Origin: a virus | DNA: 64,000 bases | Virus record (IMG/VR): IMGVR_UViG_3300027741_000030 | Span: 1-64,000 of that record | Direction: 5' to 3' (one strand) | In this document: one piece after another, positions 1-64,000 of the stretch | Layout: each line of letters opens with the position of its first letter | Position numbering within the stretch: the stretch's first letter is position 1 | Notes under the pieces: generated by a model | Database searches by the model: none | What the model was told of the DNA's origin: nothing | The model's input: the letters and a program-made list of their open reading frames with translations, nothing else | Made by a program: the position numbers and the translations under genes

Positions 1-97
1 TGAGCCACCTGCGGTTGAGCCACCTGCGGTTGAGCCACCTGCGGTTGAGCCACCTGCGGTTGAGCCACCTGCGGTTGAGCCACCTGCGGTTGAGCCA
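1..97 (+). repeat. 15-bp tandem repeat (GAGCCACCTGCGGTT), >=6 copies, encoding EPPAV
   Basis: Exact tandem copies; array runs off the window start. Confidence 0.95.
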
Positions 98-871
98 GAG
101 GCGGGATCAACAGAAGATGTAAACAATACTGTTGATAATGCATTAGCAGATGGAAAATTAGACAGTACAGAAGTTGCAGATATTGCAGATGCAATGGCAG
201 CAGATGGAGAAATTGATGCAAAAGAAACTGATCAATTAATTGATGCATTGGCAGCAGATGGCAAAGTTTCAGTAGCAGACCAAGAGGCAGTGTTAAAAGC
301 ACTTGCGTCAGATGGAGAAGTTTCAAAAGAAGATGTTGCAGCAATTGTTGCATTAGCTAATTCAGATGGCAAATTATCTCAGGCAGAAAAAGAAATTGTT
401 GCTGATGCACTAATTCAATCAGTTGCACCAGGTGAAAATCTAACTAAAGAACAGGTAGCCGAGGCTGGAATTAAATTAACAGATTTACCACCAGATACAC
501 CAGTAGATGTTCGTACATCTGAAAATGGTGAAGCAGTTGTTATTACAGCAGAAGTTGCTGTACAAGTAGAATTGATATCAAATCCAGCAGCATTTGCAGC
601 AGAATTATTTAATAACCCAGGAGCAGCATTAGAAGCACTTGGCAGTATTGGTGCGGATATGACAGAAGGAGAAAGAGAAGAAGCAACAAAAATGGTTGTG
701 GCTACAGTCGTAGCAACAGGAGCAGCATTAAATGCTGTTGGCGCCGTAGCAGGCGCATCTACTGGAGGATCTACAGGAGGCTCTCGCTCAGGCGGGGGTA
801 ACTCAGGTGGTTCAGGTGGAGGAGGAGCCTCTGGTGACTCCAAAGGAATGAGGAGAAGAAAGAATGATTAA
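1..871 (+). CDS. 5'-truncated acidic repeat protein (EPPAV repeats, tandem xDG(K/E) acidic repeats, C-terminal hydrophobic segment, Gly-rich/basic tail); probably membrane-anchored or virion-associated
   Basis: Frame of ORF 194..871 is open back to position 2 (GAG CCA CCT GCG GTT...). Five ADG/SDG acidic repeats; VVATVVATGAALNAVGAVAG then Gly run and RRRK. Confidence 0.75.
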   Translation, partial: EPPAVEPPAVEPPAVEPPAVEPPAVEPPAVEPEAGSTEDVNNTVDNALADGKLDSTEVADIADAMAADGEIDAKETDQLIDALAADGKVSVADQEAVLKALASDGEVSKEDVAAIVALANSDGKLSQAEKEIVADALIQSVAPGENLTKEQVAEAGIKLTDLPPDTPVDVRTSENGEAVVITAEVAVQVELISNPAAFAAELFNNPGAALEALGSIGADMTEGEREEATKMVVATVVATGAALNAVGAVAGASTGGSTGGSRSGGGNSGGSGGGGASGDSKGMRRRKND

Positions 872-1043
872 CTATATCAAAAAAGTAATTCAAGATATGA
901 TCGATCAGCTTTGGACCCTATTAGGAATGTTTATAGCGTGGGTTGTTTTAGACGGAAGTGCAAAAACAATCGTTGGATATGCAATTATTTGTACATTAAT
1001 TGCATGGGCTATAACCTATCCAATCAGAAATAGAGAGGACTAA
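864..1043 (+). CDS. small two-TM membrane protein (59 aa; not in ORF track)
   Basis: MINYIKKVIQDMIDQLWTLLGMFIAWVVLDGSAKTIVGYAIICTLIAWAITYPIRNRED; overlaps upstream stop. Confidence 0.7.
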   Translation: MINYIKKVIQDMIDQLWTLLGMFIAWVVLDGSAKTIVGYAIICTLIAWAITYPIRNRED

Positions 1044-1045
1044 TA

Positions 1046-1336
1046 ATGGCTAAAGCATATATTGAAGAGCCAACACAGGTAGGATCAGGAGCAATTGCAA
1101 ACATCAATAATATTCTAGCTAGAATTATTGCTGTATTTGCAGCATCAGGATTGTCTGTAATTGGAGCAGGAGCAATTGTAGGAATTGAAACTTATAAAGC
1201 AGTTATATTGGCTGGAACTCTAGGAGTTGCTACAGTAGTTGAAAAGCTTGCTCGTGGATTCCTAGATGACGGTAAATTAACTGTATCAGAAATCAATTCA
1301 GCATTTTCGGCAGTAGATAAAAAATCTAGCAAATAA
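1046..1336 (+). CDS. small membrane protein (two hydrophobic helices, DDGKLT motif)
   Basis: ORF track; GAGG RBS upstream. Confidence 0.7.
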   Translation: MAKAYIEEPTQVGSGAIANINNILARIIAVFAASGLSVIGAGAIVGIETYKAVILAGTLGVATVVEKLARGFLDDGKLTVSEINSAFSAVDKKSSK

Positions 1337-1351
1337 TGATATAATTATCTT

Positions 1352-1495
1352 ATGAATAAATATCGCATTAAATTAGATGTAGAGGTAGAAGTAGAAGCCT
1401 TTAATACAGAAGATGCATCAGAATATATTCATGATATTTTTAATATAGATGACGAAATTAAAAAAGTTAATATCGTTAAAATAACAAATAAATAG
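1352..1495 (+). CDS. hypothetical 47-aa protein, leaderless
   Basis: TGATATAAT ends 6 nt before ATG; open frame MNKYRIKLDVEVEVEAF... Confidence 0.6.
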   Translation: MNKYRIKLDVEVEVEAFNTEDASEYIHDIFNIDDEIKKVNIVKITNK

Positions 1496-1498
1496 TCG

Positions 1499-1528
1499 TT
1501 GACAAAGCCGCTGTTTTCCGTGTATACT
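1499..1528 (+). promoter_or_regulatory. SigA-type promoter for tRNA pair
   Basis: TTGACA-N18-TATACT with TG immediately 5' of the -10. Confidence 0.7.
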
Positions 1529-1555
1529 TACATAATACAGCGGTTTTGTGCATAT

Positions 1556-1628
1556 TGGTCCATAGCTCAGTTGGTAGAGCGCCAAACTGTTAATTTGGAT
1601 GTCCCAGGATCGAGACCTGGTGGACCAG
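1556..1628 (+). tRNA. tRNA-Asn(GTT)
   Basis: Acceptor TGGTCCA/TGGACCA; anticodon arm CCAAA-CTGTTAA-TTTGG; T arm CCAGG-ATCGAGA-CCTGG. Confidence 0.92.
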
Positions 1629-1633
1629 CATAT

Positions 1634-1715
1634 GCCCGAATGGTGGAATCGGTATACACGACAGACTTAAAATTTGTTGCTTCACAGCATGTCGGTTCAA
1701 GTCCGACTTCGGGTA
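1634..1715 (+). tRNA. tRNA-Leu(TAA)
   Basis: Acceptor GCCCGAA/TTCGGGT; anticodon arm ACAGA-CTTAAAA-TTTGT; long variable arm; GTCGG-TTCAAGT-CCGAC T arm. Confidence 0.92.
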
Positions 1716-1730
1716 CTAGAAAAGGTCAAA

Positions 1731-1964
1731 GTGTTAAATTTAACAGAAAAAGGAGTTGAAGTCTTTATTAAAAGATTTCAATCAAAAATTCAAGAATCAT
1801 TTTGGAACAACTATGATCTTGTAATTTGGAAAAAAGATAATGGCGGCTATACTGATACAAAAGGTATGTATAGAAAAGATGCTTGGGGTAAGTCAGAAAA
1901 AATTTCTGTCGACCAAAAAGGAATCTGGAAGTTGCCAAAAAAATATGTCAAGTATTTTAAATAG
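1731..1964 (+). CDS. hypothetical phage protein (GTG start)
   Basis: GAAAAGG RBS before GTG at 1731; in frame with ORF 1674..1964. Confidence 0.65.
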   Translation: MLNLTEKGVEVFIKRFQSKIQESFWNNYDLVIWKKDNGGYTDTKGMYRKDAWGKSEKISVDQKGIWKLPKKYVKYFK

Positions 1965-2256
1965 TTTAGGTATAGAAAAAGATAATGTAAAGTGGTGGGA
2001 TCTAGCACTATGTCACGGCATGGATACTGATTTATTTTTTGATAAATATGAGTCTGATATAAATATAGCAAAAAGCATTGATGAAGCTTGTTTATCTTGT
2101 CCAGTGATAAAGTTGTGCTATGACAGTGGTGTAGAAAATTCAGATTATGGAGTTTGGGGTGGAGTTTATTTAGCTTCTGGAGACATAGATAAGTCAAGAA
2201 ATGCACATAAAACAAAAGATGTCTGGAAAAGAATAAAAGAGCAACATGTTTATTGA
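1945..2256 (+). CDS. whiB: WhiB-family Fe-S transcription factor
   Basis: Four Cys (ALC...CLSC...LC) and GVWGG motif; likely start 1945. Confidence 0.92.
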   Translation: MSSILNSLGIEKDNVKWWDLALCHGMDTDLFFDKYESDINIAKSIDEACLSCPVIKLCYDSGVENSDYGVWGGVYLASGDIDKSRNAHKTKDVWKRIKEQHVY

Positions 2257-2566
2257 TAAAAATAAAGATCATTTTAAATATGGAATTAATGAATGGACAG
2301 GTGAACCAAATAAGCCAGTTTTTTATAATAAAGATATGGCTAAAAAAATAAGAGAGATCAAAAAACCAACACCAACACTTGAAATGGATATAGTAAAATA
2401 TCCAGAATTTTTAGCAATTAGATTATATGAAAATAATTTTGCACAGTACGATGGCTCAATGAGAGTTAGAGTTATAGAGTATGTAGAAATGGTAAAAAAT
2501 ATATTGGAATCATATGGAGTAAGAGTTGAACTTGAAGGAAAACCAGGAGGAAAAAACCATGGATAA
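2246..2566 (+). CDS. hypothetical phage protein
   Basis: ORF track, overlapping neighbours. Confidence 0.7.
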   Translation: MFIDKNKDHFKYGINEWTGEPNKPVFYNKDMAKKIREIKKPTPTLEMDIVKYPEFLAIRLYENNFAQYDGSMRVRVIEYVEMVKNILESYGVRVELEGKPGGKNHG

Positions 2567-2795
2567 GGTCTTATGCTATTCATGCAACAAAAGCAAAAAT
2601 CAACTTGAAGCAAAAAAATCTAGTTTACTTGCAGTTAACCTACTGCTTTGCCAAACATGCACAGATAATAAGTTTGAGCCAAGATGGATAATAATTCTTG
2701 CTGGAAGACAATATGGACCTGAGCATGTTAAAGAGCATATAGCAAAAAAGAGATATGTGGGAACAGATATAACTGCTTCTGAATTACTAATTTAA
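2559..2795 (+). CDS. CxxC...CxxC zinc-binding hypothetical protein
   Basis: CYSC/CQTC; GGAGG RBS before ATG 2559. Confidence 0.7.
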   Translation: MDKVLCYSCNKSKNQLEAKKSSLLAVNLLLCQTCTDNKFEPRWIIILAGRQYGPEHVKEHIAKKRYVGTDITASELLI

Positions 2796-2825
2796 TATAC
2801 ATATTACGGTATAATTATATTCATA

Positions 2826-3134
2826 ATGAAGATAAACTTATACCAGATACTAATAACTTTGGCTGCTTCAGGCATTAGCGGAATAGTCACAGCCCTATAT
2901 GCAGATCGTAAATCTAAAAAAGAAAGAGCTCAAATGGCAGCAGATAAAGCTCGTGACAATATGCTGCTTGAAATTAAAGATTTACAAATAAAGCTTTATC
3001 AATTAGAAAAAGATCTTTCTGAATGGAAAGAGAAATATTACGAGGCTATTCAAGAATTAATTAAAGTCAAGACTGAGCTTGAGAAAACAGTTATTAAGCT
3101 AAGTCATGCTGAAATTCATTTAAAAGAGGACTAG
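2826..3134 (+). CDS. N-terminal TM plus coiled-coil protein
   Basis: Hydrophobic N-terminus, heptad-rich C-terminus. Confidence 0.65.
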   Translation: MKINLYQILITLAASGISGIVTALYADRKSKKERAQMAADKARDNMLLEIKDLQIKLYQLEKDLSEWKEKYYEAIQELIKVKTELEKTVIKLSHAEIHLKED

Positions 3135-3166
3135 CACTGCTAATTTTTATTTAGTATACTATAGAT

Positions 3167-3724
3167 ATGACATGTATAGTTGCTATTGCTCAAAATGGTG
3201 TTGTCTATATGGCTTCCGACCACGCTGCTTCTGATGATAAAACTGGATGGATTCTTTCAAGAAAAGAACCTAAAGTTTTTAAAGTTGGTCAATATGGAAT
3301 TGCATTTACAGATTCATTTCGCATGGGGCAAATTCTTCAATACTCTTGGATACCACCAAAATACACACCAACAAAAACGAATTCTGGATTAGATAAATTT
3401 ATGAGAACTAAATTTATTGATTCTGTAAAAGTTGCATTTAAAGATAATGGATATGGAACAATTGGGCAAAATTCAGAGGAAGACACTGGTGGAATTTTTA
3501 TAGTCGGTGTATGCGGTAGAATCTTTACTATAGATGAAGACTTTCATGTAGGAGAAAACATTGTAAACTACATGGCAGAAGGAAGTGGCGGAATGCTAGC
3601 ATTAGGAGCATTACATGCAACAAAGAAGCAACAAAACCCAAAGGTGCGCTTAAAAGCTGCATTAGAAGCAGCAACTGAGTTTAATATGAGCGTAGCAGCA
3701 CCATATACATATATTCAAGTTTAG
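3167..3724 (+). CDS. HslV/proteasome-beta-like Ntn-hydrolase
   Basis: N-terminal M-T-CIVAI, ASD, K in PKVF, AEGSG motif. Confidence 0.75.
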   Translation: MTCIVAIAQNGVVYMASDHAASDDKTGWILSRKEPKVFKVGQYGIAFTDSFRMGQILQYSWIPPKYTPTKTNSGLDKFMRTKFIDSVKVAFKDNGYGTIGQNSEEDTGGIFIVGVCGRIFTIDEDFHVGENIVNYMAEGSGGMLALGALHATKKQQNPKVRLKAALEAATEFNMSVAAPYTYIQV

Positions 3725-3738
3725 TGTATAATTGATAC

Positions 3739-4095
3739 ATGAAAACTATTGCATCTATCCTTATAGCTTTTGCCATCATTTCCTTTATTAGATGGTTTAG
3801 GTCTAGGTATAATGTTGGAATTTATTACATAAACAAGCTAGAAGAACTTGAAGAGCAATCACAAAAAAGACAATATCCTTTAAGCATAGCAGACCTAAGA
3901 CCAGAAAATTATGATCACGCTATAGATTTAAGAGGAACTCCAACACACTTGTGTCCTTGTGGATGTAACATATGGAATGTAAAAGTTATATTTGATCAAT
4001 TTGAAATAGCAACATATTTTCTTGATATGGAATGTGCCAACTGCGGAAGCATGGCAACAGCACCAACCCTACTAGATAGAGAGATAACAGAATGA
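3739..4095 (+). CDS. membrane-anchored zinc-ribbon protein
   Basis: N-terminal TM; CPCGC and CANC; leaderless (TATAAT-N6-ATG). Confidence 0.65.
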   Translation: MKTIASILIAFAIISFIRWFRSRYNVGIYYINKLEELEEQSQKRQYPLSIADLRPENYDHAIDLRGTPTHLCPCGCNIWNVKVIFDQFEIATYFLDMECANCGSMATAPTLLDREITE

Positions 4096-4271
4096 GAAGA
4101 TCAGAAAGATTAAGACAGCTTGAATTAGCTGTTGTTAGAATGGAAATGCATATTGAATTTCTTACATTAAGTATATCTAATTTGTTAGAGAATCAAGGAA
4201 TGGCTCCAACAAACCCTGTAGAATCGCTAGACAGCGGAAAATGGTACAAAACACCCACTGAAACCCCTTGA
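4092..4271 (+). CDS. hypothetical 59-aa protein (not in ORF track)
   Basis: ATGA overlap with upstream stop; MRRSERLRQLELAVVRMEM... Confidence 0.55.
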   Translation: MRRSERLRQLELAVVRMEMHIEFLTLSISNLLENQGMAPTNPVESLDSGKWYKTPTETP

Positions 4272-4301
4272 CATCCTGCTATTATTTAGTAGAATTAAGC
4301 A

Positions 4302-5414
4302 ATGAATAAAAAATTAATAGCTGCGTTAATCGCAATCACACTAGCAGTACCTACAACCGCTCAAGCAGCGGGACTGAAGAATCGTACAGATTCTACACCA
4401 ACTATTGCAATTCTTGATACAGGAATTGATACATCTCTTCCAGCGTTTAAGGGAAAAATTGTTCAAGAGGTTTGTATTCTAGAATGGACAACATGCCCTA
4501 ACGGTAAATCATTTATGGAGGGCACTGGTGCGGCCTCTATGCCATCAAATTTAATTTCTCAAAACGGATTTGATCATGGAACTCTTATGACATCTGTATT
4601 TTTGCAAACAAATCCAAATGCTAATATTGTTTTTATTAAAATTATTGGAAACACAGCAACTGGTTTGCGACAAAATGCTGGAGAAGCATCAGTATACAAC
4701 GCACTTAATTGGGTAAAATCAAACGCATTGAAATATAATATTCAAGCGGTTAGTATGTCACAAGGACATCACACTTTGGGAGCAGCAGGAACAGATTACT
4801 GTCCAAAAACTCCAATTACTGAGCAGGCAGTCAAAGACTTGATGTCTATGCAAATACCAGTATTTTTTCCATCTGGAAATGGTCGTGACTACACCCGCAT
4901 TGATTGGCCCGCATGTTTAGACGTATCTGTTTCTGTTGGATATGTAGATCAACAAAATGAAATTTCTGCTTCAAGTAATAACGATTCTTCAAAGCTAGAT
5001 TTTTTTGCGCCAGGCTTCTTTTCAGTTGCTGGCCCAGGAAATGTTTTAAAGAATATTTCAGGTTCATCTGCAGCAATTCAAGTGGCAGCAGGACAGTGGT
5101 TAAAGCTAAAAACAGCAAAGCCAACATACTCCTATGATCAAATTTTTACTGCAATTAAGTCTACAGCATCAAGTACAGTTGGAAGACAGGGAACATTTAA
5201 TAATCTAATTAATATCAATGCTGCTTTGTCTTACGCACCACAACAGGCTGGGCCAAGTCAGCAAGAGCTTGCTGCACAAGCAAAAGCAAAAATAAAAGCA
5301 GAAGTTGATGCAGCAATTGCAGCAGCAGAAGCTCAATATCAGATTGAATTAAAAGCTGCACAAGATAAGCTTGCTGCAACTAAAGCACAATGGCTGGCAA
5401 AACTTAATGGCTGA
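4302..5414 (+). CDS. secreted subtilisin-like serine protease (S8)
   Basis: Signal peptide; ILDTG, DHGT, SGN oxyanion, SGSS; TTGACA-N16-TAGAAT-N6-ATG leaderless promoter. Confidence 0.88.
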   Translation: MNKKLIAALIAITLAVPTTAQAAGLKNRTDSTPTIAILDTGIDTSLPAFKGKIVQEVCILEWTTCPNGKSFMEGTGAASMPSNLISQNGFDHGTLMTSVFLQTNPNANIVFIKIIGNTATGLRQNAGEASVYNALNWVKSNALKYNIQAVSMSQGHHTLGAAGTDYCPKTPITEQAVKDLMSMQIPVFFPSGNGRDYTRIDWPACLDVSVSVGYVDQQNEISASSNNDSSKLDFFAPGFFSVAGPGNVLKNISGSSAAIQVAAGQWLKLKTAKPTYSYDQIFTAIKSTASSTVGRQGTFNNLININAALSYAPQQAGPSQQELAAQAKAKIKAEVDAAIAAAEAQYQIELKAAQDKLAATKAQWLAKLNG

Positions 5415-5613
5415 ACAAACAGTTCTTGAAGGAATCATAGAAGATGTAGCAACAGAACTATATAATAAATGGTCTGCTGCTCTTCCAGAAGACGAGAGAA
5501 ACCAACAAGCATTTAGCGCAATGTCAAAAAATGCACATGAAACAACTTTATTTGTAATTCAAAACTTTATGAATAAATTTAATGATGCAGCGGAACAGCT
5601 AAAGGGAGAGTAA
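5407..5613 (+). CDS. hypothetical protein
   Basis: In-frame ATG at 5407 overlapping upstream stop. Confidence 0.6.
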   Translation: MAEQTVLEGIIEDVATELYNKWSAALPEDERNQQAFSAMSKNAHETTLFVIQNFMNKFNDAAEQLKGE

Positions 5614-5614
5614 G

Positions 5615-5917
5615 TTGATAGTTACAGATGAAAGTTTTGATAGGGTTTTAGATGCACACAATTTAATACTCATTGACTTTTGGGCGCCATGGTGCGGACC
5701 GTGCAAAAAAATATCTCCAATCTTAGATGAGATATCAAATGAGCGTGGTTTATGGGTCGGAAAATTAAATGTTGATGAAAATCCAATCAAATCAGACGAA
5801 TACTCTGTAATTTCTATACCAACTATGATACTATTCAAGTCTGGCGACCCAGTAAAAACAATTGTTGGGGCTAAGCCTAAGCATGTTATATTAGAAGAGC
5901 TATCAGAATGGATCTAG
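5615..5917 (+). CDS. trxA: thioredoxin
   Basis: DFWAPWCGPCK and cis-Pro SIPT motifs. Confidence 0.95.
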   Translation: MIVTDESFDRVLDAHNLILIDFWAPWCGPCKKISPILDEISNERGLWVGKLNVDENPIKSDEYSVISIPTMILFKSGDPVKTIVGAKPKHVILEELSEWI

Positions 5918-6102
5918 AGCAAATAAATGCAGATCATTTAGAGTTTGAAATATGGCTTGCAAATGGTTATGATAGAGGTTGGGTGTCGGATGTATTTTGC
6001 AATACACATGAAGGCCCTCCCTTAACAGAAGAAGAATCACAAGAGTGGGATGAAGGTGGAGATCCATGTTCTTTTCACGTAAAGATAAATGCACTACACT
6101 AA
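5908..6102 (+). CDS. acidic hypothetical protein
   Basis: ORF track; C..H...C..H residues. Confidence 0.6.
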   Translation: MDLEQINADHLEFEIWLANGYDRGWVSDVFCNTHEGPPLTEEESQEWDEGGDPCSFHVKINALH

Positions 6103-6141
6103 TTTTCTGATTCGTTCAAGAATCAGATTGAAATAAGGAGA

Positions 6142-7161
6142 ATGATGAATTCATTTAAGAAAGTATCGCTAATCATCGCTGCAGCCCTGACTAGCACAAT
6201 GCTTGTATCAACCGCAGCAAATGCGGCAACCACAACTTTAACAGTTGCTGGTTCTGCAGCAACAGGTGGTACGGTAGCAACAGCTCCAGTAGCACTACCA
6301 GTACCAGCAGACAATAGCGTAGATGCAGCAGATGCATTAAAGATTGCTGTAACATCTGTAGATACAGGAACAGCAGTATCAGCAGTTGCAACAAATGCAA
6401 CTATTGTTCCAGCACTAGCAACAGCAAGTGCACCAGTAACCGCTTCAAGCGGATCATCTGCTCTAACAATTAATGTTGGAACAGGAACAACAGCAGAGTT
6501 TTATGTATATACTAAAACTACTACAATAGGAACAGTATCAGTTACTGTTGGTGGAAACACAACCACATACTATGTACAAGGTACCGCAGGTGCTTTGAAC
6601 TCAATCGCTTTAACTGCACCAGCATCTGGAGCAGCAGGCACAACAGCAACACTTAAGGTCTCAGGATACGATGTATTTGGAAATCTAAAGGGTGGAGCAA
6701 CAATTAATACTTTAGTAAGCTCAAATGGTGCAGCAACTGCAACAGCGCTTACAACAGATACAGCAACAGCAACTCTTGGAACAAAAGAGCAGACAGTAAC
6801 ACTTCCTGCTTCAGGTTCAGTTGTTGTTACAGCATACGCAACAGTAGCAACAGCCGTAACAGGTCTTGCAGCACCAGTTGGTTCTGTAGTTGCAACAGTA
6901 GCAGTTCGTGATCTTGCAGGAGAACTTGCAGCAAAGAACGCAGAACTAGCAACAGCTAACGCAGCACTTGCAGCAGAAAAAGCTGGACGTGCAGCAGACA
7001 AGGTTGCATCAGATAAAGCACTTGCCGATGCAAAGGCAGCAACAGTAACTGCAACAGCAGCAGCAGATCTTGCTAAGGCTACTTATATTGCAGAGTACAA
7101 TGCTCTTGCTAAAAAGTGGAACGCAAAGAATCCAAAGGCTAAGGTTGCACTAAAGAAGTAA
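6142..7161 (+). CDS. secreted Ala/Thr/Val-rich Ig-like surface protein with C-terminal coiled coil
   Basis: AAGGAG RBS; signal peptide ending ANA-A; beta-rich body. Confidence 0.75.
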   Translation: MMNSFKKVSLIIAAALTSTMLVSTAANAATTTLTVAGSAATGGTVATAPVALPVPADNSVDAADALKIAVTSVDTGTAVSAVATNATIVPALATASAPVTASSGSSALTINVGTGTTAEFYVYTKTTTIGTVSVTVGGNTTTYYVQGTAGALNSIALTAPASGAAGTTATLKVSGYDVFGNLKGGATINTLVSSNGAATATALTTDTATATLGTKEQTVTLPASGSVVVTAYATVATAVTGLAAPVGSVVATVAVRDLAGELAAKNAELATANAALAAEKAGRAADKVASDKALADAKAATVTATAAADLAKATYIAEYNALAKKWNAKNPKAKVALKK

Positions 7162-7171
7162 TTCTTTAAAT

Positions 7172-7203
7172 TAAAGGGGCGGGGCTTAGGCCTTGCCCCT
7201 TTA
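7172..7203 (+). terminator. intrinsic terminator hairpin
   Basis: TAAAGGGGC...GCCCCTTTA after stop. Confidence 0.75.
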
Positions 7204-7243
7204 GTATTTAAATGATAAAATTGTTATTAAACAAAGGACAATA

Positions 7244-8047
7244 ATGAAATTTCACTGCATGACAAGAGGTAATGAGCAATCAGTTCAATACTTGTCAGAC
7301 CTTTCAGAAAAGCTTGAAAAGGTTGGATACGAGTCAGTGCTATTGGTATATCATTCAAAGGTTCCTGACTTTTTAACAAAAGCAGTAAGAGTTATGTCTT
7401 CTGAGCAAAAATTAAAATATATGATTGCAATTAGAACTTATGCAATAAGCCCAGAATATATGGCGATGATATGTCAATCAATAAATGAGATGGCACCAAA
7501 TAAAATCATTTTAAATGTAGTTTCTGGAGATATTCATCAAGGTGAAACGAGCATAGAAGACCTAATATTAATAGGCGATCTTCTTCCAACAACTAAATCT
7601 AGAATTGATTACACAGATATGTGGCTTAATAAATTTTTAAATATGGAAATATTGAGGTCTAAGCCACCGATAGTTATGGGTGGGCATTCAGATTTAACAA
7701 GAAATATAGCAATTAAACATAACGCTACTCATTTATCTATGATAAATATGCATGAAGATCATTTAAAAAGCAGTAACCCAATTTATAATAAAAAACAAAT
7801 GATTTGTTTTGGATTAGTAATAAGGGATACACAAGAAGAAGCTGACCTTTTTGGAGAAGAATTCTTTAGCGAATCAGAAAAACGTTTATTTATTTGTGGC
7901 ACAAAAGAGCATTTGATAGACAAGATTAATTATTTAAAATCTATAGGCATTAGCGACTTGCTAGTGCATGATCATATGGACGATCCACAAGCAGGTCGTG
8001 TACATGATATAATTAAAGAGCTTATAAAGGAGCAAAATGGAATCTAA
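7244..8047 (+). CDS. luciferase-like (LLM class) flavin-dependent monooxygenase
   Basis: GYESVL, KYMIAIR, LNVVSG, GGHS motifs. Confidence 0.75.
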   Translation: MKFHCMTRGNEQSVQYLSDLSEKLEKVGYESVLLVYHSKVPDFLTKAVRVMSSEQKLKYMIAIRTYAISPEYMAMICQSINEMAPNKIILNVVSGDIHQGETSIEDLILIGDLLPTTKSRIDYTDMWLNKFLNMEILRSKPPIVMGGHSDLTRNIAIKHNATHLSMINMHEDHLKSSNPIYNKKQMICFGLVIRDTQEEADLFGEEFFSESEKRLFICGTKEHLIDKINYLKSIGISDLLVHDHMDDPQAGRVHDIIKELIKEQNGI

Positions 8048-8255
8048 TAAAAGAAGTTTGTATAAGTCAGTCACCTGGCCAGCAGTCCATATATTATTTG
8101 TTGGAACTTTAGTATATTTTTTTGAACTTGCCATTACTGGAGAAGCACATTGGGAGTATGCTGGAACATTTGCTATTATTTACAGCGCATGCGAAATGCT
8201 TGGGTATTTCTTACATGAAAGAGCCTGGTCAAAGTTTGGCGGTAAGATTAAGTAA
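8037..8255 (+). CDS. DUF2061-like small membrane protein
   Basis: RSLYKSVTW...YFLHERAW signature. Confidence 0.75.
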   Translation: MESNKRSLYKSVTWPAVHILFVGTLVYFFELAITGEAHWEYAGTFAIIYSACEMLGYFLHERAWSKFGGKIK

Positions 8256-8589
8256 TGGCAAAAAGAAAATCAACAGCATTTAATGATACTCAAATTAAAG
8301 ATGGAAGAATTGTTAGATTAAGAAAAGATGGGTCGATTAAAGCCGATCTGGGCCCATACAGGCAAGGTATTGTTAAAAAAAATATTAAATAATGTCTACT
8401 AATAAATGTGAATATTTAACAGATTGCCCTAATAAGGCAACAAGAATAGCCCTTGAAGCAGGCAAAACCACAAGGATCTGCGACGAGTGCTGGCATCAAA
8501 ACTTTAGATCCTAATCAACTGAATGCTATAATATAGGTATGAGCGGATTACTAGTCCCGCTTAAATAGACAACCTATAGGAGTAATAAA

Positions 8590-8787
8590 ATGACAGACGG
8601 TATCAACTTAACAGGTTTTAACGAAGTTAAACCAGCAGGAACAAATGGAATTAATGCACACTACTCAGACAATACAGGTTCAGCATTTGCTGCATCAGAC
8701 ATGTCGTCACAAGGTAATGCAGGATTAAATAGAGAAGGATCTTCAAGTTCATTGCCAATTTCAGGCGCAGATGAATCAGATATGTAA
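8590..8787 (+). CDS. low-complexity hypothetical protein
   Basis: AGGAG RBS; ORF track. Confidence 0.6.
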   Translation: MTDGINLTGFNEVKPAGTNGINAHYSDNTGSAFAASDMSSQGNAGLNREGSSSSLPISGADESDM

Positions 8788-8789
8788 TC

Positions 8790-8945
8790 ATGGATCTATT
8801 TAATAAAGAAGAAGTTGTAGCACCAACACAAGAAGCAGCAATTGCACAGGCAATTAAGCCAGTAGCACCTGCATCTAATAAATGCACAAGAGACACAAGA
8901 GGCGAAAATCCTTGTGCAGTTAAAGATTGTGAGAACTGCAACTAA
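8790..8945 (+). CDS. 51-aa Cys-rich microprotein
   Basis: Ends KCTRDTRGENPCAVKDCENCN. Confidence 0.6.
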   Translation: MDLFNKEEVVAPTQEAAIAQAIKPVAPASNKCTRDTRGENPCAVKDCENCN

Positions 8946-9103
8946 TGTGTATGGATTGCGGATGCGGTATTAATTCAGTTGGCATGGGGTCAGGAATGAC
9001 ACCAGTTACAATTGAAGATGTTTCAAGAGATGGTGAATCTGGTACAACATTAGGAATGGTATCAACACCAGAAGAGACAAGACAGTTTATAAATGAGCAA
9101 TAA
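8945..9103 (+). CDS. 52-aa microprotein with N-terminal CxxCGC
   Basis: MCMDCGCGINSVG...; TAATG coupling to upstream ORF. Confidence 0.6.
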   Translation: MCMDCGCGINSVGMGSGMTPVTIEDVSRDGESGTTLGMVSTPEETRQFINEQ

Positions 9104-9299
9104 TATTAAAAAAGAAGATGGCACTGGCATGGTGCCACCAGCTAACGCTGGTGCACCTGCTGGTGCTGTTACAAGCACACAAACACCAAAAAGATACCCA
9201 AGACAAGGTGTAAAAATAGATACAAACAAACATGGTATTAGGAGAGAGACAAGCTTAATCCCTAAGCCTGTTAAAAAAACGGGTAGAAAAAAAATATAA
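9093..9299 (+). CDS. basic hypothetical protein
   Basis: ORF track. Confidence 0.55.
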   Translation: MSNNIKKEDGTGMVPPANAGAPAGAVTSTQTPKRYPRQGVKIDTNKHGIRRETSLIPKPVKKTGRKKI

Positions 9300-9304
9300 T
9301 TTAA

Positions 9305-10069
9305 ATGAAGTTCCATTGGTTACAAAGGTATAGCAAGTCTCCATACGAATTAAAAAATACTTTAATTAAAATAAATGAAATTGGATATGAATCTATACTT
9401 GTAACATTTAATACTGGAATGCTTGATCCTTTTACAAAATGTGCAAATGCTTTTATTCCAAATCAAAAAATTAAATTTATGGTTGCAATAAGACCATATG
9501 CTTTAACTCCAGCATACCTTTTGATGATATTAAAAACATTTGAAAAAATATCTAAGGACTGTATCGTATTGAATATAGTTCCTGGAACCGCAGATAAAGA
9601 ACAGTTTATTTTTGAAGAAGGTACATCATTGCATGAAAGAAAAGTATACGCTGGTAAATTTGTGGAAAAAATGAAAATTATAAATGATAAGCACAAATTT
9701 TTAAGTAATGACATGCCTAAAATATTTTTTAGCGGTGGTTCTGATGAAAATATAAGCAATGCAGTTAAATATGGTGATGGTCTTATTTATTTATTAAAAG
9801 ATCATTTGACAACTCCAGAAAGATTCAATACACTAAAAGGCACTCATATGCTAAATGTATTTATAATAATATGTGAAACTGAAAGTCAAGCAAAAGATAT
9901 ATATAGTAAATTAGATGGTCCACAAGTTGGAAGTTCAATTTATGGAACAAAAGAGCAGGTTAAAGAAAAGCTTCTTAAATTAAAAGATTTTGAGGTTTTG
10001 ATTTCATCATCAAAAATTTATGATTGCGATAACGATATTCATGACTTAGTAAAGGAAATCAATAAATGA
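9305..10069 (+). CDS. luciferase-like (LLM class) monooxygenase, paralog of 7244..8047
   Basis: MKFHW, GYESIL, KFMVAIRP, LNIVPG, SGGS. Confidence 0.75.
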   Translation: MKFHWLQRYSKSPYELKNTLIKINEIGYESILVTFNTGMLDPFTKCANAFIPNQKIKFMVAIRPYALTPAYLLMILKTFEKISKDCIVLNIVPGTADKEQFIFEEGTSLHERKVYAGKFVEKMKIINDKHKFLSNDMPKIFFSGGSDENISNAVKYGDGLIYLLKDHLTTPERFNTLKGTHMLNVFIIICETESQAKDIYSKLDGPQVGSSIYGTKEQVKEKLLKLKDFEVLISSSKIYDCDNDIHDLVKEINK

Positions 10070-10827
10070 TTATTCAAATAATTGGACTTCCAGGTTCAGG
10101 CAAAACAGAACTTGCAAAAGCGCTTAAAGAAAGAATTAATGCTATTCATCTTAATGCAGATGAAGTTAGAGCAACAGTCAATTCTGATTTAGGTTTTACC
10201 CCTGAAGATAGAATTGAACAGGCTCGCCGTATGGGTGAGATGGCAAGACTAATTTCCAAACAAGGAATTGCTCCAGTGATTGTAGATTTTGTTTGCCCAA
10301 TAGAGCTAACTCGTGCAGCATTTGGTAAACCAGACATTTTGGTATTCATGGATACAATTGCAGAAGGTCGTTTTGAAGATACTAATAAGATGTTTGAGCG
10401 CCCAACAGATTTTGATGTATCATTTATCAGCCACAATTTAAATGCAGAACAAAAAGCATCTCATATTATTGAAAAGTTTGGAATACACGACTGGTCTGCA
10501 CCCACAACACTTATGCTTGGTAGATATCAGCCATGGCATGAGGGCCACCATGCTCTTTACAAAGAGGCTGGTAAAAGAACAAATCAAGTACTTCTTGGAG
10601 TTCGTAATACATACAATACAAGCGAAAAGGATCCACTTAAATTTGATCAGGTAAAAGAATATATTGCTAAAGATGAATTTATGGATGGAGCACTGGTATT
10701 GAGACTTCCTAACATTACTAACATAGTATATGGTCGTGATGTAGGATACAAAATTGAGCAAGTAGATTTGGGGGCAGATATTCATGCTATTAGCGCTACG
10801 CAAAAACGTAAAGAGATGGGTCTCTAA
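10066..10827 (+). CDS. adenylyl-sulfate (APS) kinase-like domain fused to HxGH nucleotidyltransferase domain
   Basis: GLPGSGKT P-loop, LNADEVR, DLGF..EDR; C-terminal GRYQPWHEGH. Confidence 0.85.
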   Translation: MIIQIIGLPGSGKTELAKALKERINAIHLNADEVRATVNSDLGFTPEDRIEQARRMGEMARLISKQGIAPVIVDFVCPIELTRAAFGKPDILVFMDTIAEGRFEDTNKMFERPTDFDVSFISHNLNAEQKASHIIEKFGIHDWSAPTTLMLGRYQPWHEGHHALYKEAGKRTNQVLLGVRNTYNTSEKDPLKFDQVKEYIAKDEFMDGALVLRLPNITNIVYGRDVGYKIEQVDLGADIHAISATQKRKEMGL

Positions 10828-10869
10828 AATAAAAGAAGTTTTGTCATGGCTGGCTTTAGGAGCAGGGCA

Positions 10870-11073
10870 ATGAATGTAACTAAACAAAGATCAGCACTAA
10901 AGGCAATCACTTGGCGCATAATTGGAACTGCAGATACTTTTGTGTTGTCATATTTTATAACACACAAAGCAATCACTGCAGCATCAATTGCGGGTTTTGA
11001 AGTGCTAACAAAAACTATTCTTTATTATTTTCACGAACGTGGCTGGAACAAAGTTCAGTGGGGAAGAAAATAA
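10870..11073 (+). CDS. DUF2061-like small membrane protein
   Basis: RSALKAITWR...YYFHERGW..VQWG. Confidence 0.85.
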   Translation: MNVTKQRSALKAITWRIIGTADTFVLSYFITHKAITAASIAGFEVLTKTILYYFHERGWNKVQWGRK

Positions 11074-11158
11074 TGTGCAAATCTTGTGGAAACTGCTCTA
11101 GAGAACATGAATCTAATATTGATGATGCAATTGATGTAGTTTTGGACTCACCAGTATT

Positions 11159-11380
11159 ATGAAAAAAAGAAAGCTATTAAACAATGTTTACTCATTTCTT
11201 CCCAAGATGTATCAAGGATCTGAAATAAAAGAGTTAGACAAGGCTGTTGATTTAATTATACATACAAAAGCCCCAGAAAAGTGGCTCCTTATAGATTTAG
11301 AAACAGGTCAAGAATATGTTGGGTTGTCGGAACCAGATCAATACGGAATGTGGAAAAGAATTAAAGAAAAAGACTCTTAA
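11159..11380 (+). CDS. hypothetical phage protein
   Basis: ORF track; TKAPEKWLLIDLETGQEY. Confidence 0.6.
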   Translation: MKKRKLLNNVYSFLPKMYQGSEIKELDKAVDLIIHTKAPEKWLLIDLETGQEYVGLSEPDQYGMWKRIKEKDS

Positions 11381-12057
11381 GGTTTCCAAAATAGAGTTTT
11401 TGCTTTTTCATATAGATCTATATCTATAGAGTTATGCTTTTTTATTAAACTTAACTCATCTTCATTTAAAGATTCATATATTTCTTTTACCCCAAAAGAC
11501 TTAAAATCATCGGTATCTAAAATGTTTTTTTCAAGAACCACTTCAGGAACATTAAACTCTAATGATATTTTTTTATTTATTTTATCAATTGTATATATAT
11601 TAACATCTTCAGAGTCTATTAAAAGATTGACCCTGCTTAACCTTTTAAATATTAAATTTTTGTCAAAATTAATATTTACAGAAGGATCAACTTTATTGTC
11701 CTCCCAATTTAAAAAATTTCTAGCAGATAGATTATTTATTAAATTAATGTTAGATAAAAGATCTTCTTTATTTTTTACATTTGAAAAAGCAACATTATAG
11801 CTTATAAATTGCAAAACTGGATCTCTTAATATGCACATTACATATGTTGATTCTTTTATTTCTGAAGCCCAGCCCCAGTGTGTCCATCCCTTTGTATCAG
11901 TTTTTGGACGTATAAATTCTTTGTTGTTTTTGTTTATTTGATCTATTAAAGATTTTAAAAGATACCTATGAAAAAATCTTCCAGCGCATCTATTTACATG
12001 CAAAAAATAAAATGAATCCATAAAATTAATTATATCATTGTAATCAAGTATTGACAA
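11377..12057 (-). CDS. sulfotransferase-family protein
   Basis: FLHVNRCAG (5'-PSB-like), ILRDPV..FIS (3'-PB-like), N..D..LY C-terminal motif. Confidence 0.65.
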   Translation of the reverse strand: MSILDYNDIINFMDSFYFLHVNRCAGRFFHRYLLKSLIDQINKNNKEFIRPKTDTKGWTHWGWASEIKESTYVMCILRDPVLQFISYNVAFSNVKNKEDLLSNINLINNLSARNFLNWEDNKVDPSVNINFDKNLIFKRLSRVNLLIDSEDVNIYTIDKINKKISLEFNVPEVVLEKNILDTDDFKSFGVKEIYESLNEDELSLIKKHNSIDIDLYEKAKTLFWKP

Positions 12058-12224
12058 TAAGACACTAATATAGTATATTTATCATATGCTTAAAATGTTA
12101 TTTAAAACAATAAAATGTAAAGCTGTTGGACATACGCTTGTAAATGCTGGAAGCTGTCCATTTACGGGTCTTTCTTACAATTATTGTGAAAGATGTGAAT
12201 TAATGTTGCCAAAGGAAGGTCAAT

Positions 12225-12806
12225 ATGTCGAATGAATTGATTAAAAGAGAAAATGGAATTTGGCAGTGGAATTCTGCATTTAATAATCCATCCGAGCTTA
12301 TTTCTGATATCTTGTTAAAAGATTGGAGACCATACAATAACGACGGTGGTGGAAGCACATTAATAGGTAGATCAACTATTGTGTATGAAAATGAAAAAGC
12401 ATATAATCAAATATTAGATGTATACTCAAAATGTTTGCAAGAATATATTAATCAAAATAATTTAAACATAACAACAGATAACCTAGGAACTGGATGGTGG
12501 CTAGTAAGAGACTACGCTGCTGGATCAGTAATGACGGCTCATGAAGATGCCTACAGCTATGTTAAAGATGGAGAGGATGAAGTCAAACCCATTTTTACTA
12601 TTCTTTTGTACATAAATGACGATTACCAAGGTGGAGAAATACATTTCCCAAATGAAAATGTAACAATAAAACCAGAAGCTGGCTCAGTTGTAATTTTCCC
12701 AAGCAATTTATCTCATGAAGTAAAAACAGTTATTTCAGGAAATAGATACATGACTCAAACCTATATATATGAGAAACCTTTTTCTCATTATCAACAAAAA
12801 TTTTAG
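12225..12806 (+). CDS. 2OG-Fe(II) oxygenase (prolyl-4-hydroxylase-like)
   Basis: HED, YINDDYQGGE, HEV, R. Confidence 0.85.
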   Translation: MSNELIKRENGIWQWNSAFNNPSELISDILLKDWRPYNNDGGGSTLIGRSTIVYENEKAYNQILDVYSKCLQEYINQNNLNITTDNLGTGWWLVRDYAAGSVMTAHEDAYSYVKDGEDEVKPIFTILLYINDDYQGGEIHFPNENVTIKPEAGSVVIFPSNLSHEVKTVISGNRYMTQTYIYEKPFSHYQQKF

Positions 12807-12814
12807 GACTATAA

Positions 12815-13081
12815 ATGATTTATAATATTGTAGAAAAATATCTAATGCGCCCTAAACGCCTTAGAGAGGCAATTCAGGCAGTTGTAAGAGATAATGATGA
12901 ATTGCTACGTATGATCAAAGAAGCGGAAAATGAAGAGCCAACTAATCTAACATGGTCGGAAGGCGATAAATGGTATGGGTGGACATACAATAGTAACGCC
13001 AAGCGTTATTACTTTGATGATATTGGTAATGAGTCATTGATGGGACTATGGGAAGATCAATGGAAAAGAGAAGAAGCATAG
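12815..13081 (+). CDS. hypothetical protein
   Basis: ORF track. Confidence 0.55.
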   Translation: MIYNIVEKYLMRPKRLREAIQAVVRDNDELLRMIKEAENEEPTNLTWSEGDKWYGWTYNSNAKRYYFDDIGNESLMGLWEDQWKREEA

Positions 13082-13288
13082 AGAACGGCAGCAGTTAATT
13101 CCTATATAGTATAATAGGGTTATATGGGTAATCCTAGGTACATGAACGAGTCCTGGTTAAGGGATCAATACGTTGTACAAGAGTTAGAAATTGTCGATAT
13201 AGCTTTAGCTTGCAAAGTAGATAAGTCAGTCATAATAAGATGGCTAGACGAGTACAGAATATACAGAAATTGGAAAAGGTTGGGATAA

Positions 13289-13795
13289 ATGTCAATATAT
13301 GATTTAAGTTTTAGAGATTTAGATGGAAGTTTAAAAAATCTTTCAATTTTTAAAAATAAAGTTTTGCTTCTCGTCAACATTGCAACGGAATGTGGATTTG
13401 CTTCTCAGCTAAAAGATTTGCAAGAATTACACGAAAAGTATTTAGATAAAGGACTAGTTGTTATTGCTTTTCCTTCAAACGAATTTGGTGGACAGCAACC
13501 TGGAAGTGATCCAGAAATAGTAGAAACATGTCAAAGTAAATATGGAGTCACATTTAAAATTCTTCCCAAAATAGGAATATCTTTATCAAAAGATTACAAT
13601 CCAGATCCATTATATAAATATTTACAAGAAACTACTCAATTTGAAGTCCCATGGAATTTTACCAAATTTATTGTAGGTCCAGATGAATCTATTGAATTTA
13701 GATTGCCAGATGTTCCAGTTTCAGATTTAATAGAAGTAATAGAAAACAATATTAAAAAAATAAATTTAGAAGAGGATAAAAATAAAAATGTTTGA
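13289..13795 (+). CDS. glutathione peroxidase-family protein (Cys type)
   Basis: VNIATECG, AFPSNEFG.Q.PG, WNFTKF. Confidence 0.92.
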   Translation: MSIYDLSFRDLDGSLKNLSIFKNKVLLLVNIATECGFASQLKDLQELHEKYLDKGLVVIAFPSNEFGGQQPGSDPEIVETCQSKYGVTFKILPKIGISLSKDYNPDPLYKYLQETTQFEVPWNFTKFIVGPDESIEFRLPDVPVSDLIEVIENNIKKINLEEDKNKNV

Positions 13796-14384
13796 TAAAA
13801 TAGAAAAAATAGCAGATCTAGGTGTATATATTGAAGATTGTGCAACAGAAGAAAAGCTTAAAGAATTAATTGAGGATGCAAAATCTTTTGAAAAACAAGA
13901 GCTAAGATTTGGTACAAGATATACTGTTCATAGCTTTAGATCGTCTCATGCAAACTGTTTTAAAGATACTCGTGAAATTATGACAGAAGGCATCACAAAG
14001 TACTTAGAAATGACTGGAAGAAGCATTGATGATTACAAGCCAGCAAACGATTATTATGCATACGTAGCCTGGAATGAAAAATCAGTTGGAACACATAGAC
14101 AAAGCATAGACTATGAAGGTAATCTTCTTGTTTTGCCAGACATATGTGCTTTCTTTTATTTAACTGATGGATATGAAGGGGGAGAAACAACTTTTATTGA
14201 TGCAAACGTATCTGTATCTCCTAAAGCTGGAAGTATGCTTATATATGAAGCAGACTCTTTAATATCAATAAGTAGCGCTACCCCTGCTGGAGTAAAAATA
14301 GAAGTTGGAATGCCAATGTATTTGGCTAGTAAAAATTTAGATGGAGTAGATCCTACTCCCAAAGAGGTCCAGCATCAAATATAA
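13788..14384 (+). CDS. degenerate 2OG-Fe(II) oxygenase-like protein
   Basis: YLTDGYEGGET and PKAGS retained; HxD is HRQ and the distal His is absent. Confidence 0.6.
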   Translation: MFDKIEKIADLGVYIEDCATEEKLKELIEDAKSFEKQELRFGTRYTVHSFRSSHANCFKDTREIMTEGITKYLEMTGRSIDDYKPANDYYAYVAWNEKSVGTHRQSIDYEGNLLVLPDICAFFYLTDGYEGGETTFIDANVSVSPKAGSMLIYEADSLISISSATPAGVKIEVGMPMYLASKNLDGVDPTPKEVQHQI

Positions 14385-14913
14385 CAGAATATTTTTCTGA
14401 CAAATTTTGAGTTCTATGCCATGTTCCTTTTCTAAGCCAGAGTAAATCTCCAGGCTCTAAAGTAATAGTTTGTGGCTCTTTTGTCCAAGCAGTTTGCCAA
14501 TCCCAACCTTTTCTTTCTTGATATTCAAATTGTTTAGGCAATCCATTCATTTCAGCATAAAGTCCTATTTGCCATTCTGTTACGCCTTTGCAGTGCCAAT
14601 GAAGTATGTCGTATGGGTCTTTATGCAAAGGCTCTCCAGGCCAATTAATGTCTAAATTTCTGTATCTTTTACCTTCAAATATATAGTATTGATATTCAAT
14701 TTCTGGGTATGCTTTTTTAGATTCGTTTAAAAAATATTGCATTTCTTCTTTTAGAGGAACATCTTTTATAAATTTACGAACTCCATTGCTTTTAGGATCA
14801 ATTATTTCTTCAAAATCTTCCCAAGATGGGACGGGATGATGCCAATTTTTTAGAACAGCATAATGAAGATTTTCTTTTTTTGCATTTTCTACAAACTCTT
14901 TAATTGTTATCAT
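14353..14913 (-). CDS. JmjC/cupin oxygenase
   Basis: LHKD...G...W, LEPGD, WHRT. Confidence 0.75.
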   Translation of the reverse strand: MITIKEFVENAKKENLHYAVLKNWHHPVPSWEDFEEIIDPKSNGVRKFIKDVPLKEEMQYFLNESKKAYPEIEYQYYIFEGKRYRNLDINWPGEPLHKDPYDILHWHCKGVTEWQIGLYAEMNGLPKQFEYQERKGWDWQTAWTKEPQTITLEPGDLLWLRKGTWHRTQNLSEKYSVIFDAGPLWE

Positions 14914-15516
14914 TTAGAGAAGCATATCCTTTCTTAATACAGATTTTTCATTTCCAGATAGCATAACCAATGAGTATTTATCGCATAAATTTTCTGTTGT
15001 GTGCCATGCATATTTTGAAAACCATATAACATCTCCAGGCTCTAACACAAATGTATCTGGCTCTTCAGTAAATTCTGCTTGCCAATTCCACTCACCGTCA
15101 TAGGACGGGCCATCCTCTGGCCTAGTAATTTTTGCTGGATTATTTTTTGATTCAGCGTTTAATCCAATGTTCCATTTTGTAACACCAGTTAGTTGCCAAT
15201 GAATTACATCAAAATTATCTCTGTGTAGCCTTGCTCCAGGGCGCCTTTTAAAATAATTTTTATACTCCATACTTGCAAGAACGTAGAAATGATTATCTGA
15301 TTCAGGGTAAGCTGCAGAAGCTTGATCTAAAAAATAATTTATTTTATCAGGAATAGATTTATCTTTAATGTAAAGTCTTTGTGTTGGATCATCTTCTGGG
15401 CCATACAAAGCTTTCATTTCTTTTCTTGTAGGGGTAGGTTGATGCCAATTCTTAAATACGGCATAGTGTTTTCCTTCAGATTTAGCTTCTTGAATTAGAT
15501 CAGATAAGGTATTCAT
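14914..15516 (-). CDS. JmjC/cupin oxygenase (tandem paralog)
   Basis: LHRD...GVTKW, LEPGD, WHTT. Confidence 0.75.
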   Translation of the reverse strand: MNTLSDLIQEAKSEGKHYAVFKNWHQPTPTRKEMKALYGPEDDPTQRLYIKDKSIPDKINYFLDQASAAYPESDNHFYVLASMEYKNYFKRRPGARLHRDNFDVIHWQLTGVTKWNIGLNAESKNNPAKITRPEDGPSYDGEWNWQAEFTEEPDTFVLEPGDVIWFSKYAWHTTENLCDKYSLVMLSGNEKSVLRKDMLL

Positions 15517-15824
15517 ATATCTATATTATACTATATAGTACATATTGCTTGCAATTAGTGAACGAAAAAGTGAAAAATTTCGGCGGTAGAGCTATCTTTT
15601 TTCCACTACGTGGAGTATAATTGAGATATGACTGTAAATGCATATTGTGTTGTTTGTAAATCAAATGTGGTCGGCAGGCTGACAGAAATGATAGCTTTAG
15701 AATCAGGCAAATGGCTTTACAAAGGTCAATGCCCTAATTGTTTATATGAGATTAAAAGAATAGTCAAGCAGTAATGATATCTAAATGCTATAATATAAGT
15801 ATCGCACAGAAAATGGGAATTTAA

Positions 15825-16334
15825 ATGCAACCAACAGTAATAGATAATTTTATTTCAGAAGAATCGGCTAAAAAAATTGAGCTGTTCTTAAGACCAAAGG
15901 CTGAGATTAATCCAAAAGGTTTATTTAGCAAACAACTTTATCCTTTTGAGATGAGCCATGAAACTTATATTGAAATTAAATCAATTATTGAAAATATTGA
16001 AAAGCAGTTTGGATTTCCAGAAGATCAAATATCAATTAACAGAGTTTTGTATCAAGTATTACGTGAAGGTGAATTTCTTGGCTATCATGCAGATGCATAC
16101 GGCGGAGTAGAAGGTTATGGGCTTATAGGATATTCTGCATTGCTATATTTAAATAATGATTATGATGGGGGAGAAATTCTTTTCTATGATAAAGAGGGTG
16201 GCCCAACTGAGTATAAGCCAAACCCAGGTACATTAATTTATTTTAAAGGTGATGAAAACTATCCTCATTCAGTTAATAAAGTTATAAAAGGAGAAAGGGC
16301 AAATATTATCCTTTTCTTTGATGTAAAGGGATAG
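15825..16334 (+). CDS. 2OG-Fe(II) oxygenase
   Basis: HAD, YLNNDYDGGE, HSV, R. Confidence 0.85.
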   Translation: MQPTVIDNFISEESAKKIELFLRPKAEINPKGLFSKQLYPFEMSHETYIEIKSIIENIEKQFGFPEDQISINRVLYQVLREGEFLGYHADAYGGVEGYGLIGYSALLYLNNDYDGGEILFYDKEGGPTEYKPNPGTLIYFKGDENYPHSVNKVIKGERANIILFFDVKG

Positions 16335-16348
16335 GGTATAATAGGTTT

Positions 16349-16585
16349 ATGGATAATATTGAATTGAACGACGAAGAGATCTCAAAAAATTACATCTCAG
16401 ATGATGAGCATGTAGATAAATGGAATAATATAGAAAAAGCTTGCTGGGCTGGATATAAGCAGGTTGGCATGAAAAATAAGGGCGGAAAAAAAGTTCCTAA
16501 TTGTGTTCCAATTAATAAAGCAACAGGATTACCAGAAGAACCAACAACTTCTTGGAATGGCGTATTTAAACCAAAGGTAAACTAA
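16349..16585 (+). CDS. phage protein with CWxGY...VPNCVP motif
   Basis: KACWAGYKQVGMKNKGGKKVPNCVP. Confidence 0.65.
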   Translation: MDNIELNDEEISKNYISDDEHVDKWNNIEKACWAGYKQVGMKNKGGKKVPNCVPINKATGLPEEPTTSWNGVFKPKVN

Positions 16586-16852
16586 TGACAAAGAAAAAGA
16601 TAAAGCTTCCCCTTAAAATATGGAAGAACCCAATTAGATACATCAAGTTTCATAGAGCATTAAATAAGATCAAGAAAACAATTTAATGGGCATATTAGAT
16701 AACCTAGAATCGCATTGGGAAAAAGCAGACAAAGTAGAGTCATGCTATTTCTGTCAAAACATGGCTAAGTATAACGATGTAGCTCAAATTGAACAATCAT
16801 ATCAAATAATAGGCGTATGTGAACGTCATTCATTTAAAGGATTATCATCATA

Positions 16853-17467
16853 ATGAATATACATACTAAAATAGGCAATAAAGGTTTATATGTAACAGAT
16901 TGCATAGATCAAGAGCATCTAGAGGCATTCTTTGAAATTGATGGCAAACAACATGAAAATGATATGAGAAACTACCTGGGTTACAGATTTGAATCACATA
17001 TAGGAAACAAATTTGAATCACAGATTAATAAAGATTTATTTAAATATCTAACTGAAGCATTTCGTAGTGTAATTTTTGAATACATTAATCAATCTAATAA
17101 AAATGTATCTGATTATCTATTCCCAGATCATTTTAAGACAGCACACTGGAAGCTGGACAAGCCATTAGGCCCTCATAAAGATTCAATTGAGTATGGGGCT
17201 GCATTGGAAAGTATTGGCCCAAGACCAATTATAAGCTCACTTGCTTATCTAACCGATAATTATGAAGGCGGAGAAATATATTTTCCAGATTTTGATATTT
17301 CTTTAAGACCAAGTCCTGGCTCTATAATTGTATTTGACTCTGATACTACTCATGGGGTAAATGGAGTAATAAGCGGTACAAGAAAAACAATGTCTTACAA
17401 CCTACATAGTATAAACTCTCCTCATATAGAAGATCTTAAAAAGGTTGGATATCACACAATATCCTAG
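16853..17467 (+). CDS. 2OG-Fe(II) oxygenase
   Basis: HKD, YLTDNYEGGE, HGV, R. Confidence 0.85.
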   Translation: MNIHTKIGNKGLYVTDCIDQEHLEAFFEIDGKQHENDMRNYLGYRFESHIGNKFESQINKDLFKYLTEAFRSVIFEYINQSNKNVSDYLFPDHFKTAHWKLDKPLGPHKDSIEYGAALESIGPRPIISSLAYLTDNYEGGEIYFPDFDISLRPSPGSIIVFDSDTTHGVNGVISGTRKTMSYNLHSINSPHIEDLKKVGYHTIS

Positions 17468-17567
17468 TCAACTAATATTATATAGAACTATATTGATCGC
17501 AATTAGTGAAAGCGGCGGCGGTAGAGACCATATTGACAGTACCTGTCATATATACTATAATGTAAGT

Positions 17568-17753
17568 ATGCATGATCATTTATTTCAATTGGACTTGGAC
17601 GGGCAGGTAACCTGCTCTAATTGTCATTGCATGGACGATGAACGGGACAATTCAGGTTCCTATAATGGTAGTAGAGCGGTTTCCGAAACCGATAATGAAG
17701 GTCCGATTCCCTCACCTGAAGCCATGTTCGAGACACAGATAGATTTTGAATAA
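17568..17753 (+). CDS. hypothetical protein (leaderless start at 17568)
   Basis: TATAAT-N6-ATG; in frame with ORF 17445..17753. Confidence 0.5.
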   Translation: MHDHLFQLDLDGQVTCSNCHCMDDERDNSGSYNGSRAVSETDNEGPIPSPEAMFETQIDFE

Positions 17754-18013
17754 TGGCTAAAAAGAAGAAATATAAAGGTATGTCTAGGGCATCAATTGCT
17801 GCTGAAAAACAGAAAAGCTTATCTGATATTGAAAAAACTAGACGTAAGCTTGATGCAATTAAAGGGCGGGAACTGACAAGTATCAGACTTTCAGCCAATG
17901 ATATGATAGAACTTAATAAGGCAATACAAGACCTAGATAAGAATAAAGCTTTGATTGAAGATACATATAAGGGAACCCCTGGACAAAAGGTTTCAACTTG
18001 GACAAGGAAATGA
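17753..18013 (+). CDS. basic hypothetical protein
   Basis: ORF track; TAATG coupling. Confidence 0.6.
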   Translation: MAKKKKYKGMSRASIAAEKQKSLSDIEKTRRKLDAIKGRELTSIRLSANDMIELNKAIQDLDKNKALIEDTYKGTPGQKVSTWTRK

Positions 18014-18077
18014 TACAATAAAGCTATGACTGAAGTAAAAGTCCCAGGATATAAGCAAAATCCACCAGATTGGTGCG

Positions 18078-18341
18078 ATGACTGTAATGCTGCTCCAGGT
18101 GGAGAGTGTCCAGATTGTGGATGCACTCATAATTGTTGAAAGACGGGAACTGATGATAGAACTACTACTAATAGCCATAACATGGTATATAACCAAGGTA
18201 TATTATACAAGATCCTTAGAGATAAATAGACCAGAAGATGACTCTGATCTAATTAAGGCTACATGCTATAAATGTGCTCGATCAGAGTATATTCATACAG
18301 ATAACCTACGTGTTCCATACTACTGCATGAGTTGTAAGTAA
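18078..18341 (+). CDS. membrane-anchored zinc-ribbon protein (true start probably internal)
   Basis: CYKC...CMSC, hydrophobic segment. Confidence 0.5.
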   Translation: MTVMLLQVESVQIVDALIIVERRELMIELLLIAITWYITKVYYTRSLEINRPEDDSDLIKATCYKCARSEYIHTDNLRVPYYCMSCK

Positions 18342-18571
18342 TGTATTGGTCGTATATCTTAGCAGTCATTGGAGTCACAGGGACATTCTTTGTAGGACGC
18401 AAGGTTATATGGGCATGGCTTGTATTACTGGTAAATGAGTGTCTATGGATGATATACGCTATTACTACTAAGCAGTACGGATTTATCCTTGCAGCAATAG
18501 CCTATGGCGCAGTTTATATTAGATCTTACGTTCATTGGTCTAAAGAGCCTGTAAATGAGATTCACTTATGA
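18341..18571 (+). CDS. PnuC-like small membrane protein
   Basis: Three short TM helices, W-rich, QYGF motif. Confidence 0.6.
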   Translation: MYWSYILAVIGVTGTFFVGRKVIWAWLVLLVNECLWMIYAITTKQYGFILAAIAYGAVYIRSYVHWSKEPVNEIHL

Positions 18572-18781
18572 AGAAAATGATGATAGCTGATTTGATCAAA
18601 GCATCTGAAATGCCAGAACCTGGTGATTCAGAGGATGCAGGGATAGAGAATGATCTCAATACAGCAGGATATTCTACAGGCAAATGGTCAGATGACGATG
18701 ATATGCATCCTACAATAACTCCTCTATTTGGACCAAATAGGTAGCTAACTCCTATATCCCCCTCCCAATTATCTCCTCTTA

Positions 18782-19218
18782 TATAGCCCTTAGAAGGCTT
18801 ATATAGTGGAGTAAAGTGGAGCATAGTGGAGAATTTATACTCTAGATTCATATCAATATACTATAGTTATATCTATCTAAACATATCTATGTAATTGAGC
18901 ATACCCCATCATAAACGTAATGTCAATAGGACAATTCGGACATATATAGCAGCATATTGATCCATATTTGTCAATAAATTTTATGAGGAATTTTGATCTA
19001 TTTTGCCATATTCTCTACAGATTTGTCGACATTCTATAATGATTATATATTTAATTAGACATATTTTGTAGCATTTTCAGGGATTTTTGTCAAGCTTTCG
19101 TAAATAGAAAATTTGGCCCTAGCTTTCAGGGATTTTGATTAATTGGTCGTAAATAGAAAAATTTGCCCTCATGCTCACACACAAAAAATCCACAGGATGT
19201 GGATAACCCTGTGGATAA
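18782..19218. other. non-coding junction: 10-bp-period AGTGGAG repeats, AT-rich tract, tandem spaced motifs and DnaA boxes (candidate origin or genome-end/injection signal)
   Basis: ATAGTGGAGT-AAAGTGGAGC-ATAGTGGAGA; TGTGGATAA at 19198 and 19210; convergent strand switch. Confidence 0.5.
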
Positions 19219-19273
19219 TTTGGGCTAGATATGTTTATCTATCTAACCAGGCATTCATCTATTCATATATGCC

Positions 19274-19648
19274 TTAATTGAATGGATCTAGTTCTTCACT
19301 CCGCCATCCAAACTTATATGTGGCTTTTGGTTCTTCCCGCTTTTTAACTGTATAAGAACGAGAGGGTAACTTAAGATTATTTAAGTTGTTATCTTGCTGA
19401 TATGATTTAATACATTCATTTAATTCATTAGCAAGAGATAAACCTTCGGTTGATTCACCTCTATTTGAATATACATTATATAACTTTGCTTGCTCTGATA
19501 TAACTGACACAATCATTTCCATAACTCTGTCAATTGTATACAATGGCTGTTCCGCCAAATATCTACCAAAGACTGTCGGATTAAACCAATGGTCATCCAT
19601 TAGATTAACTAATGATTCTGCTACTTTGATTTCAGGTGACTTACTCAT
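19274..19648 (-). CDS. hypothetical phage protein
   Basis: GGAAGG RBS and TGGTATAAT upstream of MSKSPE start. Confidence 0.65.
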   Translation of the reverse strand: MSKSPEIKVAESLVNLMDDHWFNPTVFGRYLAEQPLYTIDRVMEMIVSVISEQAKLYNVYSNRGESTEGLSLANELNECIKSYQQDNNLNNLKLPSRSYTVKKREEPKATYKFGWRSEELDPFN

Positions 19649-19732
19649 ATTCCGCCTTCCGCCTAACTGTCGATTATACCAAAAATAAGAGACGGGGTCA
19701 AGGACCAACGAGCCCCAACCCCGTCCCAAGTT

Positions 19733-19879
19733 TTACTTCGCCTTGTTTGTTACTTCCTTGGTGAAGACAACGCCTGCCTTCTCAGCTTCCGCTAGAGCTA
19801 CCTTAGCTGCTCCTGAGAAACGACCACGTACACCTACTGTAATGCCTTGAGCTTTTAGATATTCACGCTTTGTTGCCAT
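19733..19879 (-). CDS. 48-aa Lsr2-type DNA-binding domain only (not in ORF track)
   Basis: MATKREYLKAQGITVGVRGRFSGAAKVALAEAEK...; RGR AT-hook-like motif; GAAAGGGG RBS; TTTACA-N17-TATAAT promoter; hairpin terminator downstream. Confidence 0.75.
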   Translation of the reverse strand: MATKREYLKAQGITVGVRGRFSGAAKVALAEAEKAGVVFTKEVTNKAK

Positions 19880-20104
19880 TTGTTTATCCCCTTTCAAGAG
19901 ATGATATTTGTTTCAATTATACAAGATATCCACGAATTTGTAAATACCCCCGTAAGACCAAATTTTGGCCCTCAATTTTGATCGCTTAGTTCCATTCTAT
20001 CTTTAATTAATTTAGCAATGATGTTGTGAGCCTCGATGTTTTCTGTTTCGCTGCCACCCCACAAAAGCTTTTGTGCTGTATTTAATTGATCATTGATGTA
20101 CTGA

Positions 20105-20425
20105 TCACTCATCCTCATCCTCGTCATCCTCCTCGTCTTCTTCGAACATTGTGTCAACAATGTAGTCACGATTAGTCATCCATTCAAGGACATCATCTTG
20201 GTGTTGTTCGGCACCATACTCCAAGGAAAACCCTTGCCCAGCCTCTACAGCCTCGCACAGGTGGTCCCACATTTGGTCCTGGGTTACTTTGGCCTTGTAT
20301 GTCTCATCTTCTAGGATGTTGTTAATAGTCGACCAGGTCCAAAGCCATACCATGGACAAGCCGAGGTCGGTGGTATCTAGAATCTCTAGACATTTATTTA
20401 GTTTATCTTTATCTTCAGGCTTCAT
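20105..20425 (-). CDS. acidic hypothetical protein with D/E tail
   Basis: ORF track; GGAG RBS. Confidence 0.65.
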   Translation of the reverse strand: MKPEDKDKLNKCLEILDTTDLGLSMVWLWTWSTINNILEDETYKAKVTQDQMWDHLCEAVEAGQGFSLEYGAEQHQDDVLEWMTNRDYIVDTMFEEDEEDDEDEDE

Positions 20426-20697
20426 AGTGTACGTTCTCCAATCGCAAATGATAGTTGATATGTTAGATTATATATATCTGCTAATGTATCAAGGGCACCT
20501 TCACATCTTGTGCGTTCCATTGAATCCATTGCTTCTTCTGATTCTTCTTCTGTCTCAATAGCGCTAGCCAATTGCTGTTCTGCAATTAGCATGAGGTTCT
20601 TTAGTTCCCCGTGCATTATATCTAATCCACTAACACCGTAGTTGACCAAACGTTGTAAATGGGGCGGGAGCCCAATGTCTTCATTATTCATTATCAT
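20422..20697 (-). CDS. acidic hypothetical protein
   Basis: AACGAAAGG leader; motif promoter at 20718. Confidence 0.65.
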   Translation of the reverse strand: MIMNNEDIGLPPHLQRLVNYGVSGLDIMHGELKNLMLIAEQQLASAIETEEESEEAMDSMERTRCEGALDTLADIYNLTYQLSFAIGERTL

Positions 20698-21010
20698 ACC
20701 TTTCGTTAGTAGAGTTCATTATATCAGTAGCCACTGACAACAAATGTTCTGTTGCTATAATTTGTCCTTTAATATTATCTATCTTAGAACCATCATAGTC
20801 TCTAGTGTTTAAGTATTCATCATAGAATTTATCATAGTCCTGGTTAAGACTAATTAGATGTATGTTCATATACTCTAGGAATTTAGAAGACTTTGTTTCT
20901 ATTTTATTATATTCCTCTTGGTCACATCTATAGCATGTAACATTTTCATCCTCCGTATAAAGCATTCCTGCCCCACAGGAGGCACACCATGATTGGTCAC
21001 GCATTCCCAT
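20684..21010 (-). CDS. zinc-ribbon hypothetical protein
   Basis: CASC...CYRC; GGGAG RBS; motif promoter at 21041. Confidence 0.65.
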   Translation of the reverse strand: MGMRDQSWCASCGAGMLYTEDENVTCYRCDQEEYNKIETKSSKFLEYMNIHLISLNQDYDKFYDEYLNTRDYDGSKIDNIKGQIIATEHLLSVATDIMNSTNERYDNE

Positions 21011-21118
21011 AATAATACTCTCCCGTTTCTCTATTGAAGTATCTTACCATAGAGCACTGACATGTAAAAATTCCAGGGACATCTGAACACTCCCAGTAAT
21101 GCTGACATTTAGCCCCCA

Positions 21119-21292
21119 TTATTCAAAATACCCTTCTGCCCATAGGCCTTGCATAAAACTGACAGCCATTTCTAAATCATTCCTTAGTTCTGTCTTATCC
21201 ATTAAATCGGACGGGGTCCTAAGATAAAAAAGCTTTGCGTCATGTACAGCATTAATCATCTTGTTTAGATCGGATTCAGTATAACCTAACAT
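21119..21292 (-). CDS. hypothetical 57-aa protein
   Basis: MLGYTESDLNKMINAV...; GAGG RBS; coupled to neighbours. Confidence 0.55.
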   Translation of the reverse strand: MLGYTESDLNKMINAVHDAKLFYLRTPSDLMDKTELRNDLEMAVSFMQGLWAEGYFE

Positions 21293-21444
21293 TATGCAAC
21301 CTCATATTCATGTAAGTAGTTTAAGACATTGTGAATAATACAATCACAATCTTCTCCGCCCATATTATCCATAAATTCTAAGTGACTAGAATTATCTTCA
21401 TAGATAATAGTAATTACTTTATCAAATAGTTCTATATTGCTCAT
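21292..21444 (-). CDS. hypothetical 50-aa acidic protein
   Basis: MSNIELFDKVITIIYEDN...CDCYIH; GGAGG RBS. Confidence 0.55.
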   Translation of the reverse strand: MSNIELFDKVITIIYEDNSSHLEFMDNMGGEDCDCIIHNVLNYLHEYEVA

Positions 21445-22217
21445 GCCTCCACCTTTTCTTTAGGCTCTAATAATACACTATGGGTCTGACATTTTGCCAT
21501 TGCCTCTTCATCTTGCCAAGAGCCTTGATTACAGTTTGAGCAGAATTCACCGCAGTCATCTTCGCAATAACTCAATGTATCGTAAGACTGGCAAGCATAG
21601 CAACGGTTCTCCCATTCAGCCAATTCTTTTACTTCACCACGGACAATCTCATATTCTCCACCCCAACCTGTCTCTTCCTCAAACTCTAATGTAAGCAGGC
21701 AGTTGGGAACAAGATTACTTAGTTTAGTTAAGATAGTTACAGCAGGTGACCAAGCAGTTTCATATTTGTAGACAAGCCAGTTGTCATCACCTTCTGATTT
21801 GTATTCAAGCAATTCTGTTTCAGGATATTCATCTTCATCACGGACAGCAACATCCCACTTAGTTCCCCAGTTAGATGTATTCCACGAATACCAATCTTTT
21901 TGAGTCTTAGCAAACTCAACAGACTTGCGGAACCAATCAGGGTCATTCTGAATATCATAGTTGCCACGAGAAGGTTGGCAGGCATATTCCTCATCAGTAA
22001 TACCGTCATCCTTATATGAGTGGATGTTATGAAAAGCAAACACAGGATTATTATATTCAACTAATTTAATTTTGGTGGGGAAACCCGAAGAACTAATATC
22101 ACCCATACCATATGTCTCTTGTGCTAATGTAAAAGGCTTATTCAATCTATCTTTAATCATATCTACCTCAGACTTAGGTCCTTGGATAGTTAATGTGTTA
22201 TATACCCAATTTGGCAT
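21441..22217 (-). CDS. DUF1281/YubB ferredoxin-like domain protein with C-terminal Cys cluster
   Basis: MPNWVYN, WYSWN..NWGTKWD, ETAWSP motifs. Confidence 0.8.
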   Translation of the reverse strand: MPNWVYNTLTIQGPKSEVDMIKDRLNKPFTLAQETYGMGDISSSGFPTKIKLVEYNNPVFAFHNIHSYKDDGITDEEYACQPSRGNYDIQNDPDWFRKSVEFAKTQKDWYSWNTSNWGTKWDVAVRDEDEYPETELLEYKSEGDDNWLVYKYETAWSPAVTILTKLSNLVPNCLLTLEFEEETGWGGEYEIVRGEVKELAEWENRCYACQSYDTLSYCEDDCGEFCSNCNQGSWQDEEAMAKCQTHSVLLEPKEKVEA

Positions 22218-22392
22218 TTTATATCCTTTCGTTGATATGGCTTAATTATACAATGGACCACTGACATTTGGGAAGAGTATATCGTGTGATACACACCACA
22301 TCCTCCAAGCTATGTGGTCAAGATCACAGAATTTTCAGGGATTTTATATTGACATCGTAAACAAAATAATATACCCTCAGTCTTTTGCGGGC

Positions 22393-22427
22393 AAAATAAA
22401 AACCCCCCAAGCTATAAGCTGGGGGGT
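22393..22427 (-). terminator. intrinsic terminator
   Basis: ACCCCCCAGC-TTATA-GCTTGGGGGGT followed by TTTTATTTT on - strand. Confidence 0.8.
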
Positions 22428-22543
22428 ATGAATATGGCTGCTGATTTCCAACGAAAGAAATAAACCGCTTTACTTAGCGCCTGGCCCGCAGACTAGTTAG
22501 ACGCACCATTTCATTTCTATATTAAAACCAGGACCAAGGTCCT
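22393..22543 (-). ncRNA. candidate ~150-nt trans-acting sRNA antisense to the shared early-gene RBS
   Basis: TGGTATAAT promoter (22558-22550); 5' hairpin AGGAC-CUUG-GUCCU; seed UUUAUUUCUUUCGUUGG; C6/G6 terminator plus U tract; only tiny ORFs. Confidence 0.6.
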
Positions 22544-22550
22544 ACATTAA

Positions 22551-22919
22551 TTATACCATACTTAGTTGACTGGAATACTTATCCACGAATGCCTCAAGGC
22601 TCGTACTAAATACAACTGTCTGCAGGTCTTCTTCCATTAGAGTAAACGTTTTGTTTTTCCAATCGATAATAGGTACCTTGTGCTCATTGTCTGATAACTC
22701 ATTAACTGTAATGCCCCAACCTGTTTCGCTGGACCACTCATCCCCAATTAAATTAGATATACATATACGTGTTGCATATGCTTCGTCATTCCATCGAGGC
22801 TTTGCTTTAAGAACACAGTCTGCTAAATTCTCTAGCATTCTGTGGCCCGCCCAATGACCGTATAGAAATACAACATTCTCATTGGATTGTCTAAATCCAA
22901 AGTTTGCTCTGTCTCCCAT
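22551..22919 (-). CDS. hypothetical phage protein (MGDRAN... type)
   Basis: ORF track; AAGGCGG RBS. Confidence 0.7.
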   Translation of the reverse strand: MGDRANFGFRQSNENVVFLYGHWAGHRMLENLADCVLKAKPRWNDEAYATRICISNLIGDEWSSETGWGITVNELSDNEHKVPIIDWKNKTFTLMEEDLQTVVFSTSLEAFVDKYSSQLSMV

Positions 22920-22920
22920 T

Positions 22921-23112
22921 TTATTCCGCCTTTGTTAGTTGTTGTTCCTGCTCGTTGTTGAGCAATTGTACCATCTCATGGGCCCAGTCCACAAGTGGCC
23001 CGCCATGGTGAGCTTTATGATGTCCGCAAAAATAAAGAGACATCTCATCTTTCTTTGCTTCCCACATAGCTTGCGCCGCACATTGGTCACACTTAAGCCA
23101 TTCAGACATCAT
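22921..23112 (-). CDS. small zinc-finger protein (CxxC...CxHH)
   Basis: CDQCAAQA...FCGHH. Confidence 0.65.
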   Translation of the reverse strand: MMSEWLKCDQCAAQAMWEAKKDEMSLYFCGHHKAHHGGPLVDWAHEMVQLLNNEQEQQLTKAE

Positions 23113-23263
23113 AGGTTTCCACCTTCAATCATTTCAGAAAGACGATCAAGGATCCAAGAATCAATGTCAGCGATATCAATCTCTGCTAACTTCTCCATAA
23201 TTTCTTCACGAGCAAACTTATACCCGTCTTGAAAACCATCTTTATAGTCTGACATTTTATCTC

Positions 23264-23467
23264 CTAGTATCCTGTCGCTTCTTTGTCTGACCAGTATGAT
23301 TCTTTTAAATTATACTTATCACGAATGCGACTTACTTTCTCAATACTACCAGTTCCAATGTTGAAAGTCAATGGTGGCATAAACTCAGGGTCAAGTCCCA
23401 TAATTTGTGCATCCCAATAAGCCATCTCAAGAGATAGCCTATCGGGAGCAGTTAACTCAAAGTACAT
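23264..23467 (-). CDS. hypothetical protein
   Basis: ORF track; GAGG RBS. Confidence 0.6.
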   Translation of the reverse strand: MYFELTAPDRLSLEMAYWDAQIMGLDPEFMPPLTFNIGTGSIEKVSRIRDKYNLKESYWSDKEATGY

Positions 23468-24099
23468 TATGCCTCACGCACATTACATACTTCGGTGTCA
23501 TTGATTTCAATGTTACCGTTATTTGAATCGGCATAAAGAGCATCGTAGACTTCTGACTCAAGGTCTAACTCATAATCATTCTCAAGAATGTTATATGTAT
23601 ATGTTCCGCTAACTTCAAGAGTTGCAGTAAACAGAACTTCCTTGATTAGTTCAATGCCAAGCGCTTCGGCAATTGCACGGAGTGTATCTTTATCCTCTGA
23701 ATCTTCATATGCTTCACAGATAATTTCTTTAGCCGCATCAATGTTAGATAATAGAGTAGTTACACGCTTCTGTGATTGACGTCCATTGTGCAAATCCCAT
23801 TCAAGAGATGCGACTTTATCAGTTGCATATTCTGCATCTGAGTAACCACGGATTACTTTGTAGGTAACCAATAAGTTAGCATTGTACGTATCAGGAACTG
23901 TTACTGCAGGTGTTGTTGTCTCTTCCATTTTTTCCTCTTTCGTTTGGTTTGAAGGTGAAATTGTAGCATCTTCCACTGACAAATAGGCAGTGTTTCCACC
24001 GCATTCGCATGTGACATTAATCACATCCCTGGTTGATGTATATTCAATTAATGCATCACATGTATGGCATACATGTGTATATTTATTCCAAGTTGTCAT
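23467..24099 (-). CDS. hypothetical protein with N-terminal zinc ribbon; second in-frame start at 23928
   Basis: Leaderless ATG 6 nt after -10 at 24106; internal promoter 23960 and AACGAAAGAGG RBS before MEETT. Confidence 0.65.
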   Translation of the reverse strand: MTTWNKYTHVCHTCDALIEYTSTRDVINVTCECGGNTAYLSVEDATISPSNQTKEEKMEETTTPAVTVPDTYNANLLVTYKVIRGYSDAEYATDKVASLEWDLHNGRQSQKRVTTLLSNIDAAKEIICEAYEDSEDKDTLRAIAEALGIELIKEVLFTATLEVSGTYTYNILENDYELDLESEVYDALYADSNNGNIEINDTEVCNVREA

Positions 24100-24203
24100 G
24101 CGAGTATTGTACACTAGGCCACTGACATTTACAAGGATATTCCAGGGATTTTTTTTGTGATTCGTAACACAAAAAATTTGCCTTTGCCTGTGCGGGCATT
24201 TTG

Positions 24204-24277
24204 CGACCCATATCGGACTTGAACCGACGGCCTCTACCGTGACAGGGTAGCGCTCTAACCAACTGAGCTAATGGATC
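24204..24277 (-). tRNA. tRNA-Asp(GTC)
   Basis: Acceptor GATCCAT/ATGGGTC; CTACC-CTGTCAC-GGTAG; TTCAAGT T loop. Confidence 0.93.
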
Positions 24278-24288
24278 AAGAAAAAATG

Positions 24289-24317
24289 TGAGCAGTTTTA
24301 AATCTTGCTCAGGATTT
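24289..24317 (-). ncRNA. small H-type pseudoknot motif (copy 1)
   Basis: AAAUC-CUGAGCAA-GAUUU-AAAAC-UGCUCA. Confidence 0.5.
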
Positions 24318-24324
24318 TTTTTAA

Positions 24325-25329
24325 TTAAAACGCAGAAACTAATTTCTTAATTTTATTTTTTTCTGCGGTAAGAACTGGGTCAAACCCTGATGCACCAGCC
24401 ATAAGAGTTTCGCCATTGCCACGTCCTGAACGATAATAATCTAAACGCTCAGTTAGTGCATTGAACGCACCCCACTTTGTGCCTTTGATATTAGCGTTAG
24501 TTGGTGAATTATGATAAAGGTCATCAAGAAGAACGACTTTGTTTTCCCACTTCTTGATTGCGCCCTTAGCATCTTTTTCAGGCTTAGGATAGATTGTCTG
24601 AATCAACTTAGAGAATTCAGCATCGGTGATTGATTGAGAATAAAGGGCTTGAGCCTCTTTTTCAAATTCATCAAAGTATCCGAGAGCAAGACCGAGAGTC
24701 TCACGAGCAACAGCGATGCGACCTTCAACAGATTGGGTGTGACGAATTTTGAAAGATTGCTTTGCATTACGCATTGCAAGATTCAATGTGTTTTGGCAAA
24801 CTACACGAACAGGTGTGACGGCTGCTTGAACAGCAACAGAACCATCGTGTGATGTCCAGACAATGAGATAAAGTTTTGTCTCATCGTTAGCGCCTTGTGG
24901 GTCTAATACCATTGTGCGGGGAATATCGACAGTGCCGAAAACAACTTTACCCTTTTTCAATGAGCCAGCAGATTCCCAACGGCAATCAGCATTAGCATCG
25001 TGAATTGCATCAGCGAATGCAAATAATTCTTCATTCTGCACAGGCTTGTAACGCTTGCCGACAGTTGCGAGAACATCTACGCCCTTATTAAATGGGTTAT
25101 CACGAATGACAAGAGATGCGGTAGAAACATCATTCCAAGATTCTGGAATGTGCTCAGTGATTGGAGATAAACGAACATTCCAATTTGCTAACTTTGCCTC
25201 TTCAAGCATTGTAGCGGTTGTAACTTCCTCATCTTGTGTAAAGATTCGGTTAGCGAGATTGTGCCAAGCAGGAGCGCCACGAAGCGCAAATGCAACTTCG
25301 CCATTTTCCATTTCTAGATTATGAGCCAT
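24325..25329 (-). CDS. DUF932 / TIGR03299 phage-plasmid protein
   Basis: MAH...PAWH.L, Y..VQN, TSHDGS, TPVRVVCQNTL, IRHT, GTKWGAFNA.TE. Confidence 0.88.
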   Translation of the reverse strand: MAHNLEMENGEVAFALRGAPAWHNLANRIFTQDEEVTTATMLEEAKLANWNVRLSPITEHIPESWNDVSTASLVIRDNPFNKGVDVLATVGKRYKPVQNEELFAFADAIHDANADCRWESAGSLKKGKVVFGTVDIPRTMVLDPQGANDETKLYLIVWTSHDGSVAVQAAVTPVRVVCQNTLNLAMRNAKQSFKIRHTQSVEGRIAVARETLGLALGYFDEFEKEAQALYSQSITDAEFSKLIQTIYPKPEKDAKGAIKKWENKVVLLDDLYHNSPTNANIKGTKWGAFNALTERLDYYRSGRGNGETLMAGASGFDPVLTAEKNKIKKLVSAF

Positions 25330-25555
25330 TTTTATTTCCTTTCGTTTGATTGTTGATGCAAGTATAACAGGTGGCACTGACATTGTCTAGATTAGTTAGT
25401 CATTTGTCCGAATTGATCCGTGTGATTAATTTCACAAAATTTTCAGGGTTTTCCACAACTGTGCGTAAACCTGTGGATAACCCCATACCTGTGCGGGCTT
25501 CCCGCACCATCAACTGGAGCTAGCAGCGCTAACCCCAGTTGATCGATGTGGTTGT

Positions 25556-25777
25556 TTATGAATTTATTTTTGCAACAGTGTCTTCATTTAAAAACATTGC
25601 TGTTGTTTTCTTTTTCTTTTGCATGTCAAATACGTAAGCATTTACTTTTCCGCTAAAACGGCGGATGTTAGAGAACACCAACTCTGTTAAGTGCTCTTTA
25701 TCTACACCTTGCTCTGAATAAATAGTTACATCATTTGCTTTGTTTGCGTCATAGATTTCAACTCTAAAGCGAGCCAT
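25556..25777 (-). CDS. hypothetical protein
   Basis: ORF track; AAAGG RBS. Confidence 0.65.
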   Translation of the reverse strand: MARFRVEIYDANKANDVTIYSEQGVDKEHLTELVFSNIRRFSGKVNAYVFDMQKKKKTTAMFLNEDTVAKINS

Positions 25778-25809
25778 TGTATTACCTTTGTTAGTAGTTT
25801 CCCGAAGAA

Positions 25810-25836
25810 GAGCAGTTTGGCGACATACTCAGGTCG
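25810..25836 (-). ncRNA. small H-type pseudoknot motif (copy 2)
   Basis: CGAC-CUGAGUAU-GUCG-CCAAAC-UGCUC. Confidence 0.5.
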
Positions 25837-25845
25837 TTTATTTAT

Positions 25846-26262
25846 TTAGAGATACTTAGCAATTTGCTTCATTGTAGAAGCATTTACTGTTTCCTCATCT
25901 GTCATCTTGAGAATTGTGAGAGCATTTGTGATGTCCTCTTTCATTTCACGATAACTGTGCTGATGAATTGTCTCAAAATCTTTTTGAGGTTCAGCAGGAA
26001 AGTTTCCTTCCTTTGTGATGATGTCAAAATCAACATTGAGAGTGTTGTTCCAAGAACGATAGTTTGTGCGAAGGTTCTCAGCCTTTGAGAAGTTGGCAAT
26101 AGCCCACTTACCGATTTCCTTGCGCCACGCTTCTACCGCTTTGGTGTGCTTTGCTTCTTTTGCTTCTTGTGTTGCGTAATTAGTTTCTAACTCAGCAAGG
26201 CGAGCCTCTAGTGCCTTGATTACTTTTGGTGTTGCCACCTTTACTGTTATTGCTCTACTCAT
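25846..26262 (-). CDS. hypothetical phage protein
   Basis: CCAACGAAAGG leader; motif promoter 26294. Confidence 0.75.
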   Translation of the reverse strand: MSRAITVKVATPKVIKALEARLAELETNYATQEAKEAKHTKAVEAWRKEIGKWAIANFSKAENLRTNYRSWNNTLNVDFDIITKEGNFPAEPQKDFETIHQHSYREMKEDITNALTILKMTDEETVNASTMKQIAKYL

Positions 26263-26394
26263 TTGTTTCCTTTCGTTGGTTGGTTGTTAGAGTATTGTAT
26301 CAGACGGGTCTGACATTTCCCCGAAGGGAGAGAGTTTTTACTTACGACATTGGGCTAGAACACTCTCTGAAACTGCCCCTGTTTCGCTAGTTGA

Positions 26395-26571
26395 TTAGAC
26401 TAGGCTTGCGTTGCTAACTGTTGTCCAACGAGTTTCCTTTGTTGGCATTTCTAGCAACACTCTCACCGAGCCAGATGAGTTAGGAATAATCTCTTTGATT
26501 ACTCCTGTCTTTTTTGACTTTAAGGTTGTGAATAAATCGCCAACCTTGTATGTGTATCCATTTACTGTCAT
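26395..26571 (-). CDS. small SH3/KOW-like hypothetical protein
   Basis: YKVGDLF..G.I.EI; GAAAGG RBS; motif promoter 26598. Confidence 0.6.
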   Translation of the reverse strand: MTVNGYTYKVGDLFTTLKSKKTGVIKEIIPNSSGSVRVLLEMPTKETRWTTVSNASLV

Positions 26572-26664
26572 TTTGCTTCCTTTCTGTTTAGGGTTGTAGT
26601 ATAGCATTGGGGTCTGACATTAGTCTAGCCCTATCTCATTATTTGAGAAAGTTATTGTGTGACC

Positions 26665-26931
26665 TTAGTCACTTTCAGGTAGCCAAGCGTCTAAGTGGTG
26701 AGCATCAACTATTGCAGACGCAGGGCAGGAAGTCTGTCCTCGCCAAGTGATACCTTCAGGTAAATTGATCTCACGGCTGTATTCCTCATCATAGAACGCA
26801 TCAATAGCATCTATGCAAGGTTGCACCATTGATACGGGAACGGGTGGGTAATGATTACCTTGTAAGTGATAAGCAAGTCCTGCCTCTAGTGATAGTTCAT
26901 CTGCAAGTCCTAGTGCTGTTGTGTATCCCAT
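26665..26931 (-). CDS. hypothetical phage protein
   Basis: HLQGNHYPPVP...HHLDAW. Confidence 0.7.
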   Translation of the reverse strand: MGYTTALGLADELSLEAGLAYHLQGNHYPPVPVSMVQPCIDAIDAFYDEEYSREINLPEGITWRGQTSCPASAIVDAHHLDAWLPESD

Positions 26932-27137
26932 TATGCCACCACCTTTAGAATTGCGTATGAACCGCCTGCATTAATTTCATCTATTGCAGGCTGAATTGCT
27001 GGTACGATTAATTCTTTTAGCATTCCTTCTAGCATAGCAATTTGCTCTTTTGCTTCTAGTGCAAGAAAACGCTGTGAGATTGGATGTGTTTCGTCAAACT
27101 CTGTTACGAATTTGAGAGAGTGTTCGACTTTGGTCAT
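26931..27137 (-). CDS. hypothetical protein
   Basis: CAACGAAAGG leader; motif promoter 27167. Confidence 0.65.
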   Translation of the reverse strand: MTKVEHSLKFVTEFDETHPISQRFLALEAKEQIAMLEGMLKELIVPAIQPAIDEINAGGSYAILKVVA

Positions 27138-27422
27138 TTGTTACCTTTCGTTGTTGGAATAAGAGTATTGTACCGCAGGCTACTGACATTACCTAATCTA
27201 TTATCGGCGTGTCGCAGCTTTTGTGAGATTAATCACAAAATTCCAGGGGTTGTGGATAAGTATCGTAAGCCTGTGGATAAACCCTCACCTATGCGGGCGA
27301 GCTGCATATTTATGCGTTACTCTGCATTTTTATTTTTATGTTTGATCTTGCGATTATATTTTTTTTTATTGCGAACAGGTTGCGCCGCATTACTGCGACG
27401 CAATTCCTGAATGCGTTTAACT

Positions 27423-27614
27423 TTATCTTGAAGAGAAGTTAGGAACATGATATCCACTCGCTTCATGAAATTTATTTACATCAAAGTTAGGATTTTCATT
27501 TGCAAACATAACCGCAAAATCATTTACTGTTTTAGAAAAAACAGCGGGATGAATTTTATCGCTCATGAATTTAAGAATTTCTGCAGTTGCTTCAAAGTGC
27601 TTTCGTGTCATCAT
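27423..27614 (-). CDS. hypothetical phage protein (MTRKHF...NPNFD..KF type)
   Basis: ORF track. Confidence 0.65.
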   Translation of the reverse strand: MMTRKHFEATAEILKFMSDKIHPAVFSKTVNDFAVMFANENPNFDVNKFHEASGYHVPNFSSR

Positions 27615-27811
27615 TTTGCGGATACCAATCCAATTCTATTAAAGTTTTTAGTATACATTTTGCCAGTTGGCATTTCTAAATTATAAGTTGCTAATTCTTT
27701 AGCGAACCCAACATCATAACATTTTGCAAATGCTTCAAATGCTTGCAAAGCATCTGCAAATTGGTGAGTAAATTCTAAATTTCCGTCATAGTAAGTAAAT
27801 AGTTTATACAT
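27611..27811 (-). CDS. hypothetical protein
   Basis: GAGG RBS before MYKLF. Confidence 0.6.
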   Translation of the reverse strand: MYKLFTYYDGNLEFTHQFADALQAFEAFAKCYDVGFAKELATYNLEMPTGKMYTKNFNRIGLVSAK

Positions 27812-28110
27812 TAGCAACCTCTTTCCATTCGAAACAATAAGAGTCAGAAACAAAAGGATTTTTCTTTACAACCTCATCAAATAAAGATAACGCTTGATTT
27901 TCGTCCTCTGCGTCTATGTCTAGCCAAACGCCAAATGTGTATTTATTCATTAGTCATTTTCTCCATTCAAAAATAGTGAGCCGTCATTTACACAATCGCA
28001 AGGCTCTACATCATAATTTCTTTCGTCTCCGAAAAAAACAAATCCTGCGCCACCGCATTCATCGCAATTCGCTGCGATTATTTCTATGTATTCTTTTATT
28101 TTGCTCATTA

Positions 28111-28326
28111 TTATTCACCAACCTTTACTGCGATTGTGCGATAAGTTCTGCGACCCCAAGTGTTAGAGCCACTATTAGGCGCAACCTCGACAAGATAGGT
28201 ATCGCAACCCTCATACCAAATTGGCTGAGGGTGTTTTTCCGCTGAAATAATTTCACCGATTAGAGTAGATGAGCGATAGGTTTTTCCTACAAGTAGGTTT
28301 TCGATTGTGTAGATGTTTGCTGACAT
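28111..28326 (-). CDS. hypothetical protein
   Basis: CAACGAAAGG leader; motif promoter 28358. Confidence 0.65.
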   Translation of the reverse strand: MSANIYTIENLLVGKTYRSSTLIGEIISAEKHPQPIWYEGCDTYLVEVAPNSGSNTWGRRTYRTIAVKVGE

Positions 28327-29190
28327 TTTGTCCGCCTTTCGTTGTTGATATACGGATATTATAGCGGATAGGACTGACAAAGTGTTAATTTTGCAAGGGT
28401 TTGTCTCAATATGTGGAGCGTGGGCTATGTGATAAACATCACATAAAAATGTCCGATTTGTCTGTCAAACCGACACGCCGTAAATTTTCAGGGTTTTTAT
28501 AACAGTTCCGTAACGACACGCCCGACCCCGTGCCTATGCGGGCCAGCTTGACATTGTCAAGCCGACACGCCGTTTATTCTTTGTTATCTTGCTCACATAC
28601 GCATCTAGTGTAAGCACCCGCATTAAGACGATCACATTTAGGGCAGGTATAAAATCCGCTAGGGTTAGCCATTAGTTTAACCCGTTTTCTTTTATGTCTT
28701 TGATTACGGCAATTAGTAGCGGGATAGTTAAGCCCGCTAGTAGTAATTGGACGGCGGTAGTTAGTAGGCGATTAGTAGTCATTACTTATTCTTCTTTCTC
28801 TTATAAATCTTATAGGCGATTACCACTAGGGCGGTTAGTGTTATTAGTTTCCAATCTAGTGCGACATAGAACCAATCGCTATCTAGACATATACCATAGT
28901 CATTTATTTCTAATGTCATTACATCTCAACCTTTCGCATATGTGCTACAACATTTTTAGAAACCTTTTGTAGGTCTGCTACGACCTTATTCATTTCATCG
29001 GCGCTAGTTGCCTTAAAGTCAACGCCTAGTAGTTGTGCGCCGTCCCATATTGAGTAAGTGATAGTCATTTATAGTGCTCCTTCTTGTAGTAGTGCTATCT
29101 CGATGTCTAGTTGTATTGTATCGGGTAGGTCTGACAAATCAACCCAACCCGCTCCTTCGTTATCCATTATGAACGCTTTTACATATCCCA

Positions 29191-29373
29191 TTACGCTACC
29201 TCTGACATCTCTGCTAGTAGTGCGTCTACTTGCTCATCTGTTAGTTCATCTTCTAATTCTTCATCTTCTACATCTACCTCTTCATCTAGGTAAGCGTATT
29301 GGTCGGCTACATCTTCCTGAATAGTGTCCCACTTAGAGAGGCTATTAGTGCGTGTGTTGTATGCGTATGACAT
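29191..29373 (-). CDS. highly acidic 60-aa protein
   Basis: D/E-rich; AACGAAAG leader. Confidence 0.7.
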   Translation of the reverse strand: MSYAYNTRTNSLSKWDTIQEDVADQYAYLDEEVDVEDEELEDELTDEQVDALLAEMSEVA

Positions 29374-29407
29374 TTATTTCTTCTTTCGTTAGTTGGTTAT
29401 TTGGTTG

Positions 29408-29461
29408 AGAGCGATTATTTGCTAGGCTCACCTTTCGGATTATTTGCTAGGCTCACGCTCT
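29408..29461 (-). repeat. 19-bp direct repeat pair enclosed in a hairpin (structured 5' leader)
   Basis: GATTATTTGCTAGGCTCAC at 29413 and 29438; flanked by AGAGCG/CGCTCT. Confidence 0.8.
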
Positions 29462-29548
29462 AATTCTTTATTTATTTGTATGTCGTAAGACTATCACGAC
29501 CTACTGACATTTAGCCTAATTTAGGGCTAGTGTCGTGTGTGAGTTACC

Positions 29549-29656
29549 TCACATCTCCGCTATATTAGCCTCGTGATAGGCGAGAGTAATTTCCTCGCCG
29601 AATTCGGATACTAGGTCGTTATAGACCTCGTCTTGATAGTTAAGATAATCGTTCAT
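29549..29656 (-). CDS. 35-aa acidic microprotein, first gene of the inverted block
   Basis: MNDYLNYQDEVYNDLVSEFGEEITLAYHEANIAEM; GAAAGG RBS; motif promoter 29706. Confidence 0.55.
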   Translation of the reverse strand: MNDYLNYQDEVYNDLVSEFGEEITLAYHEANIAEM

Positions 29657-29926
29657 TAGATTACCGCCTTTCTTAGTAAGACTTTCTTACTTTCTTTATA
29701 CCTTAAGCATAGCAAGGGGGACTGACATTTAGACCCCTATTCTCGGGCGTGTCTAAATAAATCTTAGAATAATCGTGTGATCTCCACCACAATCACGCTC
29801 ATTATGGGCGGTCTATCCATTTTGTCCGATTTTGATTTATATGTGTATCGTGCAAATTAAAAATTTATTAACATTTTTTGAAATCTGAACGGCTGGTCAA
29901 CTAAAAATAAATGGTAAACTTATAAT

Positions 29927-30460
29927 ATGATAAATTATTTAACTGAAGATAAGCGTGTTTGGGAAATAGAAAATTTTCTTTCTGAAGAAGAGCTATCAAG
30001 ATTTGATTATCATATAAAAAAAACAGAATGGGTAACTCAAGAAAAATGGGAGAATGTTACATATAAAAATAACACTTCAATTTTTCCAGATGTTAAATTT
30101 ATAATAGACAGAACTGCTGATGCAACTGATCATAAATATTCATGGAGCAGCATGGGCATTATAATGAGAATCCAACCTGGTATGTATTTAAGTCCGCATG
30201 TTGATAATTACAATAATCCTGATTCTGATTTAACAAAAAATTGGCTCTCGGCACATATTTATCTAAATGATAATTTTGATGGAGGCGAACTTTATTATGC
30301 AAATTTAAATATTAAATACAAGCCTAAACGTGGTTCCATAGTCTTTCATCCTGGGTTTGAAGATATTTATATGCATGGCGTGAAAAAAGTTGTTGGTTCA
30401 GATAGATACGCAATAGGATTAGTTGGAAAAAGCTTGACATCAAAAATACATTTAGTATAA
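29927..30460 (+). CDS. 2OG-Fe(II) oxygenase
   Basis: HVD, YLNDNFDGGE, HGV, RY. Confidence 0.85.
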   Translation: MINYLTEDKRVWEIENFLSEEELSRFDYHIKKTEWVTQEKWENVTYKNNTSIFPDVKFIIDRTADATDHKYSWSSMGIIMRIQPGMYLSPHVDNYNNPDSDLTKNWLSAHIYLNDNFDGGELYYANLNIKYKPKRGSIVFHPGFEDIYMHGVKKVVGSDRYAIGLVGKSLTSKIHLV

Positions 30461-30518
30461 TTTTCTAGGGGGGTCGGGGGGTCAGTAAATCAATAATATT
30501 TAAATATATTATATATAT

Positions 30519-30543
30519 AAGACCTAAGACCTAAGACCTAAGA
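30519..30543 (+). repeat. 7-bp tandem repeat (AAGACCT) x3.5
   Basis: Visible in intergenic DNA after G-runs GGGGGGTCGGGGGGTC. Confidence 0.75.
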
Positions 30544-30574
30544 TCAAGTGATACATGGAATGGTACAATAAAGT

Positions 30575-31246
30575 ATGAAAACTGTACATCTTATTGGTGA
30601 TTGTCATTCAACTAGAGTCTGGGAACACTGGAATCCTGAAACATGTCCCGTAGACTTTAAAGTATGGGGTGTAGCTGGAATGACAGCTTATGCATTTGAT
30701 CCAGTAAAATTTGAAGAAGAAAAAATGGAATCAAGCGGCATAGAAAGTCAAAGTGATTACCTTAATAAACCAAGAGAGTACTGGGTAAAACCGTTTAATG
30801 AATTTAAATCACCAGACCTGGTTTTAGTTTGGCTAGGATATGTCGATATTAGACAATGGCTTCCAAAGCATAAAAATACCGAAGAAATTACTATAAAGTA
30901 TCTTGATCGTATACGTGAATACTATAAGGATTCTGTTATACAGATTATTGAACCCCTCCCACAATTCACTGAAATGCTTTTAAAGTACGAGGGCATCTCT
31001 CCAAGTTATACTTATGAGGAAAGACAAAACATTAACAATATTTTTATAGATACACTAAATAAGTATGCAAAAGAACACGGAATGATTGCACCAGTTACTC
31101 AGAAAGAAATTAAAGATGCAGTTGGACTTAACGAGTTTACACCTGAAGATTGTGCAACATGGGCTCCTCACCCACAAGATTCACTAAAAAGAGAATATTG
31201 GGCAAAAATTTATAATTTATTTATAAAGAAAACAAAGGTGATATAA
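30575..31246 (+). CDS. SGNH/GDSL-like fold hypothetical protein
   Basis: LIGDCHS and WLGYVDIR blocks. Confidence 0.5.
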   Translation: MKTVHLIGDCHSTRVWEHWNPETCPVDFKVWGVAGMTAYAFDPVKFEEEKMESSGIESQSDYLNKPREYWVKPFNEFKSPDLVLVWLGYVDIRQWLPKHKNTEEITIKYLDRIREYYKDSVIQIIEPLPQFTEMLLKYEGISPSYTYEERQNINNIFIDTLNKYAKEHGMIAPVTQKEIKDAVGLNEFTPEDCATWAPHPQDSLKREYWAKIYNLFIKKTKVI

Positions 31247-31918
31247 ATGGGAATGCAAGATATTAAATTTCAAGAAACAACAGGAAAAACAATTAAGGTT
31301 ATAGCTCCTATGGGTTCTGGATGTGTTTTGTTTTCTAAATTCTTAAATCATATTTGTGAAAATGTTAATATAAAATCTGGATACCATGAAACAGATGAGT
31401 GGTTTGGTAGAAATAATCCAACTATGATGGACGAAGAAAATCTTTTTGTTTATATTTTAAGAGATCCAATTGATTCAATAACTGAAAGCGTAAAAGTTTT
31501 AATGAATTTTAAAGATGATTATGCAACTAGATTTCAAGATCCTCATCACCTATTACAATCAATTAATATTGCAAAACCAAAATGGCATGATATGTTTATG
31601 AAATCAAAAGAAAAAGAACAAGAAAATAGTTTTAAAATTATTTACGAATCAATGTTTATAAATTCAGATAAAATGATTAAACAATTTGTAAAATTTTTTG
31701 ATTTAACTTTAAATGAAAATTATTTTTCTTCAATTACTGCAAAAGATGTTTATTCAAAAATGGAAAAAACAGGATACTCATTTTGGATACCAGATAATCA
31801 AATTTCTAAATATACTATAGTTGATGATGCAGTTCGTAATGATGAAGAAATAAAAGAAATGCAAAAACAATATCTTGAGTATAAAAAAGAGATAGAGTTT
31901 TATGATTATAAATTCTAA
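31247..31918 (+). CDS. sulfotransferase-like P-loop protein
   Basis: APMGSG; ILRDPIDS; IIYE. Confidence 0.6.
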   Translation: MGMQDIKFQETTGKTIKVIAPMGSGCVLFSKFLNHICENVNIKSGYHETDEWFGRNNPTMMDEENLFVYILRDPIDSITESVKVLMNFKDDYATRFQDPHHLLQSINIAKPKWHDMFMKSKEKEQENSFKIIYESMFINSDKMIKQFVKFFDLTLNENYFSSITAKDVYSKMEKTGYSFWIPDNQISKYTIVDDAVRNDEEIKEMQKQYLEYKKEIEFYDYKF

Positions 31919-32489
31919 TCCTGGATCAGGAAACACTTTTTGCAGCGTATTATTAGAAGAAGCTTTGGGTTATTGGGTTGAAACAAAACATCAGCCACAC
32001 ATATTAAATGAAAAAATAAATCAAATTACTTTATTTAGAAATCCATATGATTCAGTATTGTCTTCTTTAGAAAGACATTTTCAAGATTTGCATCCAGACT
32101 TAAAACCCTTTGATTTAAATAATCAAGACGAAGTAAAAAATAATGTAAAACAATATGTTAGATTGTATAATATATATTTAGACGATTATCAAAAAGACTA
32201 TATCTATCCTGTAACTTATGAGCATTTAAGAAACAACCCAATGATATTTGTAAAATCTATTGCAAATTTTTTTGATTTAAAAATAATTAATGAAGATATT
32301 AATGAAGATAAAATTGTAAAAAAAATAATTAATACTCAAAATTTTTTTGAACATAGAAAAAAAAGATTAGCGCCAGTAAAAGAAAGAGAAGCTTTAATAA
32401 AAATTTTAAAATTAGATAATTCTTTAAAGCAACTTTATGAAAGATATTGTCAACATAAAGAAATTTTGCAAAATGTCCATAACAATTAA
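31902..32489 (+). CDS. sulfotransferase-like P-loop protein
   Basis: SNPGSGNT; FRNPYDSVLS; VTYEHL..NP. Confidence 0.65.
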   Translation: MIINSNPGSGNTFCSVLLEEALGYWVETKHQPHILNEKINQITLFRNPYDSVLSSLERHFQDLHPDLKPFDLNNQDEVKNNVKQYVRLYNIYLDDYQKDYIYPVTYEHLRNNPMIFVKSIANFFDLKIINEDINEDKIVKKIINTQNFFEHRKKRLAPVKEREALIKILKLDNSLKQLYERYCQHKEILQNVHNN

Positions 32490-33081
32490 TTCCCCAGAAG
32501 GATCTGGAAATATTTTTGCAAAAACAGCTTTGCTTGATATAGATTGTCCAACAAATGTTATACATAACTATGAGCTTTTGAATTCAGGAGGAAATAATAT
32601 TTTTATATTAAGGAATCCATATGATTGCATATTATCAGCAATTGAGTTACCATTTTTAGGCAATAAATATTTATCAAGACAATTTAATATAGATGATAAT
32701 AAAACAGATCAAGAAATAAATAGACATATTGAACAATATTTAAATTATTTAAAGAATTATAAAAATAAAAAAGTTTATGCAGTAACATTTGAATTTTTAA
32801 CTAACAACCCTAAACAATTTGTAGAAAATGTTACATCAAGGTTTAACAGAAAAATTGATAAAAATAAACTTGATCTTATTTCAGAAGAATCTGTTATAAA
32901 AAAGTTAATAGAAAAAAATCCACATAGAGCTCCATTTAGAGATGACAACCCAAGACAAAAAATATCTATTAGAGAAGAAATAAAAACATTTTTAAATGAA
33001 GACAAAAGAATGAAAGATTTGTACCCTATTTATCTACAACATAAGAATATATTGCAGTCAACTAAAAATATGGTACAATAG
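32473..33081 (+). CDS. sulfotransferase-like P-loop protein
   Basis: SPEGSGN; LRNPYDCILS; VTFEFL..NP. Confidence 0.65.
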   Translation: MSITINSPEGSGNIFAKTALLDIDCPTNVIHNYELLNSGGNNIFILRNPYDCILSAIELPFLGNKYLSRQFNIDDNKTDQEINRHIEQYLNYLKNYKNKKVYAVTFEFLTNNPKQFVENVTSRFNRKIDKNKLDLISEESVIKKLIEKNPHRAPFRDDNPRQKISIREEIKTFLNEDKRMKDLYPIYLQHKNILQSTKNMVQ

Positions 33082-33211
33082 ATTTATGAAATGTGACTTT
33101 TGCGAAAATCCAAAATATGTAGAGCGTATTAACGCTAAAGGCATACTTGAAAGTTTTTGCACCAATTGCATAGAAAAATTAGTGGCGGGAAACCGAATAC
33201 GCTAGTCCCAA

Positions 33212-33286
33212 GGGGATATAGCTTAATCTGGTTAAAGCACTTGTCTTATATACAATAGATTCTGGGTTCAAATCCCAGTATCCCTA
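33212..33286 (+). tRNA. tRNA-Ile(TAT)
   Basis: Acceptor GGGGATA/TATCCCT; TTGT-CTTATAT-ACAA anticodon arm; CTGGG-TTCAAAT-CCCAG. Confidence 0.85.
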
Positions 33287-33684
33287 CAATGGAGTAGAAT
33301 ATGAATAACAACGTAATAGTACCTGATGAATGGCCAAGACATAAAAAAATTAAATTTTTGGGCATAACATTAGTTGCTATAATTTTAATATTAGTAATTT
33401 CAATTTAGGAGTTATATGAATTGGCTTCAAGCATCAATAATATTTGTACCAATGATAATTGCTATCATTGCATACCTAACTGGTAATATATAAAGCAGTT
33501 GACTAGGATATATATGAAGAAGATATGGGCATTAGTAAGTACAATTGCGATAGCAATCCTTTCAGGAGTTGCCTTGTCTAAATTTTTAAATTGGGCGGGA
33601 CAAAAAGAAATCTTTGATTTCGACCTAGATGAAGATATAGATAATGAAGACTTCTAAACTATATAGGTCAATACTCTGGCTATC

Positions 33685-33996
33685 TTGGATCCTTATTGGT
33701 CTATATACAATAGGGACATTATGGATAATAAAGTAAATAAGGACGAATCGGACAAACTAGCGAAATATTTAGCCGATGTAAGATATAGAGAAAATAATTA
33801 TTTTGAAGCTAACAATTTGATGGCTAGGTCTTCGCTAGAATGGGTCATAGAAGTCCTACAAGGGCGTTTAGCCAAATGTTTGAATGCAGAGTCAGGTATA
33901 TGTGACATATGGTACATAGAAAGCCATTCTGAATGTTTATTGTTAATGGATCTATTGTACCAATTTAGTCAAGATGAGAAATATAATGTTAAATAG
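33685..33996 (+). CDS. hypothetical protein
   Basis: ORF track; true start probably MDNK at 33721. Confidence 0.5.
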   Translation: MDPYWSIYNRDIMDNKVNKDESDKLAKYLADVRYRENNYFEANNLMARSSLEWVIEVLQGRLAKCLNAESGICDIWYIESHSECLLLMDLLYQFSQDEKYNVK

Positions 33997-34077
33997 GTTC
34001 TTCTATCGCCGCCGCACTTCAATTTTTTCACTTTCGCACTATTTGTCCAATATATACATGAATGGTAGAATTTAATA

Positions 34078-35574
34078 ATGAGTAAACCAAATATTGTTAT
34101 TGTAGGTGGCGGCACTGCAGGCTGGCTATCTGCCCTATTTGCTCACAAGAGATATCCAGAAGCCAACGTAACCGTAATAGAAAGCACCGAAATTGGAATC
34201 ATAGGTGCGGGCGAGGGAACAGTTCCAATGCTCCTTACCCTTTTTCAAGACTTAGGTATTAGTTTAAAAGATTTAATTGCAAATACAAAATCTACTATCA
34301 AGAATGGTATAAAGTTTACTAACTGGTCAGAAGATGGTGGAAGCTATTTCCATGGGTTTACTTTTTATCCTGAAACTCTTGAAGATCTTAAAGCTATTGA
34401 TTTTGAAGATAAAGATTTTCCAAACTCAAGGCTATTTGCTTATGGCAAAAAAATAAATGATAAAGACTTTTGTTTTTTTACAATGATATCTGATCAAAAC
34501 AAAATTCCATATACAGAAAAAGAAGGTAGCTACAAAAAGCATGGATCCCATGCCTTACATTTTGACGCAAGAGTGTTGGCTAAATTTCTAAAAGAAAAAA
34601 GCTTAGAAAGAGGAATCATTCATATTGATTCTAAAGTTGTTGATTCAGAAATATCAGAAAATAGCGTAGTATCAGTTACCCTAGAAGATACAACAACTAT
34701 AAATACCGATTTTGTAGTAGATGCCACAGGATTTGCAAGGTACTTTATTGGAAATTCTTTGGGTGGAAAGTGGATAAGTTATTCAGACAATTTACCAGCA
34801 GATTCCGCACAAGCATTCTTTTTAAATATTGAAAACAAAGAAGAAATAGAGCCATATACAGAATCTACCGCAAGAGATTACGGTTGGGTTTGGAAAATTC
34901 CACTTCAGCACAGGTATGGGTGTGGCTACGTATATGATTCAAGGCTGGTATCTAATGAAGATATAAGAAAAGAAATTGTTGAAAAGTATGGAGATGTTGA
35001 ATTTATAAAGCAGTTTAAATTTGAACCTGGAGCTTTTGAAGATATCTGGATTGGCAACTGCATTGCCGTTGGTCTGTCAGCAGGATTTGTAGAGCCACTA
35101 GAAGCTACATCATTGCAACAAACTGCAACAACATTAAACAGAGTGTTTCATGAAGACGTAGAGGCACTAACGCCTGGCAATTACAGAGAGCATATAAATA
35201 AAAAATGCTTTAAGGATTCCGAAGCTATAAAAGATTTTATATACCTACACTATATGACAAATAAGACAAACAATGAGTTTTGGAAAAACTTTACATTAAA
35301 TAATAAAATGCCAGATTCTTTAAAAGAAACGTATAAAAAAATTATTAATATTGATGAAATAAAAATCTATGATCTTTTATGGCCAGAGTACAGCTATTAT
35401 ATTGTTGCTAAAGGCAATGGAATAATGAATGAAAATAATTTATCTAATTTTGCAACAAAATACGAAAAATTTAATCAAGAAATACAAGAAAATTTTGAAG
35501 TAGAAAAGGCTTTGTCTAAAAAATCTATAAAGCATTATGACTTTTTAAAATTAAACGGAGGCTTCAATGAGTAA
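34078..35574 (+). CDS. flavin-dependent tryptophan halogenase-family protein
   Basis: GGGTAGW, GAGEGT, IKNGIKF.NW, WVWKIP (WxWxIP), FVEPLEAT. Confidence 0.9.
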   Translation: MSKPNIVIVGGGTAGWLSALFAHKRYPEANVTVIESTEIGIIGAGEGTVPMLLTLFQDLGISLKDLIANTKSTIKNGIKFTNWSEDGGSYFHGFTFYPETLEDLKAIDFEDKDFPNSRLFAYGKKINDKDFCFFTMISDQNKIPYTEKEGSYKKHGSHALHFDARVLAKFLKEKSLERGIIHIDSKVVDSEISENSVVSVTLEDTTTINTDFVVDATGFARYFIGNSLGGKWISYSDNLPADSAQAFFLNIENKEEIEPYTESTARDYGWVWKIPLQHRYGCGYVYDSRLVSNEDIRKEIVEKYGDVEFIKQFKFEPGAFEDIWIGNCIAVGLSAGFVEPLEATSLQQTATTLNRVFHEDVEALTPGNYREHINKKCFKDSEAIKDFIYLHYMTNKTNNEFWKNFTLNNKMPDSLKETYKKIINIDEIKIYDLLWPEYSYYIVAKGNGIMNENNLSNFATKYEKFNQEIQENFEVEKALSKKSIKHYDFLKLNGGFNE

Positions 35575-35845
35575 TATAAAATATGTTTTATCGCAGATGA
35601 GACACAGGGGCTATTGGAATAAAATTAATACTATAGAGTTTATATCATTTATGACTAAGGTTACTATTATTGTTCCAGGACTTCTTTTTGGTATGCAATG
35701 GTGGTGGCTTTATATTTTTGCATTAGTATCTAGCATGTCTTTAATATGGACATCAACAAGAAAGACTTTACCAACAATTATTATATTTAATGTAATTTGG
35801 TGTTGTTTAGCTGTTACGGCGATTCTTAAACATTTTATCTTTTAA
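35567..35845 (+). CDS. small membrane protein
   Basis: Three TM segments; KTLPTII.FN. Confidence 0.7.
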   Translation: MSNIKYVLSQMRHRGYWNKINTIEFISFMTKVTIIVPGLLFGMQWWWLYIFALVSSMSLIWTSTRKTLPTIIIFNVIWCCLAVTAILKHFIF

Positions 35846-35961
35846 TTTGTTATAAAAATAATTTATTTTTTGTTCCATTTTTCCGCCAGGCGTTTCATTT
35901 TTATAATAATTTGTTTGAAAATATGGAGAAAAAAACATTTTTGAAAAATGATCTCTTGGCA

Positions 35962-36807
35962 TTAGTGTTCTTTAAACTCCGACATAAATTTTTCAGCAAG
36001 ATCTACGCCTTCTAAACCAGATTGCTGCATCTCTGCTATGCGCTCTGGAGTAAACATAGGGTTTATTTTTAAAGGCTTAATCCAAATATCAATTTCTTCT
36101 TCAGTGCGATTACCAATTTGTTTGTAGTACTCTTCTGTTTTGTAATTATAGAAAGTTCCTGGGTTATCTTCAGCTTTTAAAGAAAAATTAGAAAAAGCAA
36201 ATCTAATACCAGACTCGACTTCTCTAACACCGTGACTGTATGGATCAAATGCACTGTGTATGATTAAATCTCCTCTTTCAGGTTGGTATTCAAAACAACC
36301 TTCAAATTTACCAGTTTCTGATTTTAAATTTCCATCTACATCCACATCGGGATAGTAAATTGCTCCTCCAGTAAAATGCCCAAAATATGCAACAAGACCG
36401 TAATCTATTAGACAGCATGTTGCGTACTTATCATCTTGAGAAAGTCTGTGGCATTGTCCTTTTCCAGGACTATCTGAGTGGCAAAACATTCCGCCATCTC
36501 CAGGTCTAACATTTAATATTGATTGAGATGGATGTATCACATAGTGTGGGTATAATATTTCACTTACAAGCTCCCAAAATTCTAAAAGACGTGTAGGTCT
36601 AGGAGAAACCTTATCTACATACCAGCTTATTAAACTCTTGTCGTATTTATTTTTATCTCTGTCGTCTTTTTCTAAAAGTTCTTTTTCAAGATCAAGCATA
36701 AGATCTTCAGGTATAAAGTTTTTAAACAGAAATATGCCGCTAGGTGTGCCATATGCATCCACGTAACTCGATAATTTTATACAATCTGGTCGGTCATAGA
36801 AATACAT
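35962..36807 (-). CDS. 2OG-Fe(II) oxygenase
   Basis: HSD, FTGGAIY, HGV, RFA; start MYFY at 36807. Confidence 0.75.
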   Translation of the reverse strand: MYFYDRPDCIKLSSYVDAYGTPSGIFLFKNFIPEDLMLDLEKELLEKDDRDKNKYDKSLISWYVDKVSPRPTRLLEFWELVSEILYPHYVIHPSQSILNVRPGDGGMFCHSDSPGKGQCHRLSQDDKYATCCLIDYGLVAYFGHFTGGAIYYPDVDVDGNLKSETGKFEGCFEYQPERGDLIIHSAFDPYSHGVREVESGIRFAFSNFSLKAEDNPGTFYNYKTEEYYKQIGNRTEEEIDIWIKPLKINPMFTPERIAEMQQSGLEGVDLAEKFMSEFKEH

Positions 36808-36855
36808 TTTTTTCCCCCATTGCAATATCCTTAATTGTATCACGAAATTAATATT

Positions 36856-36891
36856 AAAAACCCCTAGCTGGAGGCGGATCCAACTAGGGGT
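36856..36891 (-). terminator. intrinsic terminator
   Basis: ACCCCTAG...CTAGGGGT with A-run on + strand. Confidence 0.6.
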
Positions 36892-36947
36892 ATACAGGGA
36901 GCATAACTCAACCTGAATTTAAAGTATATTATATCTTTTAGGTAAAG

Positions 36948-37220
36948 TCAATTATTTTCTTCAGAAGGTTTGAATGAAGGAACAGGCCCTAATAGATATC
37001 CTTCTTCGTGATACTTAATCATTTTTTCAGTATCTTCATTTCCAACAATTTTATTAGAAATTAAAGAAAGCAAGTCATAAATCCTATGTAGCATTATGTA
37101 TGTAACCATAGGCAGGTTGTCCTCTAAGTCAGAGGACTCATTTTTATTCTGGTCTTCCTGCATCTTGCCAAAAAATTTCTCTACCCATTGCATCAGTTTC
37201 TTTAATTTGAACTGATTCAT
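36948..37220 (-). CDS. hypothetical protein
   Basis: ORF track. Confidence 0.6.
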   Translation of the reverse strand: MNQFKLKKLMQWVEKFFGKMQEDQNKNESSDLEDNLPMVTYIMLHRIYDLLSLISNKIVGNEDTEKMIKYHEEGYLLGPVPSFKPSEENN

Positions 37221-37246
37221 TTTCTATTTTGCAAATACAATTTCCA

Positions 37247-37462
37247 TTACACATTTATATTCTCCTCAACACTTTTTACTATTTTATCATATGTTGATTT
37301 TCCAATATTATTTTTATATTCACAGTCTAAACAATATAAATAAATATTTTCTTCTAAATCTTGATTACAAAAAAGAATGGATTGGTCTACTGGGCATAAA
37401 AGCTTTTCAACCAATCCTTCTTCTGACATGGAGATGTAAGTTGATACGTATTGTATCTTCAT
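37247..37462 (-). CDS. zinc-ribbon hypothetical protein
   Basis: CPVD...CLDC. Confidence 0.65.
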   Translation of the reverse strand: MKIQYVSTYISMSEEGLVEKLLCPVDQSILFCNQDLEENIYLYCLDCEYKNNIGKSTYDKIVKSVEENINV

Positions 37463-37472
37463 CCCATCTCCT

Positions 37473-38018
37473 TTACTTTGTCGGAAATTTTAAATAAAAT
37501 TCCTTAGCTTTTGGGGTCATACCCTTCCAGCTTGACCAATCATTGCCGCCATTGGTCATATGATACGTTATCTCTGCGTTTGTTACTGGGTTGAATAACT
37601 CTTTGTTACTCTGTAGATCAAATTTCTCAAGTCTTTCAGGACCAAGATTTCCAATCATATTTATCTGAAATAATCCGTAAGAACTATCTCCTGTGTGCTT
37701 ATTCCCGTTATATGCAAGCGGTCTTCCATTAGATTCACGCTTTGCTATTGACCAAGCTTTTTTAAGGCCTGTTCCTTCGAATCCTACAGTTTCAAGTAAT
37801 TGTTTTAACTCTTCATCTGTAAGCATCTCAGACGAACTGTAACTTGCATTACTGAACTTGTCTAAGACTTCTTGCTTTAATTGGGCTTCAGTTTTCACTA
37901 AAGGTTTTACAGTTACAGCGTTTGCAGTATTTCCAAACAAAAATAACATTGTTACTGTTATTATTGTCCAGTCACGAACTAAATCGCTAAACTGTTGTTT
38001 TATATTCTCCATTGGCAT
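37473..38018 (-). CDS. secreted lytic transglycosylase (SLT/lysozyme-like)
   Basis: Signal/TM N-terminus; AKRESNG catalytic Glu, YGLFQIN, NPVTNA, WSSW. Confidence 0.85.
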   Translation of the reverse strand: MPMENIKQQFSDLVRDWTIITVTMLFLFGNTANAVTVKPLVKTEAQLKQEVLDKFSNASYSSSEMLTDEELKQLLETVGFEGTGLKKAWSIAKRESNGRPLAYNGNKHTGDSSYGLFQINMIGNLGPERLEKFDLQSNKELFNPVTNAEITYHMTNGGNDWSSWKGMTPKAKEFYLKFPTK

Positions 38019-38214
38019 TTCCTCCTATAGAGATAACGAACTCTAAGAATAGCATTGATTATAAAGAACTGTCAAGTTAGTTGACTGAAATACCATCTTA
38101 TATAATGAGATATTAAAAAATATTTTTAACCCCTAGACCACTAAATAAAAGTTTGATACACTTAGAACTTCATAAATAAATTACACCGCAAGGCGGAGAA
38201 AAGGTTGTATATAA

Positions 38215-40149
38215 ATGTCTAAAACTATTGCAAACCCGTACGAAAATTTCATTGCGTTATCCAGATATGCAAGATGGATATCAGAAGATAATCGCCGTGA
38301 GACTTGGGGTGAGACAGTAGATAGATATTTTAGCTTTATGCTAAACCATCTAAAAGAAAATTATAATTATATTCCAGATGAGAAGCTTGTTGCGGAATTA
38401 AAAAACGGTGTATTTGAAAGAAACGTCATGCCATCAATGCGCTCTGTAATGACTTCAGGAGTAGCATTAGAAAGAGATAATGTAGCAGGATACAACTGTG
38501 CTTTCCTACCAGTTGATTCACCACGTTCATTTGATGAGACAATGTATATTCTTATGTGCGGTACAGGTGTAGGATTCTCTGTTGAGTATAAGTATATTAA
38601 TAAACTTCCTGCCGTCCCAGAATCGCTAGAGAAGTCAACTACAGTAATTACAGTAGAAGACTCAAAGCAAGGTTGGGCTAAAGCATACCGTGAGTTGCTA
38701 GCACTACTATGGTCTGGACAGATTCCAGCAATTGATGTTTCTAAGGTAAGACCAGCAGGTGCAAGACTTAAGACAATGGGTGGAAGATCATCAGGTCCAC
38801 AACCACTTATTAATCTATTTGATTTTACAATTGCAAAGTTCAAGAGCGCTACAGGAAGAAACCTAAAGCCAATTGAATGCCACGATATCATGTGCAAGAT
38901 TGGTGAAGTAGTTGTTGTAGGCGGAGTTCGTCGCTCAGCAATGATTTCCCTTTCTAACATTAACGATATTGAGATGGCACAGGCTAAGTCAGGTAACTGG
39001 TGGGAAGCCAATACACAACGTGCTTTGTCTAATAACTCTGTTGCGTACTCACGCAAGCCAGACATGGAGCAATTTATTGCAGAATGGAAATCTTTATATG
39101 ATTCAAAGTCAGGAGAACGAGGCATATACAATGTGGCCGCAGCTCAAGCCCAAGCAGCCAAGTATGGAAGAAGAGATCCAGATATACACTATGGAACTAA
39201 CCCGTGCTCAGAGATTATCCTACGTCCTTATCAGTTTTGTAACCTTTCAGAAGTCGTACTACGTGAGAATGATACAAAGAAAGAAATTGAACGCAAAGTT
39301 GAACTTGCAGCTATCCTTGGAACGTGGCAGTCAACGCTTACAGACTTTAAATATCTTCGCAAGATCTGGAAAGACAATACAGAAGAAGAGCGCCTATTAG
39401 GTGTTTCTTTAACTGGACAATTCGGACACAAGTTTATGTCAGGTAAAGAAGACCTTGTTTCACTAGAAGCTTTCTTGATGACTCTTAGAGAATCAGCAAG
39501 AGCAAAGAATAAAGATGAGGCTGGGAAAATTGGGATTCCTGAGTCTGCCGCTATTACATGCGTAAAGCCATCAGGAACAGTATCTCAATTGGTCGGGGTA
39601 TCTTCAGGAATGCATGCTTGGCATTCTCCATATTACATTCGCACAGTTCGTGGGGCAAAGGGAGATCCAATCTCTACATTTTTGAAGGAAGTCGGAATTC
39701 CAGTAGAAGATGATGTCATGAAGCCAAACGATACATACGTATTCTCATTCCCAATTAAAGCACCACAGGGTGCAATTGTTAGAAATGATCTAACCGCTAT
39801 TGAACACTTAAACATTTGGTTGGTTTATCAACGTGCATGGTGTGAGCATAAGCCATCAATTACAGTTTCTGTAAAGGAAGATGAATGGATGGAAGTTGGT
39901 GCATGGGTATATAAGCATTTCGACGAAGTCTCTGGAATTTCATTTTTACCGCATTCAGATCATACTTATAAGCAGGCTCCTTACCAAGAAGTAACAAAAG
40001 AAGAATATGAGTCGCTTCTTGCAAAGATGCCAGAAAATATTAGATGGGAAGATTTATCTTTCTATGAGACAGAAGATGGAACGTCTACAAATGCCACTCT
40101 TGCATGCAGCTCAGATGGAAATTGTGAGCTTGTAGATATTTCAGCATAG
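38215..40149 (+). CDS. nrdJ: class II (adenosylcobalamin-dependent) ribonucleotide reductase
   Basis: YNCAF, GGVRRSA, TNPCSEI, TCVKPSGT, C-terminal Cys pair. Confidence 0.92.
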   Translation: MSKTIANPYENFIALSRYARWISEDNRRETWGETVDRYFSFMLNHLKENYNYIPDEKLVAELKNGVFERNVMPSMRSVMTSGVALERDNVAGYNCAFLPVDSPRSFDETMYILMCGTGVGFSVEYKYINKLPAVPESLEKSTTVITVEDSKQGWAKAYRELLALLWSGQIPAIDVSKVRPAGARLKTMGGRSSGPQPLINLFDFTIAKFKSATGRNLKPIECHDIMCKIGEVVVVGGVRRSAMISLSNINDIEMAQAKSGNWWEANTQRALSNNSVAYSRKPDMEQFIAEWKSLYDSKSGERGIYNVAAAQAQAAKYGRRDPDIHYGTNPCSEIILRPYQFCNLSEVVLRENDTKKEIERKVELAAILGTWQSTLTDFKYLRKIWKDNTEEERLLGVSLTGQFGHKFMSGKEDLVSLEAFLMTLRESARAKNKDEAGKIGIPESAAITCVKPSGTVSQLVGVSSGMHAWHSPYYIRTVRGAKGDPISTFLKEVGIPVEDDVMKPNDTYVFSFPIKAPQGAIVRNDLTAIEHLNIWLVYQRAWCEHKPSITVSVKEDEWMEVGAWVYKHFDEVSGISFLPHSDHTYKQAPYQEVTKEEYESLLAKMPENIRWEDLSFYETEDGTSTNATLACSSDGNCELVDISA

Positions 40150-40215
40150 TGGTAGAATTATAGTATTCGGGAAACCGAAAATTCATGGGCATCCCGCCCA
40201 CGAGGAGATGACAAA

Positions 40216-40455
40216 ATGGCTAAATTTGCAAAAGCAGATTTAAACAAAGATGGAAAGGTAACAATGCAAGAACAGATTCTAGCAGCGTTAGCAAGCTACG
40301 GAAGAGCATTTCTTTCAGCAGCGCTAGCCTTATACATGACAGGAAATACAAATCCTAAAGATTTACTACTTGGTGGCATCGCAGCGGTTGCACCCGTAAT
40401 CTTGAAGGCGCTCAACCCAAATGATAAGAGTTTTGGGTTTACTAATAAAGCATAA
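40216..40455 (+). CDS. holin-like membrane protein
   Basis: Two TM segments; ALNPND..FG; N-terminal DLNKDGKV. Confidence 0.6.
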   Translation: MAKFAKADLNKDGKVTMQEQILAALASYGRAFLSAALALYMTGNTNPKDLLLGGIAAVAPVILKALNPNDKSFGFTNKA

Positions 40456-40527
40456 TAATTAGTCAATTAAGAATACTCCTGTGCTAAAATTGGTACAGGA
40501 GTATTCCTATTTAGGAGACTATGGCAA

Positions 40528-40875
40528 ATGGCAGGACAAAAGAACTTTGAAGTAGATCAAAATGCAACATTTAGCTTTATACTAGAATATAAAGATGATA
40601 ATGACAACGCAATTGATTTAACTGGTGCATCTGCAAAGATGCAGATTCGTGATACAAAAGGTGGCTCTAAGTTAGCCGTCACCCTAACATCACCATCTGG
40701 TGGAATTACTATTAATGGTCCAACTGGGACACTAAATATTAAAATGACACCTACTCAAACAAATAAACTCTTTTATCCTAAATCATCTTACGATGTAATG
40801 GTTGTCGATTCTAACGGGAACAAAATAAAACTCCTTGAGGGCTTTATGACGCTCAATAGATCGGTAACAGTGTAA
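40528..40875 (+). CDS. virion structural protein (tail/baseplate-associated Ig-like)
   Basis: DQNATF...IDLTG.SAKMQIR...YD...LLEG pattern. Confidence 0.65.
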   Translation: MAGQKNFEVDQNATFSFILEYKDDNDNAIDLTGASAKMQIRDTKGGSKLAVTLTSPSGGITINGPTGTLNIKMTPTQTNKLFYPKSSYDVMVVDSNGNKIKLLEGFMTLNRSVTV

Positions 40876-41315
40876 TGGTTGATTCCGTAATTGTTAGTTC
40901 GCAAAAAAATAAAGTAGTAGTATCCTCCCCTGGACCGCAAGGACCTAGGGGTAAAAGTATTTTAAATGGTACAGGAAACCCATCAAATAATTTTGGCCTA
41001 GAAGGAGATTTCTACTATGACGTTGTAATGTCAAAGTTGTGGGGCCCTAAAAAAACAGATTTGTCTTGGGAAAATGCAACAATAATTACTTTAACATCTA
41101 ACACTCTTACTTATTCTTGGGAAATGGCTCAGGTTACTGGACCAGTACAGGGTATATATTCTGTAGTGATTAATCATAACTTGGGATATAATCCAAACGT
41201 AACAATAAAGTCAAGCGCAGGGGATATACTTGAAACAGGTATAGACTATAACAACACAAATAAATTAACACTGACTATGGCACAGCCATTTTCAGGGACA
41301 GCATATCTGTCATAA
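40875..41315 (+). CDS. tail-associated structural protein
   Basis: PGPQGPRG, GDFYYD, HNLG..P.V motifs. Confidence 0.65.
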   Translation: MVDSVIVSSQKNKVVVSSPGPQGPRGKSILNGTGNPSNNFGLEGDFYYDVVMSKLWGPKKTDLSWENATIITLTSNTLTYSWEMAQVTGPVQGIYSVVINHNLGYNPNVTIKSSAGDILETGIDYNNTNKLTLTMAQPFSGTAYLS

Positions 41316-41327
41316 GGGGGAAAGACA

Positions 41328-42299
41328 ATGTCAAAAAAGTTTTTAGTTAGTATTGATCTCAATAAAAATGAGTTACTCAATGCTAGAATTCAAAATTTAG
41401 GATCAGCACCAACTAGTCCAGTATCGGGTCAAGTTTACTACAATACTGGCGATAATATTATGTACTTCTGGAATGGTACAGAGTGGATTTCTACTTCTGG
41501 ATCTTTAGAAGTTATTCAAGATGCTATTGGTCAATATATTGTTGGAGGAACAGGATTAACCTCAACATATAATGACCCAGCAGGATATACAACAATTAAG
41601 CTTAATGATACCTCAGTTACTGCAGGCACATACGGCTCAATTACAAAAGTACCAACATTTACTGTTGACCAGCAAGGACGTTTAACTGCAGCCAGCGAAG
41701 CTAATTTAGTTATACCTCTTAGCACACAAACAACAGGCGATTATGTAGCAACTATAGTCGGAACAGCTGGAAAAGTTACAGTATCTCCAAATAGTGGACA
41801 TAATGCAGCAGTTACAATTGGTTTACCAGATGACGTAACAATTACAAATAACTTGACTGTAGGTGGAGATTTAAATGTAACAGGTAAAGTAAATTCTGTT
41901 AACACCACAACAATCAACGTTCAAGATAATAAAGTAAATCTTAACTCAGCATTTACAGGAAACCCAGTAGCAGATGCTGGAATTAGAGTTGAGCGTGGAG
42001 ACAAGCAAGATGTCGAAATCTTGTGGAAAGAGTCTTCAGAAAAATGGCAATTAACAAATGATGGCGTAAACTATCATTCAATTGCTAGAAAATATGTACA
42101 GGTTCTTGGAAGCCCATCTACAACTTATAATTTAACACACAATTTAAAAACATCTGAGGTTACAGTTCAGGTTTTTCAGTCTGCCAGCCCATTTGCTCAA
42201 GTTGAAGCAGATGTTAATTTAACAGATGAAAATACAGTAACAATTAATTTTGCTGTTGCACCAACAGCAGGAGAATACAAGGTTGTGATTGTAGGCTAA
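41328..42299 (+). CDS. tail fibre-related structural protein
   Basis: AGTYGS..VP.FTVDQQGRLT; HNL..V.VQV C-terminal module. Confidence 0.7.
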   Translation: MSKKFLVSIDLNKNELLNARIQNLGSAPTSPVSGQVYYNTGDNIMYFWNGTEWISTSGSLEVIQDAIGQYIVGGTGLTSTYNDPAGYTTIKLNDTSVTAGTYGSITKVPTFTVDQQGRLTAASEANLVIPLSTQTTGDYVATIVGTAGKVTVSPNSGHNAAVTIGLPDDVTITNNLTVGGDLNVTGKVNSVNTTTINVQDNKVNLNSAFTGNPVADAGIRVERGDKQDVEILWKESSEKWQLTNDGVNYHSIARKYVQVLGSPSTTYNLTHNLKTSEVTVQVFQSASPFAQVEADVNLTDENTVTINFAVAPTAGEYKVVIVG

Positions 42300-42300
42300 A

Positions 42301-42762
42301 ATGTCAAGAAAAATGAAGGTGTTATTAAATTTACTTACAATGGTAACAGACCCAGACGTAGGGCAAGAAGGTGATGTTTACTTTAACGTAACCTCTAAAA
42401 ATTTAAGAATATTTAATGGTTTTGAATGGATTGAGCTTACACCCCCAAGCACAGATCCCACACCATTTTATAGACACACTCATGCTTATGATGGCGAAGT
42501 CGCAACAATTGATATGCAGAATCCAATAACATTTTTAGAGTATAATGAGATAGAGTCTGCAGCAGTAATTCTTCCAGAAGTTGTTGGAATGGATGGAGGA
42601 GGCCCAGTGGAAACAAATGTTAATCCGTCATGGGAAACCTTAACGCTATTTGATGGCGGCACAGAGCAAGAAGTTTTAGAGAATGATAATCTAATAGATG
42701 AAGGAGGATCCGAAGACATCGTAGGAGGAGATATCTTAGATGGTGGAGGATCACACGAATAA
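42301..42762 (+). CDS. acidic structural protein with DGG repeats
   Basis: ORF track; context. Confidence 0.6.
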   Translation: MSRKMKVLLNLLTMVTDPDVGQEGDVYFNVTSKNLRIFNGFEWIELTPPSTDPTPFYRHTHAYDGEVATIDMQNPITFLEYNEIESAAVILPEVVGMDGGGPVETNVNPSWETLTLFDGGTEQEVLENDNLIDEGGSEDIVGGDILDGGGSHE

Positions 42763-44759
42763 TGACAACTAGAATTCAATTAAGAAGAGATACAGCACAG
42801 AACTGGTCTTTAAATAATCCTATACTTTTATCAGGAGAGCTAGGAATTGAAACAGACACACTAAAAATAAAAATAGGTAACGGTTCAAGATGGAACTCTA
42901 TTTTAAATTATGCGTTTAAAGTTGGTCAGGCCAATGGAATTGCAACACTAGACTCAACAGGCAAAATTCCATCATCTCAAATTCCTACAAATATTAACAT
43001 ATCAGAGTTAATTGATTCTCTTACAACTTCAGATATTGAAGAAGGATCAAATTTATATTTTACAAATTCTAGAGCAGTATCAGCAAACGCTTCTGCAATT
43101 ACAAATGCAATTGCAACAGAGGTTACAAATAGAAATGCTGCTATTGCTACTGCAAAGACTGAAGCCATTACCGCTGCATCAACAGATGCCACAACAAAAG
43201 TTAATTTGGCGCAATCTACAGCAGCTTCAGATGCTACAGTAAAAGCAAATGCTGCAAAAAATGAAGCAATTGCAGCATCTGCAATTGATGCTACTACAAA
43301 AGTTAATTCTGCGTTATCAACAGTTGCATCTAATTTAAATTCAGCAATTTCAGCAGAAGCTTCAAATAGAAACTCAGCAATTTCAACAGCAATTTCAGGA
43401 AGAATAAATACTCTTACAACAAGTAATATTGCTGAAGGAACAAATAAATATTTTACAGATGCTCGTGCAAAAGCAGCAGTAGCCTCTGATATTGCTGATG
43501 CAATTGATGCAATTCAATATGATGCAGGTATAACAGATCTTGCTTCATTTACAACATCTAATTTAGCAGAAGGTTCAAACCTTTATTTTACAAATGCAAG
43601 AGCAATTTCTGCAACAAATAATAAATTTAATGATATTTTAATAGCAATCAATACAGCAACAGATGATTTGTCTTTGACAATTTCAAATGACTATTTATCT
43701 AAGTCTGAAGCTGCCAGCACATATGTAACATCACAAACTTTATCTAATACAGTTTCAGATTATGTTTTAGAAGCAGATAGAAACCAACAGGGTGGATTTG
43801 CAGGTCTTGATAATACAACTAAAGTATTAGATTCAGTAATTCCATCAACAATTGCTAGAGTGTCTTCTCCTACATTTACAGGAACTGTAAATGCATCAAA
43901 CTTAACTATTACAGGAAACCTAACAGTATCTGGAACAACAACAACAGTTAATTCTGAAAATTTATCAATAAATGATCCACTAATAAAGCTTTCACAAAAT
44001 CAATATACCGCAGATGTTATGGACATTGGTATTTATGGTTCATATGGAGCTTCTGGAAATAATGCAGGAAATCACCCACACACTGGGCTTGTCCGTGATG
44101 CATCAGATAAAAAATGGAAGTTAATATCTGGAGCAGCAGAGCCAATATCAAATGAAATAAATTTTGCATCAGTAGTTTATGATACATTAAAAGTTGGAGG
44201 CCTTGAAGTTGGGTCAGTTACCAATACAGAAATTGGATATTTAAGTGGAGTAACAAGCTCAATACAGTCTCAGATATCTTCTAAGGCCCCTGTAGCATCA
44301 CCAACATTTACTGGAACAGTTTCTGGTATTACAAAATCTATGGTTGGACTTGCAAATGTTGATAACACAACAGATGCAAACAAACCAATATCTTCTGCTA
44401 CACAAGCTGCATTGAATGCTAAATTAACATCAGCTCAAGCAGATTTAAAGTATGCAACAATTGAAAATCCTTCATTTATTGGAGTTGTTGATTTTTCATC
44501 AGTAACTGTAACTGGACTTACATTAGGAGATTCCCTTCCAAGCCAGTCTGGAAATTATGGAAAATATTTAACAACAGACGGTTCAACAGCATCTTGGTCA
44601 ACAATAAACCTTGCTAGCTATCTTTCTAAAATAGAGGCCTCTTCAAATTATTTAACAAAAGCAGATGCAGCCAATGCTTATCAGTCTAAGATTACATACG
44701 GAACAACCCAAACACCAACAACTGCTGGCGTGGCTGGCGATATTTATATACAGTACTAG
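42762..44759 (+). CDS. tail fibre protein with Mtd/hyaluronidase-type N-terminal domain
   Basis: RIQLRRDT..W...NPIL..GELGIETDT.KIKIGNG; EG.NLYFT repeats. Confidence 0.8.
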   Translation: MTTRIQLRRDTAQNWSLNNPILLSGELGIETDTLKIKIGNGSRWNSILNYAFKVGQANGIATLDSTGKIPSSQIPTNINISELIDSLTTSDIEEGSNLYFTNSRAVSANASAITNAIATEVTNRNAAIATAKTEAITAASTDATTKVNLAQSTAASDATVKANAAKNEAIAASAIDATTKVNSALSTVASNLNSAISAEASNRNSAISTAISGRINTLTTSNIAEGTNKYFTDARAKAAVASDIADAIDAIQYDAGITDLASFTTSNLAEGSNLYFTNARAISATNNKFNDILIAINTATDDLSLTISNDYLSKSEAASTYVTSQTLSNTVSDYVLEADRNQQGGFAGLDNTTKVLDSVIPSTIARVSSPTFTGTVNASNLTITGNLTVSGTTTTVNSENLSINDPLIKLSQNQYTADVMDIGIYGSYGASGNNAGNHPHTGLVRDASDKKWKLISGAAEPISNEINFASVVYDTLKVGGLEVGSVTNTEIGYLSGVTSSIQSQISSKAPVASPTFTGTVSGITKSMVGLANVDNTTDANKPISSATQAALNAKLTSAQADLKYATIENPSFIGVVDFSSVTVTGLTLGDSLPSQSGNYGKYLTTDGSTASWSTINLASYLSKIEASSNYLTKADAANAYQSKITYGTTQTPTTAGVAGDIYIQY

Positions 44760-44768
44760 GAGGAACAA

Positions 44769-47700
44769 ATGCCATTTAAAATTTTTGACGGCTCCTCTTG
44801 GAATCAATTCAAAAATATAAAAATTAACGACGGTACCTCTTGGCAACCGTATAAAAAAGCATTTGTTCATAATGGTACAGAGTGGAAAGAAATAGTTGTA
44901 CCAATACCAGTAAATACAGCATTACCAGAGCTTTCATGGTCAACAGGCATACCTAACATTGTTAATCAAAATGTATCTATTTCAAATGGTACATGGACAA
45001 ACTCTCCAACATCATATAAATATCAATGGCAAAGTGGTTATTATGCAGTTTCTGGGTCATTAATATGGGAAGATATAGCAGGTGCAACATCTAATTCATA
45101 TTCAATTACTTCAGATCAAATATGCATGTTTATGGTTGGAAGATTGATAAGATGTTCTGTTATAGCTGTAAATGATTCTGGAGAAAGTCTTAAATCTTAT
45201 GGCTCAATGTATCAAACAATTATTGCTCCAGAAACAATGACATCTCTTTCTGCAATTGTTGAATCAAACGGTGTTGTAAAGCTTTCATGGAATAAATCAA
45301 AAGGTGCAAATGGATATTATCTTCAGTATCAAGGTCCAGAAGTTGCATTTACACAAATGGATTTGGGAGATGTAACATCCTACACAATAAATACTGGACT
45401 AGCCTCTGGAACACTTGGAATATTTCTTGCTGCAATAAATACAACTAGCCCATGGAAAACTTATTCAAATTCAAATGTTCAAGGTCAGGGAATGAATGCT
45501 GTTATATATGACCTTAAACCACTTAAGCCAAGAGTTACAGCAACATCTGTTGTTCAAACTACAAATGCTATAACAATAAATTGGACAAATGAACGTTTAA
45601 ATCAAACTTCTTATGAAATTAGAACAATTGCAATAGATGGATCTCCAGTAAATAATGGTCAATATAATTATTTCTTTGAAATGTATGATGGATCTTATAC
45701 AAGTTTTACAACAGATGATATTCCAGGCGGACGTTCTTATACTTATAAAATTATAGTAAACGGAACAGCTCCAGGATTTAACGAAACTTCTTGGGAATCA
45801 AATCCAACTACAACTACACTTCCAATGCCACCTCTTCCATCAATTATTACTGCACCAGTAATAACTAGTAATGGAAGATATTTTGGTTTATCAACAGGCG
45901 CACAATGGACAAATAATCCAGATTCAACTTTATATAGTTGGTTTGCAAATGGACAAGCATTAGGTCAATATGGAGGATCTATAACCTTAGACAGCTCATA
46001 TGATGGACAATCTGTCTATGTTGTTTCTTATGCAACAAATGCAGCAGGAACTTCACAATCACAAAGTAATTCATTAACTTGTTCATCCCCATCTCGTCCA
46101 ACCAATCTGTCTAGCCCAATAATAATTCAATTTAATGGAACTATGACAATTTCAAGTAACGGTACTTGGAATGGTAATCCAACTTCTTATAGATATCAGT
46201 GGTATAGATCACATATAGACACTGGAAGAACTAGTACAGTTGGATCTAATAGCTCCACGTATTCTTATGGATCAAGCACAAATTACGAATATTATGTTCT
46301 AGTTTGGGCAACAAATCAATATGGAGAAAGTTTATATGCTGCAATTTCAAATTCTTTAGTACCTACATCAGGCAATGTAACATACGGAGCATGCGAATCT
46401 TATTCAAATGGAACTGACTACGGCTACGATTGTTCTGGAACTACAAAGATGACCTGGACAAGAACAATACTTGATTATAGAGAGCCTCAACTTTTAAATG
46501 GCCTTGCAAATGGAACATATAGATATGGCTGCTCGGCAAGAACATATGGACAAAAACAATATGGACCAACCTATGCTTGGACATTTAATTCTGCAGATTG
46601 TGGATATCAAGAAACAATTTGTACTACTTGTAATTGGTATATTCCATCAACAGGATACTATAGCAGAAATGATTCAAGTTGTGCGTCTGGAAGAAGATAC
46701 TATAGAACTTGTATAACACCAAGTACTTGCGATAATATTGACGTAGTCGGGGATTGTGTTCCGCAATCAACCGATTGCAATACAGTTGTAAGATATATTC
46801 CAGAAAGTGGATGGGAAACTTCTCCATCTACTTCAGCAACAGGATTTCCAGCCTGTTCTTCAGGATTTAGATATTACAAGGTTGCGGTTAAAAATGAGGG
46901 TTGTTTAAATGAGTTAATTTGGGGAGATTGTACAGCATCAACATGGTATTGTACATTAAACGCAACAGACGATCAAAACTATTGGACTTCAGCAACAGAT
47001 GTTTCTGTAGAAGTATGCGGATCTTATAAGATTGTTTGTTCGACATCTGGATATCCACCTATGCCATCAATTCCAGCCTGTACACCTACACCAACTCCGA
47101 CACCTACACCAACTCCTACCCCAACCCCTACACCTACACCTTTGGATTGCTCTCCCGCAAATGGAAACTGTGGCTCGTCACCGTGTTCTGACTGCAACCC
47201 TGCTCTAAGCGGCCCAAGAGTGGACTCATCGTGCCCTTCAGGTTACAGAAATGTGTGTTGGACTGGCGGTAGTTGTCAAAACACAGGTGATTGTGTACCT
47301 GTTACTCCAACACCAACTCCTACACCAACTCCTACACCAACTCCTACACCAACTCCTACACCAACTCCGACACCTACACCAACTCCGACACCTGCAAGCC
47401 CATGTTGCCAACCTGACGACGGTGGATATTGCACAAATATTGATGGAAATGGATATGGAGATTATTATAATTACCAGTACGATCCTTGCACTGCATCCGC
47501 ATGCCCACCACAATATGTAGGAAGAACTTTCTGTGGAGTTCCAACACCACCATCATTCTTTGCCCCTCCAACATTCTTTAACCCTCCAGACTTCGGAAAC
47601 AACTGTCAAACATGTGTAAGCTATGGAGGTCCTTGCGGAACTTATGGAAACGGAACTTGGTGTATAACACCTGGAGCTTGTCCAAATATTTGTCAAGGAG

Positions 47701-47843
47701 ACTATTATAGCCCTCCAACATTCTTTAACCCTCCAGACTTCTTTAGCCCCCCAGACTTCTGGTACTGGGAACCTCCATTCTTCGGCTGGACACCTCCAGA
47801 CTTCTTTAGCCCTCCAAACTTCTATTCAGAACCGTTTGACTGA
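44769..47843 (+). CDS. large Ig/FN3-like adhesin with Cys-rich domains, PT repeats and PPxFF C-terminal repeats
   Basis: GTWTNSPTSYKYQW Ig-like repeats; Cys-rich second half; (PT)n; PPxFF. Confidence 0.75.
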   Translation: MPFKIFDGSSWNQFKNIKINDGTSWQPYKKAFVHNGTEWKEIVVPIPVNTALPELSWSTGIPNIVNQNVSISNGTWTNSPTSYKYQWQSGYYAVSGSLIWEDIAGATSNSYSITSDQICMFMVGRLIRCSVIAVNDSGESLKSYGSMYQTIIAPETMTSLSAIVESNGVVKLSWNKSKGANGYYLQYQGPEVAFTQMDLGDVTSYTINTGLASGTLGIFLAAINTTSPWKTYSNSNVQGQGMNAVIYDLKPLKPRVTATSVVQTTNAITINWTNERLNQTSYEIRTIAIDGSPVNNGQYNYFFEMYDGSYTSFTTDDIPGGRSYTYKIIVNGTAPGFNETSWESNPTTTTLPMPPLPSIITAPVITSNGRYFGLSTGAQWTNNPDSTLYSWFANGQALGQYGGSITLDSSYDGQSVYVVSYATNAAGTSQSQSNSLTCSSPSRPTNLSSPIIIQFNGTMTISSNGTWNGNPTSYRYQWYRSHIDTGRTSTVGSNSSTYSYGSSTNYEYYVLVWATNQYGESLYAAISNSLVPTSGNVTYGACESYSNGTDYGYDCSGTTKMTWTRTILDYREPQLLNGLANGTYRYGCSARTYGQKQYGPTYAWTFNSADCGYQETICTTCNWYIPSTGYYSRNDSSCASGRRYYRTCITPSTCDNIDVVGDCVPQSTDCNTVVRYIPESGWETSPSTSATGFPACSSGFRYYKVAVKNEGCLNELIWGDCTASTWYCTLNATDDQNYWTSATDVSVEVCGSYKIVCSTSGYPPMPSIPACTPTPTPTPTPTPTPTPTPTPLDCSPANGNCGSSPCSDCNPALSGPRVDSSCPSGYRNVCWTGGSCQNTGDCVPVTPTPTPTPTPTPTPTPTPTPTPTPTPTPTPASPCCQPDDGGYCTNIDGNGYGDYYNYQYDPCTASACPPQYVGRTFCGVPTPPSFFAPPTFFNPPDFGNNCQTCVSYGGPCGTYGNGTWCITPGACPNICQGDYYSPPTFFNPPDFFSPPDFWYWEPPFFGWTPPDFFSPPNFYSEPFD
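47082..47395 (+). repeat. two Pro-Thr repeat tracts
   Basis: CCAACT/CCTACA tandem codons at about 47082-47140 and 47304-47395. Confidence 0.85.
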
Positions 47844-47949
47844 TGATGCTGATATCAGAATGCTTTACATCAAGCGGTGTCCCATGCTCCAAAGCAGGAT
47901 CATGGTGTTAGTATTGTAAAAATGGTGTCAATATGGTAGAATTAACATT

Positions 47950-48189
47950 ATGAAAATAAATATTTATAAAGATGAAAAAATATTCATATCTGTTTCTGCA
48001 CCAAATGATATGATTGATTTTTTTAAAAATAAAAATAGTATAACTTATACTATAGAGCCAAACATAGAAACAGAGGGAAGACATTTTTTAAAATATGTTT
48101 TTGAAGAAAATATTTTTAATGCTGGAATAAATGACGCAATGGCAGAGGCCATATTAAACGAATATAGATTTGAGTTGATTAATGAATGA
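47950..48189 (+). CDS. hypothetical protein
   Basis: TGGTAGAAT promoter immediately upstream. Confidence 0.6.
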   Translation: MKINIYKDEKIFISVSAPNDMIDFFKNKNSITYTIEPNIETEGRHFLKYVFEENIFNAGINDAMAEAILNEYRFELINE

Positions 48190-48421
48190 AGAACTTACCC
48201 CCTGGGAAAAATATAAGCAAAATTTAGGTGAAACAAGACCTTGGGATATTGTAAATCCTGCAACAGAGTGGGTAGACGAAGATAAAGCAAAAGAAAGATT
48301 TGCTATTTGTAAAGCTTGTCCAGAACTTATAAAACTAACTACTCAATGCAAGAAGTGTGGCTGTATTATGAAGATAAAAACAAAACTTGAAAAAGCTTCC
48401 TGCCCAATTGGTAAATGGTAA
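48182..48421 (+). CDS. Cys-rich protein (DUF6171-like)
   Basis: R..ICKACP...QCKKCGC.M..K...CPIGKW. Confidence 0.7.
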   Translation: MNEELTPWEKYKQNLGETRPWDIVNPATEWVDEDKAKERFAICKACPELIKLTTQCKKCGCIMKIKTKLEKASCPIGKW

Positions 48422-48957
48422 TGATTATTAAAGAATCTGAAATAATAAAAACAATATTTCCACCACAAGAACTAAAAGAGCTACAAAAGTATGCCATGAA
48501 AATGTGGTCAACGCAACCAAATTACGATAAATCATTTGGAAGACACCAATGGGCAGACACTGAAGAATTAAAGAAATTTCACGAGCTACTAACAGAGTTT
48601 GCAAGAGAGCATTTTGAGTCAGAAACACTCAAACCTTCTTGGTGCCTAATGTCAGTTTACGAGGGCAAAGATGCAAAATTATGGAAACATAAAGATGATA
48701 ACGCTTGCGTTTATCATATAAATCTTTGTGTATTCCAGAAGACTCCCTGGGAATTTTGGGTAGAGGGAAAGCCGTATTTATTAGAAGAAAATGATGCATT
48801 AATGACATATGGAAATGACCTAGAGCACTGGAGAGAAGATTTTCCAGATCCTGATAATAATTTAGTTTGTAATGCTTTCTTTTTCTTTTGTGAGCCAGAT
48901 CATTGGTACTTTACAGAAGGACCAGAATATCTTTACACTAATATTCGTGCAAAATAA
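48415..48957 (+). CDS. 2OG-Fe(II) oxygenase-like protein
   Basis: L.KHKD..AC, HWRE. Confidence 0.7.
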   Translation: MVMIIKESEIIKTIFPPQELKELQKYAMKMWSTQPNYDKSFGRHQWADTEELKKFHELLTEFAREHFESETLKPSWCLMSVYEGKDAKLWKHKDDNACVYHINLCVFQKTPWEFWVEGKPYLLEENDALMTYGNDLEHWREDFPDPDNNLVCNAFFFFCEPDHWYFTEGPEYLYTNIRAK

Positions 48958-49016
48958 GTCGGATTATAAAAAATATTAATGTATAATTAATTTATGCAGT
49001 ACCGCCAGGAGGAACA

Positions 49017-49577
49017 ATGGCTACGAATTTTCCAAACGAAAAAGATGTTTTAGCTAATCCAAATCCAACAGATTCTTTATCTGCCCCTTCACATTCACAG
49101 CAACATGCAAACACTAATGATGCTTTAGAGGCAATCCAGGATGCGATTGGTGTAACAAATTCATCAGACTCAAATTCTTTAACATACAAAGTTAATACAC
49201 TATCAACAACAGTTCAAACACTTGCAAACCAGTCCACTGGAATTGAAACACTTCTTGGTATTGAGGGAAACAACGATATAACAATCAATGGTATACAGAA
49301 TAAAACAACCATAGACTCATACTCTGCATCAAGCTACAGAACAGCAAGCTATGCTGTGCAAATAAGCAAGCCTTCAACTGGTGAGCACTATTTTTCAAAT
49401 ATTACAGCTATGCAAGGCACATCAGACATATATGTTTCTGAATCAAACATAGTAACAAACGCAGATTCTCCAATTGCAATCACTGCATTTGAATTATCTG
49501 CTGGTATAATTAATCTAACAGTTACTCCAATATCAGGCGAAGTAAAAGTTAGATATTTTAGAACCGCATTAAAGTAA
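49017..49577 (+). CDS. virion structural protein
   Basis: MATNFP..D; H..QH...NDA..AIQ..IG; YRTASY module. Confidence 0.65.
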   Translation: MATNFPNEKDVLANPNPTDSLSAPSHSQQHANTNDALEAIQDAIGVTNSSDSNSLTYKVNTLSTTVQTLANQSTGIETLLGIEGNNDITINGIQNKTTIDSYSASSYRTASYAVQISKPSTGEHYFSNITAMQGTSDIYVSESNIVTNADSPIAITAFELSAGIINLTVTPISGEVKVRYFRTALK

Positions 49578-49605
49578 AAAAAGCAGTACAAGGGAGTCAT
49601 AAATT

Positions 49606-50763
49606 ATGGCAATAGTAAACAAAAACTTTAGAGTAAAAAATGGCCTTATCGTCGACGGTTCAGTCGCAACGGTAAATGGCTATAACGTATTAACAGAAGC
49701 TTCAACTGCTTTTATTATCAATACAGTTGGCGGATCAGCTGATAGCGCAAATACCCCTAATACTGTTGTAAAGCGTGACGGTTCAGGTAATTTTGCAGCT
49801 GGAACAATATCAGCTACATTTTCTGGTAACTTAACAGGTAATGTAACAGGTACAGTATCAAGCCTTTCAAATCATAATACAGGAGCGCTTGCAGAAGGAT
49901 CAAACTTATACTTTACAAATGCTCGTGCATTATCTGCAACAGCAGGCGCATACGATGCAGCAGGTGCAGCATCTAGCGCACAAGCAAATGCAGCAACAGA
50001 TGCCACTACAAAGGCTAACGCAGCACAGGCTGCAGCAGCAATAGATGCAACTACAAAGGCTAACGCAGCAAAGGCTGCAGCAGAAGCCACAGCAGCAGCA
50101 GCTCTTACAGCAGCAATTGCAACAGAAGTTACAAATCGTAACTCAGCAATTTCAACAGCAGTTTCAGCAGTTGTAGATGGTGCTCCAGCACTTCTTGATA
50201 CTTTAAATGAATTAGCAGCAGCAATTAATGATGATGCTAACTACACAACAACTATTACAACAGCTTTAGCAACTAAAGCTAATTCTACACAAGTTGCAAC
50301 AGATATTGCAGCAGCAGTATCTACAGCAGCAACAGACGCTAGCACAAAGGCTAACGCAGCCCAGGCTGCAGCAGAAGCCACAGCAGCAGCAGCTCTTGTA
50401 AATGCAAAAAATGGTACAGCGTCATTTACTACAGTAAATGTAAATGATGTAGCGGCAGTAAAGGCATCTACATCAAATGTAGCATCTGCATCAACTGTAA
50501 ACGCTTTAACATGGGCAGCAGCAGATTACAGAACAGCTAAGGCAATTGTTAAGTTAAAAAATGGAGTTAATACTCAGGTTTCTGAGGTATTACTAACATT
50601 AGATACAAACAACAATGTTGCAATAACAGAATTTGGAACAATTTCAACAGATCTAGAGCTTGGAACAGTAACAGCTGCCTACGCATCTGGCAATGTTTCT
50701 ATAGCGGTAACCACAACATATGCCTCAACAGATGTTATGGTATACGCAACACTAATTAAATAA
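49606..50763 (+). CDS. Ala-rich tail fibre-like protein
   Basis: NFRVKNGL; APALLDTLNELAAAI; DATTKANAA repeats. Confidence 0.75.
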   Translation: MAIVNKNFRVKNGLIVDGSVATVNGYNVLTEASTAFIINTVGGSADSANTPNTVVKRDGSGNFAAGTISATFSGNLTGNVTGTVSSLSNHNTGALAEGSNLYFTNARALSATAGAYDAAGAASSAQANAATDATTKANAAQAAAAIDATTKANAAKAAAEATAAAALTAAIATEVTNRNSAISTAVSAVVDGAPALLDTLNELAAAINDDANYTTTITTALATKANSTQVATDIAAAVSTAATDASTKANAAQAAAEATAAAALVNAKNGTASFTTVNVNDVAAVKASTSNVASASTVNALTWAAADYRTAKAIVKLKNGVNTQVSEVLLTLDTNNNVAITEFGTISTDLELGTVTAAYASGNVSIAVTTTYASTDVMVYATLIK

Positions 50764-50827
50764 TTAAATAAAGGGTATGGGGTCCCACCAAAACCTCAAC
50801 AAAACAATTAGGGGATAGTGAACTTAA

Positions 50828-51199
50828 ATGGCAACAGTAGATAAAAACTTTAAGGTTAAGAATGGTCTTAACGTAACAGGAGCTGCAACTTTTAATGCGG
50901 CTGTAAATGTAGACAACCTTGTATTAAATTCAACCCCTATAGCTTATAATTCCTCAACTGGTAGATTGCAGATCCAGATTGGTGGGGTCTGGAAAGATAT
51001 CGCTTTCTTGTCAGACGCAGCAGAAGACACAAATGCAGTAACATTTATGGATATTGGACTTGCTATCGATTACGATGGCCAGCCAATATATACAGTTTAT
51101 GCAAATGGAGTAAATACAACAGGAACAAAATTCGCTAATGGCGGAGATTATTCAACAGAAACATATAGCATGACATTCGATTCTGGAACAATTAATTAA
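50828..51199 (+). CDS. virion structural protein
   Basis: KNFKVKNGL N-terminus shared with upstream gene. Confidence 0.65.
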   Translation: MATVDKNFKVKNGLNVTGAATFNAAVNVDNLVLNSTPIAYNSSTGRLQIQIGGVWKDIAFLSDAAEDTNAVTFMDIGLAIDYDGQPIYTVYANGVNTTGTKFANGGDYSTETYSMTFDSGTIN

Positions 51200-51251
51200 T
51201 TGTTTTGGAATTATTGTGATGTTATAATTAGCAAATAAGTCTAAATAAGGG

Positions 51252-54200
51252 GTGGCAAATATGTCAACAGTAAGAATTCAAGTAAGAAGAGGAACAGCAG
51301 CACAGTGGACCTCAGTAAATCCAATTTTGGCAGCAGGAGAAATGGGTGTCGAGTCAGACACAAACCTATTTAAATTCGGTAACGGATCATCTACCTGGAC
51401 CGCCCTTGCATATGCAAACAATTCAGATGTAGCGATTGGTGAAATTTCCCAAGACGCAATTAACACTGCACTTACAATGGGTGCAGGACTTTCAAAAACT
51501 TACAATGATGGTGCTAACACAATAACAATTAACGTTGATTCAAACGTAGTAGCACTTAAGTCATATGTAAACGCTCAAGTTTCAGCACTTGCAAATACAC
51601 TTGATACAGACTACATTCCACTAGCAGATCGTGGAGCAAATGGCGGAGTTGCATCATTAGACAGCACTGGAAAAATTCCAGCAGCTCAATTAAATATTAC
51701 AGAAACAATTCAAGACGTAGTTGGCTCAACGTTAGTTTCTGGAAGAGGATCAACTTTTTATTATAGCGATCAAGATAATACAATAACTCTTACAGCAGGT
51801 TTAAGAGGACAAGGTTCAGTTTCCGTAACTAATGCAACAGATAATAATGATTTAATTGTTAAATTAAATCCAGTTGTTGCTGCTGATACAAAATTTACAG
51901 GACCTCTTGTTGAAGTTGGAACAGTAACAGCAACAGATGTTAATGCAACAAATGTTTCAATATCTGGAAACTTAACAGTAAATGGAACAACTACAACTGT
52001 AAATTCAACAAATGTTACAATTGATGACCCAATGATCTACATTGGCGATAACAATCAATCAAATAGCCTAGATCTTGGTGTTGTAGCAGCATTTAATAAT
52101 GGAACATATCAGCACTCAGGTCTTGTTCGTGATGCATCAGATGGAAAATGGAAACTTTTTTCAGGTGTAATAGCAGAACCAACAACAACAGTAGATTTTA
52201 CAACGTATACAAAAGATTCTCTTGAAATTGGAGGATTGCATGCAGACTCAGCAAGAATTGGAAATGTTACTAATGATGAAATTCAACATCTAGACGGAGT
52301 TAGCTCAGCAATTCAAACTCAAATTGATTCAAAGCTTTCTACAACTAGAGCAGAGGCAATATATGCGCCAAAAGAATCACCTTATTTTTCTGGAACAGTA
52401 ACTTTGCCAGAAGGAACAGTTACATCAGCAATGATTGCAAATGGCACAATTGTTAATGCAGATATAAATACTTATGCAGAAATTGATCAATCAAAAATTG
52501 CTAATCTTGTTACAAATCTTGCAGCAAAAGCTCCATCAGCATCTCCTACATTTACAGGCACAGTAGTTCTTCCTGCAAATACATCAATTGGAAATGTTTC
52601 ATCAACAGAAATTGGTTATCTTGATGGAGTAACATCAGGAATTCAACAGCAACTTGCTCCAGTTCAAGGTTTAGTCAATTCAGTAAATACACTTGTAACT
52701 GATTTAAATTCAGCTGAAAATACAATATCTTCACTTGAATCATCTGTTACTTCAATTAATACAACAACAAATAGCCTTCAAACACAAATTAATACAAAAG
52801 CATCAACTGCATCACTTACAGCACATGAGGCAGACACAACAAATATTCATGGCATTGCAGATACAACTGCACTTGCTACAAAAACTTATGCAGATTCAGC
52901 AGTTTCAACTGCAGTTTCTGCACTAACAAAATCATCAGTTGGCCTTGCAAATGTTGATAACACATCAGATGCAAATAAGCCAGTATCTTCAGCAACATCA
53001 ACAGCACTTGCGCTCAAAGCGTCACTTGCCTCACCAACATTTACTGGAACTGTTTCTGGTATTACAAAGTCTATGGTTGGGCTTTCAAATGTAGATAATA
53101 CTGCAGATTCAGCAAAACCTGTTTCAACAGCACAGCAAACAGCACTTGATGCCAAATTAGCGCTTGCTGGAGGAACAATGACAGGAGCACTTACACTTTC
53201 AGGTGCACCTACATCAGATCTTCATGCAGCAACTAAGTCTTACGTAGATGGAATTGCTTCTGGAATTAACTTTCATAAATCAGTTAAAATTGCAACAACA
53301 ACTAACTGGTCAGCAGTATATGCAAATGGAACAAATGGTTATGGAGCAACATTAACAGCATCCGTAAATCAATCAATTAACCCAGCAGATGGAGTAACTC
53401 TTGCTGTTGGTGATAGAATTCTTGTAAAATCACAAACAGATGCAAAGCAAAATGGTATCTATGATATAACTTCTGTGGGAGGTTCTTCTTCCAAGTGGGT
53501 TCTTACTCGTTCAGCAGATTCTGATAACAATCCAAATGGGGAAGTTGCAGGTGGAGATTTTACTTTCGTAACAGAAGGTTCTACAAATGCAAGTATTGGA
53601 TTTATCTTGTCTTCACCATCAGGTGCAGCAACTCTTGGAACAGATAATATTGTTTATACACAGTTTAACGCAGCACAAGCAGTAACTGTAGGTGCTGGTA
53701 TTACTAAGTCTGGTTCAACACTTTCAATTGGAACTGGTGCCATTACATCAGATATGATTGTAGATGGAACAATTGTTGATGCAGATATAAATGCTTCAGC
53801 AGCAATCGCACAATCTAAAATCTCAGGACTTTCAACAAGCCTAGGCTTAAAAGCTAACTTAGCAGATCCTACATTTACTGGAACAGTAACAGTTGATGCA
53901 GCAGGAGTAGCATTTACAGATGGAACTCAGACAAAAGAAGGCGTTCCATCACGGACAACAATTATTTCAAAAACAACAGACTACACTCTTTCAAATCTTT
54001 CAGAACGTGATTCATTAATTGAAATAAATGCAGCAGGAGCTACAACATTAACAGTTCCAGCAGATTCATCAACAAACTATCCAGTAGGAACATCTTTGGA
54101 TATTCTGAGAGTAGGAGCTGGAGCATTAACAGTGTCACCTGCAGCTGGCGTAACATTAAATTACACACCAGGAAACAAGCTTCGTGCACAATGGTCATCT

Positions 54201-54260
54201 GCAACTCTTGTAAAGAGAGCAGCAAATACATGGGTACTTCTTGGAGACCTAACAGCTTAA
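51252..54260 (+). CDS. long tail fibre with Mtd-type N-terminal domain
   Basis: RIQVRRGT..W..VNPILAAGE; SPTFTGTV and VGL.NVDNT repeats; W.L.GDL end. Confidence 0.8.
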   Translation: MANMSTVRIQVRRGTAAQWTSVNPILAAGEMGVESDTNLFKFGNGSSTWTALAYANNSDVAIGEISQDAINTALTMGAGLSKTYNDGANTITINVDSNVVALKSYVNAQVSALANTLDTDYIPLADRGANGGVASLDSTGKIPAAQLNITETIQDVVGSTLVSGRGSTFYYSDQDNTITLTAGLRGQGSVSVTNATDNNDLIVKLNPVVAADTKFTGPLVEVGTVTATDVNATNVSISGNLTVNGTTTTVNSTNVTIDDPMIYIGDNNQSNSLDLGVVAAFNNGTYQHSGLVRDASDGKWKLFSGVIAEPTTTVDFTTYTKDSLEIGGLHADSARIGNVTNDEIQHLDGVSSAIQTQIDSKLSTTRAEAIYAPKESPYFSGTVTLPEGTVTSAMIANGTIVNADINTYAEIDQSKIANLVTNLAAKAPSASPTFTGTVVLPANTSIGNVSSTEIGYLDGVTSGIQQQLAPVQGLVNSVNTLVTDLNSAENTISSLESSVTSINTTTNSLQTQINTKASTASLTAHEADTTNIHGIADTTALATKTYADSAVSTAVSALTKSSVGLANVDNTSDANKPVSSATSTALALKASLASPTFTGTVSGITKSMVGLSNVDNTADSAKPVSTAQQTALDAKLALAGGTMTGALTLSGAPTSDLHAATKSYVDGIASGINFHKSVKIATTTNWSAVYANGTNGYGATLTASVNQSINPADGVTLAVGDRILVKSQTDAKQNGIYDITSVGGSSSKWVLTRSADSDNNPNGEVAGGDFTFVTEGSTNASIGFILSSPSGAATLGTDNIVYTQFNAAQAVTVGAGITKSGSTLSIGTGAITSDMIVDGTIVDADINASAAIAQSKISGLSTSLGLKANLADPTFTGTVTVDAAGVAFTDGTQTKEGVPSRTTIISKTTDYTLSNLSERDSLIEINAAGATTLTVPADSSTNYPVGTSLDILRVGAGALTVSPAAGVTLNYTPGNKLRAQWSSATLVKRAANTWVLLGDLTA

Positions 54261-54286
54261 TAAAATAAAAGAAATAGGGGAAAAAA

Positions 54287-55084
54287 ATGGCTAATAAGAA
54301 ATTTGGTATTAAATCATCAGGACAGGATAACTTCCTAGCTCCATTTGCACCAACAATAGGAACTGCGACAGATGTTGGTACTAACCGTCCATTTGGTAGC
54401 GGTGCAGTTACAGTAACATTTACACCTGATCCTACATACCCTGCAACATCTTTTACAGCATCTGGTTACTGCAGTGTTCATAACATGACTCACTCAGCAA
54501 CAGGATCATCTTCACCAATAACCATTACTGGTTTTGGTTCAGACATGACAACAACAATTACTGTAACAGCTACAAATCAATATGGAACATCCCCTGCTTC
54601 AAATGCATCTAATACAGTAACAGTTACAACTGTTCCAGCAACTCCTTCGGCCCCATCTGCAACAGCGCAGGTAAACCAAGACTCAGTATCTTGGTCAACA
54701 CCTGCAAATGGAGGAAAAGCAATAACAGGTTATACATTAAGGTCAAGCGATGGCCCAACATATTCAACAGGATCAACTTCTTATACTGTTTCTGAAACTG
54801 CCAATACATCGCAAACATATTATGTAAAAGCTACAAATGCAAACGGAACTTCTCAAGAATCAGCCGCCTCAAATTCGGTTACAACTCTTGCACCGTTCTT
54901 TCCACCTTCATTCTTTGCACCACCAGGATTCTTTGCGCCACCTTCATTCTTCGCACCTCCAGGGTTCTTTGCGCCACCTTCATTCTTCGCACCTCCAGGG
55001 TTCTTCGCACCTCCAGGGTTCTTCGCACCTCCAGGGTTCTTCGCACCTCCAGGGTTCTTCGCACCTCCAGGGTTCTGGGATTAA
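54287..55084 (+). CDS. two-FN3-domain protein with (FFAPPG/S)9 C-terminal tail
   Basis: VTATN.YGTS..S..SN and W..PANGG..ITGY FN3 signatures. Confidence 0.8.
   Translation: MANKKFGIKSSGQDNFLAPFAPTIGTATDVGTNRPFGSGAVTVTFTPDPTYPATSFTASGYCSVHNMTHSATGSSSPITITGFGSDMTTTITVTATNQYGTSPASNASNTVTVTTVPATPSAPSATAQVNQDSVSWSTPANGGKAITGYTLRSSDGPTYSTGSTSYTVSETANTSQTYYVKATNANGTSQESAASNSVTTLAPFFPPSFFAPPGFFAPPSFFAPPGFFAPPSFFAPPGFFAPPGFFAPPGFFAPPGFFAPPGFWD
54911..55072 (+). repeat. 18-bp tandem repeat x9 encoding FFAPP(G/S)
   Basis: TTCTTCGCACCTCCAGGG-type units. Confidence 0.95.
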
Positions 55085-55152
55085 TTAAATAAATTTTAGC
55101 TCTTGACAAAATAGTTTATAATTGATAAACTATAAATAAAGAAAGAGATGTT

Positions 55153-55827
55153 ATGACACAAACATGGTCAAATAAAGAAATTTTATTTCCAGGATTATGG
55201 GTATATAAAGACGTAATTAAACCAGAATTAAATTTGGTTCCTAGACTGCTTAACCTAATTGACAGCAGTGCTGGAAGAATTAATTGGAAAGAAGCAACTG
55301 TTGGCTATAATGAAAATAGGCCAAAGTATAGGGATTGCCAAGATATAAAAATTGGTGAAATTAAAAATCCTAACAATCCATATGATTATGAATTTAATGA
55401 AATATGGAAATTAGCAAAACATGCACAGTCTGGTCCAGTCGAAGATTACTGCACAGCTCACAGCGTAAGAATGGATTTTTGGGAAGTAATGAATTTTATT
55501 TCTTATGGTCCAGGGCAACATTTTCAAGAACATGCAGATCACGGATTTTCTTACAGTGCAACCGTTTCCCTTGTTGCATATCCAAACGATGACTATGAGG
55601 GTGGAGAACTAGCTTTTCCAAAACTAGGAATTACTGTTAAACCACGAGCAGGAGATCTATACATATTCCCTTCAAGCTATATTTATTCTCACGTGGCTCT
55701 TCCAGTTAAAAGCGGAAAAAAATATTCTATTGTAACTATGCTTGATTATAATGACAATACGCATAACGATGAATACCGTGCATTAGTTGATAGAAGACTA
55801 GGCAATGATAAAAATAAGGGCATATAG
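55153..55827 (+). CDS. 2OG-Fe(II) oxygenase (P4H-like)
   Basis: HAD, YPNDDYEGGE, HVA, KYS. Confidence 0.85.
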   Translation: MTQTWSNKEILFPGLWVYKDVIKPELNLVPRLLNLIDSSAGRINWKEATVGYNENRPKYRDCQDIKIGEIKNPNNPYDYEFNEIWKLAKHAQSGPVEDYCTAHSVRMDFWEVMNFISYGPGQHFQEHADHGFSYSATVSLVAYPNDDYEGGELAFPKLGITVKPRAGDLYIFPSSYIYSHVALPVKSGKKYSIVTMLDYNDNTHNDEYRALVDRRLGNDKNKGI

Positions 55828-56515
55828 AAAACAAAAAGATTCTGCAAACATATCACAGCTTTCAGTTAAGAGAGACTGGATGGATGAAACATGGGAATCT
55901 CATGCATACAAATGTTTTCCAGTAAGCCTCACCAATCAGTTGGGATGGGGAATATCATTTCCAGAGGATATAACTTTTATATGGGATGGGATTTCAGACT
56001 CTTCTTCAGATCATGTAAAAATATTATCAGGATTAAAATATGCACATTCAGGAAGAGGAAATGCCACAGTAAGCTTTAATACAGGCATTAGCTTTAAAAC
56101 TGATGAAAATATAAGCCTACTAACAATGCCAGTTCCTAATTATTTAAGGGACGGCATTCAGCCATTTACAACATTAATGAGCACTTCATTTTTTAATGGC
56201 GAATTGCCATGTGCTTTAAGAGTAACAAGACCAAATGTTGAAATAACAATTAAAGCAAATACTCCAATATTTTCAATTCTTCCAATTAACCTTGAAGAAA
56301 TTCAAGATTCTGAAATAATATTTGAAGATGCAAGCCTTCTTCCAGAATTAAGTTTTGATCCAAAAGCTTATGGAGAAGAGGTATATAAAATAAATATGTC
56401 TGGAAAGTGGACAAATTTTTATAGAGATGCCGTTGATCATTTAGGAAACATTTTAGGAAAACATCAAATAAAATCAGTTAGGCTAAAGGTCCATGAGGAC
56501 AAAAGCAACATATGA
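55805..56515 (+). CDS. DUF6065-like protein
   Basis: RDWMD....HAYKCFP....NQLGW signature. Confidence 0.65.
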   Translation: MIKIRAYRKQKDSANISQLSVKRDWMDETWESHAYKCFPVSLTNQLGWGISFPEDITFIWDGISDSSSDHVKILSGLKYAHSGRGNATVSFNTGISFKTDENISLLTMPVPNYLRDGIQPFTTLMSTSFFNGELPCALRVTRPNVEITIKANTPIFSILPINLEEIQDSEIIFEDASLLPELSFDPKAYGEEVYKINMSGKWTNFYRDAVDHLGNILGKHQIKSVRLKVHEDKSNI

Positions 56516-56542
56516 TAAAATTATATAAAAGGGGTATTAAAA

Positions 56543-57238
56543 ATGATGAGACAAAATAATGAAATAATAGCAAACAGAGATATTGGTTTGCATGCTCCAA
56601 AATCAATAACCCCTTCAGGATTCTTTGGCAATTCATCTGACAATATAGTAGAGCTAGAAAACTTTTTAACAGAAGATGAAAGAGCAAGACTAATTGATTT
56701 TGCAATGAATAATAAAGTTTGGGATCAAACAGAAAGCCATGTTGATGAAGATGGCCTTGTCCTTTATGATGCTAACATATGGAAAGATAGAGTTTGCACA
56801 TATCATTCTTTAATGAAATCAGATCCAAGTATACTAGAATTAATTAATTCCATGATTGCAAGATTAAAAATTGAAGTAGATAAATTTTTTAATGTTGATG
56901 CAAAAGAAACTGGACCAGCAATTGTAAGGTGGCCAATAGGTGCAAGACAAGAACCACATGCAGATAAAGAATTTCACACTGGAATAGAAAAGGGAAGACC
57001 AAATGATTTCCCCTGGTATGATCTAGCAGGCTTATTTTATTTTAATGATGATTATGAGGGTGGAGAATTATATTTCCCACAACATGGAATTGAGTTTAAA
57101 CCAAAAGCAGGAGCAGCTTATTTTTTCCCAGGAGACATGAACTATACTCATGGAGTTAGACCAGTAACCTCTGGAAATAGATTTACCTCCCCATTTTTTT
57201 GGACCATAATGAAACATTTGGATCAAGTTGAAAAATAA
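56543..57238 (+). CDS. 2OG-Fe(II) oxygenase (P4H-like)
   Basis: HAD, YFNDDYEGGE, HGV, RFT. Confidence 0.88.
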   Translation: MMRQNNEIIANRDIGLHAPKSITPSGFFGNSSDNIVELENFLTEDERARLIDFAMNNKVWDQTESHVDEDGLVLYDANIWKDRVCTYHSLMKSDPSILELINSMIARLKIEVDKFFNVDAKETGPAIVRWPIGARQEPHADKEFHTGIEKGRPNDFPWYDLAGLFYFNDDYEGGELYFPQHGIEFKPKAGAAYFFPGDMNYTHGVRPVTSGNRFTSPFFWTIMKHLDQVEK

Positions 57239-57863
57239 TAATTGTTTAATTGATGACAATTTTTTGCTTGATGAAGAGATAGATTATTTACAGCAAATAA
57301 TGTACTCTTATGAAAACACCTTTAATTGGATATATACTCCCACAGGAAACATGGACGCTGGAGATTATCGAGCAGTTCACACTAAAAATACAAACAATTC
57401 AATGCAATTTATTCACACAGCAAAATTAGGAAAAATAGAATATTCAAATTTTTCAAAAGATGCTGAAAAAGTTTTATATAAGTTTTGTAAAAAAAACAAT
57501 ATAGAGGTTATAGATGTTTTTAGAATTAAAGCTAATTTAATTCCAAAACAAAATGATTATTTGCAAACAAATATGCCACACGTAGATAATGTTATTGATA
57601 TTATTCCTGAACATACAGAGGGAGAGCATTATGTTTTTTTGTATTATGTAAACGATTCAGACGGCCCAACAGTAATCTTTAATGAAAAATATAATGGAGA
57701 AAAAAAAGATATCTTTTCTATAAAACAAAAAATTAACCCAGTAGCTGGAAGAGGCATATTGTTTAATGCAGACCAATACCACGCCTCATCTATACCTAAA
57801 AAAACAAACTTAAGATGTGTAATAAACATTAATTTAATAGGAAAAAAAATAAATGATAATTAA
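57228..57863 (+). CDS. 2OG-Fe(II) oxygenase
   Basis: RIKANL, PHVD, YYVNDSDG.T, YHAS, R.VIN. Confidence 0.8.
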   Translation: MKNNNCLIDDNFLLDEEIDYLQQIMYSYENTFNWIYTPTGNMDAGDYRAVHTKNTNNSMQFIHTAKLGKIEYSNFSKDAEKVLYKFCKKNNIEVIDVFRIKANLIPKQNDYLQTNMPHVDNVIDIIPEHTEGEHYVFLYYVNDSDGPTVIFNEKYNGEKKDIFSIKQKINPVAGRGILFNADQYHASSIPKKTNLRCVININLIGKKINDN

Positions 57864-58293
57864 AAATTTAACCAAAAAAGAAATAGAGGCTTCCAGAGTC
57901 CTATTAGATCTGACCCTAGGCATAGAGCATTCAGGTAAATCTTTTTTTAGTCATTTATACAACACATTTTATATATTAAAAAAAATGAATTTAGACGAGG
58001 ATACATGCCTGGCAGGAATGTATCATTCGATATATGGAACAGAGTATTTTAAGATAGACAAACAGGTGCAAAAAGATGAAGTTATTAAAACAATTGGACA
58101 AAAAGCAAATAAATTGGTAGAATATTTTTGTACAGAAAACAGAAATGATTTTATTTTAAACGGTAAAATAGAAGATCAAGATAGGCTTTCTTTATTGTAT
58201 ATTTTATATGCAAACGAAATAGAGCAAAGAGGCGAAAAAAACATTTTGTTTTTAAATCAAATAAAAGAAGAAATAGGAAAGAAATTGCTATGA
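57853..58293 (+). CDS. DUF6817/HD-like domain protein
   Basis: HSG.SF..HL...AGMYHSIYGT. Confidence 0.65.
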   Translation: MIIKNLTKKEIEASRVLLDLTLGIEHSGKSFFSHLYNTFYILKKMNLDEDTCLAGMYHSIYGTEYFKIDKQVQKDEVIKTIGQKANKLVEYFCTENRNDFILNGKIEDQDRLSLLYILYANEIEQRGEKNILFLNQIKEEIGKKLL

Positions 58294-59117
58294 CAAACTT
58301 AGAGTATATTGAGCTATATCCAAGAATAGATGTTTATAGAAATGTTTTAAAAGATCCACAGGCTTTATATCAAACTATGAAAAAATCTGAGGAAACTTCA
58401 AATGGAGAATACCTTTTAAAAACTTGGGATGCATGGGCAAAATTTGGAACCTACACTCAAAAGAAAGACTTGGCTGAAGTTTCAGAAGATACAAAAACTA
58501 AAAATATGTTTATTGAAGAAAAAGATTTTGTAGATCAGGTTCAAGCAGCTTATGATTTAGTTTTGTTGGATTACATAAAAAGACACAATGTTGAGTTAAA
58601 GCCAGGTTGGCATTTTAGCGGCTGCTCTTTTTCAAAATATAAAGATGGAGTAGACACTCTAAAAAATAAAATGACAATGCAGTATCACACTGATTTTATT
58701 ATTGCAGAAAGAGAAATGCCTGGACCTAAGTTTCAATTAACATGTACAATGTACATAAATGATGATTATCAAGGCGGAGACATAGAATTTTTTATTGATG
58801 GAAAGCTGATTAATCATAAGCCACAAGCAGGAGACATTCTTGTCTTCCCATCAGACGAACCATATTTTCATGGAGTTAAAACAATATACAATGGCCAAAA
58901 GTTTTTTGTAAGAAATTTTGTAATGTACCCTTACGATGGAAGCCCTGAATGGCTAGCAAATCAAAAACAATTTGGTGCAGTAAATTGGATGAAAAAAGAA
59001 TTTATTAGATTAGAAGAAGATACAAAAAGAAACATGAAATACGTTGAAGATGGTGTAGAAATTGCAGTAGAGATTGCACACGCAAACCATAATGTAGAGT
59101 CAAAGGAAAGTATGTAA
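58290..59117 (+). CDS. 2OG-Fe(II) oxygenase (P4H-like)
   Basis: HTD, YINDDYQGGD, HGV, K. Confidence 0.85.
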   Translation: MTNLEYIELYPRIDVYRNVLKDPQALYQTMKKSEETSNGEYLLKTWDAWAKFGTYTQKKDLAEVSEDTKTKNMFIEEKDFVDQVQAAYDLVLLDYIKRHNVELKPGWHFSGCSFSKYKDGVDTLKNKMTMQYHTDFIIAEREMPGPKFQLTCTMYINDDYQGGDIEFFIDGKLINHKPQAGDILVFPSDEPYFHGVKTIYNGQKFFVRNFVMYPYDGSPEWLANQKQFGAVNWMKKEFIRLEEDTKRNMKYVEDGVEIAVEIAHANHNVESKESM

Positions 59118-59875
59118 TGGAACTAATAAAAATAGCAGAAGACATTCATCTATATAAAAATTTTATAGAAGATGAAGAACTTGCTAAAGTAACATCTTTA
59201 TTAAAAAAATTACAAAATACCGACAAAGACTATTGGAAGTCTATATCTTTTTATGAGTCATATTCCGCCAGATACCCTTATGATGGAGAACCAATTTTAG
59301 AAGAATTTGGTTTGCCTGCAACTTATTTTTCTGATCTAAGAAATAGGTTTAAAGAAGCAGCCGCACATGTTGCTAATCAGCCAGTTGAAAAAATGTCTCA
59401 AATAAGTTTTCATATTCAAAGATGGCTTCCAGGTTCTTTTGCACCAAAGCATTCTGACAACAGTGATAATGAAGGAAACATGGGAGCCTTTACAAGAAGC
59501 AGATACGCTGGATTTTTATACTTAAATGATGACTTTGAAGGAGGCACCTTAAAGTTTGAAGCACAACACGGAGAGCTGCCATTAGAAATAATTCCAGAAG
59601 CTGGATCTTTTTTAATATTCCACGGCGGTCACAAAAACATGCATGAGGTTACTGTAGTAAAAAAGAGCCCAAGATACACAATAGGTTCTTTTTGGGACGA
59701 TAGAGAAGAATCAGATTATCCACAAGACGTAAGAGATGCTTGGGCTGAAGAGCTTAAAAAAGTTAGAGCAATTCAAGCTGAAGAAGCGGTAGAGTGGAAA
59801 GAAGTTAGAGAAAAGGGATTACGTCTAACACCAGATGGCAAGTCTATACCAGCATCTGAAGTGGAAGATTTATGA
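59117..59875 (+). CDS. 2OG-Fe(II) oxygenase (P4H-like)
   Basis: HSD, YLNDDFEGG, HEV, RYT. Confidence 0.85.
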   Translation: MELIKIAEDIHLYKNFIEDEELAKVTSLLKKLQNTDKDYWKSISFYESYSARYPYDGEPILEEFGLPATYFSDLRNRFKEAAAHVANQPVEKMSQISFHIQRWLPGSFAPKHSDNSDNEGNMGAFTRSRYAGFLYLNDDFEGGTLKFEAQHGELPLEIIPEAGSFLIFHGGHKNMHEVTVVKKSPRYTIGSFWDDREESDYPQDVRDAWAEELKKVRAIQAEEAVEWKEVREKGLRLTPDGKSIPASEVEDL

Positions 59876-60537
59876 TAGACGAAAAATCAAATAAATTTGA
59901 TCCAAATGACATGTATCACATGTTTATACCAAATGTTTTAGAGAACAATATTTGGTATTATAAAAATGTTGTAAGCTATCCAAAAGAGCTATTAGATTTT
60001 ATTAATGAAGTTGATAATGATGCTAGAAGCCACGGTAAAATAACAAAGTGGTTCCCTTGGACTGCTAGCAATAATGGCTCTTTAATATACGGAGATAACA
60101 AAAATGTTCTACCTTCAAATATGAAAGATGTCACAGACGCTGGAAGACTAGATCAAAAAATACTATATATATCAAATAGCATAAAGATGGCTTTTCAAAT
60201 GTGTCTTGATAATTACTTTGCTTCAAGAAATATTGATTCGTCAAATTATGTTTTGCCAATGAGTGAGATTCCATTAAGAAGGTGGGGAGTGGGTCCTGGA
60301 ATGGGTCCTCATTGTGATAACTATGACGGGCATACAAATCTTGCTTTTTCTATGATTCTATATTTAAACAACAACTACGAAGGCGGGGAAATCGAGTTTC
60401 CAAATCAGGGAGTGTCTTTAAAGCCAGATGAGGGCAGCCTAATTATATTCCCAAGCAGTGAGCCATACCTTCACAAAGTAAATGAGATTAAATCGGGAGA
60501 TAGGTACACATCACATCTTTCAGTATATACAAGATAG
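59872..60537 (+). CDS. 2OG-Fe(II) oxygenase (P4H-like)
   Basis: HCD, YLNNNYEGGE, HKV, RY. Confidence 0.85.
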   Translation: MIDEKSNKFDPNDMYHMFIPNVLENNIWYYKNVVSYPKELLDFINEVDNDARSHGKITKWFPWTASNNGSLIYGDNKNVLPSNMKDVTDAGRLDQKILYISNSIKMAFQMCLDNYFASRNIDSSNYVLPMSEIPLRRWGVGPGMGPHCDNYDGHTNLAFSMILYLNNNYEGGEIEFPNQGVSLKPDEGSLIIFPSSEPYLHKVNEIKSGDRYTSHLSVYTR

Positions 60538-60553
60538 GTGGTATAATTAAAAA

Positions 60554-61750
60554 ATGAGCACAGTTCCTAATCAACACGGATTGCATTTTCCAAACTACAC
60601 GGATTCTCCAGACGTGCCTAAAGACCTGTCGCTACTAGCTAAAGATATTGCAGATCTTATTGATGCTAACCCTGGACCGCAAGGTGAAGTTGGCCCAGCA
60701 AACTCTCTTGATGTAATTGCAACAAACACAATTACAGCAGGCCTAAATGCATCTGTAACAATTTCAGGAACAGCTCCATCACAACATTTAACGTTTAACA
60801 TTCCCAAAGGACAAGATGGTGTGTTAGGTGGTCCAGGACCATCAAATGTTTTAACAATAGGAACAGTAACTTCGGGAGCAACAGCAAGCGCATCAATTAC
60901 TGGAACATCTCCATCTCAAATTTTAAATTTAATTTTACCGATAGGTCCCACAGGATCAACTGGCGCAACAGGAGCGCAAGGAGCAAAAGGAGATGCAGCA
61001 GCAACTATAGCCGTAAACTCCACTACAACAGGAGCTGCAGGAACAAGTGCATCTGTAACAAATTCTGGAACATCAAGCAATGTTTTATTAAACTTTACAA
61101 TTCCAAGAGGAGCAACTGGAGCAACTGGAGCAACTGGAGCGCAGGGTCCTACTGGAGTTGATGGAGCAACTCCAAGCATAGATCCAATATCATTAAGAAT
61201 TGGTCTTATGTCACCAAATACATCCTCAACTGGAGTTAACTCAAACTGGTATCCATTTTCTACAAACTTATATTCTTTAGGAAAAGATACATCTGATGGT
61301 GGACCAGCAAGATATTGGAAAGATATTTTTTCTAATGGAACAATAAGAGCAGCATCTGTTATTGCAACAGGAAACATGTACATAAATACATCTACAGTAG
61401 TTACATCAGATGAAAATTTAAAAAATACAATAGCTCCATCTAATCTAGGTCTTAATTTTATTAACTTGTTAAATCCAGTAAGCTACAAGTTTAATGTTGG
61501 CGGAATAAATTATTCAGTAGATGAAGATGGCAATCAAGTTGAGACTGCAGTTCCAGGTAATAGAACTCATTATGGCCTTATAGCTCAGGAAGTTAAAGAA
61601 TCTCTAGACAGTTTAAATATTGAAGATTTTGGCGGATGGGTTCAAAAAGAAGATAAAACTCAAGCTTTGAGATATGAAGAATTTATAGCGCCATTAATTA
61701 AAGCAGTACAAGAACTTTCAGCGAGAGTACAAGCTTTAGAAGAAAAGTAG
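60554..61750 (+). CDS. collagen-like tail fibre with C-terminal peptidase S74 intramolecular chaperone
   Basis: Gly-X-Y tracts; SDENLK, GLIAQEV, LRY...IAPLIKAVQEL. Confidence 0.88.
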   Translation: MSTVPNQHGLHFPNYTDSPDVPKDLSLLAKDIADLIDANPGPQGEVGPANSLDVIATNTITAGLNASVTISGTAPSQHLTFNIPKGQDGVLGGPGPSNVLTIGTVTSGATASASITGTSPSQILNLILPIGPTGSTGATGAQGAKGDAAATIAVNSTTTGAAGTSASVTNSGTSSNVLLNFTIPRGATGATGATGAQGPTGVDGATPSIDPISLRIGLMSPNTSSTGVNSNWYPFSTNLYSLGKDTSDGGPARYWKDIFSNGTIRAASVIATGNMYINTSTVVTSDENLKNTIAPSNLGLNFINLLNPVSYKFNVGGINYSVDEDGNQVETAVPGNRTHYGLIAQEVKESLDSLNIEDFGGWVQKEDKTQALRYEEFIAPLIKAVQELSARVQALEEK

Positions 61751-61756
61751 GTAAAG

Positions 61757-63562
61757 ATGTCATATAAGAATGCGGTCTTAAATGATCATCCAAATTCATT
61801 TTACCTTTTAGACGAAGTAAGATCTGGAACAGTAGGATCATACTCTGGAATTATTTCTCAGTTTGCAACATATCAAGATTTAAAAGATAGCGGTATTACA
61901 TATTCTGCATTAAGCGGATTACCAATTATCGACTATTCAGGAAACATAAATAATGGATATGCAATAAGCACATCAAGCAAAGAACTTATGCCATTAGTGC
62001 CAGGAAGCATAAGAGGCACACAAGTTCTTGAGCAAACAATAGTTGCATTTAGTCCAAAAGGAATAGCAACAAAATATTTTAACGATAATTCTTTTAGCAT
62101 AGAGGCCTGGGCAGTTTTGCCAAGCTATGATGTAGACGCTACAATTGTCGCAGACCCAGACCTGGGAATTGGAATATTTTATGAAAACGGAAACATAGTA
62201 TTTAAAGTAGGAGATATACAGACTAGCTATACCGTATCAAATTCAAGATCAAAATATATTGTTGCATTATTTGAAAACAGATCTATATCCCTTTATATTG
62301 ATGGTGTAATTGTTGATAAGCAACCAACCAACAATTATAAATTTACAAATGAATATATTAATTTTATAAGCAGCACATCAGAGGAACAGCTGGTTATAGA
62401 CTCTGTAGCGTTTTATAAATTTGCCCTTTCTCAATCTCAAATAAACAATCATTATAATGAAGGCATAAAAGAAATAAAGTACTCTCAAATAGTAAATCTT
62501 GATAACGGATATTTGTTTAGCATGAATGTAGAGCCAATTAAACCAAAATTTAAATACTCTTATCCAGAATCAAAATCATGGAGAGAGATTTATGGAGATA
62601 ATGTGTCTATAGCAGATGACGGATCATACCTTTATTTTAAAAAAACTTTAGACTCTGCAACCTCAGAATTTTCTTTTATAGATTCTTTTATTGTTCCAAA
62701 TTATTTAAACTTAACAACATCTCAAATTTATTGGGAATATGATGTTGACGGAATATCAGTAGAAGTCAGCACCAACGGATCTAACTGGCAAGAATGCCAA
62801 AATGGAAACCCATTGCCATATTTTAATAAAAATGAAAATCTGTTTTCAGATTTGCTTTATTTGAGAGTTACAATTTCATCAGCTGATACAACAAAATATT
62901 TGCCAATATTAAAAAGCTTAGAAATTTTGTTCTTTAGTTCAAAAAATTTTTACAGCGATAACTCAGGCTACTATTTATCTTCAGACTATGACTATTCACT
63001 TCCTAAAAAAAATAATAGAATTTTAGCATACGATAAAAATAATGGTTTACGCATGTACAGCGGCCATGGATTTTATTTAAATAATGTGCCCTCAATTAAA
63101 ACAGTTGAAATGATATTTACTCCAAGATATTCAGAAAACGTTCTTGTTTCTGCTACGTCAAAAATATACGAGTGGAACCAGGCTGGAACTATAACAAAGT
63201 CAGGAATTGCCTCAATATATGTAAATGGTATAGATCAAACAAACAGTACAAATATATGGGATTTTATATCTCCAGATTTGCCACATCATGTGGTTATAAC
63301 ATTTTCTTCTCAGGCCACAAATCTTAAATTTAATCAAAATCAATCAGATTCCAAGTCTGGTTTAGGACACATGTATAACAATCTTGCTATATACCCAGAC
63401 GAGCTTGGGGAATATAATACATTAAATCATTATACGCTTTATACAAATAGAATAGTAAATTCAATTAACGACACCTCATTAACAATATCAGAAAGCACAT
63501 CAGGTAACGATTCTACGTCTGTCAGATTGATTTTAATACAGCCAGAAGCCATAAGTATATAA
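61757..63562 (+). CDS. LamG/concanavalin-like domain virion protein
   Basis: Y...VL.D.P..Y.LDE, FSIEAW, LYIDG, AFY..ALS..QI..HY. Confidence 0.75.
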   Translation: MSYKNAVLNDHPNSFYLLDEVRSGTVGSYSGIISQFATYQDLKDSGITYSALSGLPIIDYSGNINNGYAISTSSKELMPLVPGSIRGTQVLEQTIVAFSPKGIATKYFNDNSFSIEAWAVLPSYDVDATIVADPDLGIGIFYENGNIVFKVGDIQTSYTVSNSRSKYIVALFENRSISLYIDGVIVDKQPTNNYKFTNEYINFISSTSEEQLVIDSVAFYKFALSQSQINNHYNEGIKEIKYSQIVNLDNGYLFSMNVEPIKPKFKYSYPESKSWREIYGDNVSIADDGSYLYFKKTLDSATSEFSFIDSFIVPNYLNLTTSQIYWEYDVDGISVEVSTNGSNWQECQNGNPLPYFNKNENLFSDLLYLRVTISSADTTKYLPILKSLEILFFSSKNFYSDNSGYYLSSDYDYSLPKKNNRILAYDKNNGLRMYSGHGFYLNNVPSIKTVEMIFTPRYSENVLVSATSKIYEWNQAGTITKSGIASIYVNGIDQTNSTNIWDFISPDLPHHVVITFSSQATNLKFNQNQSDSKSGLGHMYNNLAIYPDELGEYNTLNHYTLYTNRIVNSINDTSLTISESTSGNDSTSVRLILIQPEAISI

Positions 63563-63624
63563 ATTTGTCACAAGCTCAGACAAAATCTGGACTTTAGCTA
63601 CAACTAATGGTATGATTATGGTCT

Positions 63625-63963
63625 ATGGATATCTTAAACAAAAATACTAAAATTATTGAAGAAACCACCCTAGGGATATATGTGTGGGAAATGCCTGACG
63701 GCAGATGGATTGGAGACGACGATGGCAACTTTCTTTCGATCACGTCCAAAAAAGGTAATAGATCCAGAATCGATGCTTTGGCTAGAGAAGTTCGCTCGTT
63801 TGGTATATATGAGGGCAATCCCAAGTTCCTTTCAGGGCGTAGAAAAATTGACGACGAAGAGTTTGAGCATCAAAACGAAAGACTCAAGTGGGGACTCACA
63901 CCAGATCCTTTAGATATTGGTGTTTACAAAGACGCAATGCTTAGGGATGGTAAGGTTCAATGA
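63625..63963 (+). CDS. hypothetical phage protein
   Basis: ORF track; next ORF begins at 63960 and runs off the window. Confidence 0.7.
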   Translation: MDILNKNTKIIEETTLGIYVWEMPDGRWIGDDDGNFLSITSKKGNRSRIDALAREVRSFGIYEGNPKFLSGRRKIDDEEFEHQNERLKWGLTPDPLDIGVYKDAMLRDGKVQ

Positions 63964-64000
63964 GAGCTGAATATATTGAAGATGATGAAACCTCATCAAA

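Follow-up and report, generated by a model that had tools for sequence, protein, structure and literature searches.

What role does a leftward block of small genes play between genes that all point rightward, and which factors read the regulatory sites crowded into it? The block lies in the IMG/VR virus record IMGVR_UViG_3300027741_000030, whose first 64,000 nucleotides are called the window here; the genome totals 115.6 kb. Judged by its sequence, the phage is an abundant, uncultured freshwater (lake) actinophage related to Stanwilliamsviridae. It carries a WhiB gene, which is a sign of an actinophage, and its terminase has relatives almost exclusively in phages of Streptomyces, Gordonia and Rhodococcus. 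The block (positions 18,782-29,830, ~11.0 kb) contains ~34 small genes, 14 PafBC-type promoters, two canonical promoters, one tRNA and one small-RNA unit. Most of its proteins are ORFans, and their families are mostly unknown. The minus-strand genes extend from ~29.7 kb down to 19.27 kb, with rightward genes on either flank; all features described below are on the minus strand unless noted. The initial annotation had described a site-dense inverted block, and this observation is confirmed, as is its view of a distinct small-gene module, which has a class of regulatory sites to itself in this genome. Its interpretation is partly supported.

The promoter form TGTC[AG]G-N9-11-TAnnnT occurs 16 times in the genome. 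Fourteen of these sites, every one a minus-strand site with the N10 spacer, fall in 20,718-29,727, so the concentration of PafBC-type sites in the block holds genome-wide. The window contains 15 sites against 1.0 expected from dinucleotide shuffling, and no shuffle reached the observed count. Genome-wide motif enrichment, which had been suggested as a check, gave counts far above the shuffled expectation for the CRP-like and TTATCCACA words as well. In five complete sister genomes the PafBC-type sites are restricted to a single block of 9.5-11.3 kb, and among 80 related loci the gene strand has 1,152 copies of the form and the opposite strand 7, with TG at the extended -10 position. The architecture consists of a conserved aaTGTCAGtg box at -26 and an extended -10 (TGnTAyAAT); the -35 region is not conserved.

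The first promoter of the block (TGTCAG-N10-TATGCT; 29,706-29,727) has a CRP-like site with one mismatch at about -84 and GACAC at -52. The second (29,488-29,509) has a perfect CRP-like site at -64.5 and a 5'UTR of ~100 nt. The leader AACGAAAGG follows the promoters at 28,358-28,379, 27,167-27,188, 26,294-26,315, 22,245-22,266 and 20,718-20,739; the fourth of these serves a 258-aa DUF1281_C/Api92-like gene (21,441-22,217). Five promoters lie within coding sequence. They include those at 29,115-29,136, 21,470-21,491, 21,041-21,062 and 20,718-20,739, and the one at 23,960-23,981 is intragenic, preceded by a perfect CRP-like palindrome (24,010-24,025) and followed by a leader and an in-frame ATG (23,928). 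A further promoter is at 26,598-26,619, and the one at 24,106-24,127 is predicted to give a leaderless mRNA, its ATG (24,099) being 7 nt past the -10. The promoter at 25,361-25,382 belongs to a DUF932 gene (24,325-25,329; 334 aa from the ATG past the leader). An unbiased alignment of 62 distinct orthologous regions upstream of DUF932 (69% identity) shows this promoter in 62/62; the CRP-like arms, the TTATCCACA word and the AACGAAAGG leader are also kept in all, and the conservation peaks coincide with every named element.

This architecture is known from the PafBC-dependent (RecA-NDp) promoters, a type spread throughout Actinobacteria and read via 'sigma adaptation' (PMC8635444, PMC11804915). 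There a -26 box and a -10 without a -35 make RNA polymerase-SigA dependent on PafBC, which is switched on by single-stranded DNA. Like the lake block, these promoters have TGTC(A/G)G at -26 exactly 10 nt from TAnnnT, an invariant GTC, no conserved -35 and a frequent TGTCAGTG. The PafBC-type label given in the initial annotation stands: sequence and spacing fit the published consensus tGTCgg(N10)tA(N3)T, and the -26 element and the missing -35 agree with it too. That consensus is mycobacterial, and the commonest phage box is TGTCAG. The phage promoters differ from those of hosts in that they are viral, number 14-19 per genome, sit in a single block, drive small ORFan genes, prefer A over G at position 5 and add a TG extended -10 and CRP-like sites; their PafBC dependence is a prediction. 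We infer that host PafBC, CRP and DnaA read the sites of the block. Single-stranded DNA that appears as phage DNA enters, as host DNA is broken down or through damage would then activate host PafBC and the block would fire, modulated by host CRP-cAMP.

Since promoters with an extended -10 can function unaided by an activator, something other than PafBC could recognize the -26 box, for instance an ORFan protein of the phage. Such a factor, made by the phage or brought in with the virion, might read this box and/or the upstream cassette and redirect host RNA polymerase in the manner of T4 MotA/AsiA; in that case the block would belong to a delayed-early or middle class, turned on by products of canonically promoted genes. 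Canonical promoters do serve the remaining genome, including perfect (12/12) ones on the block flanks, and also the two distal genes of the block: TTTACA-17-TATAAT (19,916-19,944) precedes a 54-aa Lsr2-like gene (19,733-19,897; PHROG 6269, E 1.7e-7), and TTGACC-17-TGgTATAAT (19,673-19,701) precedes the last gene (19,274-19,648). A two-tier programme is therefore possible. The largely ORFan proteins of the block, the conserved cassette boxes for which no host reader is known and the phage's WhiB-family protein also favor such a factor. Members of the WhiB family are known to contact SigA region 4. However, WhiB and the sole small HTH gene are shared with Streptomyces phage Paradiddles, which is without these promoters. 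A search of the phage for WYL, Crp-HTH, DnaA-C, sigma and PafB/C-type HTH domains found none, and core sequence and spacing match the host promoter class exactly. We consider a phage-made or virion-carried reader unlikely, and PafBC the better candidate. Under PafBC control, the two distal genes and the small RNA, with their ordinary promoters, would be expressed without PafBC.

The initial annotation had also proposed that modules recur in a similar order, and five aligned cassettes bear this out; the full cassette is present at only 5 of the 14 promoters. The order is hairpin, tRNA or terminator; GCCCGCAyAGG; (TTATCCACA); TTACG; CCCTGRAA; CRP-like palindrome; (CGACAC box); TGTCAG-N10-TAnnnT; AACGAAAGG; ATG. 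Compound signatures occur only in the block when the whole genome is searched (TTACG-N15-CCCTG 5/5, GCCCGCA-N23-TTACG 4/4, CGACACGCC 4/4), and 8 of 12 copies of AACGAAAG lie there on the minus strand. The cassette at 28,380-28,543 contains GCCCGCATAGG, TTACG, CCCTGAAA and CGACACGCC boxes and a CRP-like palindrome (28,428-28,443). The one at 27,189-27,298 has two TTATCCACA words (27,251-27,259 and 27,272-27,280) and a palindrome at 27,222-27,237. Upstream of DUF932 (25,383-25,498) are GCCCGCACAGG, TTATCCACA (25,472-25,480), TTACG, CCCTGAAA, a palindrome (25,421-25,436) and TCGGACAA. A tRNA-Asp (GTC; 24,203-24,277) separates DUF932 from the next, short cassette (24,128-24,197), which has GCCCGCACAGG, TTACG, CCCTGGAA and a CRP-like site with one mismatch. 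The cassette at 22,267-22,392 combines GCCCGCA, TTACG and CCCTGAAA with two CRP-like sites, each with one mismatch. GCCCGCAyAGG, TTACG, CCCTGRAA and CGGACA are constant cassette parts for which we know of no matching regulator.

All five perfect TGTGA-N6-TCACA palindromes of the genome lie in 24,010-29,553, as claimed for CRP-type sites. The window count of 5 compares with 0.07 expected after dinucleotide shuffling and was equalled in no shuffle. With up to one mismatch the palindrome is present in 534 of 867 related promoter contexts (~60%) vs 0 in shuffles. These sites comprise 83 different 16-mers, constant in their arms but free to vary in their A/T-rich centres; the arms match the actinobacterial CRP/GlxR consensus TGTGANNTANNTCACA, which suggests CRP-type sites. 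Class I CRP/GlxR-activated promoters (PMC4254451) likewise have perfect arms, an A/T-rich centre and sites in 10-bp steps upstream of the core promoter. In the lake phage the putative sites are instead joined to a PafBC-type core, with centres at -64.5, -74.5 and -84.5 and also at -69.5, half a helical turn out of the main series, reckoned from predicted starts.

Often the palindrome is one part of a longer, strand-specific cassette, and a DnaA-box word is another. Five of the six TTATCCACA words of the genome lie in 19,198-27,280 on the minus strand, and the window count of 6 against 0.85 expected was equalled in no dinucleotide shuffle. The claimed concentration of DnaA sites thus stands, but not as free-standing arrays: the words are a segment of a larger conserved cassette, 1-2 per cassette, and one pair forms the terminator hairpin that closes the block (19,188-19,216; the two words are contained in its stem and loop). 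WhiA-type GACAC enrichment was not found (12 in the block vs 10.3 expected); the fixed place of GACAC near -50 is due to the longer word CGACACGCC. Host-type sites present in so many copies, in a region amplified on replication, could serve chiefly as decoys to sequester host PafBC, CRP and DnaA and not to control the adjacent genes. Against this, every strict -26/-10 site has a gene start 40-100 nt downstream, the sites are strictly strand-specific, the CRP-like sites keep discrete, phased promoter distances like operators, and DnaA words are few. Moreover, published work shows that PafBC binds only to RNA polymerase-SigA that has already engaged a promoter of this kind and does not bind bare DNA. 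Titration, as suggested in the initial annotation, is thus very improbable.

The ~34 genes are predicted to fall into 16 or more short transcription units that read leftward, 14 of them starting at hybrid promoters. Downstream come a common short leader (AACGAAAGG, which is a Shine-Dalgarno sequence) and, at about +24, an ATG. A small-RNA candidate (22,395-22,558) has its own TGgTATAAT promoter, a seed UUUAUUUCUUUCGUUGG complementary to the shared leader and a C6/G6 terminator (22,402-22,427). The only support for the proposed sRNA timer is this conserved unit with its anti-leader seed; duplex energies did not single out the block leaders.

New is the collinearity of the whole genome with that of Paradiddles (Stanwilliamsviridae; 52-66% identity), which places the block at the position of the Paradiddles 10,778-bp direct terminal repeat (DTR). 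This DTR contains 21 leftward small genes and an HNH gene, including DUF932 (gp003, 52% identical to the lake protein) and Lsr2-like genes, and its cassettes have the same layout of terminator, boxes, promoter, (C)AACGAAAGG/ATCGAAAGG and ATG. The ~11-kb DTRs of cluster BE Streptomyces phages (PMC5764925) and the lake block both lie between right-arm genes and the first unique genes, are similar in size (10.8 vs 11.0 kb), hold ~20-35 small leftward genes with a cassette per gene or gene pair, and share DUF932 and Lsr2-like genes, the (C)AACGAAAGG/ATCGAAAGG leader and CGGACA boxes. The cultured phages differ in using ordinary -35/-10 promoters (TAGACA-N17-TAGACT), and a scan of their genomes found no PafBC-type array (0-3 background matches per genome), CRP palindromes or TTATCCACA words. 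The array is therefore specific to the freshwater clade, and PafBC dependence is not required for such a module.

The guess of a terminal repeat gains real, if indirect, support from this positional homology, by synteny only; the assemblies show a single copy. This copy number, the circularization of complete sister contigs (55-120-bp overlaps, one block each at arbitrary internal positions) and a right boundary at which no cluster of relatives' contig ends was seen would also suit a circularly permuted genome packaged by the headful mechanism, in which the block is an internal early region, not repeated at the virion DNA ends and tied to the DTR by ancestry only. A collapsed long DTR would, however, yield the identical assembly picture, and the large terminase shares 60-64% identity with its counterparts in phages whose DTRs measure ~11 kb (PMC5764925). 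Size, position and layout agree with a DTR. The ends of relatives' contigs are concentrated at 18.33-19.06 kb, a ~3x enrichment at the left boundary, which is untranslated and repeat-rich (18,745-19,273, no strand assigned), with two tandem promoter-less cassette cores (19,075-19,169), 3x TATAGTGGAG and 3x TAACTCCTCT. Headful packaging is a real possibility, yet the less probable one. We rather favor, with some confidence, a joint reading in which the block is an early host-takeover-type module with PafBC-type promoters and CRP-type modulation, the counterpart of the relatives' DTR, probably collapsed by metagenome assembly to one internal copy.

Similar modules are known elsewhere. For SPO1, PMC6873191 (citing Stewart et al. 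1998) describes a host-takeover module in a 12.4-kb terminal region: ~24-26 small early genes, divided among many short operons whose promoters and ribosome-binding sites are strong. SPO1 differs as a Bacillus myovirus with canonical sigma-A early promoters and no sequence relationship to the lake phage. The left terminal repeat of phage T5 (~10 kb; bioRxiv 10.1101/866236) resembles the block in its small pre-early genes, its DnaA-box words and an untranslated stretch rich in repeats. Its 8 DnaA boxes are lined up in a single ordered array within untranslated DNA, whereas those of the lake phage are single or paired words in promoter cassettes and one terminator hairpin. The T5 repeat was also the model behind the initial guess of a first-injected region.

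The whole genome contains 16 matches to the promoter pattern TGTC[AG]G-N9-11-TAnnnT, and 14 of them lie between 20,718 and 29,727, within a leftward block of small genes (18782-29830). Each of these 14 is on the minus strand and each has an N10 spacer. The block also holds all five perfect CRP-like palindromes (TGTGA-N6-TCACA) of the genome, five of its six TTATCCACA words and eight of its twelve AACGAAAG words. Three compound signatures are confined to the block, namely TTACG-N15-CCCTG (5/5), GCCCGCA-N23-TTACG (4/4) and CGACACGCC (4/4). Dinucleotide-preserving shuffles of the 64-kb window served as the control for the motif counts. In the window the promoter pattern was observed 15 times with an expectation of 1.0, the palindrome five times with 0.07 and TTATCCACA six times with 0.85; the observed count was reached in none of the shuffles for any of these three. 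These data bear out the initial annotation, which had described the sites as concentrated in the block and not evenly spread. The same had been claimed for WhiA-type GACAC sites, but here the claim fails: the block has 12 copies, compared with 10.3 expected from the 108 found genome-wide. The GACAC peak near -50 is part of the longer word CGACACGCC.

The published PafBC motif, tGTCgg(N10)tA(N3)T, combines a -26 element with a canonical -10 and has no -35; its GTC triplet is contacted by PafB and is conserved across actinobacteria (PMC8635444). PafBC, an activator switched on by ssDNA, associates with RNAP-SigA only when the polymerase is already on such a promoter (PMC11804915). The RecA-NDp promoter type reaches beyond mycobacteria (PMC8223512). 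The 14 block sites all show the tGTCgg-N10-tAnnnT geometry with an invariant GTC at -26. A conserved -35 is absent: the hexamers 17 nt upstream of the -10 vary among the block promoters, and the conserved block in the alignment of DUF932 orthologues is AATGTCAGTG, not a -35. Judged by sequence and spacing, the block sites fit the PafBC class. The rest of the genome has canonical promoters, including perfect (12/12) sigma-70-type promoters at 17,533 and 30,434 that flank the block; the promoter class of the block is therefore a distinct choice.

The DUF932 gene (24325-25329, minus strand) was used to retrieve 271 related IMG/VR stretches, from which 80 loci (1.32 Mb) were fetched. In these loci, 1,152 copies of the promoter pattern lie on the gene strand and seven on the opposite strand; they have TG in the extended -10 position. 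Each of five complete sister genomes confines its 14-19 sites to a single block of 9.5-11.3 kb. A position table based on the pattern is circular at the pattern positions, and it was replaced by an anchor on the DUF932 ATG. For this unbiased test the 230 nt upstream of the start codon were taken, their content ignored, which gave 62 distinct sequences. Their mean identity is 69% and the minimum 50%, and the strict promoter is present in 62 of 62. Conservation peaks at GCCC, GGGGTTATCCACA, TTAC, CCTG, TTTTGTGA..ATCACA, CGGAC, AATGTCAGTG, TGnTATAC and AACGAAAGG; the sequence between these peaks is variable. The elements of the block are real, conserved and confined to it.

Five of the 14 promoters carry the full upstream cassette, in the order GCCCGCAyAGG, TTACG (+30 bp), AAyCCCTGRAA (+20 bp) and, about 11 bp later, the palindrome. 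Upstream of every cassette there is a hairpin, a tRNA-Asp or a terminator. In the relatives, all 163 copies of the TTACG-N15-CCCTG anchor lie on the gene strand, and TTATCCACA is the majority state (64/127) of the segment before TTACG. Their CRP-like sites fall into 83 different 16-mers, in which the arms are fixed and the A/T-rich centres vary freely. The sites are centred at -64.5, -74.5 and -84.5, and also at -69.5, from the predicted start. Among 867 contexts, 326 have a perfect site and 534 a site with at most one mismatch; the shuffled controls gave none. GlxR of Corynebacterium recognises TGTGANNTANNTCACA (PMC4254451), and the phage palindromes fit this consensus. Sigma-54 and ECF-type readings of TTACG...CCCTGRAA were rejected by eye, as the defining spacings are missing. 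The perfect DnaA-box 9-mer TTATCCACA is present above chance, mostly inside the block. The words do not form an ordered multi-box array in untranslated DNA; each cassette has one or two.

We infer that host PafBC, CRP and DnaA bind these sites and that the block is expressed early. That a phage factor reads the boxes instead seems unlikely to us. Searches of the phage for a WYL domain, a Crp-type HTH, a DnaA C-terminal domain and a sigma-70 domain found none; the sole weak HTH match is a 47-aa protein that also occurs in Paradiddles, a cultured Streptomyces phage (Stanwilliamsviridae). The initial annotation had also considered that the sites, instead of tuning expression to the host, titrate host regulators as decoys. 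Their number within a single block might suit such a role, but it is opposed by the fixed geometry of the sites, by their strand specificity and by the inability of PafBC to bind naked DNA, and we consider it highly improbable.

On the minus strand, the interval from the CRP-like site to the promoter repeatedly contains a further box, (T)CGGACA(A) (25404-25411, 29822-29829 and 28450), and its CCGGACA form is present in nearly all intergenic regions of the Paradiddles terminal repeat. The CGGACA box is conserved across this phage group, and to our knowledge it has no known reader.

Between 29.7 and 19.3 kb there are about 34 small minus-strand genes. Nine of the 14 promoters are located in intergenic gaps and the other five within the last part of the gene upstream; a start codon follows each promoter 40-100 nt downstream. 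The usual leader is (C)AACGAAAGG with the ATG at about +24, the start site being predicted as the 7th base after the -10. The families present are DUF932, DUF1281_C/Api92-like, DUF7455 and Lsr2-like, and the remaining genes are ORFans. Canonical -35/-10 promoters serve the two most distal genes, one for an Lsr2-like protein of 54 aa (PHROG 6269) and one for an ORFan of 124 aa, and the block ends in a terminator hairpin (19,188-19,216) formed by a pair of TTATCCACA words.

The promoter at 24106-24127 (minus strand) predicts a leaderless mRNA with its ATG at 24099 for a 210-aa zinc-ribbon-like protein. This gene contains a second PafBC-type promoter (23960-23981, minus strand) and, within its coding sequence, a perfect CRP-like palindrome (24010-24025, minus strand). 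A AACGAAAG leader in the same stretch (23928-24127, minus strand) precedes an in-frame ATG at 23928, from which a 153-aa short isoform may be made. The 5'UTR of the promoter at 29488-29509 (minus strand) is about 100 nt long and contains, in 29400-29470, a GAGCG/CGCTC hairpin around two direct repeats of 18 nt, TGAGCCTAGCAAATAATC; this 5'UTR may be a structured leader.

The block also includes a small-RNA unit (22,395-22,558) that has its own TGgTATAAT promoter (extended -10) and a strong C6/G6 terminator and is devoid of an ORF. Its fold is modestly better than that of shuffles (z = -2.2). The unit is kept in 51 of the 80 loci with an invariant seed, UUUAUUUCUUUCGUUGG, which is complementary to the shared leaders AACGAAAG(G)AAAUAAA. 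A search of Rfam found no family for this RNA; at a permissive threshold the matches were limited to the tRNA and a miRNA-like hairpin ascribed to chance. By the energies of whole-RNA duplexes, the block start regions did not stand apart from 90 control genes, and only two of the 34 start regions were below the 5th percentile of the controls. A role of the small RNA as an off-switch is plausible, and its description as a timer in the initial annotation is a conjecture.

The source record (115,655 bp, flagged linear, CheckV completeness 100%), of which the window is the first 64 kb, has a G+C content of 35.6%. It carries a gene for a WhiB-family protein (1840-2256 in the window), and its ORF order is collinear with that of Paradiddles. 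Identities to the Paradiddles proteins are 66% for RNR, 60% for the large terminase, 56% for DnaE, 55% for the major capsid protein, 53% for the portal and 52% for both WhiB and DUF932. The nearest GenBank phages by large terminase have Streptomyces (127 records), Gordonia (51) and Rhodococcus (13) as hosts, and none exceeds 64% identity in this protein. Taken together, the WhiB gene, the collinearity and the terminase neighbours indicate that the phage is an uncultured actinophage; the low G+C content points to freshwater low-GC actinobacteria as the putative host lineage. A megablast search with the block against GenBank phages gave zero matches, and in a distant-mode search the DUF932 segment and the tRNA were the only parts of the block to match. 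The phage WhiB had a single match in the genome collection, a phage-like contig binned as 'Bacteroidia'. This 23-kb contig (JBBALJ010000051.1) encodes a WhiB that is 78% identical and is probably a mis-binned contig of a sister phage. The search with the phage RecA returned sister-phage clusters only. Database clusters at ≥90% identity for this RecA-like protein (encoded at 98235-99239 of the record) number more than 120 and come from many metagenomes; the phage group is very abundant and microdiverse.

Paradiddles has an exact direct terminal repeat of 10,778 bp with 21 small leftward genes and an HNH gene, and cluster BE1 phages generally have repeats of about 11 kb (PMC5764925). Joining the Paradiddles genome through the repeat gives the order right-arm genes (WhiB region), repeat, gp023 and RNR. 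The corresponding order in the lake-phage record, 1.6-5.9 kb, block, 36.9 kb and 38.2 kb, is collinear with it. The block (11.0 kb) is similar in size to the Paradiddles repeat (10.8 kb) and shares with it the position and the DUF932 and Lsr2-like genes, at a terminase identity to the relatives of 60-64%. There is synteny between the block and the terminal repeat of the relatives. The intergenic cassettes of Paradiddles follow the same logic (terminator, CCGGACA boxes, promoter, ATCGAAAGG or CAACGAAAGG leader, ATG), but its promoters differ and read TAGACA-N17-TAGACT. The cultured phages Paradiddles, Coruscant and Francob and the Rhodococcus phages Peregrin and Dorin have 0-3 matches to the PafBC-type pattern per genome, which equals the reversed-pattern control. 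We therefore take the block as the homologue of their terminal repeat, in which the freshwater clade has replaced the promoter class.

The sister contigs flagged 'DTR' in IMG/VR have assembly overlaps of 55-120 bp and contain the block internally in one copy. Such overlap-closed, single-copy contigs would be expected from a permuted genome just as much as from a collapsed repeat. We give some credence, short of an even chance, to the reading that the block is not physically repeated in this clade; it concerns that aspect only. The single internal copy would agree with it, and the match of the block to the Paradiddles repeat in size, position and layout speaks for repetition. An attempt to call the terminus from contig ends was rejected, as the cluster at 18.33-19.06 kb is only about 3-fold and too weak and the right border has no cluster. 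The left edge of the block (18745-19273), where contig ends of relatives cluster, is untranslated and rich in repeats: the TATAGTGGAG unit (10 bp) occurs three times at 18802-18831, the TAACTCCTCT unit also three times, and two cassette cores that lack a promoter stand in tandem at 19075-19169. An origin of replication was considered for this untranslated region, which has DnaA words beside the repeats; the region may represent a terminus, an origin or simply DNA that is hard to assemble.

With moderate confidence we read the block as an early host-takeover-type module, the homologue of a terminal repeat, with promoters of the host PafBC class and a CRP-type operator in about 60% of the related contexts. 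The closest functional analogues are SPO1, with a host-takeover module in a 12.4-kb terminal region (PMC6873191), and T5, with a terminal repeat that has pre-early genes and DnaA boxes (bioRxiv 10.1101/866236). Terminal-repeat host-takeover modules, as in these two phages, and PafBC 'sigma adaptation' are already known separately; our literature search found no paper on a phage with a whole early module on the host PafBC promoter class. A more detailed model is speculative and on the whole improbable. The block would be a terminal repeat with a multi-input cassette, and its early promoters would fire only with ssDNA-activated PafBC, tuned by CRP-cAMP and perhaps DnaA. Takeover would then be set by the damage, energy and replication state of the host, or the entering DNA end would itself supply the ssDNA; the anti-leader small RNA would afterwards shut translation of the class.

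If PafBC does read these promoters, very abundant freshwater phages would start infection with the ssDNA alarm of the host as activator, in a group that extends over more than 120 RecA clusters (≥90% identity) and 271 DUF932 loci. Such an activation would contrast with LexA/SOS logic, which is the relief of a repressor. The relatives in culture, from Streptomyces and Rhodococcus, carry this module with ordinary promoters; they serve as a natural point of comparison and make promoter swaps accessible in the laboratory. For those who assemble genomes of such phages, the link to the terminal repeat means that the virion DNA probably has two copies of one 11-kb stretch.

Genes for 2OG-Fe(II) oxygenases flank the block on either side (15825-16334, 16853-17467 and 29927-30460, plus strand), and to its right there are two sulfotransferase-like genes (31247-31918 and 31902-32489, plus strand).

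Follow-up and report, generated by a model that had tools for sequence, protein, structure and literature searches.

A conserved three-block intergenic motif in the early region of a phage lineage, with a possible promoter-like function

A three-block intergenic motif in the early region of this phage is real and strongly conserved; it is established where the copies lie, which way they point, how their blocks are spaced and that they are restricted to phages. As to function, we tentatively favour a second, regulated class of promoter-like element with sigma-70-family geometry, read by the host RNA polymerase together with a further factor. Such an element would be specific to the phage lineage and would mark the 5' end of every transcription unit of the early (host-takeover) type. 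The window analysed comprises 64,000 nucleotides (positions 1 to 64,000 of IMG/VR record IMGVR_UViG_3300027741_000030).

Form, distribution and conservation of the motif

On the minus strand the motif reads GGG-N13-TTACG-N15/16-CCCTGRAA(WTT). The phage genome (115,655 bp, 115.6 kb) holds eight copies and one degenerate copy, all intergenic and on a single strand between 19.07 and 28.54 kb. The original prediction had described nine co-oriented copies with fixed spacing, and in the window the pattern CAGGG-N15/16-CGTAA-N13-CCC indeed had six exact matches (0.00 over 100 shuffles). The pattern stands as described; the strand on which it had been read is the antisense one, the early genes running leftward with the minus strand as their sense strand. 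A scan of the 115,655-bp genome with the relaxed core TTACK-N15/16-CCSTGRA returned eight matches; all fall on the minus strand within 19,075-28,529, and the rest of the genome has none. Each copy is preceded by a gene end or terminator and followed, 5-115 nt further on, by a promoter of either the TGTCAG-N10-TAnnAT or the canonical type. GCCCGCAHA is found at the five rightmost copies.

In the order of leftward transcription (all copies on the minus strand), copy 1 (28486..28543) consists of GCCCGCATAGG, GGG, an N13 spacer with a GGCGTGTCG box (at 28514), TTACG, an N15 spacer and CCCTGAAA; its surroundings include a perfect CRP-like box (28428-28443) and the partner promoter TGTCAG-N10-TATAAT (28358-28379). 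Copy 2 (27241..27298; N15, CCCTGGAA) carries two direct and perfect TTATCCACA boxes, one per spacer (27251 and 27272), and has a CRP-like box 7 nt past CCCTG (27222-27237) and a partner promoter at 27167-27188. Copy 3 (25441..25498; N15, CCCTGAAA) combines a perfect TTATCCACA box in the first spacer (25472) with an inverted imperfect box in the second, and has a CRP-like box at 25421-25436 and a partner promoter at 25361-25382, upstream of a DUF932 gene. Copy 4 (24140..24197; N15, CCCTGGAA) begins 5 nt past a tRNA-Asp (24203-24277), with its partner promoter at 24106-24127; AGG replaces GGG here, and a CRP-like TGTGT-N6-TCACA box spans TTACG. Copy 5 (22333..22392; A/T-rich spacers, N15, CCCTGAAA) adjoins a strong intrinsic terminator (22402-22427) and has a near-CRP box at about 22313-22328 and a partner promoter at 22245-22266. 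Copy 6 (21071..21115; N16, CCCTGGAA), a TTACT variant, begins where the upstream ORF (21119-21292) has its stop codon, and has its partner promoter within 16 nt (21041-21062).

The degenerate copy 7 (19928..19972) overlaps a canonical promoter, TTTACA-N17-TATAAT, at 19916-19944; it has kept GGG-N13-TTACG and lost the 3' block (CCCTGRAA) in this genome, and relatives carry CCGTGAAA or CCCTGAAA at this site. All three variants had been listed correctly. Copies 8 (19124..19168; A/T-rich spacers, N16) and 9 (19075..19119; N16) form a tandem pair with a 49-nt period. Copy 8 comes after a terminator-like hairpin with two ATCCACAGG arms (19188-19216); copy 9 overlaps TTGACA-N17-TACAAA at about 19065-19093 and faces A/T-rich non-coding DNA (18745-19075). 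The latter belongs to a convergent non-coding junction (18745..19273) with DnaA-type boxes, A/T-rich DNA, several promoter-like sites and, at about 18798-18832, three CTCCACT repeats.

More than 300 distinct copies were collected from about 190 related viral contigs. In 1.13 Mb of related loci, 337 sense matches stand against 0 antisense ones, and five complete relatives gave 24 core matches against 0 with a reversed-pattern control. In six complete genomes, this one included, the copies are limited to one block of about 10 kb in the early region. Among 252 distinct copies, GGG, which the search did not demand, lies at exactly N13 in 96-98%; 119 copies have a second spacer of 15 nt, 132 have one of 16 nt and a single copy has one of 17 nt. 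The spacing is thus conserved in relatives, as the original prediction demanded, with N15 or N16 in 251 of 252 copies. GGG, N13 and N15/16 stay constant despite differing spacer sequences. The strict motif occurs in at least 118 viral stretches; among 185,579 cellular genomes (596 Gb) it has seven scattered matches, none of them in Actinobacteria, with about nine estimated by chance. At this chance level in the cellular genomes scanned, the strict form does not look like the motif of a host regulon.

A distant clade keeps TTACGA-N16-18-CCTGAAA without GGG-N13, in tandem copies with a period of 34 nt that stand directly ahead of the ribosome-binding site and ATG of a small terminator-flanked gene. 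A distant phage also repeats the layout of the junction, the motif being followed by A/T-rich repeats and DnaA boxes. Part of the distant clade has TTACGA boxes that lack the second block and form GTTAC-type direct repeats beside the -35 region, an arrangement that, judged by sequence, looks like transcription-factor sites. The phage group is abundant in lakes (hundreds of related contigs, 312 close WhiB homologues), and its hosts are likely uncultured low-GC Actinobacteria.

A promoter-like reading

As a promoter-like element, the motif would present TTACG(R) as a -35-like block and AAAAnCCCTG-RAAWTT as a -10-like block, with GGG 13 bp upstream as a third rigid contact. A distance of 22-23 bp separates the block centres, and the spacer tolerates ±1; this distance is the centre-to-centre value of the sigma-70 family, and such a tolerance is typical of sigma regions 2 and 4. 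The copies are also placed as promoters of this family would be, intergenic, co-oriented and upstream of genes, here and in the five relatives. RAAWTT closes the 3' block; at the two most important positions of a -10 hexamer it has an invariant A and 76-79% T, with TG immediately upstream and A/T-rich DNA immediately downstream. Since the copies follow gene ends, a tRNA or strong terminators (those at 22402-22427 and 19188-19216), they start units rather than end them. The motif also tends to remain linked to its downstream sequence: homology breakpoints among relatives concentrate at its upstream edge (-70 to -11) and are rare within the core.

The blocks differ from the housekeeping consensus TTGACA-N17-TAnnnT, and canonical promoters (TTGACA / TGnTAnAAT) are present elsewhere in the genome. 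When RAAWTT is taken as the -10 hexamer, TTACG lies 19-21 bp upstream, too far for a housekeeping sigma acting alone. The host RNA polymerase may bind the motif together with a probably host-encoded specificity factor, which could be an alternative sigma or an activator/adaptor. The phage gave no Sigma70_r2 match and only a 13-bit r4_2 match, and no match to a T7-type polymerase, a model whose control also gave none. No gene common to motif-bearing genomes only was found among the phage genes.

Through the motif, each operon would have two promoters, the second lying ahead of the TGTCAG-N10-TAnnAT or canonical one. In 155 of the 188 copies with a downstream ORF a good promoter lies just downstream, so a second one is not required. 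The element TGTCRGTG-N8-TAnnnT is separate from the motif, 5-115 nt downstream of it (14 copies); as it lies outside, the motif is not itself a promoter of the RecA-NDp / PafBC type.

The spacers had been predicted to hold different host-factor sites, and DnaA, CRP-like and GGCGTGTCG boxes were located at the expected copies; three copies also have, beyond what the original prediction listed, a perfect TGTGA-N6-TCACA box 7-8 nt past CCCTG, and across relatives the spacers hold interchangeable DnaA, CRP-like and GACAC boxes. Flanking the -35-like block, within the spacer or 7-8 nt past CCCTG, these boxes take the usual positions of promoter regulators, and those that lie in a spacer or cover the predicted start site could gate the putative promoter. 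It is conceivable, if doubtful, that the three fixed contacts form a rigid frame, a new class of promoter or docking site, whose fixed-length spacers serve as interchangeable slots for host regulator boxes of the DnaA, CRP and GACAC types. Each early operon would in that case respond to its own combination of host-state signals, via a host adaptor or an alternative sigma. The tandem pair may transcribe into the A/T-rich junction with its DnaA boxes, as phage promoters do at transcription-activated origins; the junction (18745..19273) is a possible origin region.

Alternative explanations

The strongest alternative, which we regard as possible and not probable, is an array of operators or roadblocks, in which a phage or host protein contacts GGG, TTACG and CCCTGRAA for the shut-off of early operons or a polar block to read-through, in the manner of stoperators. 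Such an array would account for co-oriented intergenic copies at operon boundaries, for the overlap of the motif with the -35 region and spacer of a canonical promoter at two sites, for the double copy at the block end ahead of convergent genes, for lone TTACGA boxes beside promoters in the sister clade and for a palindrome at the equivalent position in Jay2Jay. However, the second spacer is 15 or 16 nt about equally often, a variation seldom tolerated by rigid multi-contact binders; most copies stand 16-114 bp ahead of the promoter, too distant to occlude it, and some already have strong terminators ahead. A cognate repressor was not found, the early proteins giving no DNA-binding Pfam or helix-turn-helix match, and the phage genes yielded no candidate confined to motif-bearing genomes. 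A stoperator-type repressor site fails to describe the element, with its three blocks over 45 bp, its confinement to about 10 kb and no repressor found. The repressor that occludes host activators, as offered in the original prediction, stays a rival, but a promoter-like element agrees better with the flexible ±1 spacer, the sigma-70-like geometry, the position past terminators and the A/T-rich 3' block.

Alternatively, the motif might act in replication, as an iteron-like initiator site (with DnaA) or as a primer promoter at several origins, its pre-operon copies being secondary. The tandem pair at the convergent junction, next to short repeats, DnaA-type boxes and A/T-rich DNA, the equivalent layout in the distant clade, the DnaA box present within about 40% of copies at one helical turn from TTACG, and the DnaB-like helicase, primase and polymerase encoded by the phage all point this way. 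We nevertheless judge it unlikely: seven of the nine copies are scattered over 9 kb ahead of operons, about 60% have no DnaA box, neither tandem period (34 or 49 nt) corresponds to a whole number of helical turns, and an initiator gene was not found in the phage. Compared with origin iterons, there is one 49-nt tandem pair at an A/T-rich DnaA region, with 34-nt tandems in the distant clade, and most copies are dispersed.

Less likely still is a unit of hairpin and motif that persists mainly as a recombination substrate moving early gene cassettes between phages, as in the promoter-early stem-loop cassettes (PeSLs) whose combination of stem-loop and promoter-type element it resembles (PMC2839356, PMC4122927). 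Homology endpoints within 50 bp number 1.54 per motif site, 0.74 per random intergenic site and 0.91 per TGTCAG promoter, counted without regard to relatedness, so the motif does mark boundaries of gene insertion, deletion and replacement; small accessory ORFs and allelic first genes vary beside it, and the cassette order changes in one sub-region. Gene order is, however, largely collinear, and recombination alone leaves near-invariant blocks with free fixed-length spacers unexplained. Shuffling is therefore likely a side effect rather than the primary function. Of the module-shuffling site predicted originally, the breakpoints survive, as a roughly twofold excess at the upstream edge (again regardless of relatedness) with variable adjoining ORFs; nicking finds no support.

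A GCCC...GGG hairpin often precedes the motif, and in 130 of 233 copies (about 56%) it takes in GGG, without covariation; GGG is retained in copies without the hairpin too. Neither this hairpin nor the promoter-type part, which is non-consensus, corresponds to a stem-loop joined to a near-consensus early promoter.

We see very little chance that the motif is a structured RNA element of the sense transcripts (antitermination, processing or attenuation) or a nicking, packaging or ejection signal. The predicted fold of the upstream GCCC...GGG segment is slightly more stable than that of shuffled sequence (-8.7 versus -6.6 kcal/mol), and CCCTGAAAA is similar to the 5' half of lambda boxB. But observed pairing equals expectation at every position except CCC:GGG, GGG does not depend on the hairpin, long pairing arises only where inverted DnaA boxes occur, and Rfam returned no motif family, only tRNA-Asp and one chance microRNA match. 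The motif is accordingly a site at the DNA level and not an RNA fold, and a consistent hairpin was missing here just as in the original reading. Nicking, ejection and packaging, also suggested there, gain no support: the copies lie in one early block of about 10 kb in all six complete genomes, always between a gene end and a promoter, and show no link to genome ends.

Equally improbable is a plus-strand antisense promoter of the ECF-sigma type (TTYCAGGG as -35, then a T-tract and CGTAA as -10) whose RNA, complementary to the upstream early operon, would shut it off: the long -35 block followed by Ts, the 15/16 spacer, the CGT-type -10 block and the direction of the remaining genome agree with it, but the -35-like block lacks AAC, the phage yielded no ECF sigma, the invariant CCC about 7-9 nt inside the transcript has no clear role, and the context past terminators and ahead of ribosome-binding sites fits the sense reading better.

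Comparison with known systems

We know of no work on phage gene control in uncultured low-GC Actinobacteria. The three-block frame with its exchangeable boxes is a testable cis-element for studying how a phage ties early expression, and perhaps origin firing, to host physiology; the motif also provides a sequence signature for the early module and for cassette boundaries in metagenomes. If a host factor reads it, it would point to an as yet undescribed actinobacterial promoter or regulator specificity.

The PeSLs are cassettes of T4-type phages (PMC2839356, PMC4122927). Like them, the motif unit is a repeated G/C stem-loop with a bipartite promoter-type element, intergenic and co-oriented, clustered among small variable early genes at the boundaries of insertions, deletions and replacements. 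The PeSL promoter is near-consensus sigma-70, whereas here TTACG and CCCTGRAA are followed by a separate promoter, no more than about 56% of copies have the hairpin, boxes for host regulators are embedded in the motif, and recombination through the motif is putative.

T4 middle promoters (sigma appropriation by MotA/AsiA) sit in tandem with early promoters and at origins. With these and with the promoters of mycobacterial PafBC sigma adaptation (PMC8635444) the motif shares a non-canonical upstream box and a -10-type block, and would share the adaptor-dependent use of host polymerase; for the motif, neither an adaptor nor an activator was identified. The partner promoters are of the PafBC -26-element type. 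Unlike in either system, a greater rather than a smaller distance separates the upstream box from the -10-like block, whose hexamer does not begin with the usual T.

The stoperators of cluster A mycobacteriophages (L5 repressor sites) are single 13-14-bp sites distributed genome-wide in temperate phages. Common to both are many asymmetric sites in short intergenic regions, with one orientation to transcription, in actinobacterial phages. The present element differs in its 45-60 bp and three blocks, its flexible spacer and its confinement to one early block, and lysogeny genes were not seen in the motif-bearing phage.

The terminal redundancy of SPO1 is an early host-takeover module with repeated promoter/terminator units. 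The terminal repeat of Streptomyces phage Jay2Jay differs from the present early block in its operator-like GTCCGnCCCGGAC palindrome, its TTGTAT-N17-TAGACT promoters and the absence of the TTACG...CCCTG motif. Jay2Jay nevertheless has a DUF932 gene and an Lsr2-like gene in common with our phage, and both terminal modules resemble the block described here in their many small genes, each unit with a terminator, an upstream element and a promoter.

The motif and its conservation across phages

The fixed-spacing motif of the original prediction, read there on the plus strand as CAGGG-N15/16-CGTAA-N13-CCC, is real, highly non-random and conserved in its lineage. That pattern gave 6 exact matches in the window against 0 expected. 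The relaxed core, consisting of the TTACG and CCCTG blocks, was found 8 times in the whole genome, always on the minus strand, between 19,075 and 28,529, and a degenerate copy at 19928 brings the total to nine. Every copy is intergenic, and the variants and spacer contents originally listed were correct throughout. In the sense of the leftward early genes, in which the two spacers are numbered here, the element takes the form [GCCCs...sGGG] GGG-N13-TTACG-N15/16-CCCTGRAA.

The IMG/VR record (115,655 bp), whose first 64 kb make up the window, is rated complete. Its genes, among them those for a DnaB-like helicase, a primase, a large DNA polymerase, a UvsX-like recombinase and a terminase, lie nearly all on the plus strand, with an inverted small-gene block at ~18.5-29.8 kb as the main exception. 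A WhiB protein with a basic C-terminal tail is encoded at 1945-2256 (plus strand); the homologue search returned phage proteins only, with 312 close homologues, all from phage-like contigs of up to ~114 kb, so the phage group is abundant. The closest cultured relatives of the DUF932 protein (~52% identity) are found in terminal-repeat early modules of Streptomyces phages, and its remaining matches are mostly actinophages as well; judged by these relationships, an actinobacterial host is most likely, probably a freshwater species of low GC content. For related phages, 'Ca. Nanopelagicales' isolates are available as hosts in culture (PMC10202952).

For comparison, 80 related loci (1.13 Mb) were retrieved via the DUF932 protein. 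The gene strand of these loci carries 337 core matches, the opposite strand 0. Position statistics were derived from 252 distinct copies and scored at positions unforced by the search. GGG is located exactly 13 nt upstream of TTACG in 96-98% of these copies, and spacer 2 measures 15 nt (n=119), 16 nt (n=132) or 17 nt (n=1), such that the predicted conservation of spacing extends to the relatives, with 251/252 copies at 15 or 16 nt. Further preferences are T-R-n upstream of GGG, GCCC near -30, R after TTACG, an A-run ahead of CCCTG, and R-A-A-W-T-T downstream of it (second A 90%, both Ts 76-79%; the first A was forced by the search). In five complete relatives (112-120 kb), 24/24 core matches are on one strand, inside a block of at most ~11 kb, and a reversed-pattern control gave 0 matches. 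In 185,579 cellular genomes, the strict motif had 7 scattered matches, 0 of them in Actinobacteria, for an estimated chance number of ~9, and a host regulon with the motif in this strict form was rejected on this basis; in viral sequences it was found in at least 118 stretches. The full motif thus belongs to this phage lineage.

Spacer contents were surveyed in 318 distinct copies, in which the predicted fixed frame with exchangeable contents proved true lineage-wide. Boxes of the TTATCCACA type occur in ~40%, in both spacers and any orientation, GACACGCC boxes in ~13%, and a CRP-like box spanning TTACG in ~10%; TGTGA-N6-YCACA begins 7-8 nt past CCCTG in about half, and in 27% the spacers are A/T-rich only. 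Two more perfect TGTGA-N6-TCACA palindromes are found in this genome at 24010-24025 and 29538-29553, distant from motif copies, one of them within the ORF at 23467-24114.

Promoters, regulator sites and a presumed reading factor

The upstream neighbour of each copy is a gene end, tRNA-Asp or a strong intrinsic terminator, and a promoter follows after 5-115 nt; helical phasing was not found in the motif-to-promoter distances of this genome (16-114 nt). Six copies sit upstream of TGTCAG-N10-TAnnAT promoters, a class separate from the motif and partnering it, with 14 members on the minus strand (20718-29727), 6 of which lead into a conserved ACGAAAGG ribosome-binding leader ~8 nt before ATG. Two copies overlap canonical promoters, with the -35 hexamer in spacer 2 and the -10 hexamer directly after CCCTGRAA. 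Elsewhere in the genome, promoters are canonical (TTGACA / TGnTAnAAT).

Six-frame Pfam searches yielded no phage sigma factor or RNA polymerase, and a phage-encoded reader of either kind was set aside; no DNA-binding candidate emerged by Pfam and PHROG among 20 early proteins and the large proteins. No gene is common to this genome and a motif-bearing relative (G007, 67% complete) yet missing from two motif-poor ones (G008, G009). WhiB occurs both in motif-bearing clades and in clades that lack the motif, and was discarded as specificity factor. With this distribution of WhiB and no gene common to the motif-bearing pair only, at the given completeness of G007, a phage-encoded motif-specific reader is not evident and a host factor appears more likely. 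Of the known actinobacterial sigma factors and regulators, the consensus sequences of SigD, SigF, SigH/E, WhiG, GlnR/AfsQ1, PhoP and others were compared informally with the motif, and none appeared to fit.

We tentatively favour a promoter-type element, a reading suggested by the sigma-70-family distance between the two blocks and the 1-bp flexibility of their spacer, by the A/T-richness of the 3' block, where the two most critical -10 hexamer positions hold an invariant A and a frequent T, by the strict sense orientation and placement after terminators, and by the linkage to downstream sequence and the location of the regulator boxes. Such an element would belong to the downstream operon and would be gated by the embedded boxes. 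We hold this reading somewhat below even chances because the motif is unlike the housekeeping sigma consensus, because neither a sigma factor nor an adaptor turned up, because most copies already have a good downstream promoter, and because stand-alone TTACGA boxes and a palindrome in Streptomyces phage Jay2Jay resemble regulator sites. The latter two speak for an operator or roadblock site, the next best explanation, which we consider possible but doubtful.

The stand-alone boxes come from more remote relatives. A distant clade that has only DUF932 (52% identity) in common with this genome, across the 14 kb compared, carries the core ATTACGA-N16-18-(C/G)CCTGAAA without GGG-N13, sense-oriented in 20/21 matches. 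Copies are located upstream of TGTC-type promoters, or as 2-3 tandem copies (34-nt period) immediately ahead of the ribosome-binding site of a small gene with terminators on both sides, and one stands past the last terminator, facing A/T-rich repeats and DnaA boxes. In other members, a lone TTACGA closes a series of GTTAC-type repeats, direct or inverted, by the -35 region. Two sister-clade loci have triple GTTAC/GTTAT units of the form GTTAC-n6-GTTAY-n7-GTTACGA with an 11-12-nt period (L217, 1340-1400 and 2745-2800; L222, 2860-2920, 3280-3340 and 6230-6290), immediately 5' of the -35 region in TGTC-type promoters, an arrangement reminiscent of a response-regulator-type direct-repeat site. In a third clade, no genome has more than 1-3 weak motif variants.

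Origin-like regions, segment ends and RNA structure

The final two copies are in tandem, facing an A/T-rich non-coding junction of 330 bp that carries DnaA-type boxes and short repeats. The convergent junction as a whole (18745-19273) lacks a conserved ORF and has several promoter-like sites directed leftward. It contains three CTCCACT repeats ~10 nt apart (~18798-18832) and a terminator-like hairpin (19188-19216) whose two arms are ATCCACAGG, and is a candidate replication origin. The third-clade locus L224 has a ~1-kb A/T-rich non-coding region after its early block (11720-12700), where TTACGA appears 6-7 times in the same orientation along with one DnaA box and several CCCTAGTA / TACTAGGG repeats; this is probably the equivalent origin region. 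That the motif itself is an origin or initiator element is improbable. Separately, a direct repeat of TAAGACC (three times, then TAAGATC) and a G-rich GGGGGGTC repeat (twice) lie in 30470-30574, upstream of the gene at 30575.

DNA clustering of the cassettes returned one single group, and comparison by protein-family synteny was used in its place. Gene order in the relatives is mostly collinear, with small accessory ORFs and allelic first genes varying directly beside the motif. High-identity segments end preferentially at -70 to -11 from TTACG and rarely within the core; counted over 50 bp, a motif site has 1.54 ends versus 0.91 for TGTCAG promoters and 0.74 for random intergenic sites, with kinship ignored. 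A mainly recombinational cassette is given little chance.

An antisense ECF-type promoter, by which the element would be read against the early genes, is a very slim prospect, as is an RNA element or nicking signal. GGG pairs upstream in 130/233 copies but is retained in those without a hairpin, upstream-stem pairing beyond CCC:GGG matched the independent-column expectation, and long spacer-to-spacer pairing is limited to copies whose two boxes happen to be inverted. Together with folding against shuffles and an Rfam scan with nothing relevant to the motif, these column-pair statistics (233 copies) led us to reject RNA structure, with no covariation and no family.

Parallels in known systems

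No description of the motif was found in the literature searched, and searches on the block sequences gave unrelated matches only; it is best filed as a new variation on phage regulatory cassettes. Jay2Jay (KM652554.1, L215) has the same unit layout of terminator, upstream element and promoter in nearly all intergenic regions of its terminal-repeat early module, but a different upstream element: its early units (800-10500) combine a GGGCCC-type terminator hairpin, a GTCCGnCCCGGAC(A) palindrome instead of the motif, and a TTGTAT-N17-TAGACT promoter. In T4, middle-type promoters stand in tandem with early promoters and also at an origin, and such a phage middle-type promoter is the nearest functional parallel. 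Architecturally, the PeSL cassette (PMC2839356, PMC4122927) comes closest.

Follow-up and report, generated by a model that had tools for sequence, protein, structure and literature searches.

Mycobacterium and other actinobacteria use, at recA, promoters of the RecA-NDp (recA P1) type, in which the motif tGTCgg(N10)tA(N3)T, with its hexamer at -28 to -23, a GTC strictly conserved across actinobacteria and no -35 element, is read by the HTH-WYL activator PafBC (PMC8635444; PMC11804915). PafBC sits between region 4 of the housekeeping sigma factor and the DNA, a mechanism termed 'sigma adaptation', and becomes active when it binds short single-stranded DNA (ssDNA). A comparison has been drawn (PMC8635444) with the middle promoters of phage T4, where a MotA box at -30 likewise replaces the -35 at a fixed short distance from a normal -10, although T4 encodes both of the factors (MotA and AsiA) that appropriate sigma. 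Two further systems bear on the promoters considered here: class I promoters activated by CRP/GlxR proteins, and the terminal-repeat early promoters of Streptomyces phage Paradiddles (Samistivirus, Stanwilliamsviridae), whose leftward small genes are driven by ordinary -35/-10 elements. PafBC and its box are known only as the host's own DNA-damage circuit, and full-text literature searches found no paper linking it to phage promoters. Here, we describe a block of small genes in an uncultured lake phage of actinobacteria preceded by 14 promoter-like sites with the sequence and spacing of PafBC boxes, inferred from sequence alone.

The window analysed comprises the first 64,000 nucleotides of IMG/VR record IMGVR_UViG_3300027741_000030, a freshwater virus of 115,655 bp and 35.6% GC. 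First-pass annotation of the window had reported 14 co-oriented copies of TGTCAG-N10-TAnnnT, each upstream of a gene start and several inside the preceding open reading frame, and this observation was confirmed in full. All 14 coordinates were exact matches, all on the minus strand (Table 1), whereas dinucleotide shuffles gave a mean of 0.77 copies and a maximum of 4, with none of 100 shuffles reaching 14. The remainder of the genome (105 kb) held a single further copy, at 93318 on the plus strand. Nine of the 14 sites read AATGTCAG and seven read TGTCAGTG. The distance from the end of the -10 to the start codon was 25-31 nt for 10 copies, 6 nt for one, 46-49 nt for two and 115 nt for one, and a reading frame stayed open across four of them (24106, 23960, 21470 and 20718). 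The annotation was also correct that plus-strand genes carry canonical TTGACA/TATAAT and TGnTAnAAT promoters, but it did not remark that the window has 30-40% GC, far below that of cultured actinobacteria.

Table 1. Features of the leftward gene block and its surroundings (positions within the 64,000-nt window)
Position	Strand	Feature	Sequence	Start codon and remarks
29706..29727	-	promoter 1	TGTCAGTCCCCCTTGCTATGCT	ATG 29656; first unit of the block
29488..29509	-	promoter 2	TGTCAGTAGGTCGTGATAGTCT	ATG 29373; 115-nt leader
29115..29136	-	promoter 3	TGTCAGACCTACCCGATACAAT	ATG 29068
28358..28379	-	promoter 4	TGTCAGTCCTATCCGCTATAAT	ATG 28326
27167..27188	-	promoter 5	TGTCAGTAGCCTGCGGTACAAT	ATG 27137
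26598..26619	-	promoter 6	TGTCAGACCCCAATGCTATACT	ATG 26571
26294..26315	-	promoter 7	TGTCAGACCCGTCTGATACAAT	ATG 26262; 138-aa protein conserved in all lake lineages
25361..25382	-	promoter 8	TGTCAGTGCCACCTGTTATACT	ATG 25329; DUF932 protein
24106..24127	-	promoter 9	TGTCAGTGGCCTAGTGTACAAT	ATG 24099, only 6 nt after the -10, so probably a leaderless mRNA
23960..23981	-	promoter 10	TGTCAGTGGAAGATGCTACAAT	in-frame ATG 23928; lies inside the ORF started at 24099
22245..22266	-	promoter 11	TGTCAGTGGTCCATTGTATAAT	ATG 22217
21470..21491	-	promoter 12	TGTCAGACCCATAGTGTATTAT	ATG 21444; inside the preceding ORF
21041..21062	-	promoter 13	TGTCAGTGCTCTATGGTAAGAT	ATG 21010
20718..20739	-	promoter 14	TGTCAGTGGCTACTGATATAAT	ATG 20691; inside the preceding ORF
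18540..29727	-	leftward block of about 35 small genes plus tRNA-Asp		counterpart by synteny of the direct terminal repeat of Paradiddles; distal part (18.5-20 kb) has canonical -35/-10 promoters at 19944, 19701 and 18926
22285..29791		eleven CRP-like palindromes TGTGA-N6-TCACA (at most 1 mismatch)		at 22285, 22313, 24010, 24156, 25421, 26658, 27222, 28428, 28582, 29538 and 29776; ten lie 26-56 nt upstream of a TGTCAG box (28582 lies about 210 nt from the nearest) and nine of those sit in 10-bp register
1840..2256	+	WhiB-family gene		marker of an actinobacterial host; orthologue of the WhiB of Stanwilliamsviridae

The motif is conserved well beyond this genome. Across 80 related contigs we found 1152 forward copies (1088 TGTCAG and 64 TGTCGG) against 7 reverse copies, comprising 364 distinct 22-mers, with only A or G at position 5 of the hexamer and exactly ten bases between the hexamer and the -10. 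In a test blind to the hexamer, in which sites were selected on the extended -10 and leader alone, 152 of 330 distinct sites had TGTCAG or TGTCGG at N10 and no other hexamer exceeded 6. There was no -35 consensus: information at these positions was at most 0.39 bit over 1159 distinct promoters, only 6 of the 14 sites had even 4 of 6 matches to TTGACA, and a scan for sigma-70-type promoters was not clearly enriched (57 against 40.9 expected, sd 8.0). More distant lake lineages (capsid 35% and DnaB 39% identical) share the box, including TGTCGG variants. There are 14-25 copies per genome across this phage and its relatives. However, no unrelated phage contig with a cluster of the box was found, so the motif is so far confined to one phage family.

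The closest cultured relatives of the phage are Streptomyces phages of the Stanwilliamsviridae, to which its DnaE is 57% and its capsid protein 55-60% identical, and with which it shares WhiB. Gene order runs from WhiB through plus-strand genes to the leftward block with DUF932 (52% identical to that of Paradiddles), then RNR and portal, as in Paradiddles, where the corresponding block is a direct terminal repeat of 10,778 bp. Both blocks are of about 11 kb, and that of Paradiddles carries about 15 repeated promoter-leader cassettes with the same leader (..ATCGAAAGGGG). There, however, an ordinary -35 (TTGnCn) lies 17-18 nt from TAGACT, and TGTCRG is at chance level, as it is in phage BillNye. 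That homologous cassettes use ordinary promoters with the same leader indicates that the cassettes described here are built for host polymerase. Yet Streptomyces itself has RecA-NDp promoters (PMC5087735), and possession of the host factor is therefore not enough to explain the choice of box, a point that the first-pass annotation had missed. The assembly of the lake phage holds a single copy of the block, and eight related contigs end within positions 18,644-18,794 of our coordinates. Metatranscriptome contigs, seen only as assemblies, cover 18.9-29.7 kb and stop before 29728 in four runs, with one ending at 29682, about 17 nt inside the predicted first transcript.

Searches of the phage with Pfam profiles detected no WYL, PafC-type HTH (HTH_PafC), sigma (Sigma70_r2) or CRP (HTH_Crp_2) domain, and no DNA-binding family was found among 20 proteins of the block. 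A scan of genome contigs for the host returned only a misbinned phage contig. In metagenomes, TGTCAG-N10-TAnnnT was found 10-40 nt before recA on 114 contigs, mostly actinobacterial, of which 88 had a strict actinobacterial N-terminus and 10 of those 88 lay on contigs of 44-50% GC; the RecA of one contig of 44% GC sat nearest Actinomycetota clusters. As the scan required the motif, it shows that such recA promoters exist in low-GC actinobacteria, not how general they are. The free positions of the two sets also agree: in 67 distinct actinobacterial recA promoters the three bases after the hexamer were W in 87%, S in 97% and S in 97%, and those before it were A-rich, whilst in the phage, with a genome of 36% GC, the same positions were W in 93%, S in 94% and S in 94%, again with A-rich sequence before the hexamer.

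The phage sites nonetheless differ from host recA promoters. They occur as 14 copies in 9 kb, before small genes of unknown function rather than repair genes, and have a near-consensus TAyAAT -10, whereas host recA has TAGCGT-like boxes without TG. The G of an extended -10 (TGn) is present in 78% of copies, which may make them partly independent of PafBC, and with so strong a -10 these promoters might work without any activator. About 60% also carry a CRP/GlxR-type palindrome upstream: 11 of the 12 TGTGA-N6-TCACA hits in the window lie in the block, against 2.7 expected, and across 895 distinct promoters distances peaked at 26, 36, 46 and 56 nt from the TGTCAG box, that is, on one helical face, as in class I CRP-type activation, although here they are combined with a -26 element instead of a -35 and would be bound by a protein yet to be identified. 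Neither the extended -10 nor the CRP-like sites had been recognised in the first-pass annotation.

We consider it more likely than not that these are promoters of the PafBC (RecA-NDp) class read by a host factor. What the analysis itself establishes is that the sites are real, conserved, co-oriented promoter-like cassettes, each placed before a gene start; that RNA polymerase of an as yet unidentified host, with its housekeeping sigma, reads them with help from PafBC is inferred, as are the presence of pafBC in that host, dependence on PafBC and ssDNA, and the positions of transcription starts, which would be expected 6-8 nt after the -10. In this view, the promoters would probably have some basal activity, be boosted by the ssDNA alarm, and perhaps also respond to cAMP-CRP. 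The first-pass interpretation, that the phage drives its earliest genes with the host DNA-damage activator, switched on by incoming or damaged DNA, is only partly supported. The identity of the motif with the PafBC box, the actinobacterial host and the lack of a detectable phage-encoded reader all favour it, but the claim of earliest expression rests only on synteny with the terminal repeat of Streptomyces relatives, from which the block is probably the first DNA expressed (host take-over or anti-defence genes), and activation by incoming DNA is speculation. The source of any ssDNA signal (processed DNA ends, nicks or restriction damage) is likewise inference, and that PafBC is inactive without ssDNA is awkward for genes needed at time zero.

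Alternative readings appear less likely. An activator encoded by the phage or delivered in the virion could read TGTCAG and redirect host polymerase in the manner of T4 MotA/AsiA, making the block a delayed class and the likeness to PafBC boxes either convergence or the mark of an unrecognised PafB-derived DNA-binding domain. Confinement of the motif to one phage family and its absence from Streptomyces relatives with PafBC-bearing hosts would fit this view, and canonical promoters elsewhere in the genome could express such a factor first. Two small proteins (63 aa at 27423-27614 and 138 aa at 25846-26262) are shared by all five divergent lake lineages and absent from the Streptomyces phages, and both gave confident structural models without any known fold; yet both are themselves behind TGTCAG promoters. 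No DNA-binding, sigma or WYL family co-varies with the box, although a novel fold cannot be excluded; the only HTH found (47 aa, 103256-103399) is conserved in Paradiddles and BillNye, which lack the box, and WhiB is likewise shared with them. Convergence also does not predict agreement with host recA promoters at free positions, and we regard this explanation as unlikely.

Less likely still is that the sites are plain extended -10 promoters read by host sigma-A holoenzyme alone, with TGTCAG serving as an operator, for example for a phage or host repressor that shuts the block off, or as another signal kept at fixed register. Actinobacterial promoters commonly lack a -35, the G of the TGn motif is present in 78% of copies with a TAyAAT -10, and the block needs a shut-off at some point. 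However, the invariant hexamer sits exactly where sigma region 4 and PafBC contact DNA, it shares the R at position 5 and the W-S-S flank with recA promoters, and plus-strand extended -10 promoters of the same genome have no such box. A role mainly as decoys, with dozens of copies on a replicating genome titrating PafBC away from host DNA-damage and defence genes, draws on the number of copies per genome and on a link between PafBC and phage resistance in mycobacteria (cited in PMC12848934), but is very unlikely: each box is in register with a good -10, a ribosome-binding leader and a gene start, as expected of working promoters, and titration could at most be a side effect.

A bolder possibility, which we hold only tentatively, is that an abundant family of lytic lake phages has replaced the ordinary early promoters of its terminal repeat with the host's ssDNA-alarm promoter, combined with cAMP-CRP sites. 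The first DNA to enter would then be transcribed through PafBC sigma adaptation, triggered by the ssDNA that entry, end processing or restriction attack itself creates. This would be the first virus known to run on a host WYL activator, and a phage counterpart of the ssDNA-triggered leading-region genes of conjugative plasmids. If the PafBC reading holds, it would provide a natural set of more than a thousand promoter variants for studying sigma adaptation, a lead on how WYL activators and phages interact, and compact, inducible promoter parts for actinobacteria, and would allow host-range inference (actinobacteria with PafBC) for phages that have no cultured host. It would also mean that a widespread group of lake phages senses the ssDNA alarm of its host, and probably its cAMP state, to time its take-over genes.

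The first-pass annotation had claimed 14 co-oriented copies of TGTCAG-N10-TAnnnT, and this observation held: each claimed copy was recovered at its exact position, always on the minus strand, where dinucleotide-preserving shuffles give 0.77 copies on average and never more than 4. The window comprises bases 1-64000 of a 115,655-bp IMG/VR virus record that CheckV rates complete, and the rest of that genome holds just one more copy, on the plus strand upstream of DnaE. Read on the minus strand, each site consists of A-rich bases, TGTCAG, a G+C-rich start of the spacer, often TGn, TAyAAT, and then a short leader with ACGAAAGG and an ATG. The end of the -10 lies 25-31 nt from the start codon in ten cases, 6 nt in one (ATG 24099, probably leaderless), 46-49 nt in two and 115 nt in one, with four sites falling inside open frames. 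As the first-pass annotation also claimed, the plus-strand genes of the same genome use canonical TTGACA/TATAAT and TGnTAnAAT promoters, and because three canonical promoters also occur at the far end of the leftward block, the block itself mixes two promoter classes. The phage therefore has at least two promoter classes.

With a GC content of 35.6%, CRP-like sites and copies of TTATCCACA, the genome first suggested a gammaproteobacterial host such as T5-like phages have. This was rejected on finding that it encodes a WhiB-family protein above the Pfam cut-off, and that its DnaE polymerase (57%), capsid protein (55-60%), DnaB (62-65%), class II RNR (59-66%), portal and terminase are closest to Streptomyces phages of the Stanwilliamsviridae. 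DNA sequencing runs that hold it are freshwater metagenomes. It is thus a lake actinophage whose host is probably a low-GC actinobacterium. Attempts to name that host from homology named none: a scan of genome contigs for WhiB found a single 23-kb contig (JBBALJ010000051.1) of a GenBank ‘Bacteroidia bacterium’ MAG, encoding a WhiB 78% identical to that of this phage and probably a phage contig binned by mistake, whilst homologue searches with WhiB and glutathione peroxidase returned only phage relatives and an Atlas look-up of the SDR gene was uninformative.

In Streptomyces phage Paradiddles the first 10,778 bp are repeated at the right end (offset 122,708), and this repeat holds leftward small genes, among them a DUF932/DUF945 gene 52% identical to that of the lake phage. 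WhiB lies about 8 kb before the right repeat in Paradiddles and 17 kb before the leftward block here. The leftward block is therefore inferred to be the counterpart of the relatives’ terminal repeat, collapsed to one copy in a metagenome assembly; the ends of eight related contigs within 18,644-18,794 fit a physical end there but do not prove it. In phages with long terminal repeats such genes are typically the first expressed, which is established for T5 and SPO1 and an inference here. Apart from DUF932, DUF1281_C and DUF7455, the block proteins have no informative families. Four metatranscriptome runs have contigs over 18.9-29.7 kb and none over 29728-30500, and one contig ends with adapter sequence at 29682, shortly inside the first predicted transcript; as assembled contigs cannot give starts, strand or level, these are only compatible with the reading of the boxes as promoters.

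Coordinates of features in and around the leftward block (positions are those of the window unless stated otherwise)
Position	Strand	Feature	Observation
18.5-29.7 kb		leftward block	small genes
about 18,644-18,794		contig ends	eight related IMG/VR contigs end within this 150-bp stretch; possible physical genome end or edge of a terminal repeat
18898-19944	-	three canonical -35/-10 promoters	TTTACA-17-TATAAT, TTGACC-17-TATAAT and TTGACA-17-TATGCT, at the far end of the block
19198, 19210, 25472, 27251, 27272	-	DnaA-box-like TTATCCACA	exact, five times in the block (6 in the window against 0.85 expected); two lie inside a terminator-like hairpin at 19188-19216
22285-29791		CRP/GlxR-like palindromes TGTGA-N6-TCACA	11 in the block
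24099 and 23928		one gene with two in-frame starts	probably leaderless long form (210 aa, Cys-rich N-terminus) from promoter 24106; 153-aa form from the internal promoter 23960
24187, 25488, 27288, 28533	-	GCCCGCAYAGG	four copies, always at the start of the longer intergenic regions, followed by CCCTGAAAATT-like words; part of a repeated upstream module of unknown role
24325-25329		DUF932/DUF945 gene	homologue in the terminal repeat of Paradiddles
25846-26262	-	138-aa protein	lake-specific
27423-27614	-	63-aa protein	lake-specific
29373-29488		115-nt leader after promoter 29488	holds a direct repeat (GAGCCTAGCAAATAATC twice)
1-18000 and 29900-36000	+	flanks of the block	rich in modification enzymes: several 2OG-Fe(II) oxygenases, JmjC/cupin proteins, three sulfotransferases, an APS-kinase-like protein, luciferase-like monooxygenases, glutathione peroxidase, a subtilase and a tryptophan-halogenase-family protein
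93318-93339 (genome, outside the window)	+	only other copy of the box in the genome	just before a homologue of the gene annotated as single-strand DNA-binding protein in phage BillNye
103256-103399 (genome, outside the window)		47-aa HTH protein	conserved in Paradiddles and BillNye

The box is conserved well beyond this genome. Eighty related contigs (1.32 Mb) carry 1152 copies in the gene direction and 7 on the other strand, comprising 364 distinct 22-mers, 1088 with TGTCAG and 64 with TGTCGG. To avoid circularity, we also searched only for an extended -10 plus leader: of 330 distinct sites, 152 have TGTCAG or TGTCGG at the N10 position, and no other hexamer occurs more than six times. Over 1159 distinct promoters the -35 positions carry at most 0.39 bit, whilst positions not fixed by the pattern show A/T before the box, W at +6, S at +7 and +8 (94% each in a 36% GC genome), and G of the TGn motif in 78%. 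Five other lake lineages (G001 to G005) carry 9-25 co-oriented copies, some with TGTCGG; G001 has 25 copies of TGTCAGTGG-N7-TAtAAT type. Of these, G001 and G003 were compared gene by gene and are much more distant in core genes (capsid 35%, DnaB 39%, RNR 29%). Unrelated viral contigs with single hits showed no clusters.

The published PafBC motif is tGTCgg(N10)tA(N3)T, the 5' part of which lies at -23 to -28, with a GTC triplet that is read by two arginines of PafB and conserved across actinobacteria; there is no -35, and promoters of this type are not recognised by RNAP-SigA alone (PMC8635444). PafBC is switched on by short ssDNA (PMC11804915). The older RecA-NDp consensus, invoked by the first-pass annotation, is tTGTCRgtg-8nt-TAnnnT. 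The phage box fits all of this, including R at position 5. On the host side, metagenome contigs were scanned for TGTCAG-N10-TAnnnT followed by 10-40 nt, an ATG and the RecA motif FGKGxxM at the right distance, for which a rough estimate of chance expectation was fewer than ten hits. The scan returned 114 contigs, of which 112 encode RecA N-termini, 88 with the strict actinobacterial pattern and about nine more with a close variant; there are 50 distinct promoters among the 88 strict-pattern hits, or 67 distinct 40-nt windows once the close variant is included. Ten lie on contigs of 44-50% GC. One 44% GC contig has the actinobacterial gene order around recA-recX, judged from ORF sizes only, and its RecA sits nearest Atlas clusters labelled Actinomycetota. 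Two very low-GC metagenome contigs (L284 and L325, 32-34% GC) have a recA gene preceded by TGTCAGTAAGGAG..TA..AT, and may be marine streamlined actinobacteria using the same box, or chance matches overlapping the ribosome-binding site. In the 67 distinct recA promoters the free positions show W (87%), S (97%) and S (97%) after the hexamer and A-rich bases before it, the same pattern as in the phage. As the search required the box, it shows existence and not frequency, but the agreement at positions that neither search fixed is independent evidence that the same kind of protein reads both sets.

The promoters carry a further putative input. TGTGA-N6-TCACA with at most one mismatch occurs 12 times in the window against 2.7 expected, and all but one of these lie in the block. 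In 895 distinct promoters of relatives, 62% have such a palindrome within 130 nt upstream, and the distance from its centre to the T of TGTCAG peaks at 26, 36, 46 and 56 nt, a 10-bp phasing that places them on one helical face, as at class I CRP promoters. No CRP-type HTH is encoded in the phage.

An activator encoded by the phage or delivered with the virion remains a possible but unlikely alternative to a host reader. Profile searches of the six-frame genome gave no match to WYL, HTH_PafC, Sigma70_r2 or HTH_Crp_2, and the only HTH found is conserved in Paradiddles and BillNye, which lack the box; WhiB is likewise shared with them. Only two proteins, of 63 and 138 aa, are present in all five divergent lake lineages and absent from the two Streptomyces phages, and both lie inside the block behind TGTCAG promoters. 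Their AlphaFold models are confident (pLDDT 85) but match no solved fold in the PDB. A novel activator is not excluded, but nothing points to one. Core-gene distances place our phage nearer to Streptomyces phages than to lineages G001 and G003, but this does not separate a host reader from a phage reader, as one gain or loss fits both and Streptomyces has RecA-NDp promoters of its own. Plain extended -10 promoters with TGTCAG as an operator are less likely still, and titration of PafBC by the boxes is a remote possibility.

The Streptomyces relatives provide a control. Paradiddles has about 15 repeated promoter-leader cassettes in its repeat, composed of TTGnCn, 17-18 nt and TAGACT, with a leader like that of the lake phage. 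A ‘TGTCCY-N10-TAGACT’ element in Paradiddles at first looked like a sister motif, but is part of a CCCT spacer element inside these ordinary -35/-10 promoters. TGTCRG-N10-TAnnnT is at chance level in Paradiddles and absent in BillNye. So homologous cassettes are built for unaided host polymerase in the soil relatives, and carry the -26 box instead of a -35 in the lake lineages. This supports reading by host machinery, but also shows that merely having PafBC in the host does not force a phage to use it, given the RecA-NDp promoters of Streptomyces.

The proposal of the first-pass annotation, that the phage drives its earliest genes with the host DNA-damage activator, is thus supported in part. 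The number, orientation, spacing and conservation of the boxes, and their agreement with recA promoters at free positions, are read directly from the sequences, whereas the actinobacterial host and its PafBC, activation of the promoters by PafBC and ssDNA, protein binding at the palindromes, the transcription starts and the early timing of the block are inferred. In the literature searched there was no report of phage promoters of this class. On balance, the most likely mechanism, which we hold to be more probable than not, is transcription by host RNAP-SigA through host PafBC, in which an extended -10 would give basal strength and CRP-like sites would add a second input.

Follow-up and report, generated by a model that had tools for sequence, protein, structure and literature searches.

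A conserved three-way junction RNA of lake phages with an invariant loop seed complementary to a tag in early-gene ribosome-binding sites

The early-gene block and a candidate RNA gene

The DNA studied here belongs to a single-contig virus record of 115,655 bp with 36% G+C (IMG/VR record IMGVR_UViG_3300027741_000030), and its opening 64 kb (positions 1 to 64,000), the whole stretch that was analysed, is referred to as the window. Tail-fibre, ribonucleotide reductase, and DUF932 genes are present in the window, as is a WhiB gene at 1993-2166, and since the phage encodes WhiB, its gene content points to an actinobacterial host. A block of minus-strand genes occupies approximately 17.8-29.7 kb. 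Five tRNA genes are found in the window; one of them, a tRNA-Asp gene at 24203-24277 (minus strand), lies within this early block, directly 3' of a promoter of the TGTCAG type described below. A blastn search of the phage GenBank collection with positions 21400-23300 as query gave zero matches, while about 200 relatives were recovered from IMG/VR by each of the two proteins flanking the RNA gene. The DNA sources that contain the RNA region are all freshwater or lake samples.

In the initial annotation, a self-contained unit running from promoter to terminator was placed on the minus strand at 22393-22558, and every sequence feature listed for it is present. Its features, with the core defined by covariance model R1 and alignment A2, are the following:

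22550..22558, minus strand: extended -10 promoter box TGGTATAAT, overlapping the TAA stop of gene 22551-22919
22530..22543, minus strand: 5' hairpin P0, 5 bp with a 4-nt loop, followed by a short U-rich stretch
22434..22509, minus strand: core three-way junction
22509-22505 with 22438-22434, minus strand: P1, closing helix of the core junction
22504-22499 with 22482-22477, minus strand: P2, with an inner hairpin at 22493-22484
22476-22469, minus strand: invariant 8-nt junction UAAGUAAA
22468-22462 with 22447-22440, minus strand: P3, GC+GGUUU paired with AAAUC+GC
22448..22461, minus strand: 14-nt P3 loop, carrying the seed CUUUCGUU at 22457-22450
22393..22427, minus strand: intrinsic terminator, a 9-bp G+C-rich stem (22427-22402) followed by a U tract

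The predicted promoter was indeed found as TGGTATAAT at 22558-22550 on the minus strand. The 11-nt stretch that holds this box is unchanged in nearly all of 56 distinct intergenic sequences, from relatives in which the upstream protein is just 64-93% identical, and a TGnTAnnnT box precedes the core in 66 of 82 distinct contexts. The AGGAC/GUCCU hairpin postulated at the start of the RNA is present at 22543-22530 (P0), and all five of its pairs change on both sides among relatives. P0 is optional: it is missing in some relatives, where the -10 box stands 8-12 nt from the core, and it was also scored as a weak terminator by the terminator scan, which leaves two readings of P0, the RNA's 5' end or a weak terminator of the upstream gene. 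At the other end, the strong terminator is borne out by the stem at 22427-22402 and its U tract, and 76 of 82 distinct relatives have a hairpin with a T-run after the core.

The unit was also said to be non-coding, and it contains no minus-strand ORF of at least 30 aa. The sole minus-strand frames noted are two TTG frames of 24 and 28 aa, both of which run across the terminator, and the indels seen in the RNA among relatives are not multiples of three. Judged from its sequence, the unit has the make-up of an sRNA gene, i.e., a promoter and an intrinsic terminator of its own and no conserved ORF. Immediately 3' of the terminator lies a 21-nt motif (22372-22392, minus strand) that has no second copy in the window when up to 3 mismatches are allowed and is also found at the same site in relatives such as L029, L065, and L094; it may be a regulator site 5' of the next promoter.

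Fold, conservation, and distribution of the RNA

Covariance model R1 was built from 33 distinct sequences with a hand-set structure, and with it the structured RNA was detected in 94 of 100 related IMG/VR phage loci. At least 118 IMG/VR contigs contain the RNA (the actual number being more than 118), and the present genome contains one copy; a second model match at 113751-113863 was rejected (E = 0.32). In the model-fitted alignment A2, standard pairs make up 95.3% of the cells, compared with at most 50.5% when the partners are slid; 16 of 26 pairs change on both sides, and the covariation score is 0.397, compared with at most 0.09 for slid partners. A similar outcome was obtained with the MAFFT alignment A1, which was fitted to no structure (93.2% paired versus at most 47% with slid partners). 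The comparison thus argues for a conserved secondary structure that is maintained by compensatory changes, as predicted for an sRNA. The gap between the flanking genes keeps a length of approximately 330 nt, even where the flanking proteins are down to 64% and 43% identity, and the RNA region is its best conserved part, exceeding the flanking proteins in conservation.

Single-sequence folding does not reproduce the comparative structure: compared with shuffled sequences, the whole unit has z = -2.1 and the core alone z = -0.1. RNAalifold on the MAFFT alignment recovered only P1, P2, and the base of P3. This incomplete result arises because the variable hairpins are misaligned, a misalignment that was overcome by the hand-set structure and the covariance model.

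A cmscan search of positions 20000-25000 against Rfam 15 (including C4, 6C, riboswitches, SRP, and tmRNA) left the body of the RNA unmatched at E of up to 10. The sole match was ClpQY_promoter on the terminator, which at 14.8 bits against a threshold of 42 is at chance level. SRP RNA, considered for a shared GCAGCC-type string, was rejected, having zero Rfam matches. When 185,579 species genomes were scanned, 37 pattern matches were obtained, the true members among them being three short MAG contigs, which are probably mis-binned phage DNA; no host-chromosome copy of the RNA was found among these genomes. The RNA family is restricted to abundant lake phages of actinobacteria, and no description of it was found in Rfam or in the literature searched.

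An invariant seed and a shared tag in early-gene leaders

The P3 hairpin combines a changing stem with a constant loop. The stem occurs in at least eight different, mutually compensating sequences, and its loop keeps the seed CUUUCGUU, which 74 of 75 distinct family sequences share unchanged, with variation in the stem and in the loop flanks. The conservation of the seed that the initial annotation anticipated for related phages is therefore observed, and its position in a loop also holds; the AUUUC/GAAAU stem that was drawn around it can form locally, yet it is not the covarying helix. As had likewise been proposed, the seed is the exact complement of a tag, AACGAAAG, that is common to the ribosome-binding sites of early genes. 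A conserved, predictably single-stranded seed with complementarity to translation-initiation regions is a further property expected of an antisense sRNA.

In the window, AACGAAAG occurs 10 times where 1.5 copies are expected, and none of 100 shuffles reaches 10. Eight of these copies lie on the minus strand between 20700 and 29390, each 7-9 nt 5' of an ATG, and the ATGs are located where the eight tagged starts had been listed:

20700..20707, minus strand: tag AACGAAAG before ATG 20691 (or 20697)
22226..22233, minus strand: tag in the leader of gene 21441-22217 (DUF1281_C-like)
23937..23944, minus strand: tag before ATG 23928
25339..25346, minus strand: tag before ATG 25329 (DUF932 gene)
26270..26277, minus strand: tag before ATG 26262
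27145..27152, minus strand: tag before ATG 27137
28336..28343, minus strand: tag before ATG 28326
29383..29390, minus strand: tag before ATG 29373, with no TGTCAG-type promoter directly 5'

The rest of the whole genome has one further copy only on the minus strand, and the single plus-strand copy in the block is the one within the RNA gene. That this plus-strand copy might itself be the ribosome-binding site of a peptide, a possibility raised earlier, fails on the lack of any ATG, GTG, or TTG within 20 nt of it. The leader of gene 21441-22217 (22200-22245, minus strand), which is invariant among relatives, can fold into a 5-bp hairpin with an 8-nt loop that is exactly the tag, and a loop-loop contact with the RNA would therefore be possible.

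Many of the tagged genes share a promoter class. Between 17 and 30.5 kb, 14 promoters of the form TGTCAG-N10-TAnnnT without a -35 box were found on the minus strand (e.g., 22245-22266); the tag follows 7 of these 14, and 7 of the 8 tags have such a promoter upstream. The same class is present in two related complete genomes (13 sites in an early-region scan of G001, and 7 in G005). A TGTCAGTG-like box about 8 nt 5' of TAnnnT without a -35 box is the pattern of RecA-NDp/PafBC promoters, and these sites match it. On the strength of this motif resemblance, and of the WhiB gene as a pointer to an actinobacterial host, the target promoters may be activated by the PafBC of the uncultured host. PafBC acts via the non-palindromic RecA-NDp motif (10.1101/612655).

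Seed and tag co-occur across lineages. Of 616 TGTCAG-type promoters in seed-bearing loci, 328 are followed by AACGAAAG. The scaffold of the RNA (P1, P2, the base of P3, and the junction UAAGUAAA) persists without the seed in two lineages: in lineage X, which includes a complete 108-kb genome, P3 is a stub, and in lineage Z, the P3 loop differs from the seed, while the model score is still 42-54 bits. The tag follows 1 of 22 TGTCAG-type promoters in lineage X and 0 of 18 in lineage Z (1 of 40 jointly), in line with the expected link, which here represents two independent losses only. The ribosome-binding sites of lineage X are plain GAAAGG, and many genes of lineage Z are leaderless, with several TGTCAG-type promoters 6-7 nt before the ATG, from which messages would start without a leader. 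Because plain GAAAGG suffices in lineage X and the AAC bases of the tag are too far out to pair with the 3' end of 16S rRNA, the AAC extension is not needed for ribosome binding. A search for targets of the lineage Z loop gave none.

Two further relatives depart from the usual arrangement. In L045, the seed is altered and the leaders are unaltered. In L094, a different structured RNA with the same GGUG...GCAGCC closure stands in place of the syntenic one, and a separate 12-bp hairpin about 2.5 kb downstream of it displays the same seed in an 11-nt loop (z = -4.0) and is followed by two -10-like boxes (the sites concerned are L094:6350-6395 and L094:3698-3830).

The core pairing of seed and tag comprises 8 AU-rich bp. 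In a duplex scan of the loop against both genome strands (231 kb), the 45 best sites include all eight leaders, and no other site among these best ones has the exact 8-nt complement immediately in front of a start codon. The best duplex is formed with the leader of 26262 (-18.2 kcal/mol, 13 bp); most leaders are predicted at -12.7 to -15.7 kcal/mol (6 of 8 at -12.7 to -14.7), and for most leaders some 25 chance sites within genes reach equal energies. Covariation between seed and leaders, which had been suggested as a check, is seen as joint presence and absence, and beyond the seed it is weak and confined to one flanking position. Opposite the loop base 5' of the seed, the leader has G in 57 of 65 cases if that loop base is C and in 114 of 172 if it is U, a weak signal because the sequences are related to one another. 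No compensatory change of seed and tag was found among the relatives, in which the two never vary together. These sequence comparisons directly establish that the RNA is conserved and folded, that it exposes an invariant seed, that this seed is complementary to the tag, and that the two co-occur.

Proposed function, alternatives, and relation to known systems

The initial annotation interpreted the unit as an sRNA directed against a ribosome-binding leader shared by early genes. The conserved RNA, its fold, the looped seed, its complementarity, and the co-occurrence with the tag speak for that reading, and the flank covariation and the leader duplex energies contribute little to it. With moderate confidence, the RNA is considered here to be a trans-acting sRNA that would repress tagged early mRNAs by covering their ribosome-binding sites. 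We infer that a discrete phage sRNA of about 150 nt would be transcribed on the early-gene strand from the activator-independent extended -10 promoter and would end at the strong intrinsic terminator. It would fold into a three-way junction, of which the third hairpin presents CUUUCGUU in an open loop, and this loop may pair in vivo with AACGAAAG as it occurs in the short leaders at the 5' ends of eight or more early mRNAs. Such pairing would cover bases 1-5 of the GAAAGG Shine-Dalgarno sequence and keep the 30S subunit from binding, as a result of which the translation of the tagged genes is proposed to drop together. Since the AAC bases cannot be contacted by the 16S rRNA 3' end, they are proposed to be an address that separates tagged phage messages from others. 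As for timing, promoters with an extended -10 box work without an activator, and the RNA could thus build up from the onset of infection; such early accumulation could impose a delay or a ceiling instead of a late switch.

An unlikely but still appreciable alternative is that the scaffold is the working part of the RNA, binding a phage or host protein (a nuclease, a helicase, or a ribosome factor) that the loop tethers to the messages as cargo, or that pairing activates or stabilises the messages. The preservation of the scaffold in two lineages with a seedless P3 loop is in its favour and implies that some function of the RNA is independent of this pairing, and the junction bases, unpaired yet invariant, look like a binding surface. 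Pairing over a Shine-Dalgarno sequence, however, normally represses translation, as is the case for anti-Shine-Dalgarno sRNAs, and the leaders, which measure about 20 nt and for the most part lack structure, offer no inhibitory fold that an activating RNA could open.

The transcript data bear on a second alternative, namely that the region serves gene 22551-22919 only, as its structured 3' untranslated end and terminator, and has no function in trans. The RNA region is present in RNA-library contigs of four metatranscriptome studies (unstranded Logan contigs without defined ends), and some of these bridge the 3' end of the upstream gene and the RNA. Such continuation from the gene into the element means that the RNA could be a read-through or 3'UTR product, or that the signal could be DNA carry-over, and the resemblance of P0 to a weak terminator fits a 3'UTR as well. 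In run X20, the core is deeply covered, the terminator gap thinly, and the body of the upstream gene not at all, a profile that is unfit for ranking expression or mapping ends and in which uncovered parts prove nothing. Against a mere 3'UTR, the -10 box is kept at the nucleotide level across diverged coding ends, the element is found elsewhere, beside other genes, in L099, L135, and L146, and the loop sequence is invariant where terminator stems change freely. This explanation is considered to have little probability.

Slightly less credible again is that AACGAAAG is a DNA operator of a transcription factor, with the reverse copy being autoregulatory and the RNA complementarity incidental. The motif does lie just 3' of promoters, and a double-stranded DNA site is equivalent in either orientation. 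On the other hand, the motif stands at a fixed 7-9 nt from the start codon, while its distance from the -10 box varies from 10 to 16 nt, so the tag is tied to translation and not to the promoter, and one tag copy is without an upstream promoter. Moreover, the leader copies are all in one orientation, the reverse copy is always in the loop of a covarying hairpin at a variable distance from its own promoter, and the independent hairpin of L094 has the same arrangement. The least plausible reading, a ligand-sensing or otherwise cis-acting (riboswitch-like) leader governing read-through into gene 21441-22217, is suggested by a three-way junction with invariant junction bases and a terminator upstream of a gene, but an aptamer with a mutually exclusive platform directly upstream of an ORF was not found: that gene has its own promoter about 130 nt beyond the terminator, no conserved alternative anti-terminator pairing was detected, the U tract directly follows P1 in lineage Z, the element relocates relative to genes, and no Rfam riboswitch matched.

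As a proposed anti-ribosome-binding-site sRNA, the RNA of the lake phages resembles several known regulators. RsaE/RoxS, the loops of S. aureus RNAIII, and the actinobacterial 6C RNA are sRNAs with anti-Shine-Dalgarno loops in Gram-positive bacteria that do without Hfq, and actinobacteria are not known to have Hfq. They share with the present RNA a pyrimidine-rich loop seed that pairs with the Shine-Dalgarno regions of several mRNAs. These RNAs, however, are cellular and direct C-rich seeds at generic G-rich sites, whereas the lake-phage seed is U-rich, extends 3 nt past the ribosomal pairing window, and addresses the phage's own targets.

Among phage regulators, the c4 antisense RNA of phages P1/P7 (Rfam C4) is a small phage-encoded structured RNA (reviewed in PMC12197685). 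Its exposed loops similarly act in trans, base-pairing with the ribosome-binding region of a message of the phage itself, and shut off a gene set, but c4 is directed at a single operon (icd-ant), arises by processing of that same transcript, and functions in immunity, whereas the lake-phage RNA has its own predicted promoter and terminator, a different fold, at least eight dispersed tagged targets, and no Rfam match. In phage T4, RegA is a translational repressor and RegB a nuclease that cuts GGAG in early ribosome-binding sites (PMC3014915). Here too, many unrelated early messages are switched off jointly via a feature of their ribosome-binding sites; the T4 effectors are proteins, whereas the effector proposed for the lake phages is an RNA.

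The pattern of targets is most like that of the SAS motifs of cluster K phages. SAS is a private motif that overlaps and extends the Shine-Dalgarno sequence 3-9 nt before the starts of 11-19 non-structural genes, its copies are in one orientation apart from a single reverse copy, and its authors left undecided whether an RNA or a protein factor reads it (PMC3203893; PMC11373665; PMC12699233). SAS differs in being 13 nt long and G+C-rich, in belonging to another phage group, and in having no described partner RNA; its reverse copy is in the leader of a late transcript, that of the lake phages in a stand-alone terminated unit. The tag found here, AACGAAAG(G), does not have the 13-nt SAS consensus GGGATAGGAGCCC, and is SAS-like in function in an unrelated phage. 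In mechanism, the closest systems are c4 and the anti-Shine-Dalgarno sRNAs, in logic RegA/RegB, and in target pattern SAS, and the RNA is a member of none of them.

In Mycobacterium phage Anaya (JF704106), the sole reverse SAS, at 59870-59882 (also indexed as L350:34871-34883; alignment A3), is the 10-nt loop of a 6-bp G+C hairpin on the gene strand. The hairpin lies within a 385-nt ORF-free gap between gp96 and gp97 that is conserved in 182 cluster K phages, and the wider 121-nt fold around it has z = -4.6. Amohnition and Krueger have a changed loop, and Yuna has lost it. The homologous gap in Adephagia (genes 92/93) holds the start of late transcription by RNA-seq (PMC11373665), and the Anaya hairpin could be an anti-SAS element on the late transcript.

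It is tentatively suggested, as a conjecture with a real but less than even prospect, that actinobacteriophages repeatedly use an addressed ribosome-binding site, in which a private extension of the Shine-Dalgarno sequence marks the early set and an RNA with the mirror loop silences it. If so, the freshwater RNA family would be its clearest case and an RNA counterpart of T4 RegA/RegB, and the same principle would explain the cluster K SAS motifs, which have been unexplained for 15 years. Few phage-encoded sRNAs have a defined regulon, and the known ones mostly target host genes or a single phage operon; the present RNA family is large, and its predicted regulon is written into the early-gene leaders of the phage itself. 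A concrete hypothesis is also provided for cluster K SAS, in phages for which a laboratory host, genetic tools, and published RNA-seq exist. If true, one loop and one 8-nt tag would constitute a simple, portable translational switch for gene sets in Hfq-less hosts.
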